From an uncultured delta proteobacterium (lineage in GTDB: Bacteria; Myxococcota; Myxococcia; Myxococcales; Myxococcaceae): a DNA stretch of 28,386 nucleotides. Made by a program: the position numbers and the translations under genes. The stretch is from assembly GCA_963771175.1 (NCBI GenBank), contig CAVYSY010000053.1, forward strand, positions 1 through 28,386, read 5' to 3'. The notes under the pieces are model-generated. The model saw only the letters and a list, made by a program, of their open reading frames with translations. It was not told the DNA's origin and did not search any database. Positions 1 through 28,386 of the stretch are shown one piece after another; position 1 is the stretch's first letter, and every line of letters begins with the position of its first letter.

Positions 1-67
1 TCACCGAGCCAGGCGACCCGCTTGCCTCGTCCTCCACCCGCTCCGCCTGAGAGGTAGGCTCCACTTC

Positions 68-460
68 ATGACCGCCACGACCTCGGACCCCGTCACGCTC
101 GTCGCCGCGCTCCGCAACACCCTGGAGGACACGGAGCACGACTTCAGCTCGATGCCGTTCTTCGTCAGACCCATGGTGCGCCGCGGCTTCGCCAGCCGCA
201 CCGGGCAGGGACTGGAGGACTGGCAGCGGCTCGCCTCGGCGCTCCTCTCGGAGGTGCAGTCGGGCGCGGAGCCCGCCCGCATGCGCGAGCGCCACCCCGG
301 GCTGCGCGAGAGGCTGACGCAGCTCGCCGAGAACTACCGGACCGCTCCCGAGCGGGCCTCGCGTGGCATGGGCGCACTCGCGGGCACGCTACAGTCCGTC
401 ACGGAGTCTTCCCGGCGACGCGAGGAGGCCGTCCGCGCCCTCATCGCCTGGCTCGGATAG
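68..460 (+). CDS. Hypothetical helical protein (130 aa)
   Basis: ATG-TAG ORF with strong GC3 codon bias. No recognisable motif. Confidence 0.75.
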   Translation: MTATTSDPVTLVAALRNTLEDTEHDFSSMPFFVRPMVRRGFASRTGQGLEDWQRLASALLSEVQSGAEPARMRERHPGLRERLTQLAENYRTAPERASRGMGALAGTLQSVTESSRRREEAVRALIAWLG

Positions 461-494
461 GGGCGGACGTGCGCGGGACGAACCGCTGGTTATC

Positions 495-746
495 ATGGGT
501 CGCACCGTTCCAAGGACCCCCCTCGTGAGCTCCCTCCTCATCCGTCTGGTCTGTGGTCTGCTCTTCACCGCGATGGCACTCGGTGCGATCGTCCACCCAC
601 CAGCCGACCTCACCCAGGGACTGGGAATGCTCCTCCCCGCCACCCTGCTGCTGAACTACGCCATCCGAGGCCCGCGCCGTTCGGTGCTGCCCAAGAGGCG
701 AGCTCCGGCCCCTGGCTCCACCAGCTCCGGCACGGTCCAACCCTGA
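495..746 (+). CDS. Small two-TM membrane protein (83 aa)
   Basis: ATG at 495 is in frame with ORF 363..746. Two hydrophobic segments (LLIRLVCGLLFTAMALGAIV; LGMLLPATLLLNYAI). Confidence 0.6.
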   Translation: MGRTVPRTPLVSSLLIRLVCGLLFTAMALGAIVHPPADLTQGLGMLLPATLLLNYAIRGPRRSVLPKRRAPAPGSTSSGTVQP

Positions 747-765
747 GGGCTCTACCCCCACCCGC

Positions 766-1635
766 TCACGGCTCGCAGGCGGCCATGGGCATCATCGGAA
801 CTTCCGAGACGGCATCCGCCTTGCGGCAGACCGCGGACTTCGGCGCGCCGACGTCCTCGTCCGGCGCCGAGGGGACGGATGGCGAGCTCTCGCCGGGTCC
901 GAGCAGGCCCATGACCGCGGGGTAGACCTTGGTGGCGAAGTACCGGCCGCCCGCGAGCGTGAAGTGGACCCCATCGTCCATCTTCAGCCGCATGGGCTTC
1001 CGGAAGCCGTTGACCCGAGCCTCGCGCAGGACGCCCCCTTTCGCATCGAGGAAGAAGGGCTTCGTGTCGAGGTGGAGCGCATCCTCGCGCGCCGAGACGG
1101 CCTCGCGAAGGATGGGGCGGATGACTCCCAGCTTGCGCTCGAAGTTCTTCAGCCCCGTGGTCGGCAATGCGACCCAGAGGATCTTCCGGCCGGGCGCCGC
1201 GAGGATGCCCAGGAAGTTCTCGACGCGCTGGCGGTACGCGGACGCCCAGCCGGCCGCGCCCCACTGCACCTGTGCCTTGCCCTTCCCGTCCGTGAGCCCC
1301 TGCCCGTCGTTGCCACCCATGATGACGACGACGACATCGGGCCGGTGGCGCTCGACCTCCTCGCGCCCGACCGCCATCCAGTCGAAGAAGTCGGGACGCG
1401 CGAGCCCGGTCGAGGACTTCGCCCTCCGCACGGCGCGAATCCCCGGCTGCTCGTTCAGCAAGGTCTCCAGGTGCTCACCAAAGCTGGTGACGATCAGGCT
1501 GTCGCCAAGCAGGAGCACGGTCCGAGTCGCCGACGACTCGAGCTGCTTCGAGGGTTTCGTCCCAGTCGCCGCGTGCACCCCTCCCGAGCACACGACGGCG
1601 AGGCACACGAGGACGCGAGCGAGGTGATTCTCCAT
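766..1635 (-). CDS. Secreted SGNH/GDSL hydrolase (DUF459-like)
   Basis: Signal peptide, GDSL block, GGND block, DGVHF catalytic motif and SSTGLARPDFFDW signature. Confidence 0.88.
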   Translation of the reverse strand: MENHLARVLVCLAVVCSGGVHAATGTKPSKQLESSATRTVLLLGDSLIVTSFGEHLETLLNEQPGIRAVRRAKSSTGLARPDFFDWMAVGREEVERHRPDVVVVIMGGNDGQGLTDGKGKAQVQWGAAGWASAYRQRVENFLGILAAPGRKILWVALPTTGLKNFERKLGVIRPILREAVSAREDALHLDTKPFFLDAKGGVLREARVNGFRKPMRLKMDDGVHFTLAGGRYFATKVYPAVMGLLGPGESSPSVPSAPDEDVGAPKSAVCRKADAVSEVPMMPMAACEP

Positions 1636-1684
1636 CTCCCCACCAAACTACCGCGCCCGCGCGCGGTTGAGAACAATCCGCCCC

Positions 1685-2099
1685 TCAAGGCGCGGTGTAG
1701 CTCACGTCGAGCGCATAGGTCCCGGCGACATAGCCGTACACCATCACCTCGGCGCGGCTCTGCCCGGCCGGCACCTGGAGCGAGCAGGTCTCGCTCGCGC
1801 CGTCGAGGTAGGGACGGCAGTCGAACGCGGAGAGCGTGGGCTGTGCTCCGAACCGCACATAGAGATCCGGGTCTCCCGAGCCGCTCATCCGGACCGTCAG
1901 GGTAGTGCCCGAAAGGACGGTGAAGGTTCCGGGGTAGACGCTCTGCCCCTTCGCCACGCTCCCGCTGAGCGTCTCACTCCTGGGCGTGCCGCTGGTGCCA
2001 CCGGAGGCGCCCTGCGTCATCACCTCGTCCACGTAGCCGCCGAACGTCGTGGTCCAGTACCACTTGGTGGAGGAAGAACCGAGCACTCCGCCAAGTCCC
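1685..2099 (-). pseudogene. 3' remnant of a secreted enzyme ending in a PPC (pre-peptidase C-terminal) domain
   Basis: SGSGDPDLYVRFGAQPT...DCRPY...ETC is a PPC signature. No signal peptide or catalytic domain, and the frame is cut at the stop of the upstream GNAT gene. Confidence 0.7.
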
Positions 2100-2882
2100 C
2101 TACGGGTGCGAGCCGTCGACCATGAAGAGCATCCGCGTCACGAACCGGAATCCCACCCGCTCGTAGATGCGACCGGCCTCCTCCGTGATGGTGCTGAGGA
2201 ACAGCACGTCCACGCCTCGATTGAAGGCCTCCTGGGCCACGCGGGACGTCAGCGCGGTGCCGAGCCCCCGCTTGCGGAAGCGCTCGATCGTCGCCACTCC
2301 GCCGACCTCGGTGATGCCCTCGTGGGGCGGGGTGAACATGCCGACCACCGCGGGTTGTCCCTCCACGCGCCCGAGCACCGCACTCCCCTGCTTCAGTTCC
2401 TCCAGCATCTTGGAGATCTCCTCCTCGGGGACCTCGTAGGCCTCTCCCGGGGAGAAGCCCTGCCGCGCGGTGGCGCAGTACGCACGCACCTCCTCACGAG
2501 GGGAGTCGGGCGTGAGGACCGACAACGTGAGCCCCTCCGGCACCGGGACCGGAGTGAAGCTCTCCCGGGTGCAGACCATCAACCGAGCCTCGGCCTCCCG
2601 CCGGAAGCCGTTGGCGAGGAGCTTGTCCTCCAGGGCAGGCGCCAGCTCGGCGACGTACTCGAAGCGCGGCACCCGCTTCCGGTCCTGGAACTCCTCCCGC
2701 AGTCGTTTCAAGGGCTCGCGCACGTCTCCCGCGATGGGCTCATCCGGGATGGCGTAGTTGAAGTAGACCATCGCATCGAAGGGGTGGAAGAACGCCGTGA
2801 AGGGCGAGACCGGAACGGCGTCGTAGCGCTCCGTGGCGGCATGGCGCATATAGGACTGCAGGCGATCGATCAGGGTCGTCAT
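2100..2882 (-). CDS. GNAT family N-acetyltransferase
   Basis: C-terminal VATIERFRKRGLG acetyl-CoA motif A and IYERVGF motif. Confidence 0.88.
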   Translation of the reverse strand: MTTLIDRLQSYMRHAATERYDAVPVSPFTAFFHPFDAMVYFNYAIPDEPIAGDVREPLKRLREEFQDRKRVPRFEYVAELAPALEDKLLANGFRREAEARLMVCTRESFTPVPVPEGLTLSVLTPDSPREEVRAYCATARQGFSPGEAYEVPEEEISKMLEELKQGSAVLGRVEGQPAVVGMFTPPHEGITEVGGVATIERFRKRGLGTALTSRVAQEAFNRGVDVLFLSTITEEAGRIYERVGFRFVTRMLFMVDGSHP

Positions 2883-2907
2883 CGTTTTCGTGTCCCCAGG
2901 GATCGCG

Positions 2908-3699
2908 CTACTTCTTCCCGGGCTTCACCGCCCGGGTGGCGCAGTATCCCGACAGGTACTCGGACAGCCGGTCTCCCTCGACGTACTTGTCCTCGTAGAA
3001 GCCAGCGAGGAGGAACCCGGCCTCGAGCTGCCCGCCGATCTGGTCCTCCAGCGAGTGCGCGACACACAGGGGCTCGCCCGCGTCCGTGTACCGGCGACAC
3101 TCCTCCTCGGAGAGGCTGGTCAGGTCCGAGTACGGCATGCGGTACTTGAGCTGCATCACCCCCTGCTTCTCCAGGTCCGGGTCGAACAGGTAGACGATCG
3201 GATTGGAGAACCCCGAGAGCAATACCCCACCGGGCCGCAGCACCCGGAAGGCCTCGCGCCACACGGGCCGCACCTCGTTCACGAAGCCGTTGGAGCAGGG
3301 GTGGAAGATCAGATCGAAGCTCTCGTCCGCGAAGGCCGAGAGGTCGCGCATGTCGCCCTCCACAAGGCGGATCGACAGGCCCTCGCGCTCGGCCACCTTG
3401 CGATCCTGGCCGAGCTGGGAGGGCGAGTTGTCGAACACAGTGACCCGCGCCCCCGCGGCGGCGAGCACCGGGCCCTGCTGCCCTCCAGCACTCGCGAGTC
3501 CCAACACGTCCTTGCCGGACAGGTCTCCGAACCACTCACGCGGCACAGGTTTGTGTGGGGTAAGCACAACGCTCCACTCACCTCGACGAGCCGAGGCGAT
3601 CACCTCCGGCCCCACTGGCACCGTCCATCGATTGCCCGTCGCCACCTGCCGGTTCCAGGCCTCGCGGTTGTAGTCCCGCAGCTCGGTCTCGCGCTTCAT
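2908..3699 (-). CDS. Class I SAM-dependent methyltransferase
   Basis: [12 protein letters not shown] motif I, FDLI, and [12 protein letters not shown]. Confidence 0.9.
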
Positions 3700-3879
3700 G
3701 CTGTTCCCCCTTCCCTTTCAGGCCACGCAGCCTACAGCACAGCGTGCCCCGAACCAGGAGCGACTCCCCGCGTCCTGTTGACTCCTCGAGCCAGGAGTCG
3801 GGCAACCTGACGGAATCCAAAGCGGAACGCGCGAAGAGCGGGTAAGGAAACCCTCCGCGTTCCACTCCCTGGAGGCCTC

Positions 3880-4878
3880 ATGCTCGTCCGTTCCCTGCTC
3901 CCCCTCGTGCTGCTGCTCTGGGCCGCGCCCGCCGCCGCCCAGGCGACGAAACCCCCCGAGGCCCTCGGCATCGCGATGGAGGGCTACCCCTACCCCCACC
4001 CCGTCCGCTTCCTCCCGCTCTCGCTCCAGGGCCAGGACGTCCGCATGGCCTACATGGACGTGGCTCCCACCGGGAAGCCCAACGGTCGCGCCGTGCTCCT
4101 GCTGCACGGAAAGAACTTCTTCGGCGCCTACTGGCGCGACACCCTCCGCGCCTTGAGCCAGGCCGGCTACCGCGTCGTCGTCCCCGACCAGGTGGGCTTC
4201 GGCAAGTCCTCCAAGCCGGCGCTCGACTACAGCTTCCACACGCTCGCCAGCAACACGAAGCAACTGCTCGACACCCTCGGCATCCAGAAGGTCGTCGTGG
4301 TGGGGCACTCCATGGGCGGCATGCTCGCCACCCGCTTCGCCCGCCTCTTCCCCGACACCACCACGCACCTCGTCCTGGAGAACCCCATCGGCCTCGAGGA
4401 CTACCGCTTCTTCGTGCCCTGGCGCTCCACCGAGGACCTCTACCGCGACCAGCTCGGCGCCACCGAGGAGTCCATGCGCAAGTACCAGAAGACGTACTAC
4501 GTGACGTGGCGCCCCGAGTATGACGAGTACGTCCAGGTGCCCTTCCGCCAGACGCTGAGCGCCGAGTACCCACGGCTCGCCTGGGTGTCCGCCGCCACCG
4601 AGCAGATGATCTACCAGCAGCCCGTGGTCCACGAGTTCCCGCTAGTGCGGGCCCCCGTGCTGCTCGTCATCGGCCAGGAGGACCGCACCGTGGTCGGCCG
4701 CGGGCGCGTGTCCCCCGAGGTACTCCCGAAGCACGGTCAATATCCCGAGCTCGGCAAGCGCACCGCGAAGGCCTTCCCCAACGCCACCCTCGTGGAGCTT
4801 CCCAACGTGGGACACATCCCCCACTTCGAGGCTCCCGAGAAGTGGCACCAGGCGCTGCTCGGGTTTCTCGCGAAGTGA
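3880..4878 (+). CDS. Secreted alpha/beta-fold hydrolase
   Basis: Signal peptide, LLHGKNF, PDQVGFGKS, GHSMGG nucleophile elbow and C-terminal GHIPH. GGAGG RBS upstream. Confidence 0.92.
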   Translation: MLVRSLLPLVLLLWAAPAAAQATKPPEALGIAMEGYPYPHPVRFLPLSLQGQDVRMAYMDVAPTGKPNGRAVLLLHGKNFFGAYWRDTLRALSQAGYRVVVPDQVGFGKSSKPALDYSFHTLASNTKQLLDTLGIQKVVVVGHSMGGMLATRFARLFPDTTTHLVLENPIGLEDYRFFVPWRSTEDLYRDQLGATEESMRKYQKTYYVTWRPEYDEYVQVPFRQTLSAEYPRLAWVSAATEQMIYQQPVVHEFPLVRAPVLLVIGQEDRTVVGRGRVSPEVLPKHGQYPELGKRTAKAFPNATLVELPNVGHIPHFEAPEKWHQALLGFLAK

Positions 4879-4953
4879 GCCCGAGCGTCTCGAAGGTCGA
4901 GAAGAACCCGTCCGGGGCCTCGTAGCGCATCCCGCCCCGCGGCTCCGAGGCAG

Positions 4954-5331
4954 TCAGTCCTGGATGCCCAGCTCGGCCCTCAACAGGGGTTGAGCCTCCA
5001 CGAAGGCCTGCTCCAGCTCGGCCAGGAGCTGCCCGGCGCCCGAGGTCCCCTGGGCCCGGGCGAGGTTCTCCAACGCCTTGCAGCGCACGCGCATCCGCAT
5101 CATCCCGAACATCCCGCTGCTCGTCGCCAGACCGTGGGCCTCGTGCGCGAGCGTGTGGGCGTCGCCCGCGGTCAGCAGATCCCGCATCCGTCCGAGCCTC
5201 GGAGGTGTGCGGGAGAGGAAGCCGCGAGCGAGATTCGCCACCATGTCCGGATCGCTCTCGTCCTCGAGGACGCGCAACTTCTCCAACTGCTTCACGTCGA
5301 ACGCGGGGGTGGACGGCTCCATGGACGTCAT
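4954..5331 (-). CDS. Stand-alone Hpt (histidine phosphotransfer) domain protein
   Basis: Helical 125 aa protein with AHGLATSSGMFG matching the Hpt H-x-L-x-[GS]-S-S-x-x-x-G pattern. Confidence 0.8.
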   Translation of the reverse strand: MTSMEPSTPAFDVKQLEKLRVLEDESDPDMVANLARGFLSRTPPRLGRMRDLLTAGDAHTLAHEAHGLATSSGMFGMMRMRVRCKALENLARAQGTSGAGQLLAELEQAFVEAQPLLRAELGIQD

Positions 5332-5433
5332 TCTGCCGTCTTCCAGGCCCCCGGCACCAGATGCTCCAGCACCGCCAGTCCGCCCCCCCGGTTGACGCCC
5401 GGGCTCAGGTCACCGAAGACTGGGCCATCCCCC

Positions 5434-6686
5434 ATGTCCGATTCGATTCCCCCTGTCGCCCCGCGGCGCGCCGCGCTGATTTTCATTTTCATCACCATCC
5501 TGCTCGACATGCTGGCGCTGGGGATGATCATCCCCGTCCTGCCGAAGATGATCGTGGACTTCCTGGGCGGCGACACCGTGCGGGCGGCCGAGCTCCTGGG
5601 CGTGTTCTCCACCGTCTGGGCGCTGATGCAGTTCATCTTCTCACCGCTGCTCGGCGCGCTCTCGGACCGCTTCGGCCGTCGGCCGGTGGTGCTGGTGTCG
5701 AACTTCGGGCTGGGCCTCGACTACATCCTCATGGCGCTGGCGCCGTCGCTGGGCTGGTTGTTCGTGGGCCGGGTCATCGCGGGCATCACCTCGGCGAGCA
5801 TCTCCACGGCCAGCGCCTACATCGCGGACGTGACGCCGCCGAGAAGCGCGCCGCCAGCTTCGGCATGCTCGGCGCCGCCTTCGGAATCGGCTTCATCATG
5901 GGCCCCGCGGTCGGCGGCTTGCTGGGCGAGCTGAACCCGCGCCTGCCGTTCTGGGTGGCGGCGGTGCTGAGTCTCGCCAACGCCCTGTATGGCCTGTTCG
6001 TGCTGCCGGAGTCCCTGCCGCCCGAGCGGCGCACGGCCTTCCGGTGGCAGCGCGCCAATCCTTTGGGCGCGCTGGCCCTGCTGCGCTCGAAGACCGAGGT
6101 GCTCGGGCTCGCGAGCGTCAACTTCCTCTACAACCTCGCCCATATCGCGCTGCCCAGCGTGTTCGTGCTGTACGGGAGCTACCGCTTCGGTTGGACCGAG
6201 CGCACCATCGGGCTCACCATGGCGGGAGTGGGTATGTCCTCCATGGTCGTTCAGGCCGGCCTGGTGCGCCCGGTCGTCAAGCGCCTGGGGGAGCGGCGCG
6301 CGCTGCTCGTGGGTCTCTTCTTCGGAGCGGCGGGCTTCTGCATCTACGGTCTGGCGGAGACGGGCGTCATCTTCTGGCTCGGAGTCCCGGTGATGGCGCT
6401 GTGGGGGCTCACCGGGCCGTCGTCCCAGGGACTGATGTCGAGTCACATCAGCCCGTCGGAGCAGGGCCAGCTCCAGGGCGCGCTCTCGAGCCTCATGGGC
6501 ATCGCGGGGATGATCGGCCCCGGGCTCTTCACCCAGACCTTCGCGAGGGGAATCGACACGCAGCGCGGCTGGCACCTGCCCGGAGCGCCCTTCCTGCTCG
6601 CCGCGCTGTTGCTCGTCTTCGCGCAGCTCCTCGCCTGGCGGGTCACCAGCGAGCGCCGCGAGGTCGCCGTCGTCCCCACCGCGTGA
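5434..6686 (+). CDS. TCR/Tet-family MFS efflux transporter, split by a 1-nt deletion near 5838-5841
   Basis: [12 protein letters not shown] motif A and AYIADVTP lie in one frame, continuing as EKRAASFG...[10 protein letters not shown] in another. About 12 TM segments when joined. Confidence 0.88.
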
Positions 6687-6802
6687 GCAACATTTCGGAA
6701 AGCACGTCATCCCGAGGGTGGCACGCCATCGTGGGCCATCGTAGGAGGTGAGGCGCCCGGAAGCGGTCTCCCGGGCTTTTCACCCACCGAGGTCCTCTGA
6801 CC

Positions 6803-8638
6803 ATGTCTCCACATTCTCCGACGCGCGCTCGTCGCGCGGCCGTATTACCCACCCTGGGTGTCTGTGCGCTGCTCCAGCTCGCCGCATGTGACGAGCCGGA
6901 GCCGACGCCGGTGGACACCTCGCCGCGCACGCTGCGGCTGCTGCAGACGAGCGATCTGCACACCAACATCTTCGCCTGGGACTACTTCACCGGGAAGGCG
7001 GATCCCTCCCGCGGTCTGTCCAAGGTGGCCACGCTCATCAAGCAGGCACGGGCCGAGAACCCGGACTGCAACCTGCTCCTCGACACGGGCGACACCATCC
7101 AGGGGAGCCCGCTGGGCACCTACTACGCCCTGGTGGACAACGCCCCCACGCACCCCATGGCCGTGGCGATGAACGAGCTGCGCTACGACGCCATGGCGAT
7201 GGGCAACCACGAGTTCAACTACGGGCTCGGTGTCCTCAACAAGTTCAAGGGCGAGGCGGGCTTCCCCCTGCTCGGCGCCAACGTGCGCCACGCGTCCGAC
7301 GGCGGCGAGGCCTTCACCCCCTACCTCCTCAAGGACGTGTGCGGGGTGAAGGTGGGCATCCTCGGCCTGGTGACGCCGGGCGTGTCGACGTGGGAGCGCC
7401 CGGAGAACATCCCCGGCCTGCGCTTCGATGACCCGCTGGAGACGGCGCGGGTGTACGTGCCGAAGCTGCGACAGGAGGGCGCGGACGTGGTGGTGGTGGC
7501 CATCCACAGCGGCCCGGACAAGCAGCCCACCGGCAGCGCGAGCAACCCGGACTCCTGGCTGGCCGACTACTCGGATGCCACGAAGTGGGCGGACCGCGGC
7601 AACCTCCCCGGCGAGAACCAGGCGGTGCAGATCGCCCAGCAGGTCGAGGGCATCGACGTGCTGCTCACCGGCCACACCCACCAGCCCATCCCGAAGATGC
7701 TGCTGAAGAACGTCCAGGGCCAGGACGTGCTGCTCATCCAGCCCAACCGCTGGGGCAGCCACCTGGGCCAGGTGGACCTCTCCCTCGTCTACAAGGACGA
7801 CCACTGGACGGTGGATGGCAAGGACTCGCGCCTGCTCGCGGTGAACGCCTCGGTGGCGCAGGACGCGCAGGTGACGCAGCTCATCCAGGGCTATCACGAC
7901 ACCACACTGACCTACGTGAGCGCCCGGCTCGGCACCACCCGCGCGGCCTTCCCCGGTAGCTACGCCGCCCGCTACGTGGACAGCGCGCTCGCCGACCTCA
8001 TCAACGCCGTGCAGGAGCAGACCGCCGAGGAGAATGGCTACCCGGTGGACCTCTCGCTCGCCGCTCTCTTCACCGATGAGGGCATGCTGCCCGCCGGGGA
8101 CGTCACCCTGCGCGATGCCTACAGCATCTACGTCTATGACAACACGCTGTATGTGATGGAGATCAACGGTTCCATCCTGCGCCGCGCGCTGGAGCACAAC
8201 GCCAACTACTTCGCCCTGTGGGATGCCAGCGCCCCGCCCAACGCCTCCACCCCCGAGGCGGCCAAGATGAGCAACGTGCAGAACTACAACTGGGACCTGT
8301 ACTCGCGGATCGAGTACGGGTTCGACCTCACGAAGCCCGCGGGCTCGCGCCTCACCCACCTGAAGTTCAAGGGATTGGACGTGCGCGACGACCAGATCTT
8401 CCACATCGCCATCAACAACTACCGGGCCAGCGGCGGTGGCGGCTACGCCATGTTCAAGGAGGGCAAGGTGCTCTGGACCTCGGCGGATGGCGTGCGGGAC
8501 TACGTCGCCCGCTACATCCAGAGCCACCCCAACCTGGATCCGAACGACGTGAACGTGTGCAACTTCTCGCTCACGCCGGACCTGTATGCGTACTTCTTCA
8601 AGGCCACGCTCGGCCCGGTGAAGTGCTCGGCGCCGTAG
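6803..8638 (+). CDS. Bifunctional metallophosphatase/5'-nucleotidase (CpdB-like) lipoprotein
   Basis: Lipobox LAAC. Motifs TSDLH, DTGDTIQGSP, GNHEFNYG, GHTH, and C-terminal NNYRASGGGGY. Confidence 0.92.
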   Translation: MSPHSPTRARRAAVLPTLGVCALLQLAACDEPEPTPVDTSPRTLRLLQTSDLHTNIFAWDYFTGKADPSRGLSKVATLIKQARAENPDCNLLLDTGDTIQGSPLGTYYALVDNAPTHPMAVAMNELRYDAMAMGNHEFNYGLGVLNKFKGEAGFPLLGANVRHASDGGEAFTPYLLKDVCGVKVGILGLVTPGVSTWERPENIPGLRFDDPLETARVYVPKLRQEGADVVVVAIHSGPDKQPTGSASNPDSWLADYSDATKWADRGNLPGENQAVQIAQQVEGIDVLLTGHTHQPIPKMLLKNVQGQDVLLIQPNRWGSHLGQVDLSLVYKDDHWTVDGKDSRLLAVNASVAQDAQVTQLIQGYHDTTLTYVSARLGTTRAAFPGSYAARYVDSALADLINAVQEQTAEENGYPVDLSLAALFTDEGMLPAGDVTLRDAYSIYVYDNTLYVMEINGSILRRALEHNANYFALWDASAPPNASTPEAAKMSNVQNYNWDLYSRIEYGFDLTKPAGSRLTHLKFKGLDVRDDQIFHIAINNYRASGGGGYAMFKEGKVLWTSADGVRDYVARYIQSHPNLDPNDVNVCNFSLTPDLYAYFFKATLGPVKCSAP

Positions 8639-8885
8639 CGCGTCCTCGGGTCCCTGCCGCCACGGGCGCCATCCTCGGTACGTGACACCGACGGATGGCG
8701 AGCCCTACGGCGGGGCCCTCCCCTGCCCGCCCGCCCATGGTGTGGACCCAGGGGATGGATCGAGGCACCGGGGCGTACGGTGCCCGACTCCTCCTTGCTG
8801 CCCGGGAACAATGGGCGATGGGAGCACCCTCTCCTCATCTTTGAGCGGCCGTGCTGCGTCCATCGCACGGCGGAGGGGGACATCC

Positions 8886-10541
8886 ATGACTCGCCGTTAC
8901 CCACGCTGGGTCGCGATAGCTGGCGCCTGCGTGCTGTTCAATGCCTGCGGTCCGATGGAGGAACCGCCGGAGGACGCGGAGTCCTCGACGGCCACGGCGG
9001 CGCTCGAAGAGGATTTCGAACGCCGCGATCATCCAGACCGATGCACGCCTCCTGTCTTTGTCGCGGACCTCACCCCGGGCGCCCACACAAACGTGCTCGA
9101 GCAGGTCGAGGTGGACGGGGCGCTCTTCCTCGTCAATCTCGACCTCGTCAGGGACCGTTACTCCCTGTGGAAGTTGGAGGACCTGGCGGAAGGCCGGGGG
9201 AAGGCCCCGGAGTTCCGTGCCGTCCTCCTCATGGGAGACCTCCTCGAAGAACCGCGGAGGCTCGTCCGCGTGGGCCGGACGCTCTTCTTCACGTTCGATG
9301 ACGGAATCCACGGCCGCGAGCTGTGGAAGAGCGACGGGACACCCGAAGGCACGGTGCTGGTCGAGGACCTCAACCCGTTCGGCTCCGCCTTCCCCGACTT
9401 CCCCACCCTGGTGGCCGTGGACCGGACGCTCTACTTCGTCGCCGATGATGGCACCCACGGTGCCGAGCTGTGGCGCAGTAACGGCACGAAGGGCGGCACC
9501 CGGCTCGTGAAGGACATCGCCCCCGGGCCCACGAGCTCCTCTCCCGGCCCGTTCGCGGTGGACGACCACCGGCTCCTCTTCGTCGCCGACGATGGCACCC
9601 ATGGCCGCGAGTTGTGGCGCAGTGACGGTACGAAGGGAGGCACCCGGCTCGTGGAGGACATCGCCCCCGGGCCCGCGAGCTCCTCTCCCGAGCGACTGGT
9701 TCGAGTGGGCAGCCGCCTGACCTTCTTCACCGCCGATGACGGTGTGCACGGCCGCGAGTTGTGGCGCAGTGACGGCACGAAGGGAGGCACCGGGCTCGTG
9801 GAGGACATCCGCCCCGGTCCGGACAGTTCGGGCGTGGAGTCGCTGGTCGCGGCGCGGCGGACTCTCTACTTCACCGCCGATGATGGAGTGCATGGCCGCG
9901 AGCCATGGGCCTCCGCGGGATGCGAGGAAGACACCCGGCTGCTGAAAGACATCCGCCCCGGCGCGGAAGGCTCACGGCCCTCGGAGCTGACCCCGCTGGG
10001 CCGGAAGGTCATCTTCACCGCCGATGATGGAGTCCACGGCATCGAGCCCTGGCGGAGCGATGGCACGCGAAAGGGCACGCTGCTGCTCGCGGACACCTAC
10101 CCGGGCCCCGACCCGGGGTCCTCGATCCCGAGCATCCTCACGGCGGCGGAGGGGAAGGTCTTCTTCTATGCCTTCGAGCCCGCCACGGGCTTCGAGCCCT
10201 GGGTGACGGACGGCACGCCCGCCGGCACGCGGCTCGTGAAGGACATCAACCCGGGTCCCGCCAACGCCATCTCGGGAGATCCCGACCTGCTCTACCCGAT
10301 CCGCGGAGGAGTCGCCTTCCGGGCCTTTGACTTTGCCCATGGGAGCGAGCCCTGGTGGAGCGATGGCACCGAGGACGGAACGATGATGGCGGATCTCATG
10401 CCTGGGGCGGAGTCGTCGTTCCCGGCCAACTTCATTCCCGCTGGCCGGTGGGTCTACTTCACGGCCCGCCATCCCCTCTTCGGGAGCGAGCCCTGGGCAC
10501 TATCCCTGTCCTGCTTCCCGAAAGGCTCGGGCTCCCACTGA
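8886..10541 (+). CDS. ELWxxDGT-repeat beta-propeller lipoprotein
   Basis: ATG 8886 after GGAGGGGG RBS. Lipobox-like FNAC and about 9 [EL/EP]WxSDGT repeats. Confidence 0.92.
   Translation: MTRRYPRWVAIAGACVLFNACGPMEEPPEDAESSTATAALEEDFERRDHPDRCTPPVFVADLTPGAHTNVLEQVEVDGALFLVNLDLVRDRYSLWKLEDLAEGRGKAPEFRAVLLMGDLLEEPRRLVRVGRTLFFTFDDGIHGRELWKSDGTPEGTVLVEDLNPFGSAFPDFPTLVAVDRTLYFVADDGTHGAELWRSNGTKGGTRLVKDIAPGPTSSSPGPFAVDDHRLLFVADDGTHGRELWRSDGTKGGTRLVEDIAPGPASSSPERLVRVGSRLTFFTADDGVHGRELWRSDGTKGGTGLVEDIRPGPDSSGVESLVAARRTLYFTADDGVHGREPWASAGCEEDTRLLKDIRPGAEGSRPSELTPLGRKVIFTADDGVHGIEPWRSDGTRKGTLLLADTYPGPDPGSSIPSILTAAEGKVFFYAFEPATGFEPWVTDGTPAGTRLVKDINPGPANAISGDPDLLYPIRGGVAFRAFDFAHGSEPWWSDGTEDGTMMADLMPGAESSFPANFIPAGRWVYFTARHPLFGSEPWALSLSCFPKGSGSH
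9435..9820 (+). repeat. Three near-identical intragenic tandem units (periods 144 and 147 bp)
   Basis: Units start at 9435, 9579 and 9726 and each encodes one ELWRSDGTKGGT blade. Confidence 0.85.
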
Positions 10542-10629
10542 CGCACTGCTCCTCTACCACCAGGACCGAGCTCTCCCAGACGGCGTCAGGTGCAGATCCG
10601 CGCGCTGGACGCCCCGCCCAAGGAAACGT

Positions 10630-10663
10630 CCAGGTCGAGCTCCACCGTCGTCCCTCGACCTGG
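10630..10663. terminator. Hairpin between convergent genes
   Basis: CCAGGTCGAG-14 nt-CTCGACCTGG perfect 10-bp stem, followed shortly by TGTTTT. Confidence 0.5.
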
Positions 10664-10670
10664 CGCTGTT

Positions 10671-11651
10671 TTACTCCGCCGTCATCGCCGACCGATTCTC
10701 CCCAAGTCGCGCGGTAATCCAGGTCGTGACCTCGCTGATGATGGCGTCCCGCTCCGGCTCGTGAAGGAGGTCGTGGTACGCGTTCTCGTATAGGCGGAGG
10801 GTCTTGTCGGTGCTGCGCGCTCGTGCCGCGAGATCCTTGCTCCCCTCGACAGGGGTCGCCTTGTCGGCCAGCCCATGGAGGATGAGCAGCGGCACCCTCA
10901 CCTCCTCCATGCGCCCCTCGAGGTTCTCTACGGCCGTGAGCACCGCCTTCACCGAGCGCGCCGGGAGATCGGAGTGATCGATGAGCGGATCCTCCGCGAG
11001 CTCCTTCTGTACGGCGGGTTCACGATTGAACTCGGTGTCATCGAGGGGCTGCGCTGATAGGCCAGGGGTGACGGTGCCGAAGAAGCGCGCCGCGACCTTC
11101 TGCCCCCCGGTGACCGACGGTTGCAGCTTCAACGCCGCTCCGCTCAGCACCACACCGCGAAGCTGCTCGCCATGCTCCAGCGCGTAGTACGTCGACACCA
11201 GCCCCCCCATGCTGTGTCCGTAGAGGAAGACCGGCACGCCGGGGTTGCGCTTCTTCGCCTCCGCGACCGCGAGGTGGATATCGCCGACCATCTCCTCGAT
11301 CGAGTCGAAGCGCTGGCGGGGACCGCCCGAGTAGCCGTGGCCTCGATGGTCCTGCGCGTAGACCGCGAGCCCTTGTCCGGCGAGCGCCTCCGCGAGCGCC
11401 GAGTACCGGCTCCCATGGTCGCGAAATCCGTGAACGATGACGACGGCGCCGCGGACCGGGGTCTCCGGCGCCTTCCACTCGAACGCCTGCAGGCACGTCT
11501 CATTGGCCGCCTGCACGCGGTACGGCGTCAGGACCGCGCGCTCGGATCGGCTGGCGGACGGCATGGTGGTGGCGCACGGACTCACGGTGGCACAGCCCGT
11601 ACAGAGCGAGGCCACGAGCATCGTCAGTGCGAGGAATCCCGTGTTCTGCAT
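10671..11651 (-). CDS. Lysophospholipase/monoglyceride lipase-like alpha/beta hydrolase (lipoprotein)
   Basis: Lipobox-like CTGC. Motifs IVHGFRDH, DHRGHGYS, GHSMGG, HGLAD and YHDLLHE. Confidence 0.92.
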   Translation of the reverse strand: MQNTGFLALTMLVASLCTGCATVSPCATTMPSASRSERAVLTPYRVQAANETCLQAFEWKAPETPVRGAVVIVHGFRDHGSRYSALAEALAGQGLAVYAQDHRGHGYSGGPRQRFDSIEEMVGDIHLAVAEAKKRNPGVPVFLYGHSMGGLVSTYYALEHGEQLRGVVLSGAALKLQPSVTGGQKVAARFFGTVTPGLSAQPLDDTEFNREPAVQKELAEDPLIDHSDLPARSVKAVLTAVENLEGRMEEVRVPLLILHGLADKATPVEGSKDLAARARSTDKTLRLYENAYHDLLHEPERDAIISEVTTWITARLGENRSAMTAE

Positions 11652-11717
11652 GTTGAAGCTCCTGTGTGAAAGGTGGACACAGGGTGCTGGAGCGGGCGCG
11701 GCCGTGGATCCGCCAGA

Positions 11718-11757
11718 TGGCCTATATGGCGTCGATCAACCCATGGCGCACCGCCAG
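11718..11757. repeat. 40-bp direct repeat, copy 1 (duplicate of the 3' end of the HD-LuxR gene)
   Basis: TGGCCTATATGGCGTCGATCAACCCATGGCGCACCGCCAG matches 21463-21502 at 38/40. Confidence 0.9.
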
Positions 11758-12003
11758 GTCATCACGATAGGCGCGCCATTCCCCTCCGCTCATGCTCTCC
11801 AGCGTGATCGGCAGGGCCGGCTGACCCAGGCCCCCTGGAGCGTTCAGTCGGTGCAGGGCATGACAGATGATGTCGCGCAGGTCCTCGGCCTTGAGCGGAA
11901 ACACACCGCCTCCATAGGACGCCAGATCGACGGCGGGATCATTGATCAGTTGCTGCAGGCCCAGCAGCAGCCAGCGCAGATCGCGACGGTCATCGTGGGC
12001 CAT
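11722..12003 (-). CDS. Small hypothetical, probably chimeric: its last 11 aa come from the LuxR-tail repeat
   Basis: ATG at 12003. MAHDDRRDL...WRAYRDD then LAVRHGLIDAI*, versus LAVRHGLLDAV* of the regulator. Confidence 0.45.
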   Translation of the reverse strand: MAHDDRRDLRWLLLGLQQLINDPAVDLASYGGGVFPLKAEDLRDIICHALHRLNAPGGLGQPALPITLESMSGGEWRAYRDDLAVRHGLIDAI

Positions 12004-12052
12004 TAAGGGTGGCGGACCCGTGGCAGTGTGTCGGTGCCGGCGTGTGCCCAAA

Positions 12053-12141
12053 GCAGGCTGCACCGCCTCTCCTCCGGCCCGTCGCACAGCCCTCTTGGCA
12101 CCCGTCAGTGGCCCGCCCCTCCCTCTCCGCACCCGGCCTCA
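12053..12141. repeat. Degenerate ~88-bp direct repeat, copy A
   Basis: First 38 nt match 13047-13084 at 31/38. CCCGTCAGTGGCCC vs CCCGTCAGCGGCCC matches at 13/14. Confidence 0.7.
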
Positions 12142-12909
12142 GGCCCGGCCGGCGAAGGAGCCGCCATCGATGTTGAGCGCGTGCCCGGTGACGAACGAGG
12201 CGGCATCGGAGCACAGCCACACCACGCCCGCGGCGACCTCCTCCGGCTGGCCCGTGCGGCCCATGGGATGGATGGCCTCGAGCGCCTTACCCAGCTCCGG
12301 GCTCTCCTGGAAGAGCTTCTCCACCAGCACGGTGCCCCGGATGATGGCCGGGCAGACGGCGTTCACGCGGATGTTCCGCTGCGCGTACTCGAGCGCCGCG
12401 GTCTTGGTCAGGCCGAGCACCCCGTGCTTGCTGGCGGTGTAGAGGCCGAGTCCCTTGGTGCCAATGAGCCCGGCCATGGACGACATGTTGACGATGGAGC
12501 CGCCGCCCTGCGCGAGCATCTGCCGCAGCTCGTACTTCATGCACAGCCACACGGCCTTGAGGTTGGTGTCCAGGACGGTGTCCCACTCGTCCTCGTCGCA
12601 CTCATGGAGCGGACGTGGCACGTTGTTGGTGCCCGCGTTGTTGAAGGCGATGTCCAGGCGCCCGTAGTGCTCGACGGTCCCTCGCACGAGCGACTCGACC
12701 TCGGAGGCCCGCGTCACGTCCGTGCGGATGGCGATGGCCTCGCCCCCCTCCTGGCGGATCCGCTCCTCGGTCTCCGTGTTGCCCTGGATGCCACGGCTGG
12801 CGACGACGACCCGGGCGCCGGCCCGGGCCAGTGCGATGGCCGTGGCCTGACCGATTCCCGAGCTGGCTCCCGTCACCAGCGCGACCCTGCCCTCGAGCTG
12901 CTTCTTCAT
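12139..12909 (-). CDS. SDR family oxidoreductase (glucose 1-dehydrogenase-like)
   Basis: TGASSGIG, NNAG, YTASK catalytic motif, IRVNAVCP and C-terminal IDGG. Confidence 0.95.
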   Translation of the reverse strand: MKKQLEGRVALVTGASSGIGQATAIALARAGARVVVASRGIQGNTETEERIRQEGGEAIAIRTDVTRASEVESLVRGTVEHYGRLDIAFNNAGTNNVPRPLHECDEDEWDTVLDTNLKAVWLCMKYELRQMLAQGGGSIVNMSSMAGLIGTKGLGLYTASKHGVLGLTKTAALEYAQRNIRVNAVCPAIIRGTVLVEKLFQESPELGKALEAIHPMGRTGQPEEVAAGVVWLCSDAASFVTGHALNIDGGSFAGRA

Positions 12910-12974
12910 GTGTGCGCCCCCTGTTTGTGTACCGAAGAATACAGGAGCGTCCGGGCCCTGGCGCCCGGTGGGGC

Positions 12975-13043
12975 TCAGATCTCGTGGTAGATCTGCTGGA
13001 ACACGGCCACGCGGTACGAGTCGGGGAACACCACCACGTTACC
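12975..13043 (-). pseudogene. 22-codon 3' stub of an unknown gene upstream of the SDR
   Basis: GNVVVFPDSYRVAVFQQIYHEI* with near-perfect GC3 codon usage but no plausible start. It abuts repeat copy B. Confidence 0.45.
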
Positions 13044-13046
13044 CAC

Positions 13047-13133
13047 GCGGGCTGCACGACCTCTCCACCGGCCGGGCGCACTGCTCGGCGCCTCCCGTCA
13101 GCGGCCCTCCTCGGCCCCCTGCACCAGCCCTCA
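13047..13133. repeat. Degenerate ~88-bp direct repeat, copy B
   Basis: Aligns to 12053-12141. Confidence 0.7.
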
Positions 13134-13198
13134 CCATCAACACGCCTCCCATTCGCCCCATGCGTCACCTTCCCCGCTGAAATGGTGCGAAGGGGACC

Positions 13199-13261
13199 TC
13201 ACTTCTGGACGTCCAGAAGTGATGTAGGTTGATGTGTGATGCTTCTGGACGTCCAGAAGTG
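13199..13261. repeat. Two tandem perfect palindromes, centres 40 bp apart
   Basis: TCACTTCTGGACGTCCAGAAGTGA (13199-13222, 24 bp) and CTTCTGGACGTCCAGAAG (13242-13259). Confidence 0.95.
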
Positions 13262-13296
13262 CCCGTAGTACCGGCGGGGGCGGCCGGAGGGGACAG

Positions 13297-13365
13297 TGCG
13301 TGCACCGGACCATGTGGAACACCGATTCCGGGGCAAGTGGAACACTGATTCCGGGCAAGTGGAAC
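13297..13365 (+). mobile_element. Orphan IS21-family-like terminal end
   Basis: Starts TGCGT.., then tandem 22-23 bp units GTGGAACACCGATTCCGGGGCAA / GTGGAACACTGATTCCGGGCAA / GTGGAAC. These resemble the multiple AACACxGATTCC transposase-binding repeats of IS21 ends. No istA/istB follows. Confidence 0.65.
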
Positions 13366-13541
13366 GAACCCTGAAAGTAGGGAGCGGGACGGGCGCGCCC
13401 ACTGCTCACGTCCGGTGAGGGCTCCATCAACGAGCGTGACGCGCGCCCGTGCGTCCTCGCTGATGCCCATCAACCGGCATCACGGCGTTCACAGGGGTGT
13501 CGAGAAGCTTTGAGGTTCGGGGGCCGTGAGCACAGAACCGG

Positions 13542-14132
13542 TCACGGATAGATCTGGGTGATGCGGCCATTCGGGAAGTGCCGGCAGACGACGGGCTCGT
13601 CTGCGCCATGGCGGATCACCACGCGATGGGAGCTGCCTTGCCCGTCGTGCTGCATCTCTTCGACTTCGACTTCAATCAGCCGATCGCCGTCGTATTTGAA
13701 CGCCTCGGTGCGTGTGCCATATTTGCCATAGGACGATGTCTCTGTGACCCGACCCTGGTCCAGCATTCGGATCTTGGCGTGCAGCAACTCCTTGGATCGA
13801 GATGCTCCAAAGTGCAGTCCTGTGATGGACTGGTCTTCATGAATGAAGAAGTCCTCATGGAAGCAATCAGGCAACTCCGTGCCTGTCTTTCGGTAGATGA
13901 GCCGGTGATTGGCATCCAGGTACTGAAGGCACTTGCCCTTGGTCTTGGCAGGTGCCGATTTCAGGGCCTTGCCGCGCTTGAATCCCGCACGGTTGTTTTC
14001 CATCGGCTCGATTTCATGGAGCACGCCCGTGGACCAGATTTCGGTGTGTGGCACCTTGTTGATTTGCTCGAGCAGCGATGAGTATTGGTCGGCCTGCTTC
14101 CTGAAGACCGCTTCAGCTTGAGTTGTGTTCAT
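13542..14132 (-). CDS. Hypothetical protein, lower GC, possibly immunity-like
   Basis: 196-aa ORF from ATG 14132. Sampled lines are about 50-55% GC. Confidence 0.7.
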   Translation of the reverse strand: MNTTQAEAVFRKQADQYSSLLEQINKVPHTEIWSTGVLHEIEPMENNRAGFKRGKALKSAPAKTKGKCLQYLDANHRLIYRKTGTELPDCFHEDFFIHEDQSITGLHFGASRSKELLHAKIRMLDQGRVTETSSYGKYGTRTEAFKYDGDRLIEVEVEEMQHDGQGSSHRVVIRHGADEPVVCRHFPNGRITQIYP

Positions 14133-14262
14133 GGCGCCAAGGAAAAGTACCAGCAGCAATGCCGTTTTGAATGTCCTGCAGTTCGTTGCGAATGCCTGTT
14201 TCAGTGTTCTTGGCTGATGCGATCGCTCGCGAGGCCACGATCACCGCTGATCACTCCGCAGA

Positions 14263-14811
14263 TCAAGAGCGTGGGGAGGCCGGTGGCAGCGGGATGCCAG
14301 GGAACAGAAAGCTCTTGGAATCGTCCCAGTTGACGCCGGTTTCCGCATAGCGGGTGAGCCGCTTGCGCAGCTTTTCCGGGTCCCCGATCATCCCCGTCAA
14401 CTCATGTTGATAGATGGTCTGAGTGTCTTTGACCGGATCCAGGTCAGCTTGGATCAGCTTGGCATTCACACTCTGGAAGGTATCGTCCAGTTCCACCAGA
14501 CTTGCGCCGTATTTTCCATCGGCTTCAATGATGGGGGACAACATGCGTCTCGCCACGGGACGGGCATTGGGAACCACCAAGCCGGCCGGCAGGATCTCGT
14601 TGATCATGGCCTTGAAACGGTTCTCTGCAGCGTAGGCGCAGAAAATGATGGGCGCCTGGTTCAGGTCTGTGCCAGCCCAATCCGCGGTGCTCCGAAAGAC
14701 ATCGAAGAACTCCATCAAGGAGTTGGTGCGCATTTGAGCGAGGGTGAACAGATCGTCGCCGAGTTGAAAGCTCAACACAGCATTTTCTTTCCAGGGGATG
14801 CGCTTCAACAT
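14263..14811 (-). CDS. Hypothetical protein, lower GC, Imm26-like N-terminus
   Basis: 182 aa. KRIPWKENAVLSFQLGDDLFTLAQM resembles the KxGDVFxIPLxDxxFxLGQ start of Imm26-type proteins (by eye only). Confidence 0.7.
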   Translation of the reverse strand: MLKRIPWKENAVLSFQLGDDLFTLAQMRTNSLMEFFDVFRSTADWAGTDLNQAPIIFCAYAAENRFKAMINEILPAGLVVPNARPVARRMLSPIIEADGKYGASLVELDDTFQSVNAKLIQADLDPVKDTQTIYQHELTGMIGDPEKLRKRLTRYAETGVNWDDSKSFLFPGIPLPPASPRS

Positions 14812-14966
14812 TTCAGTGCTTTCGCAGCACGATGGTCATCGGCTGCCTTCAGGCCACCGTCGACGCGCACGCTGGTGGCATGTCTCGTGGTAGCAAGTCT
14901 TACATCGGCCTTGCTGGCTTCTTTGATCTCGCCCTTTAATAGATCTGCTGGCTGTCGGGATCAAGG

Positions 14967-15145
14967 TCACTCCACCACGGCGTTGTCCCAGCAGTTACCC
15001 TTGCGCGACATGCTGCATTGAATCCCGCGCGCGGCCAGCGCCTGCTGGTAGTCGGTGCTGGCGTACTGACTGCCCCGGTCCGAGTGGTGCAGCAGCCCTC
15101 GGCCCAGGTGCTATTGGGCTGGCCGGGGGAGAAGTTGCGCTTGAG
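14967..15145 (-). mobile_element. IS3-family transposase (OrfB/rve) remnant, internally deleted
   Basis: [15 protein letters not shown] is joined out of frame to [43 protein letters not shown]. Confidence 0.92.
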
Positions 15146-15146
15146 T

Positions 15147-15475
15147 CTCCCCCGCTTCCGTGGACACCGCCGAGGCGAGCGCATCCTCTGGCGGGCTGAC
15201 GACCACGAGAAGGTGACCCAGGTGTTGCTGGCCAAGTGGATGAGCCGCATCCAGCGGCTGGCTGAAGGTGACGGGGGGCATCCACACATCCTCCGCCACA
15301 CCTTCTGCTCCCGGCTGGTGATGGTGGGAGCCCCGGCAAAGGCCATCCAGGAACTGGCCGGGCACCAGCACCTCTCCACCACCCAGCGGTACATGCACCT
15401 GAGTCCGGCGGCCAAATCAGCGGCCATCCGGATGCTGGAGACAAAGGAGAAGGGGGCCACGGGCTGGAGACGAGA
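15147..15475 (+). pseudogene. Tyrosine recombinase/integrase C-terminal remnant
   Basis: HILRHTF (15285-15305), IQELAGH and catalytic Tyr in TTQRYMH (15390-15392). The N-terminal half is replaced by the IS3 remnant. Confidence 0.92.
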
Positions 15476-15515
15476 AAATCTTCAGCCCATAACCCAGTGG
15501 TTTCAACCACTTGAC

Positions 15516-15542
15516 TGGCCGGGGAGACAGGATTTGAACCTG
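15516..15542 (-). mobile_element. att-like tRNA 3' fragment (tRNA-Pro-like), copy 1
   Basis: Reverse complement CAGGTTCAAATCCTGTCTCCCCGGCCA = T-arm + acceptor strand + CCA. It lies directly downstream of the integrase remnant, and no 5' tRNA half is present. Confidence 0.8.
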
Positions 15543-15755
15543 TCTCCCCTGCCCTCGTGTCCTCCGAGCCCTGGCCACCGAGCCGAGCGGCTGGACCGTG
15601 GGAGCAGGGAACTCGGTCAGCTTCACCGCTAGCGCGTCGAAGTCGTGGAAGCCCTTGGAGCCCACCGCTTCGTCAGGTACCTGACTATGCCCAGGCCCGT
15701 GGGTGACGGTAGACTTGACTCCCCCACCACCCTGCTCGTCCGCCAAGAGGAGTAG

Positions 15756-18700
15756 ATGCAGACATGCAGAGAGGCGCAGTGGATCGCCCTCGTTCTCACC
15801 GTGGCCCTGGCCCTGCTGGGAGCGCGCGAGGCCCGGGCAGGAGAGCCGCCCGGCCGCATCGCGCTGCGTGGCTATGGGGCGGACTCCGGCCTACAGAACG
15901 CCGACACCAGCAAGGGCATCCAGGACGGAGAGGGGTTCGTCTGGGTCATCACCGCGGACGCGGCGTACCGCTTCGAGGGCGAGCGCTTCGAACGCTTCGG
16001 GCTGGAGTCCGGCTTGCCCTCGCTGCCCGTCAATGACGTGGCGCTGGATGCCGAGGGCCGGCTGCTCGTGGCGACGACCAGGGGGGTGGCCCGCTGGGAG
16101 GGAGCCCGCTTCACCGCCGTCCCCGCCCCGGGCGTGCCTCCCGAGGTGCAGGGCGTGCGCGTGGACACTCGAGGCCGGCTGCTGCTGTCCACCGCCCAGG
16201 GCTTGTTCGTGGAGGAGGTGCCGGGCCGCTTCACCCTGGCGCCGGGCTGGCCTGGGGGGCCCGCGGGAGCCCTGTGGGTGGATGCGTCCGGCGAGCTTCA
16301 GGTGGCCTCGGGCATGCGCCTGGCGAGCCGCGATGCGCGAGGGCAGTGGCACCCGCGGGAGGTCCCCCTGGCGCGCAGCCCCATCGCCGCCATCGCGCGG
16401 GACGGGCGGGGACGCCTGTGGTTGCGCGGCGACGGGTGGCTGGCCATGCGGCCCCGGGAGGGCGCGGCCTTCGAGGATCGCTCCGAGCTCATCGCGGGCA
16501 CGCTGAGCATCGCGATGCACCTGCGCGTGGGGCAGCGGGGGCAGCTCCTCATCCCCACCACCCGAGGCCTGGTGGAGGTGGAGGGCGAGCGCACGCGCGT
16601 CGTCCAGCTGGGGCGGCCGGGACAGGCCCTGCGGATGCGGGATGCGCTGGAGGAAACGGAGGGCTCGCTCTGGGTGCTGGGACAGGGAGCGCACCGGGCC
16701 CTGGGCCGTGGCCTGTGGAGCCTGCACGACGTCACCACGGGGTTGCCCGCGAGCGCCACCTGGGGGCTCACGCGCGGCGCGGATGGCACGCTGTGGGTGG
16801 GCACCGATGAGGGGCTCTGCGCGCGGCACGCCCGAGGGGTGGAGGGCCGTCCCCGGGCTGAGTGGCTACTCGCTCAAGGCGGTGGTGGTGGACCGGGACG
16901 GCGGGGTCTGGAGCGCGGGCAACCCGGGCGGGCTCCACCACTACGAGCCCCGAACGGGAGCGCTGCGCACGCTGCGGGAGGAGTCCGGCTTCTCCGCGCG
17001 CATCACCTTCAGCCTGCTGCTGGAGCCGGATGGCACCCTGTGGGCCGCCGGCTACGCGGGCCTCTTGCGCGGGGTGCGCCAGGGGGAGCGGTGGACGTTC
17101 GCGCCGGTGCTGCCGCACAGCCCCCGGATGCCATTCGTGGGCCTGGCCAGGGATGGAGCCGGGCGGCTGTGGGCCACGGGGGACGGGCTCTACGTGCGTG
17201 ACGGCGGCGGCTTCCACCGCTTCGGTGTCGGCGATGGGCTGAGGGATGACCGCGTGCGGTACCTGCTGGCCCGCCGCGACGGCCGCATCTGCGTGGCCTA
17301 CGCGGACCCCATCGGACTGAGCTGCTTCACCTACCGGGACGGGCGCCTGGACGAGGGTGTCCACCTGGACCCGACGACGGGGCTGCACAACGGCGTCGTC
17401 TACCAGCTCGGCGAGGACGCCTTCGGCCGTCTCTGGGTGGGCACCGGCGCCGGGGTGGAGCTCTTTGGCGACGGGTGGCACGTCCCCTTCGGGCAGAGCC
17501 AGGGCCTGCCGGGAGACACCCCCAACGGAAACTCCTTCCTGGCCGATGCCGATGGCACCGTGTGGGTGGGGACCACGAGCGGACTCGGCCGCTTCGAGGG
17601 GGCGCGCTACACGGGCCCGATGCCTCCACCCCGTGTGAAGCTGCTGGGCCTCACCTTCGGCCCCCACGCGCGCTCCCAGCTCCCGGACGAGCGGCTCCAG
17701 GTGGAGCATGACGCGTCGATGCTGGACGTCCGGTTCGCTGGGATGGGCCTCCACGAGGCCTCGCCCCTGGCGTACGAGGTGCGACTGGTGGGGCTGGACG
17801 ACTGGCACCCGCCTACGGCCAGCAGGGTGCAGTACGCCGTGCTCCCACCGGGCCGCTACCGCTTCGAGGTGCGTGCGCGCGGCGAGGGGGGCGCCTGGGG
17901 GCCCCCCCTGGGGTTCGACCTGGAAGTGCACCCGCCCTGGTGGGGCACGGTGTGGGGACGGCTCCTGGGCTTGCTGCTGCTGGGGGCCGGAGTGGCGGGC
18001 ATGGTGCGCTGGCGAGGACGTGTCCTTCAGCGCAGGAACGCCGAGTTGGAGGCGCTCGTGCTGGCCCGCACCACCGAGCTCACCCGGGCTCGTGAGCGAG
18101 TGGTCCAGGCGGAGAAGCTCTCGGCCATGGGCCAGCTGCTGGCCCGGCTCGCCCATGAAATCAACAACCCGCTCACCGCCATCCACAACAACCTCACCCC
18201 GGTGGGCGAGTACTTCGGGCAGATGAGCGAGGCCCTGCGGCGCTGCCGCGAGTGGCTCGGCACCCAACCCGAGCAGGCCACGGAGGCCGAGCGGCTGTGG
18301 CGGGAGCAGGACCTGGACTTCGTGCTCCAGGACTTGCCGGAGGCACTGGACTCGATGCGGAGCGCGTCGGAGCGCATCCGGTCCATCCAGACGGACCTGC
18401 GCGCCTTTCTGCGGGGCGAGCGCCCCAGCCTCGTCTCCGCGGACCCCGATCAGGTGGTCCGCGACACGGTCGAGCTGGTCCAGCGCACACTGCCTCCGGG
18501 CGTGCGGTTGGAGGTCCAGTGTGGCGGGGTGCCCCTCGTCCTGCTCCACCCGGGGCAGCTCGGGCAGGTGCTGCACAACCTGCTGCGCAACGCCGTGGAT
18601 GCCCTCGGGACCGAGGGCGAGGTGCGGGTGCACACGGCGGTGAGGGACGGCTGGGTGGAGCTGCGAGTGGCCGACACCGGGCCGGGCGTGCCCGTGGAGC

Positions 18701-18894
18701 TACGCAAGCGCATCTTCGAGCCCTTCTTCACCACGAAGGACGTGGGTCAGGGCTCGGGGCTGGGACTGGCCATCTGCCGGCAGATCATCGAGGAGAATCA
18801 CGGCGGCTCGTTCGAGCTGGACGAGACGGTGGAGCGGGGCGCGTGCTTCGTGGTGCGGCTGCCCCTGTCCCCTGCCCGGAACCAGGTGGCGTGA
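15756..18894 (+). CDS. Sensor histidine kinase with extracytoplasmic beta-propeller (Reg_prop) and Y_Y_Y domains; +1 frameshift near 16818
   Basis: Signal/TM segment, repeated DGxLWVGT blades, LPPGRYRFEVRA, PPWW TM, LAHEINNPL H-box, NLLRNAVDA, DTGPG, IFEPFFTTK and GSGLGL. Removing T16818 joins the two ORFs. Confidence 0.9.
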
Positions 18895-19091
18895 ACCCCC
18901 CCCCGAATCTCTACGAGGCCGGCACGTCCCACTCCACCTGCGATGTGATTCTTCACATCAGCACGCCGGATGCCGAAGCGCTGCGGCTCGTGGAACCGCT
19001 CCTCTGCGCTGAACGCCCCGGCTGCGCGCCGGGGAAAGTGTCAAGAATCCGCGTTGCACACGAGTCCGCATCGGGCGCAACCTGCGCGGCC

Positions 19092-19634
19092 ATGATTCAG
19101 TCCTTCGAGCGCACGACGACCGAGCGGCTCCTGCTCCGCCGCATCCAGGAGAGTGACCTGGACGCGGTGTTCACCCTCCATGGGGACCCGGAGACGAACC
19201 GGTTCAATCCTTCCGGGCCCCTGCGCTCCGTGGACGCCGCGCGCGAACTGCTGGAGCTGTGGCTGGGAGACTGGGCACATCGCGGCATGGGGTACTGGCT
19301 CGTGGAGCGGCGCGACGCGCCCGGGACTGTCGTGGGCTTGGGTGGAGTGCGCCACAAGGAGCTCGAAGGACAGAAGGTGCTCAACCTCGCCTACCGGTTC
19401 AGTCCCCAGTCATGGGGCTCGGGGTATGCGACGGAAGTGGCTCGCGTGTCCCTGGCGCTGGCCCGGAAACACATCCCCGACGTTCCGGTGGTAGCCATCA
19501 TCAACCTGGAGAACGTGCCCTCCCTCCGCGTGGCGGAGCGGCTCGGGATGCGGCGCGACCGAATCATCGACTACGAGGGCGTCGCGAGTGCCGTGTATCT
19601 GGCGGAATACAGAGCTGGGGGAGACAGGATTTGA
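19092..19634 (+). CDS. GNAT N-acetyltransferase (RimJ/RimL type)
   Basis: TERLLLR, WGSGYATE and ENVPSLRVAERLGM. The stop codon lies inside att copy 2. Confidence 0.9.
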   Translation: MIQSFERTTTERLLLRRIQESDLDAVFTLHGDPETNRFNPSGPLRSVDAARELLELWLGDWAHRGMGYWLVERRDAPGTVVGLGGVRHKELEGQKVLNLAYRFSPQSWGSGYATEVARVSLALARKHIPDVPVVAIINLENVPSLRVAERLGMRRDRIIDYEGVASAVYLAEYRAGGDRI

Positions 19635-19637
19635 ACC
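19618..19637 (-). mobile_element. att-like tRNA 3' fragment, copy 2
   Basis: GGGGAGACAGGATTTGAACC is identical to 15521-15540 and in the same orientation. Confidence 0.8.
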
Positions 19638-19640
19638 GGA

Positions 19641-19675
19641 GGGCCCGTGTCTTCAAGTTGGGATGACACGGGCCC
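19641..19675. terminator. Hairpin between convergent genes
   Basis: GGGCCCGTGTC-13 nt-GACACGGGCCC, perfect 11-bp stem. Confidence 0.55.
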
Positions 19676-19703
19676 AGCTGGAGAGGGGCGTTGCAGCTCG
19701 CTC

Positions 19704-20309
19704 TCAATAGGCAACCACGGTGGGCGGGTTCGTGGTGGTGAAGAAGTTGTAGTAGTAGGCGTGGTAGTTGGAGCCGCTGCCCGACTCGGTCAGGCCGTAG
19801 AGCGTGCAGCCCTTGGTGCCATCGACCTGGACGGTGGTGCCGTCGGGCATGAAGAGGTTGCTGAAGTAGACGTTGTAGATGGAGGGCCCACAGGTGAGCA
19901 TCGAGGAGCGTACGGTGCTCAGCGTATCCGGGGCGATCTGCTTGACGTACACGGAGGTGGGTGACGAGCCGCTCGCGGTGTTCTTGACGGTATAGGCGAC
20001 GGCGATGCCCAGATCATTGCCGGTGATGGCGGAGCTGGAGTTATAGGACGAGCCCACGGTGGTGGAGGCGGAGGCGCCGAAGGGGCAGCTACCGGAGGCC
20101 TGCCGGGTGACGACATAGTCATAGATGGGCGGGAAGACGCCAGGCCGCGCCTGGGCGGCGATGGTGAAGGTGCACCCGTTGGAGATGGCGATGGTGCTCA
20201 GCGCGCTGGCGCTGGTGGCGAGCTCTGACTCCTGGGCCTTCGAGTCCGGCCCGCAGGCGGGCAGGAGCAGCAGTGCGGCAAATGGAATGACTTGCTTCAA
20301 GGCATGCAT
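19704..20309 (-). CDS. Ser/Thr-rich beta-strand lipoprotein of unknown function
   Basis: Lipobox LPAC, four further Cys, strong codon bias, GGAGG RBS. Confidence 0.85.
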   Translation of the reverse strand: MHALKQVIPFAALLLLPACGPDSKAQESELATSASALSTIAISNGCTFTIAAQARPGVFPPIYDYVVTRQASGSCPFGASASTTVGSSYNSSSAITGNDLGIAVAYTVKNTASGSSPTSVYVKQIAPDTLSTVRSSMLTCGPSIYNVYFSNLFMPDGTTVQVDGTKGCTLYGLTESGSGSNYHAYYYNFFTTTNPPTVVAY

Positions 20310-20517
20310 GGAGGGACCTCCGGAAGGGGGTGAGCGACTTGCGTGCTGCGCTCATTCCCTAGCATGACCAGAGCCCTGCCTTCAATCCGCACAACCAGGA
20401 AGACGTGTTTCCCTTCTCAGATGTGCCCGGGTGGGCGGTGGTGGGACCCTCCCCCAACCAGCCCCAATCGTTGACACCCCAAGCGCAAAGAAAGCCAGAC
20501 AGCGGTTGATTCACTTG

Positions 20518-20650
20518 TCACGTAACCGGGGCAAGCCCAGACAGGTCGAGAAGGGTGAGCAGGGCTCCCGCATCGAGCGTCTTCTGCTGGGTAATGTCCC
20601 GCACCAGGAAGACCACGCTCTTGTGCTGAGAGGTCAGCAGTTGGAGGGTC
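20518..20650 (-). pseudogene. Possible PAS/PAC-domain fragment
   Basis: VVFLVRDITQQK resembles the PAC-terminal RDITERK motif. No intact gene around it. Confidence 0.35.
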
Positions 20651-20768
20651 AGCGACTCCTCGGGGATTCGTCTTATGCTTTCGCCCTCTTGCCAAGAATC
20701 ATCCGAGCATTCATCGCCATCCATGAAAAACCCGCCGATACCGCCGGGATTTATCGAGGAAGCCGTTC

Positions 20769-21360
20769 ATGGACACGAAGAATCGCGTGAGAGGAAGTGC
20801 TCGGGACTGGGCGAAGGTGCTGCTGGTGGCGCTGCTATCGGGTTGCGGGAGCGAGTCGAAGGCACCACCGCTCGCGCCGTCGTCCGTGCCGCCCGCGGAC
20901 AGCGCGGCGCTGACGTCCACCAGCCTCCAGGCCTGGAGCACATGCCCGTGGGGGAGCACCGACTGCAACCCGTGCGTCCCCAACGTCGTCAGCGCCTTCA
21001 ACGCCCTCTCCCATCATGGCGACATCCTCGGCTTCCACATGGGCGCGGGGGGTCGCGGACATCACCGCGGCATCCCACTGGCAGGGCGTCCAGCGCCTCA
21101 TGGCCGGCGGCGGCAGGTACCTGGCCGTCTCCCGCAGCGGCGCCGGGCAGATGTTCGCCGTCGTGAGGATGGAGGATAAGACCTCGGCCGTGCGCTGGTG
21201 CATCCCCGTGGGGTGGAGGTACCGGCTGTATGCCGACAAGAATCCGTGTGGCGGCAGCTACAAGGACCTGGTCGGCAATGGCGCCGTCCAGACGCTGAGC
21301 AACCTGGGTGACATCGGCTTCAACGACAAGGTGTCCTGCTCGAAATGGCTCCAGCAGTAG
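20769..21360 (+). pseudogene. Lipoprotein with C-terminal beta/gamma-crystallin-like motif; frameshift at G6 (21047-21052), possibly internally deleted
   Basis: Lipobox LSGC and CPWGSTDCNPC. The second frame gives EDKTSAVRWCIPVGWRYRLYAD...LGDIGFNDKVSCSKW. Confidence 0.65.
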
Positions 21361-21462
21361 CGCTCGCGGGCGCTATCGAATCGTGAACCGGGTCTCGTCG
21401 GCCCAGACCGCGTCGATTGAACAGGGAGCCGTCCTCGAGCTGGACGGTTCCATTTTGCTCAG

Positions 21463-21502
21463 TGGCCTATACGGCGTCGAGCAACCCATGGCGCACCGCC
21501 AG
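21463..21502. repeat. 40-bp direct repeat, copy 2
   Basis: TGGCCTATACGGCGTCGAGCAACCCATGGCGCACCGCCAG covers the last 11 codons, the stop and 4 downstream nt of the regulator. Confidence 0.9.
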
Positions 21503-22999
21503 CAAGGCCGCCGCCGCGCGTGTGTCTACCCCGAGCTTCTCGTAGAGATGAATGGTGTGGTGCTGCACGGTGCGGCTGGAGATGTCGAGCTGCTGGGCAA
21601 TCTCCTTGTTCGTCTTGCCCGTGGCGAGCAGCCGCAGCACCTCGAGCTCGCGCTCGGTCAGCGAAGGTGCGGACGCGGAGGTCGACGCACGCCGCTCGCC
21701 CATGGCCGCCAGGACGGCAATGACACAATCTTCATCGAGCGCGCCGCCCTTGACCTGCTCGCGCAGCAGCTTCGCGGTGGCGTCACGGCCCAGCGCGGCG
21801 CGGTGGGGACGCGTCTCCTGCATGCCGCACGCAGCATCGGCGACGGCGAGGAGGCGCGCGGGGCGGACGATGGCCGCCTGCTTCACCCCACGGTGGTAGC
21901 CAGTGCCGTCGAGCCGCTCGTGGTGTGCTCCGGCGATCTTCGCCACTCGCTCGAGCGGAGCGGCCGAGGCCAGCACGCGTTCGGTGAAGTACACGTGTGA
22001 GCGTGCGCGCTCCCGCTCCGTGGGGCGGAAGGGCCGTGGGCGGGTCCATACCGACGTCGCCACGGCCACCTGGCCGAGGTCATGGAGATGGGCGGCGAGC
22101 TTGAGCTCCTCGCGCTCCGCCGCGGGAAGGCCGAGGTTGGCCGCGGCCGCGTCGGCGAGGCGGGCGACAGCGCGTGAGTGGCCGCGCGTGAAGGTCGTCT
22201 GCAGATCGGCGAAGTCGCCGAACGCCTTGGCGATGTCCTCGATGGAGGTCTCGAGCGCGAGCGCCACGGGCATCCGGGCGACCGTGTCGAGGTGGGTGTC
22301 GAGGAAGTCGTCCTCGTCGAGGCGGAGCACCTGGCCGAGAGCGAGCTCGACCAGGCGGGGGTCGAGGCTCGTGCCGGCCCACGCCCGCAGCGTGTCTCGT
22401 GCCAGCTCACGGCCTCCCGCGAGCCAGAAGACGACCGCGACGTGCGCGACCTGGGCCACGCGCCCGACGCGTGTGAGGTCTTCGCCGCCCACCCCCTTCG
22501 GCGAGCCGGCGCCGTCCCATCGCTCGAAGACCTCCTCGAGCGCGAGCGAGACCCGCGAGCCGAGCCGAAGCTGCTCCGACAGTACCCGCGCCGCGCCACA
22601 GGCCTCGCTCGCCCATTCGCCGCGCAGGGTGCGCGCCTGCGTCGCGAGCCGGAGGAGACCAAGGCCCCGGCCCACGAGCTGCGAGTTCGCATGTGCCACG
22701 GCGGAGATGACGTCGCCGACCCGCGACGCATCCGATTGCATCAACCGCGACCGCAGCGCCACATCGTCGGCCGCCAGCGTGGACTCGACGGAGGCGTACG
22801 CCGTGCAGCCAAGGTGGCGGAGCAGCGAGGCAAAGAATGCAGCGGACTGCTCGTCGGCGCCGCAGCCCGCCTCTTGCGCCAGCTGGAGCGCGAAGGCGGC
22901 CGTGAGCAGGCTCTTGTCCTCCTCCAGCCCGTTCGCCAGGTCGAGGATGACGGAGAGGGCCGAGAGGCACTCGAGGGTTGGATTGTTGTGCGCACTCAA
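21467..22999 (-). CDS. Tandem HD(-GYP-like) domain protein with C-terminal LuxR HTH
   Basis: Degenerate first HD domain (LLRHLGC, FERWDGAGSP), second domain HLHDLG...HHERLDGTGYH, and LTERELEVLRLLATGKTNKEIA HTH. Confidence 0.93.
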   Translation of the reverse strand: MSAHNNPTLECLSALSVILDLANGLEEDKSLLTAAFALQLAQEAGCGADEQSAAFFASLLRHLGCTAYASVESTLAADDVALRSRLMQSDASRVGDVISAVAHANSQLVGRGLGLLRLATQARTLRGEWASEACGAARVLSEQLRLGSRVSLALEEVFERWDGAGSPKGVGGEDLTRVGRVAQVAHVAVVFWLAGGRELARDTLRAWAGTSLDPRLVELALGQVLRLDEDDFLDTHLDTVARMPVALALETSIEDIAKAFGDFADLQTTFTRGHSRAVARLADAAAANLGLPAAEREELKLAAHLHDLGQVAVATSVWTRPRPFRPTERERARSHVYFTERVLASAAPLERVAKIAGAHHERLDGTGYHRGVKQAAIVRPARLLAVADAACGMQETRPHRAALGRDATAKLLREQVKGGALDEDCVIAVLAAMGERRASTSASAPSLTERELEVLRLLATGKTNKEIAQQLDISSRTVQHHTIHLYEKLGVDTRAAAALLAVRHGLLDAV

Positions 23000-23078
23000 G
23001 GCTGGCTCGTCGGGCTACCGCCGCGGGCCGCATCTTGGCTGCACGCCTTGATGGACGCCAGCCAGAGGAGGACGAAAC

Positions 23079-23242
23079 TCAGATGTAGGCCGCGATGAAC
23101 TCGTCCCAGTGGGTATTCTGGGCGAAGGCGAGGCGGTCGTAGACGACCGACACCTGGCTGCGCGGAGTGGGGCAATAGATGGTGACTCCCGAGAACTTCT
23201 CGCCGACGGCTGCGAACGCAGTGGTGACGACCGCGGAGGATG
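23079..23242 (-). pseudogene. 3' stub resembling the C-terminus of clostripain-family (C11) peptidases
   Basis: SGVTIYCP...YDRLAFAQNTHWDEFIAAY* matches the GxSIYxP...YxxLxFaxxTxWDEFlxxY tail pattern. No 5' part. Confidence 0.55.
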
Positions 23243-23755
23243 TTACGCGCGCTTCTTCGCGGCCGGCTTGCTCTTCGCGCCGCCCGGTGCCTTCTTCTTC
23301 TCCGGCGGTCGGAGCACGGACTCGTAGTGCTCGATGTACGCTTTCGCGGGTGCACGGCGGATGGCCTCGCCGATCACATCGAGCGGGACATCCTCGAGCT
23401 TCTTGAAGCGCACGCACGCTTTGCCCATGTCGAGCTTCTTGCCCGTCTTCGCCCACGCCTCGCGGAACCACTTCTCGTGCTCCGGCTGGCCGTAGATGCA
23501 CATCAGGTAGACGGCCATGTGGCCCTTCTGCGAGGCCAGCGACGCGAACGGCAGCGGCTGCTTCGGATCGCAGTGGTAGCCGGCGGGGAACACCTCGTGC
23601 GGGACGTAGTAGCCGATCATCCCGTACTGCATGCCCTCCTCGTAGCTCTCGTCGAGGTTCTCGAGGATGACGTTGCGCACGGCGTAGATCGCCGCGCGGC
23701 GGTCCTCCGGAAGCGCGGCGAGGTACTGGTCGACGGTTGTGGCTTTGCTCTGCAT
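23243..23755 (-). CDS. DUF1801 (YdhG-like) domain protein
   Basis: MQSKATTVDQYLAALPEDRR, YGMIGYYVP, LASQK and KLDMGKACVRFKK. Confidence 0.88.
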   Translation of the reverse strand: MQSKATTVDQYLAALPEDRRAAIYAVRNVILENLDESYEEGMQYGMIGYYVPHEVFPAGYHCDPKQPLPFASLASQKGHMAVYLMCIYGQPEHEKWFREAWAKTGKKLDMGKACVRFKKLEDVPLDVIGEAIRRAPAKAYIEHYESVLRPPEKKKAPGGAKSKPAAKKRA

Positions 23756-23837
23756 GGAAGCGAGTGTAGCGCTCCAGGAACAAGCCCACGCCATCCGAAA
23801 AAAGTCCGTGCGGGAGGGGGGGCCGCCGGGCGCGGTC

Positions 23838-23874
23838 TTCAAAAACCTGTCCGACAGTCGGACAGGTTTCTGAA
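23838..23874. repeat. 37-bp near-perfect palindrome (REP-like)
   Basis: TTCAAAAACCTGTCCGAC-A-GTCGGACAGGTTTCTGAA. The 18-bp arms have one mismatch. Confidence 0.9.
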
Positions 23875-23981
23875 ACGCGAGCCCAGGAGGCGGGTGGGTC
23901 TCAGGTCTCATGGCGGGCGTGTGCTGTGCGAACGCACTGGCGCTGCTCGTCACCCCTGAAACGACCTACTTCAGAGGGGTA

Positions 23982-25363
23982 TCACGGCGCGACGAAGAGA
24001 CAGCGGGTGACGGGGACGATGATGTCCGCGAGCACGTACAGGTAGTAGGTCTTGCCGCTCGTCAGCGCGACGGGCTGGCCGCTCGCCGGGAAGCGCTGGG
24101 ACATGCCGGCGGGGATGACGCCGTAGCGCACCGTTCCACTCGCGACGGGAGACCCCTCGGCGGGCACGTCGATGCGCCACAGCGTGCCCTCGGGCAGGTC
24201 GAGGTTCGGCGGCACCGTCGGGGACGTGGCCTCCTGCTCGAGCACGTACACGTAGCGGGCCTTGCCCCCGCGCCAGTTGAGGGTGCCATCGGCGCTGATG
24301 CCTTCACCGTTCGCGCAGGCGGTGGGCCTGTACATGCGCTGGTCATCGAGCGGGCCCGCTCCGTACGGCTGGTTGGCGAAGTCCTCGCGCTTATAGCCGC
24401 GATGGGCGAGCTCGGACTCGAAGAAGCGCGCTATCCGCGCCGCGTCCGTCGTGACGAAGATGGAGTCGTTCGGGCGCTCGGGCGACGCGCGAGAGAAGCC
24501 GTTGTTGTGCTCGGGCCGATACGCGCCGAAGCCGACGGTGTTGATCCACCCGGCCCCCATGGCCAGGCCTCGCGGATAGAAGGAGTTGATGAAGTTGCCC
24601 GGCGACTCGACGAACCAGTTCGAGGGGCCCTTGGGCGCACGCGTCGAGTGACAGCAGACGCAGGCGGTCGACTCGATCTGCGACCTCACCCAGTTGAGCT
24701 CGGAGACGTACGTCGGATCCTTCATGCGCGCGTCGTCCCGCTCCGCGTCCTCCGCGGGAGGCACCGGGTAGTACGGGCGCTGGGTGCGCACGCGGTCGCA
24801 GCTCGCGTACTCGTTGAAGCTGCGGCCGGGCTCGGTGGCGCCGGAGATCATCTCCCACGTGCAGACCTTCCCCCCTTCCGACATCCCGGGCGGCTCGCCC
24901 TGCTTGGGGTCCACACACGTGAGCACCGGCTGCTGGAACGTCGGGAGCCCCGTGTCTCCCATGTCCACCACCTTCCCGCCGCAGACGGGAGACGGGTCGA
25001 ACACGCCGCCACCGAAGAGCTCACACCCGCGTTGCATGGTGCCACACGACTCCGCGTCCACGCCGGGAAAGGTGATGCGCGACCACTTCTCGTCCCCACC
25101 CTCCAGGAAGCAGTAGCCCAGCCGCTCCTCCATGTTGCACGCCGAGCCCAGCTCGACCGTCGAGCCCTGGTCCTTGCAATCCTCCACCGCTTCCTGCTCG
25201 GTCCACTCCCCGACGTAGTCGCGGCACTCCTGGAGATCGCTGAACTTGTTCGTGTAGAGGCAGTGGCCCACCACCTTCTCGGGGACCTGGGAATCTCCTT
25301 CTCCTGGCACGCCACGAGGACGGACAACAGGACGCAACAAGACAGCAACCGCGACGCGGTCAT
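23982..25363 (-). CDS. Cys-rich lipoprotein with a single CxxCH motif; 1-nt deletion near 25289-25291
   Basis: MTASRLLSCCVLLSVLVAC lipobox in one frame and the body in another. CVCCH at 24648-24662. Confidence 0.8.
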
Positions 25364-25394
25364 GGAATGACTCCCGTTTGGAACGACGTTTGGA

Positions 25395-26013
25395 TTACTT
25401 CGCGTAGCCCTTCATGAAGCCGTCGAGGCGCCGCTCGATGAAGACCTCGAGGTCGAGCGGACGACAGCGGCGTCCCTGCAACTGGTGCTGGTGGAAGAGC
25501 GCCATCAGCACCGGTGACAGCAGCGCGAGCGCGGCGACGCGCGCATCCGGCACCGACAACTCGCCACGCGCGTGGAAGATGATGAGCAGTTCTTCGATGG
25601 AGTTGAGCGTGGGCTCGAAGATGGAGGAGATGTAGAGCTGCCCCAGCTTCGGTCACTCATGCCCTCGGCGAAACCGGCGGCGTGCATGCCACCCAGCGCC
25701 CCCGTCCACGCGATGGAGATCTGCTTGAGCAGGTGATGGAAGGCCGGGCGCGCCGGCTGCTCGGCCAGGCTCTTCGCCCAGGCCTGGCGCTCCTGCCCGA
25801 ACTTCATCAGGTGCTCGAAGGCGGCCTGCACCACCCCGCGACGATCGCCGAGTAGTGCCGCAGCGCGCCCGGGTCCACCCCGGCTCCCTCCGCGAGCACC
25901 CGCAGGCTCGGGCGCGCGCCACCCGCCATGAGGATTCGCCGCGCGAGGCTCTCCACGAGCCTCGAACGTGTCAGCTCATGATCCCGGTTGCGCGAGCCCG
26001 ATATCCTTCCCAT
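25395..26013 (-). CDS. TetR/AcrR family regulator, two apparent 1-nt deletions (~25850, ~25652)
   Basis: MGRISG...PSLRVLAEGAGVDPGALRHY(F)GDR HTH. The frames continue VVQAAFEH...EGMSD and (P)KLGQLY...LDGFMKGYAK*. Confidence 0.8.
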
Positions 26014-26264
26014 GGCGAGGTCTCTTATTCCTCTCCATTTCCGGCCGCAACCCTGAGAGAGACAGGATGAGAGGCTTTATATCTCTCCACGGTGAGGAGT
26101 TTTATCTCCCGATGGACATGTCGAACCTACCCATCAGCGAGCTCCACTCGGCTCGGTGTGTCCGGATCCGCACAGCCCCCCTGCCCCCGCAGCGCATTGC
26201 CAAAGGGCGCGAGAATCCGGAGCCTGTCGCACAGGGCACGAGCGCCGTGCCCACCCGCGCGACC

Positions 26265-27835
26265 ATGGCCGACATCGTCCTCATCAACCCGCGGTTCGAG
26301 GTCTCGTTCTGGGGCCTGGAGCACGCCCTGCCGCTCCTCGGCAAGCGGGCCAACCTGCCGGTCGCCTGCCTGCCGCTGCTGGCCGCGCTCACGCCCGCCG
26401 AGCACCCGGTCACGCTGATCGACGAGAACGTCGAGCCGATCGACTTCGACGCGCTGCCGCGCGCCGACATCGTCGGCGTGACCGGCATGAGCGTGCAGCG
26501 CCTGCGGATGCGGGAGATCCTCACCGAGCTCAAGCGCGCGCGGCGCCTTCACGGTCGTCGGCGGCCCGTGGGTCACGGTGCAGGAGGACTACTTCGACGA
26601 CCTGGCCGACGTGATCTTCGTCGGCGAGGCCGAGGAGACCTGGCCGCAGTTCCTCGCGCGAGTGGGCGCGAGGGGCGCCACGCCGGCGCTACGAGCAGGC
26701 CGAGAAGACCGACATGACCACGCGTGCCGACGCCGCGCTTCGACCTGCTCAAGATGCAGCACTACCTGTTCGGCAGCGCTGCAGTTCTCGCGCGGCTGCC
26801 CGTTCCAGTGCGAGTTCTGCGACATCATCGTCACCTTCGGCCGCCGGCCGCGGCTCAAGACAGCCGCGCAGGTGATCGCCGAGCTGGAGGCGCTGCGCGC
26901 CCGGGGCATGCGCCACGTCTTCATCGTCGACGACAACCTGATCGGCAACAAGAAGGCGATCAAGGCGCTGCTGCGCGAGGTGGTCGCCTGGCAGAAGCGG
27001 CAGCGGCTATCCGCTTCACCTTCTTCACCGAGGCGTCGCTCGACCTGGCCGACGACGCCGGAGCTGATGCAGCTGATGGTCGAGGCGAACATCGTCAGCG
27101 TCTTCATCGGCATCGAGAGCCCCAACGAGGAGTCGCTGCGCGAGACGAAGAAGTTCCAGAACGTGCGCCCGCGGCGGGCACGCTGCTCTCGAGCGGGTCC
27201 ACCGCATCCAGGACGCCGGCCTGGAGGTCTGGTGCGGCATGATCCTGGGCTTCGACAGACGACGCCCGACGTCTTCGACGCGCCAGCTCGAGTTCCTCCG
27301 CGAGGCGCGGATCGCGCACGCGATGGTCGGCATGCTCTCCGCGATCCCCAAGACGCCGCTGCACGCCCGGCTGGCGACGCGAGGGCCGGCTCGACCCGGC
27401 GGACGAGCCCGAGTTCGGCACCAACGTCATCCCGCTAGCGGATGAGCCGCGAGGAGCTGCGCGACGGCTACCGTGCGGCTGATGCAGGAGCTCTACGGGC
27501 CCGAGGCCTACTTCGAGCGGGTGGAGTCGCTGTTCCTGCGGGGCAGGCTGGCCTTCGGGCGCGGCCGCGAGCGCTACTGGCGGGAGCACCCGCTGCGCCG
27601 CGGTGCGAGCCAGGCGATGAATCTCGCCACCGCCGCGGTGCTGAGCGGCCGGCTCTTGCGCAACCTCCCGAGCGCCGAACTGCGGCGCGAGTACGTCTGG
27701 CGCCTCGCCCGCGCCCTGAGGGAGCGCCCGGATTCCGAGCTTGCGCTCGTCTACCTGATCAAGTGCGCCTGCCACTACCACTACAGCCAGCTGACCCGGC
27801 AGATGCGCCACGGACAGGTGCGCAACTCGTTCTGA
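26265..27835 (+). CDS. B12-binding radical SAM protein (DUF4070-type), multiply frameshifted
   Basis: MADIVLINPRF...LIDENVE...VGVTGM, GEAEETW, FSRGCPFQCEFCD (CxxxCxxC), FIVDDNLIG and VFIGIESP, spread across several frames. Confidence 0.88.
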
Positions 27836-27990
27836 CACCTGCGAGCGCCCGCTTCCACGCTCGCCTTCCTCCCTGCCCGCTGCCTGCCCTGGCGGGACTT
27901 CGCGCGCTCGCCCTTCTCGCCCCCGCGTACGACGTGCCTGCCAGTTCGAGGGAGCGGACAGACCTTTGGGGCTACTGCGGAGGCTTGAGC

Positions 27991-28386
27991 ATGCAAGATA
28001 TCCATGATGGCGAAGGGGCACACCGCAGGGCAGGCCGCGGGCCCGGGTTCGAAATCTCGAGGGCAGGAGCCTGCCTACGTCATCTGGTTCGACGCGCTCA
28101 CCCGGTAAGGACGTGCCCATCGCGGGTGGCAAGGGGGCCAACCTGGCGAGACGACACGGGCGGGCCTGCCCGTCCCCCGTGGCTTCGTCATCACCGCGGC
28201 CGCCTTCCAGAAGGGCATCGAGCCGAGGCGCAGAGCCAGGTGTCCGAAATCTGGAAGCGCATCGACCCGGACAACCTCGAGTCGCTCGCCGCTCACTCCA
28301 AGCAACTGAAGGAACTCATCCGCGGGCTCACGCTCCCCGAGGAGCTGCGCAAGCCCCTGCTCGACGCCTACCACCAGTTGGGCGCG
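27991..28386 (+). CDS. PEP synthase/PPDK N-terminal domain (partial, frameshifted, runs off window)
   Basis: VIWFDAL..KDVPIAGGKGANLG..AGLPVPRGFVIT across frames. GGAGG precedes ATG 27991. Confidence 0.8.
   Translation, partial: MQDIHDGEGAHRRAGRGPGFEISRAGACLRHLVRRAHPVRTCPSRVARGPTWRDDTGGPARPPWLRHHRGRLPEGHRAEAQSQVSEIWKRIDPDNLESLAAHSKQLKELIRGLTLPEELRKPLLDAYHQLGA

Follow-up and report, generated by a model that had tools for sequence, protein, structure and literature searches.

A conserved regulator-hydrolase module of Myxococcaceae interrupted at the regulator stop codon: a candidate case of insertion with long target duplication

Among bacterial rearrangements, insertion with long target duplication is recognised but little understood; the work of Nobusato et al. 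in 2000 on it was reportedly extended by Furuta, Abe and Kobayashi in 2010. The available text of the 2010 paper (PMC2853133), which cites Nobusato et al. 2000 as its reference 37, describes 46-bp duplications in which 44/46 positions agree; they occur nowhere else in the genome, overlap the 3' ends of genes and involve no mobile element. The paper also places the usual target duplication of transposons below 10 bp. A different kind of likeness is offered by SGI1, which sits at the 3' end of trmE, and by the dusA-specific islands, whose available descriptions (PMC8409611, PMC4482086) show bracketing direct repeats and a target frame completed by a slightly divergent end copy. Within the Myxococcaceae themselves, tyrosine-integrase elements targeting tRNA-Pro(CGG) (L139-L142) are present in genera other than that of the source genome.

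The locus described here lies in a window of 28,386 nt (the whole stretch of DNA that was analysed) and is marked by two 40-nt copies of one sequence, 38/40 identical, in the same orientation and 9,745 nt apart from start to start (Table 1). Their borders are sharp, similarity falling to background level on either side; their exactly matching stretches measure 9, 8 and 21 nt, and the chance expectation for such a pair within the window is about 2e-10. Copy 2 closes a regulator gene (HD_5 3.3e-31, GerE 4.9e-20) whose product can be aligned to relatives over residues 6-508. Copy 1 holds the same stop codon as the regulator, at 11724-11722, and exactly 70 nt separate it from the ATG (11651) of a downstream hydrolase gene (Hydrolase_4 5.5e-72) whose product shares 68% amino acid identity with that of the neighbour gene in the nearest relative, G024. 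Regulator and hydrolase are both encoded on the minus strand, and the source genome holds one of each of these types, no second of either being found. The sequence-only reading had reported this repeat, its position about 70 bp upstream of a co-oriented lipase gene and the confinement of the IS, integrase, att and lower-GC DNA to the space between the copies, and it was right on all three counts. It had also conceded that the 40-mer might be a tail common to paralogues; this is contradicted, because the sequence occurs exactly twice in the entire 9.83-Mb assembly (up to 3 mismatches allowed), both times on the window contig. Furthermore, its 28-nt core has no match among the metagenome contigs.

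Table 1. Features of the interrupted locus (plus-strand positions in the window)
Feature	Position	Strand	Remarks
Alpha/beta hydrolase	10671..11651	-	Hydrolase_4, lysophospholipase/monoacylglycerol-lipase type; conserved downstream partner of the regulator
18-bp palindromic motif ATAGGCCATCTGGCGGAT	11708..11725	-	may act as operator or promoter element for the hydrolase
Copy 1 of 40-mer	11718..11757	-	displaced stub of regulator tail (LAVRHGLIDAI, stop); contiguous with ancestral intergenic DNA; in-frame fusion with a gene fragment
Insert, 9,705 nt	11758..21462	.	patchwork of blocks with separate histories
'orf94' fragment	11760..11984	-	internal piece of an unrelated small gene; 5' end truncated, 3' end cut at 40-mer border
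SDR oxidoreductase gene	12139..12909	-	Pfam adh_short_C2 9.7e-67; genus relatives at other loci share 83-87% nt identity
Sub-block absent from sibling X20, 2.46 kb	13113..15575	.	lower-GC DNA, IS relic, integrase relic, tRNA fragment
IS3-type (rve) transposase relic, ~130 nt	14970..15101	-	97% and 89% nt identity to G024 and G111 ORFs
Tyrosine integrase C-terminal relic (catalytic end only)	15165..15480	+	Pfam Phage_integrase profile positions 109-169 of 172
tRNA-Pro gene 3' end, 35 nt	15516..15550	-	att remnant belonging to the integrase relic
Reg_prop/Y_Y_Y sensor histidine kinase gene	15756..18894	+	Pfam; +1 frameshift near 16818 in assembly
Sub-block missing between kinase and copy 2 in X20 and part of X1	18895..21462	.	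GNAT, lipoprotein ORF, small ORF, hairpin
GNAT acetyltransferase	to 19634	+	Pfam Acetyltransf_3; 94% nt copy on contig C50
Lipoprotein ORF	20309->19707	-	within sub-block 18895..21462
Small ORF	20914-21360	+	within sub-block 18895..21462
Terminator-like hairpin	21425-21451		copy 2-side end of insert lies 11 nt beyond hairpin
Copy 2 of 40-mer	21463..21502	-	functional last 11 codons (LAVRHGLLDAV), stop and 4 nt; only left half of palindrome
Regulator gene, 510 aa	21467..22999	-	N-terminal half without known family, HD_5/HD domain, C-terminal GerE (LuxR-type) HTH; intact in source genome

In other genera of the Myxococcaceae, the hydrolase directly follows the regulator in 25 of 29 regulator loci; among 19 hydrolase loci, 17 likewise have the two genes side by side in one orientation. 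The regulator-hydrolase spacer of G024 is 70 nt, identical in length to the spacer between copy 1 and the hydrolase. At these empty sites, a single regulator tail leads straight into a palindromic motif; copy 1 runs on into this conserved intergenic motif, ATAGGCCATCTGGCGGAT, and copy 2 passes into unrelated DNA from the centre of the dyad onward. Spacer length, motif continuity and gene order together strongly support the adjacent order regulator then hydrolase as the ancestral one, as the earlier reading had supposed. Its proposal to look in relatives for an empty site with the two genes side by side led to such adjacency in other genera only, the nearest of these sites having regulators 63-68% identical; no same-species empty site was found, and a single event behind both junctions is for that reason a supposition.

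The palindrome, built as ATAGGCCA-TC-TGGCCGAT, lies at or over the regulator stop codon: the TAG belongs to its left half, and its centre coincides with the border of the 40-mer, between GGCCA and T. In 26 of 29 loci its core GCCANNTGGC is no more than 120 nt away from the regulator stop, as it is in 17/17 of another locus set, and it is kept among loci whose regulators share just 41-68% identity. The full motif is single-copy both in the window and in the genome, and a search of the window revealed no copy upstream of the regulator gene itself. The palindrome may serve as the operator of the regulator.

The insert combines, in patchwork fashion, genus-type genes (SDR, sensor kinase, GNAT) with relics, and one coherent element is ruled out. 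Indeed, its genes have orthologues of 83-92% nucleotide identity within the genus, and a comparison over 200 family genomes places their best relatives at different, scattered loci of same-genus genomes, with homology ending at gene borders. Direct copies of a dispersed repeat of about 100 nt (12036-12140 and 13040-13166) stand on both sides of the SDR gene. The kinase gene has a 92% identical orthologue in G002, with homology limits at 15734 and 18894; three runs are one base shorter at 16818/16819, and dropping one base there gives a 1046-aa open frame. Two of the blocks are skipped in contigs from other runs, at a junction from 13112 to 15576 in the sibling strain X20 (side 255, 2 letters between) and at another from 18894 to 21463 in X20 (side 80) and in part of X1 (side 52). 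The first block includes the lower-GC stretch (56-58% GC at 13.5-15.0 kb), whose ORFs 14159->13545 and 14811->14266 have no family match, and the IS relic, whose matching ORFs in G024 and G111 carry rve/rve_2/rve_3/HTH_21. At the end next to copy 1, the 'orf94' fragment is cut 6 codons short of its native stop, exactly at the border of the 40-mer; it has 81% nucleotide identity to an ORF of about 127 aa in G207, which ends in AMQPPG and a stop, and no match in Pfam or NCBIfam.

A DNA transposon was rejected as the source of the insertion, since the only trace of one is the 130-nt rve relic, since the 25 longest of the 76 inverted-repeat pairs include none that joins one insert end to the other, and since a 40-nt duplication is far above the usual length of less than 10 bp. 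The integrase relic was likewise dismissed. Its full-length relatives in other genera (445-544 aa) adjoin tRNA-Pro(CGG) in four of four cases, and the 35-nt tRNA fragment beside it aligns to the 3' end of the tRNA-Pro(CGG) that adjoins the integrase in L139, as well as being 94% identical to two places in its own genome. Relic and tRNA end are 76-87% identical in nucleotides to the elements L139-L142. Of such an element, the locus retains no more than the integrase's last third and the tRNA fragment, and ARAGORN found no complete tRNA gene in the window. The relic, more than 3.4 kb from either insert end, did not make the 40-mer, because it has a tRNA-Pro att of its own and lies in the 2.46-kb block that a sibling strain is without; it is debris inside the insert, and the notion that the integrase, att and IS sequences within the island explain the repeats is not supported.

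The regulator-hydrolase module was probably split by an insertion with long target duplication, a reading in which our confidence is moderate; the outcome would have been kept by selection for both frame and palindrome. A conserved Myxococcaceae module comprising the HD-domain/GerE regulator, the 18-bp palindrome and the alpha/beta-hydrolase gene would have been interrupted at the regulator stop codon, in an event that duplicated 40 bp of the target, covering the final 11 codons with their stop together with the left half of the palindrome. Of the two copies, one would then close the regulator gene and the other stay before the complete palindrome and the hydrolase. In the source lineage the TAG stop lies inside the palindrome, so that either the reading frame or the palindrome would be lost to an insertion that duplicated nothing; selection would therefore have let a duplicative event survive, and may in this way explain the breakpoint positions. 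The duplication itself would have arisen in the insertion event, by a staggered break or a template switch. Later, the insert would have been rebuilt block by block (IS, integrase and tRNA-fragment debris, the GNAT block, dispersed repeats), and the stub at copy 1 would have been drifting: it differs from copy 2 by two conservative codon changes, and about half of it is gone in X20, together with 452 nt inside the regulator. These internal regulator deletions fit a loss of function after the split, as a single observation.

The locus resembles the cases in the available text of PMC2853133 in several respects. The Haemophilus influenzae repeat measures 46 bp (44/46) and the present one 40 bp (38/40), both being genome-unique; the insert of 9,705 nt is below 20 kb and the repeat above 30 bp, as in that class; and here as there, the repeat overlaps a gene 3' end and a gene fusion is found at the junction. 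No transposase or integrase is responsible there, and none is likely to be here, where the IS and integrase relics are debris of different specificity within the insert. In contrast, the described cases carry restriction-modification genes, to whose DNA breakage the authors tie the mechanism, whereas none is detectable here among the Pfam matches for 19 + 55 frames translated from the region. The host is moreover a myxobacterium, and the site has been reused across genera. The present case may be a further example of this rearrangement. The sequence-only reading had left a choice between attL/attR-like and microhomology junctions; the second, taken as the ends of an insertion that had no att of its own, fits better.

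The reuse of the site is seen in three other genomes. G183, in whose lineage the stop overlaps the palindrome as in the source genome, carries an independent 0.69-kb insertion whose two junctions each show the 7-nt direct repeat GGCGTAG, of which the TAG is required by the palindrome regardless and just 4 more nt are informative. In G049, an independent insertion of about 10 kb of ordinary genes has no duplication, and stop and palindrome are apart in that genus. Neither insertion contains a recombinase, and their DNA content differs from that of the 9.7-kb insert. Finally, G002, of the same genus as the source genome, has kept the hydrolase and is devoid of the regulator, homology beginning exactly at TATAGGCCA. 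Target duplications of 0, 7 and 40 nt are thus found in three genera, and a fourth genome has lost the regulator at this same breakpoint.

These observations bear on the reading, possible but doubtful in our judgement, of the 40-mers as attL and attR of a site-specific element that integrated at the regulator 3' end with a replacement tail and later lost, or had overwritten, its integrase and most of its content. In its favour, the arrangement follows the classic pattern (repeats in one orientation with abrupt borders, a restored gene 3' end), a dyad is centred on the border, three or four breakpoints of independent origin lie within about 10 nt, and ends of protein genes are known targets, as in SGI1 and the dusA islands. 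The 2/40 differences are those expected of attP against attB and could reflect this rather than drift, and the integrase may have vanished during the later remodelling. However, apart from the end repeats, the locus departs from the available descriptions of those islands: no cognate integrase stands beside the att, the sole integrase sequence being the relic discussed above; one end truncates an unrelated gene at the repeat border, which is unexpected for attP; the content looks native to the genus; and no other genome shows the same element or att, nor was a further 40-mer core found in the genome or the metagenome collection. The insertions with a 7-nt or no duplication and no recombinase argue in the same direction.

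Alternatively, the junction of stop and palindrome might be a truly targeted insertion hot spot of the Myxococcaceae, catching unrelated DNA with variable duplications, a reading that we rate as rather unlikely. Its basis could be a break-prone, protein-bound dyad or a site of unrecognised recombination activity. It is improbable that the module was present in two copies, through segmental duplication or uptake from a close relative, from which deletions took the first hydrolase and all of the second regulator except 40 bp, two separate deletions leaving the repeat as a by-product. DNA just beyond the regulator does have a second copy (window 23978-28385 against C45, 94% identical; DUF1801 gene 90%), block deletions are frequent here, as in the regulator and stub of X20, and the 5% divergence of the 40-mer is similar to the 6% of the C45 duplicate. 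Yet at least three events would be required, whose end points would have had to fall by chance at a distance of 40 nt in the ancestral DNA, the C45 copy leads into an ABC-transporter gene with no regulator there, and the genome has only one regulator and one hydrolase. An assembly artefact, in the form of a chimeric join at a short repeat, is very improbable even in a draft of 58 contigs, 82% complete and with 4.5% contamination, in which a 28-kb contig makes up the entire window and another contig carries a near-duplicate region, since such a join does not produce a stub, since the longest exact run between the copies is just 21 nt, and since an independent contig from run X4 spans 11459-11915 across the junction of copy 1 and insert and contigs from runs X20 and X1 break at 21463.

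The locus is a clean natural example of a conserved regulator-target pair that has been pulled apart with both parts formally intact, and it illustrates that a restored gene end with an integrase somewhere between the repeats is insufficient to call an integrative element. If the hot spot were real, insertion with long target duplication would work without restriction-modification genes and have a defined, recurrent site for its study; if the recurrent use of the site reflects mechanism rather than selection, the locus would be a tractable one for this type of insertion. Furthermore, the conserved 18-bp palindrome provides a testable operator candidate for an uncharacterised family of HD-domain/LuxR-type regulators.

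The 3' end of the regulator gene recurs as a 40-bp direct repeat, with copy 1 standing as a stub near the hydrolase gene and copy 2 closing the regulator gene itself (see the table). The sequence-only reading had described such a duplication lying shortly ahead of a hydrolase gene, and this description is borne out: the two copies agree at 38 of 40 positions, their borders are sharp, with likeness at background level directly outside both, and the stop codon of copy 1 lies exactly 70 nt ahead of the hydrolase ATG. About 2e-10 such repeat pairs are expected by chance within the window. Furthermore, a pattern scan of the assembly (9.83 Mb in 58 contigs, the window being the whole of contig C53) with up to 3 mismatches finds two sites only in the entire genome, and this uniqueness rules out a tail common to paralogues. 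An exact-pattern scan of metagenome contigs for the 28-nt core of the repeat gave 0 matches.

Coordinates of the repeat, its two genes and other features of the window
Feature	Coordinates	Strand	Remarks
5'-nucleotidase gene	6803-8638		
619-aa ORF	8682-10541		no Pfam match; seven tandem copies of a 144-147-nt unit (48-49-aa repeats) at 9283-10275
Hydrolase_4 alpha/beta hydrolase gene	11651->10671	minus	partner gene
Palindrome	11708-11725	minus	18 bp
40-mer, copy 1 (stub)	11718-11757		regulator's stop codon at 11724-11722
Gene fragment	11760-11984		no Pfam/NCBIfam match above curated cutoff
Short dispersed repeats	12036-12140, 13040-13166, 13196-13261, 13297-13395		dozens of copies across the genome contigs
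Reg_prop sensor kinase gene	15756-18894		one extra base near 16818 (16806-16830)
ORF	20914-21360		no Pfam/NCBIfam match above curated cutoff
40-mer, copy 2	21463-21502		
Regulator gene	22999->21467	minus	510 aa; Pfam HD_5 3.3e-31, GerE 4.9e-20; closes within copy 2
DUF1801 gene	23246-23785		second copy on contig C45, 90%
Segment shared with C45	23978-28385		94% nt over 4.4 kb, same assembly

Comparison with relatives upholds the proposal that the ancestral order was regulator followed by hydrolase, the expected uninterrupted layout being a regulator that runs directly into ATAGGCCATCTGGCGGAT, then the hydrolase, with one 40-mer. A hydrolase search of 120 family genomes returned 19 loci outside the window's own genome, and 17 of them have a co-oriented regulator homologue as their immediate upstream neighbor; in the two exceptions, the regulator is found 10 kb upstream (G049) or the hydrolase has neither regulator nor motif nearby (G055). 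Searched with the regulator, 207 family genomes gave 38 with a match, and the hydrolase comes next after the regulator in 25 of the 29 loci inspected; since the two sets of loci overlap and the genomes are related, 17/19 and 25/29 are non-independent counts. The closest relative, G024, whose regulator shares 68% amino acid identity, has a spacer of 70 nt as well. No regulator above this identity was found among 40 relatives, the 207 family genomes and collections of genome and metagenome contigs, and regulator searches of these collections did not find an empty site of the same species. Within the genus, a regulator orthologue occurs in 0 of 17 genomes, and a search at relaxed stringency in four of these returned HD-domain paralogues only. 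One congener, G002, does carry the hydrolase (84% nucleotide identity) but in a different neighbourhood, and its homology to the window starts exactly at TATAGGCCA.

Examination of the junction pinpoints a palindrome, ATAGGCCA-TC-TGGCCGAT, located directly past the regulator stop or overlapping it (window 11708-11725; loci L004 and L224-L250). Its core lies within 120 nt of the regulator stop in 26 of 29 loci; in two further ones, an insert has displaced it toward the hydrolase. It is kept across genera although the regulators are just 41-68% identical. The palindrome occurs once in the window's own genome and once in the window, and no autoregulatory copy upstream of the regulator appears at up to 3 mismatches. 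The palindrome is a putative protein-binding site of the hydrolase promoter, most simply a putative operator of the neighboring GerE-type regulator. In the window lineage and in seven inspected loci, the left half-site includes the TAG stop. On the hydrolase side, the 40-mer ends between GGCCA and T, at the dyad center; from there, copy 1 continues through the right half-site into the ancestral spacer, and the DNA past copy 2 is unrelated. At locus L249 (G176, contig C93), the palindrome follows the regulator and the next ORF does not match the Hydrolase_4 partner; on visual inspection, this ORF resembles another type of esterase.

The DNA between the two copies (11758-21462, 9,705 nt) consists of several pieces and is not one element. 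Copy 1 is adjoined by an internal piece of a small unrelated gene (11760-11984) which, compared with a homologue of about 127 aa in G207 (81% nucleotide identity), lacks the first 45 or so codons, is cut six codons ahead of its native stop, at the very border of the 40-mer, and is fused in frame with the regulator tail. Then come an SDR gene bracketed by dispersed repeats of about 100 nt, a lower-GC stretch with two ORFs, an IS relic that is a 130-nt remnant of an rve-type transposase, a sensor kinase gene with a +1 frameshift near 16818, and a GNAT gene of which a 94% copy exists elsewhere in the genome. At the end by copy 2 lie a lipoprotein ORF, then a small ORF that closes in a terminator-like hairpin, 11 nt away from the repeat. 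Neither the two low-GC ORFs nor the lipoprotein ORF has a Pfam/NCBIfam match above the curated cutoff. Orthologues of the SDR, kinase and GNAT genes, with 83-92% nucleotide identity, are dispersed over separate loci in genomes of the same genus, and this homology ends at gene borders. As to the kinase, the extra base is seen against contigs of three public runs, its removal restores an open frame of 1046 aa, and it may be either a true frameshift or an assembly error. Among the dispersed repeats, one is a 65-nt element with a perfect 20-nt inverted repeat, and the two copies of about 100 nt lie around the SDR gene as direct repeats.

The integrase, att and IS sequences between the copies were considered as the source of the repeats, a role that the evidence does not support. 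The integrase relic retains the final third of a tyrosine integrase and is immediately followed on the opposite strand by a 35-nt tRNA 3' end. Its full-length relatives adjoin a tRNA-Pro(CGG) gene in 4 of 4 other genomes, and the 35-nt fragment aligns with the 3' end of that tRNA; ARAGORN finds no tRNA in the window. The relic thus has its own att site and was rejected as maker of the 40-mer. Furthermore, in run X20, from a close sibling strain whose kinase and hydrolase genes diverge by about 1%, a contig joins 13112 to 15576 and so skips the entire block with the low-GC DNA, both relics (IS and integrase) and the tRNA fragment. A transposon target duplication was likewise rejected, as there is no transposase and no inverted repeat pairing the insert ends among the longest pairs listed.

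Sibling variation was followed with reads and contigs of four public runs on 10600-23100, with the likeness threshold set at 85. In X20 and in part of X1, position 18894 is linked to 21463, with at most about 160 letters in between in X20 (an estimate from record length), so that the GNAT-to-hairpin block is not found between the kinase and copy 2. In X20, the regulator gene has lost 452 nt internally (22001-22452), shows a further gap at 21543-21819 and is probably a pseudogene, the hydrolase being intact. The X20 contig coming from the hydrolase departs from the window at 11737, midway through the stub (joint 11737 to 12002, short side 27 nt), which hints at a shortened stub. The split is therefore older than these strains, and its region goes on changing by block indels. 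No 9,745-nt skip or circle junction appears among the joints listed, which is uninformative on excision since the listing leaves out 27 joints and contigs drop rare variants. Elsewhere in the contig, 4949-6688 and 8725-10548 are contiguous in the congener G011, so the 5'-nucleotidase gene within the missing segment 6689-8724 is another block indel. The C45 copy of the other flank runs on into an ABC-transporter gene and not into the regulator; segmental duplication or a second strain may account for this copy (the assembly is 82% complete with 4.5% contamination).

The same spot has received other insertions. G183 (L225, contig C48) has 0.69 kb between TAG and GCCATCTGGCC, with 7 nt (GGCGTAG) at both junctions, and the site is empty in three congeners. 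This insert encodes two small ORFs (72 and 137 aa, overlapping by 4 nt) with no Pfam/NCBIfam match above the curated cutoff; the pair recalls a toxin-antitoxin layout, with a weak FitA-like RHH match at E = 0.068, and was left unnamed. In G049, about 10 kb separate the TGA stop from CATAGGCCA, with no duplication, and hold ordinary genes, encoding an NtrC-type activator, a subtilase, a kinase and two TonB_C proteins; its congener G091 has an empty site, and stop and palindrome do not overlap in that genus. Taken with the window, a duplication occurs where the stop overlaps the palindrome and is absent where they are separate, which with three cases is a pattern and not a test.

A single duplicative insertion, of the kind termed insertion with long target duplication, is the best-supported explanation. 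The duplication would have preserved the regulator frame as well as the complete palindrome, and patchwork remodeling of the insert and drift of the stub would have followed; a filled-in staggered double-strand break or template switching are possible sources. For this class, PMC2853133 describes repeats from 46-47 bp to about 400 bp, among them 44/46-identical ones that overlap the 3' ends of genes, and no mobile element takes part. The main rival, a site-specific element whose integrase has since been lost, accounts for the geometry equally well, but neither such an integrase nor a second instance was found, one end cuts a gene, and the insertions in other genera have duplications of 0 and 7 nt. 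A history of two copies plus deletions is less likely, as is an assembly artefact; a contig of X4 covering 11459-11915 independently confirms the stub/insert junction.

Returning to insertion with long target duplication, the full-text literature matches listed for this term mostly concern restriction-modification systems or Helicobacter and include no myxobacterial case; likewise, no matching Myxococcus island with direct repeats, integrase and attB is among the literature matches listed. The present case differs from the described class in that the site is used recurrently and the cargo is not a restriction-modification system. Lastly, the palindrome at this site provides a candidate operator for an uncharacterised family of HD/GerE regulators.

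Follow-up and report, generated by a model that had tools for sequence, protein, structure and literature searches.

Sites at which tyrosine recombinases act are typically built as two inverted arms in an 11-7-11 layout, as in dif and in the pdif modules of Acinetobacter plasmids. For islands that insert into tRNA genes, the relevant part of the Islander work describes, for the attP class of the T-stem region, a displaced 3' fragment of the tDNA (PMC4383910). In the passages concerned with the myxophage Mx8, attP is placed within the int coding sequence and the targets are named attB1 and attB2 (PMC6070905, PMC4383910). Finally, a portion of the literature on ICESt1/3 of Streptococcus thermophilus describes CIMEs, that is, decayed elements that have lost the integrase and kept their att sites, and that can be mobilized in cis after tandem accretion (PMC5704250).

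The locus considered here lies in a 28,386-nt stretch of DNA (the window), which is the entire contig C53 of a 58-contig myxobacterial genome. The contig has no terminal overlap that would make it circular, and since its gene content is chromosomal, a phage or plasmid origin with an attP on board was set aside. The preliminary description had reported two identical 20-mers, both the reverse complement of a tRNA T-arm/acceptor end, with no full tRNA in the window, and each of these observations holds. We found exactly two matches to GGGGAGACAGGATTTGAACC (15521-15540 and 19618-19637), in direct orientation on the + strand, where shuffling predicts a mean of 0.00 (100 shuffles). No further match occurs in the window at up to 3 mismatches, a Hamming scan at up to 5 mismatches returned no third or degenerate copy of the core there, and ARAGORN predicts no tRNA gene in the 28.4 kb. 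The source is the 3' acceptor/T-arm end of tRNA-Pro(CGG), whose only gene in this genome is on contig C11 and provides the sole exact copy of GGGGAGACAGGATTTGAACC outside the window. Since the tRNA gene is on another contig, the array in the window is not ended by an intact tRNA gene. For copy 1, the identity to the tRNA is exact for 23 bases (15520-15542) and continues, past one mismatch, into TGG (the CCA end), giving 27 nt with 1 mismatch; for copy 2, it is limited to 20 exact bases. The block of identity to the tRNA stops after ...GAACC in at least 12 loci, with varied arms beyond, and this is where copy 2 ends too. Both copies fit the T-loop class of att sites at tRNA-Pro(CGG), the 3' end of this tRNA is the att core used by integrases of that class, and the two copies are genuine leftovers of integrating mobile elements.

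Table 1. Features around the two tRNA-derived cores (window coordinates)
Feature	Position	Strand	Basis or remark
Dispersed short repeats, MITE-like	13040..13395 (~13040-13166, 13183-13261, 13297-13395)	.	Left edge of low-GC segment
Low-GC ORF, 205 aa, island cargo	13542..14159	-	GC
Low-GC ORF, 182 aa	14263..14811	-	Candidate Imm26/DUF8309-type immunity protein
rve-type (DDE) transposase fragment, 43 aa	14970..15098	-	PF00665
Tyrosine integrase, 3' third	15180..15520	+	PF00589; catalytic H-x-x-R...Y region and tail, phage-type
P-arm hairpin AGTGGTTTCAACCACT	15496..15511	.	Between integrase tail and core
Copy 1	tRNA-Pro(CGG) 3'-end identity 15516-15542; palindrome 15521-15549	.	Sequence comparison
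Gene Y remnant	15550..15666	-	27-nt spacer and ~90-nt 3'-terminal piece of a large peptidase-like gene
Sensor histidine kinase	15756..18894	+	Pfam Reg_prop / Y_Y_Y / HisKA / HATPase_c
GNAT acetyltransferase	19092..19634	+	PF13302, E 9e-27
Copy 2, orphan 20-nt core	19618..19637	.	Left arm, 7-nt T-loop, CC
11-bp-stem hairpin	19641..19675	.	-15.7 kcal/mol (DNA parameters)
Predicted lipoprotein, 201 aa	19704..20309	-	Signal-peptide-like N-terminus then Cys, by eye

The tyrosine-integrase remnant noted earlier directly before copy 1 is borne out by its PF00589 match (E 1.4e-13, profile positions 109-169 of 172). Its N-terminal two thirds are absent and its tail is out of frame; it is 70% identical to a 391-aa integrase (P0004), and one frame over the window reads RGDRI-stop across the core, like the end of that protein. 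The relatives of the remnant are phage-type integrases with PF14659 and PF00589. Among 10 loci that we picked from a set of 79 and checked for tRNAs, an integrase or its remnant adjoins a convergent tRNA-Pro(CGG) in five (L108, L109, L111, L112 and L164), and in the first four of these the integrase stop codon, TGA, lies within the T-loop of the core. The integrase frame of full-length relatives crosses into the att core and stops there, and recombination therefore alters the 3' end of int. Since copy 1 is fused to the last third of such a gene, a decayed island is expected to its left.

Copy 1 is also the core of a perfect 11-7-11 palindrome, GGGGAGACAGG-ATTTGAA-CCTGTCTCCCC, which the preliminary description missed. 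The inverted repeat that it did report ahead of copy 1, AGTGGTT-tc-AACCACT, is real and is conserved, adjoining the core, at several places elsewhere in the genus (L056, L060, L061, L062 and L093); together, this P-arm hairpin and the palindrome fold at -18.3 kcal/mol (DNA parameters). Beyond the palindrome lies the gene Y remnant, in which the stop-codon region is deleted. It shares 77-80% identity with Y-gene 3' ends from contig C17 of the same genome and from four relatives, and it is thus more diverged than Y genes are among themselves (83-95%). A full Y gene abuts the same palindrome in 8 relatives, where Y is the fixed chromosomal side.

To the left of copy 1, GC content falls to 0.56-0.62 over 13-15 kb, against ~0.68 elsewhere. 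The repeats at the edge of this segment each have many copies in the genome at 77-98% identity and occur in relatives as well. The 205-aa ORF has no Pfam or NCBIfam match and the 182-aa ORF no HMM match; an ESM Atlas feature score of 0.96 to DUF8309/Imm26 clusters gives a lead that the latter is possibly an immunity protein. The transposase fragment, which matches the end of the rve profile (E 1.1e-8, positions 70-102 of 102) and is multi-copy in relatives (90-97%), presumably belongs to the IS3 family, judging by motif.

Complete islands in the relatives have a fixed polarity, namely (flank)-core-P' arm, cargo, int-P arm-core-(tRNA or conserved gene). At the tRNA-Pro of G013, for example, a flank, core and "type ii" arm are followed by 8.5 kb and then by flank, core and tRNA. 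In G010 (C372), a core and type ii arm precede PAAR-toxin cargo, an integrase remnant, the P arm, the palindrome and a crotonase gene, and the arrangement is similar in G014 (C23) and G015. At L093, a P arm identical to that of the window integrase is followed by a type ii arm. For 6 loci, the type ii arm gave no Rfam match (E<=1) and no ARAGORN gene, so that the idea of its being a tRNA-like gene or some known RNA was rejected. Serial arrays of cores at tRNA-Pro are found in G003, G006, G009, G013 and G014, and integrase-less islands between cores in G013, G014 and G015, with no integrase among the 7 ORFs scanned in the first two. This order of parts makes copy 1 the right-hand end of an island on its left.

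The palindrome itself forms a family with 44 places in 16 of the 18 genomes of the genus and none in 120 other genomes of the order. We compared the flanks of 19 of its loci. The right flanks are orthologous, with Y at 8 loci (83-95%), the crotonase gene at 4 (86-94%) and a third gene at 3 (90-92%), and on the left only one pair shares anything, an 81-nt integrase/P-arm piece. Therefore, the palindrome marks a boundary between conserved and variable DNA, as a tRNA target does. It always lies 1-30 nt beyond the stop of a convergent gene, and at least 4 of its loci have an integrase P arm beside it. A comparison of 27 copies shows 25 mismatches, of which 18, subject to an ascertainment caveat, are at the 7 loop positions. 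For the G014 (C23) island at the crotonase locus, the far junction has the palindrome together with 46-77 nt copied from the 3' end of the crotonase gene.

Judged by alignment, the 4.1-kb interval between the copies is a mosaic in which the Y remnant, a frameshifted kinase and a stop-less GNAT gene have separate histories. The kinase frameshift, also missed before, is one extra base at 16818/16819 that splits the gene into two overlapping frames, as counted against a 92% identical ortholog in G002 and the contigs of 4 runs, all without the extra base. The G002 ortholog has only 15734-18894 in common with the window. In an alignment of the GNAT gene with a 94% identical paralog from its own genome and 6 relatives, the native stop is TAG in the relatives and TAC here (19608-19610); because the stop is lost, the frame runs 8 extra codons and ends at a TGA inside copy 2. 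These homologs (the paralog is on C50) share only 19045 to ~19610, each in a different context. The inverted repeat described before copy 2, TGTAT-8 nt-ATACA, does exist; conserved coding sequence of the GNAT gene supplies the first half and the mutated stop-codon region the second, and it is consequently not an att feature.

Strain variation places breakpoints at 13112|15576, 15667, 15734, 18894, 19045 and ~19610. None of those found coincides with a 20-mer, the outcome that the preliminary description had named in advance as refuting its cassette. At the first of these, a contig of run X20 with 99% identity across the kinase connects 13112 with 15576 through 2 filler bases, cutting the first dispersed repeat; it has neither the low-GC ORFs nor the integrase remnant nor copy 1, and keeps the Y remnant and the kinase. 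The joint looks like an illegitimate deletion rather than an excision, and it leaves the ends of the island undefined. No joint from 15540 to 19618 is among those listed for the contigs (not reads) of the 4 runs; the largest share of the sampled words in any run was 0.41. Another X20 joint, at which 19004 goes back to 15518, was considered as a circle junction and rejected, since its short side has only 32 letters and its middle is unknown. The contig with this joint matches the P arm-palindrome family at ~93%. In run X1, contig depth is low over 19141-19674, a figure for a gene with paralogs and for the listed contigs only.

Copy 2 lacks the second palindrome arm. Neither of its flanks has att-arm homology or continues into a known att arm; searched across the genus, they yield matches to the 20-mer alone, and no P/P' arm homology was seen after copy 1 or before copy 2. 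An independent contig, from run X2, covers 19564-20142 at ~98%, including copy 2 and both flanks. The hairpin to the right of copy 2 stands 28 nt beyond the stop of the minus-strand lipoprotein gene and is probably its terminator. The predicted lipoprotein has no family match and, in metagenome contigs, only two chance-like matches of 19 residues; its gene is the first of a 3.6-kb segment (19638-23245) with no homologs in 17 genomes of the genus (DNA, E<=1e-30).

We judge it somewhat better than an even bet that the window holds two independent att-core scars and a decayed island left of copy 1, with an interval that is not an element. According to this account, each 20-mer would have been left by a tyrosine-integrase element recombining in the T-loop of tRNA-Pro(CGG). 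Copy 1 would be the integrase-proximal junction (int-P arm-core) of an island at ~13.1-15.5 kb that holds the low-GC cargo, the transposase fragment and the last third of the integrase. The island would have recombined not with the tRNA gene but with the genus-specific palindromic mimic of the tRNA-Pro acceptor/T-arm behind Y, used as a secondary attB, and ~90 nt of Y would survive at the site. If the island lies to the left and recombined at this mimic, it follows that the 4.1 kb on the right are backbone or later patchwork and not an element. Copy 2 would most simply be the left junction (flank-core-P') of another integrase-less segment, at 19.6-23.2 kb. Against this account, there is no intact copy of the integrase and, left of 13.1 kb, no second core that would show where the island ends on that side, and the flanks of copy 2 lead into no known att arm. 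The integrase-less, core-flanked islands of relatives also make an integrase-less element not implausible, and the diverged Y remnant could be a mimic borne by the element as its P' arm.

That last objection amounts to an alternative of its own, which we regard as unlikely: 15192-15666 would be the fossil of an unrecombined attP with the Y-3'-end mimic as P' arm, its parent element would target the Y-locus palindrome, and the kinase and GNAT genes would be unrelated neighbours. The crotonase 3'-end copy in G014 indicates that elements can carry mimics of gene ends, and both the divergence of the Y piece and its deleted stop-codon region agree with such an origin; yet another route of entry into the chromosome would be needed, and it is the type ii arm, following the identical P arm at L093, that looks like the cognate P' arm. 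The preliminary description had instead proposed that the two copies delimit one kinase and GNAT cassette, an integrase-less and in effect CIME-like unit of a tandem array that an integrase could excise in trans. Two exact cores in direct orientation, the serial arrays and integrase-less islands of the genus, and the published precedent of CIMEs and tandem accretion speak for it. However, what follows copy 1 is an arm that is conserved on the chromosome in 8 relatives and not a P' arm, and copy 2 is preceded by the end of the GNAT coding sequence, which shows nothing of a P arm or tRNA flank. Moreover, the modules are found apart from one another (in G002, in contigs of X20 and X2, and at 7 GNAT loci), the breakpoints avoid the 20-mers and the contig has no tRNA gene; the absence of a 15540-19618 joint among those listed says very little. 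Hence the proposal of serial integration at a tRNA att stands as regards the tRNA-Pro-derived cores and the arrays in the genus, and is not borne out as regards the interval, for which a single element appears quite improbable. The further suggestion of an integron-like array finds no attI or IntI, and no attC in the repeats, where alone it was sought; the repeats are tRNA-derived, and at 30.7 bits the integrase remnant stays below the cut-off of 265 for the integron-integrase model.

Rather than recombination sites, the palindromes (and copy 2 too, perhaps) might be tRNA-like minihelix hairpins that follow convergent genes and serve as terminators or in forming RNA 3' ends, with integrase adjacency secondary. 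Their constant position past a convergent stop, the stable 11-bp hairpin, and a minus strand that mimics an acceptor-stem/T-arm minihelix followed by GCCA would all agree with this. Nevertheless, we give it a small chance: the T-loop identity is not conserved (with the ascertainment caveat above), the left flanks are unrelated in all but one pair of loci, which a terminator leaves unexplained, integrase P arms adjoin the palindrome, it is confined to one genus, and copy 2 has no second arm. Least credible, to our mind, is an assembly artefact, either a chimera at short repeats or a mixture of two strains in which the copies never shared a molecule. The genome is 81.7% complete with 4.5% contamination, a 94% copy of 23978-28385 sits on C45 besides the GNAT copy on C50, so that the contig may come from a second strain, which would count against our preferred account too, and the kinase frameshift is in none of the contigs of the 4 runs. 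Yet the X2 contig extends across copy 2 on either side, an X20 contig covers 15576-18186, and int-P arm-palindrome and palindrome-spacer-Y are each seen in other genomes; in addition, a 20-nt repeat is shorter than usual assembler word sizes.

Altogether, the window is decayed debris of tRNA-targeted islands, of a known kind. An integron-like array on tRNA-derived sites would be a new gene-capture system, and the evidence lends it no support. Two by-products are a myxobacterial integrase family that targets the tRNA-Pro(CGG) T-loop with a gene ending inside the att core, and a polarity rule for its islands. More interesting than the debris is the genus-restricted palindromic mimic of a tRNA arm at conserved/variable boundaries in at least 3 loci; if such mimics serve as secondary attB, the spread of tRNA-specific elements to hot spots outside tRNA genes would have an explanation. 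Tentatively, the genus may have a private network of portable tRNA-Pro mimics that act as surrogate attB, letting islands, integrase-less ones included, gather away from the tRNA. Each mimic would be a 29-nt perfect palindrome, with conserved arms identical to the 3' strand of the acceptor/T-stem and a variable 7-nt centre, behind unrelated conserved genes; the window could then be one heavily decayed surrogate locus, and copy 2 a half-site from recombination with a non-canonical partner.

As in dif and pdif sites, copy 1 has the 11-7-11 layout, with arms conserved and centre variable among the 27 copies; unlike them, the recombinase is phage-type (PF14659 and PF00589) rather than XerC/D, copy 2 has one arm only, and no module lies between two full sites in the window. 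The likeness to Mx8 is one of arrangement: in full-length relatives (L108, L109, L111, L112) the integrase frame enters the att core and terminates within it. Here the tRNA-Pro(CGG) T-loop is the target, for Mx8 attB1 and attB2 are the names given, and the overlap with the core is limited to the last 5-6 codons. CIMEs and the tandem accretion of ICEs/IMEs are the known category into which the cassette idea of the preliminary description falls, and relatives do have integrase-less islands between cores, but the arms beside the two cores of the window (the Y side and the GNAT coding end) are not the attL and attR of one parental element. Compared with Islander-type islands, the intact target tRNA is on C11 instead of at one end, the integrase is a remnant left of copy 1 and outside 15541-19617, and copy 1 is joined to a palindromic site that is not a tRNA. 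Nonetheless, the likeness to Islander-type islands is clear in the repeat, which is the 3' end of the tRNA from CCA through T-loop, displaced in the same orientation (23 nt and 20 nt exact, + strand), in the adjoining tyrosine integrase, and in the tandem arrays of relatives at the same tRNA.

The 20-mer GGGGAGACAGGATTTGAACC is present exactly twice in the window (copy 1 and copy 2), against an expectation of zero by chance in 100 shuffles of the window. A scan of the window at up to three mismatches returned no further match, a wider Hamming scan no degenerate third copy of the core, and ARAGORN no tRNA gene. In the assembly (9.8 Mb in 58 contigs, 81.7% complete, 4.5% contamination, the window being the entire contig C53), the sole other exact occurrence is the 3' end of tRNA-Pro(CGG) on contig C11. 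Copy 1 shares 23 exact bases with this tRNA (15520-15542), the CCA end following after one mismatch, and the identity of copy 2 spans exactly 20 bases. The preliminary description was thus right that an identical, tRNA-Pro-like sequence lies at both sites, far beyond chance, and the host tRNA that it matches is the one on C11. Elsewhere in the assembly, locus L005 (contig C26, 379188-382207) packs 13 tRNA genes, Pro(GGG) and Pro(CGG)-like ones among them, into about 1.3 kb and may be the tRNA array of a mobile element.

A perfect palindrome, GGGGAGACAGG-ATTTGAA-CCTGTCTCCCC, takes in copy 1 as its left arm and centre. The integrase remnant reported before copy 1 is real and amounts to the last third of the gene. 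The transposase fragment farther upstream, judged from its motif, presumably belongs to the IS3 family. To its left lie two low-GC ORFs for which HMM searches gave no match; in the ESM Atlas, one of them comes close to Imm26/DUF8309 immunity proteins, a likeness that we treat as a lead only. On the other side of the palindrome is a remnant, without the stop-codon region, of gene Y, a large peptidase-like gene present on contig C17 of the same assembly and in relatives.

Features of the window and of related loci (G001-G017, other genomes of the genus; L-numbers, individual loci)
Feature	Position	Strand	Details
Dispersed repeats, 65-190 nt	12036-12140, 13040-13166, 13183-13261, 13297-13395, 23790-23978
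rve-type transposase fragment, 43 aa	upstream of integrase remnant	opposite strand	PF00665, E 1.1e-8
Tyrosine integrase, last third	upstream of copy 1	+	PF00589 positions 109-169, E 1.4e-13
Copy 1	15521-15540	+
Palindrome	15521-15549
Spacer of 27 nt, then gene Y remnant of ~90 nt	downstream of palindrome	-	77-80% identity to Y 3' end
Perfect 14-nt palindrome GTCAGGTACCTGAC	15672-15685		6 nt beyond end of gene Y homology
GNAT gene	19092-19634	+	94% paralog on own contig C50; 88-91% copies in 6 relatives
Copy 2	19618-19637	+
Hairpin, 11-bp stem	right flank of copy 2		behind minus-strand lipoprotein gene
Type ii arm after core	L084, L085, L087, L092, L093, L094, L095, L099, L058		long internal inverted repeats
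Second-class islands	G001:C1:11237154/11245249; G003:C23:708276/714909/728848; G006:C1:2129993/2143438/2149410; G017:C2:8682784/8733944		longer half-tRNA repeats

The window integrase has no close full-length copy in its own genome, and its best match in the 17 other genomes of the genus is another remnant (G010:C737, 80%), the remaining matches reaching at most 62%. A large protein collection contains 1947 longer sequences that match the fragment at E<=1e-10, the best being P0004, an integrase of 391 aa with PF14659 and PF00589 (70% identity over 87% of the fragment). We scanned for tRNA genes at 10 of the 79 loci with P0004 relatives, choosing the myxobacterial ones. Five of these, from two Myxococcaceae MAGs, Corallococcus llansteffanensis, a record titled Comamonas sp. 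KCTC 72670, and Myxococcus eversor, have a convergent tRNA-Pro(CGG) immediately beside the integrase or its remnant; two others abut tRNA-Asp, one a tmRNA gene, and two adjoin neither tRNA nor tmRNA. The integrase frame ends in ...RGDRI-stop at four of the five tRNA-Pro loci, its TGA being the T-loop TGA of the core. Since this reading appears in the window one frame over from that of the remnant, the tail of the window integrase is frameshifted. At locus L110 (Pyxidicoccus fallax record, ~4090-4300), the gene of a full-length integrase of this type stops within the core but is followed by a non-tRNA arm, so that this isolate genome may contain either an attP that has not recombined or a tandem junction.

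The core is widespread in the genus. At up to three mismatches, the 28-mer of the palindrome occurs at 68 places in 17 of 18 genomes, with a tRNA-type right arm in 24 and a palindromic one in 44 (16 of the 18 genomes); no palindrome with exact arms and any centre was found in 120 genomes from 46 other genera of the order. Among the 27 palindromic copies at the loci compared, 18 of 25 mismatches fall in the seven central positions (binomial P 1e-6 versus a uniform spread), a figure drawn from matches preselected at three mismatches or fewer and thereby biased against paired arm changes. Searching with the 20-mer at up to one mismatch recovered further copies with other right arms, including a conserved arm of about 90 nt ("type ii") that follows the core at nine loci, has no Rfam or tRNA match, and is probably the integrase-distal arm of the element family. 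The same search located serial core arrays at tRNA-Pro in five genomes (G003, G006, G009, G013, and G014). In these arrays and at the further copies with other right arms, the match to the tRNA breaks off after ...GAACC, the same point as at copy 2. The same tRNA-Pro also hosts a second island class, whose half-tRNA repeats extend up to the anticodon arm and are in some cases adjoined by integrases of 400-460 aa or their remnants.

The polarity of the islands can be read from four genomes. The tRNA-Pro locus of G013 runs from the downstream flank of the tRNA through a core and the type ii arm, then across 8.5 kb to a second flank, core, and the tRNA body. In G010 (contig C372), the order is core, type ii arm, a PAAR-like toxin with its neighbours, integrase remnant, P arm, palindrome, and a crotonase gene, and G014 (contig C23) and G015 repeat this order at the crotonase and Y loci. 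Therefore, the integrase and P arm mark the right end of the island, and the fixed side of the target follows the core. An all-against-all comparison of the flanks of 19 palindrome loci bore this out. The right flanks proved orthologous at Y (8 loci, 83-95%), at the crotonase gene (4 loci, 86-94%, plus one remnant of 46-77 nt), and at a third gene (3 loci, 90-92%), whereas the left flanks shared sequence in a single pair, through an 81-nt integrase/P-arm piece. The palindrome is thus a boundary between a conserved and a hypervariable arm, like the tRNA target, and these flank patterns suggest that it may act as a secondary attB. By the polarity rule, copy 1 is the right end of an island to its left, and the Y remnant is the chromosomal side. 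One island adjoining an integrase remnant and a palindrome (L027, G010:C372:2536-4224) encodes a Tox-PAAR-like protein (PF13665, E 1e-28) with a small ORF beside it; polymorphic-toxin/immunity genes thus seem typical of what these islands carry.

Copy 2 shares no more than the left arm, the central 7 nt, and CC. A 110-nt query across it matched through the 20-mer alone, leaving both flanks unmatched, and a DNA comparison of 19638-23245 with the other 17 genomes of the genus gave nothing at E<=1e-30. The match has a sharp right edge at ...GAACC, as would be seen where a T-loop-class junction passes into an element arm, and the order flank, core, P' arm is therefore favoured; copy 2 would then open an integrase-less accessory segment to its right.

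The interval between the copies is composite. Its kinase is a sensor histidine kinase (Reg_prop/Y_Y_Y/HisKA/HATPase_c in Pfam), split into two frames by one extra base (16818/16819) that neither the 92% ortholog in G002 nor the contigs of the four sequencing runs compared contain; the G002 ortholog shares 15734-18894 alone, with different flanks on both sides. Copies of the GNAT gene stand in a different context in each relative, homology setting in some 45 nt ahead of the ATG and extending as far as the stop codon, and in the window TAG has become TAC, so the frame is eight codons longer and ends at a TGA inside copy 2. Across 19045-19610 and loci L028-L033, this small gene has a different neighbourhood in each of seven genomes and so moves between contexts. 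The dispersed repeats of the window, with many copies in its own genome and the genus (77-98% identity), are located at module boundaries and may drive rearrangements.

No run contained more than 0.41 of the words sampled from the window, and strain variation was read from contigs of four of them. In run X20, a contig with 99% identity over 15576-18186 connects 13112 to 15576 through two filler bases, so that the low-GC ORFs, the integrase remnant, and copy 1 are missing from it. Its joint cuts a dispersed repeat that runs to ~13166 in the window, and we read it as an illegitimate deletion. A second X20 contig departs from the window at the kinase stop (18894). In run X2, one match begins at 15667, the end of the Y remnant, and another contig spans copy 2 (19564-20142, ~98%). 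Contrary to the expectation of variation bounded by the 20-mer, none of the breakpoints listed from the runs and relatives (13112/15576, 15667, 15734, 18894, 19045, ~19610, and 19564) falls on a copy; the one nearest copy 2 is the GNAT coding end, which is the same in relatives with no core there. In addition, 23978-28385 has a 94% copy on contig C45 (186991-191368), each relative having one copy only, and 19045-19604 a 94% near-duplicate on C50 (99442-100001). The near-duplicates reflect either a recent duplication of segments or the presence of a second strain: the assembly is not complete, and two related strains may be mixed in it.

Altogether, the best reading is that copies 1 and 2 are independent att-core scars of elements whose integrases use the T-loop site of tRNA-Pro(CGG), with a decayed island left of copy 1 and a patchwork between the copies. 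The proposed interpretation is thus supported in part, for both cores as tRNA att scars but not for a cassette between them. Tandem accretion and cis-mobilizable elements are a known category matching the cassette idea (PMC5704250), as are tandem arrays at tRNA genes (PMC4383910), and the idea, even if true, would not be categorically new. The cassette idea also fails when set against these systems: the array has no tRNA at its end, there is no integrase between the copies, the arms do not come from one element, and none of the variation listed is bounded by the cores. Nothing links the suggested array to integrons either. The integrase gene of Mx8 extends across the att core (PMC6070905, PMC4383910); the gene of the present family likewise crosses into the core at four of the five tRNA-Pro(CGG) loci, an arrangement that ties the window integrase to the tRNA-Pro(CGG) T-loop site.
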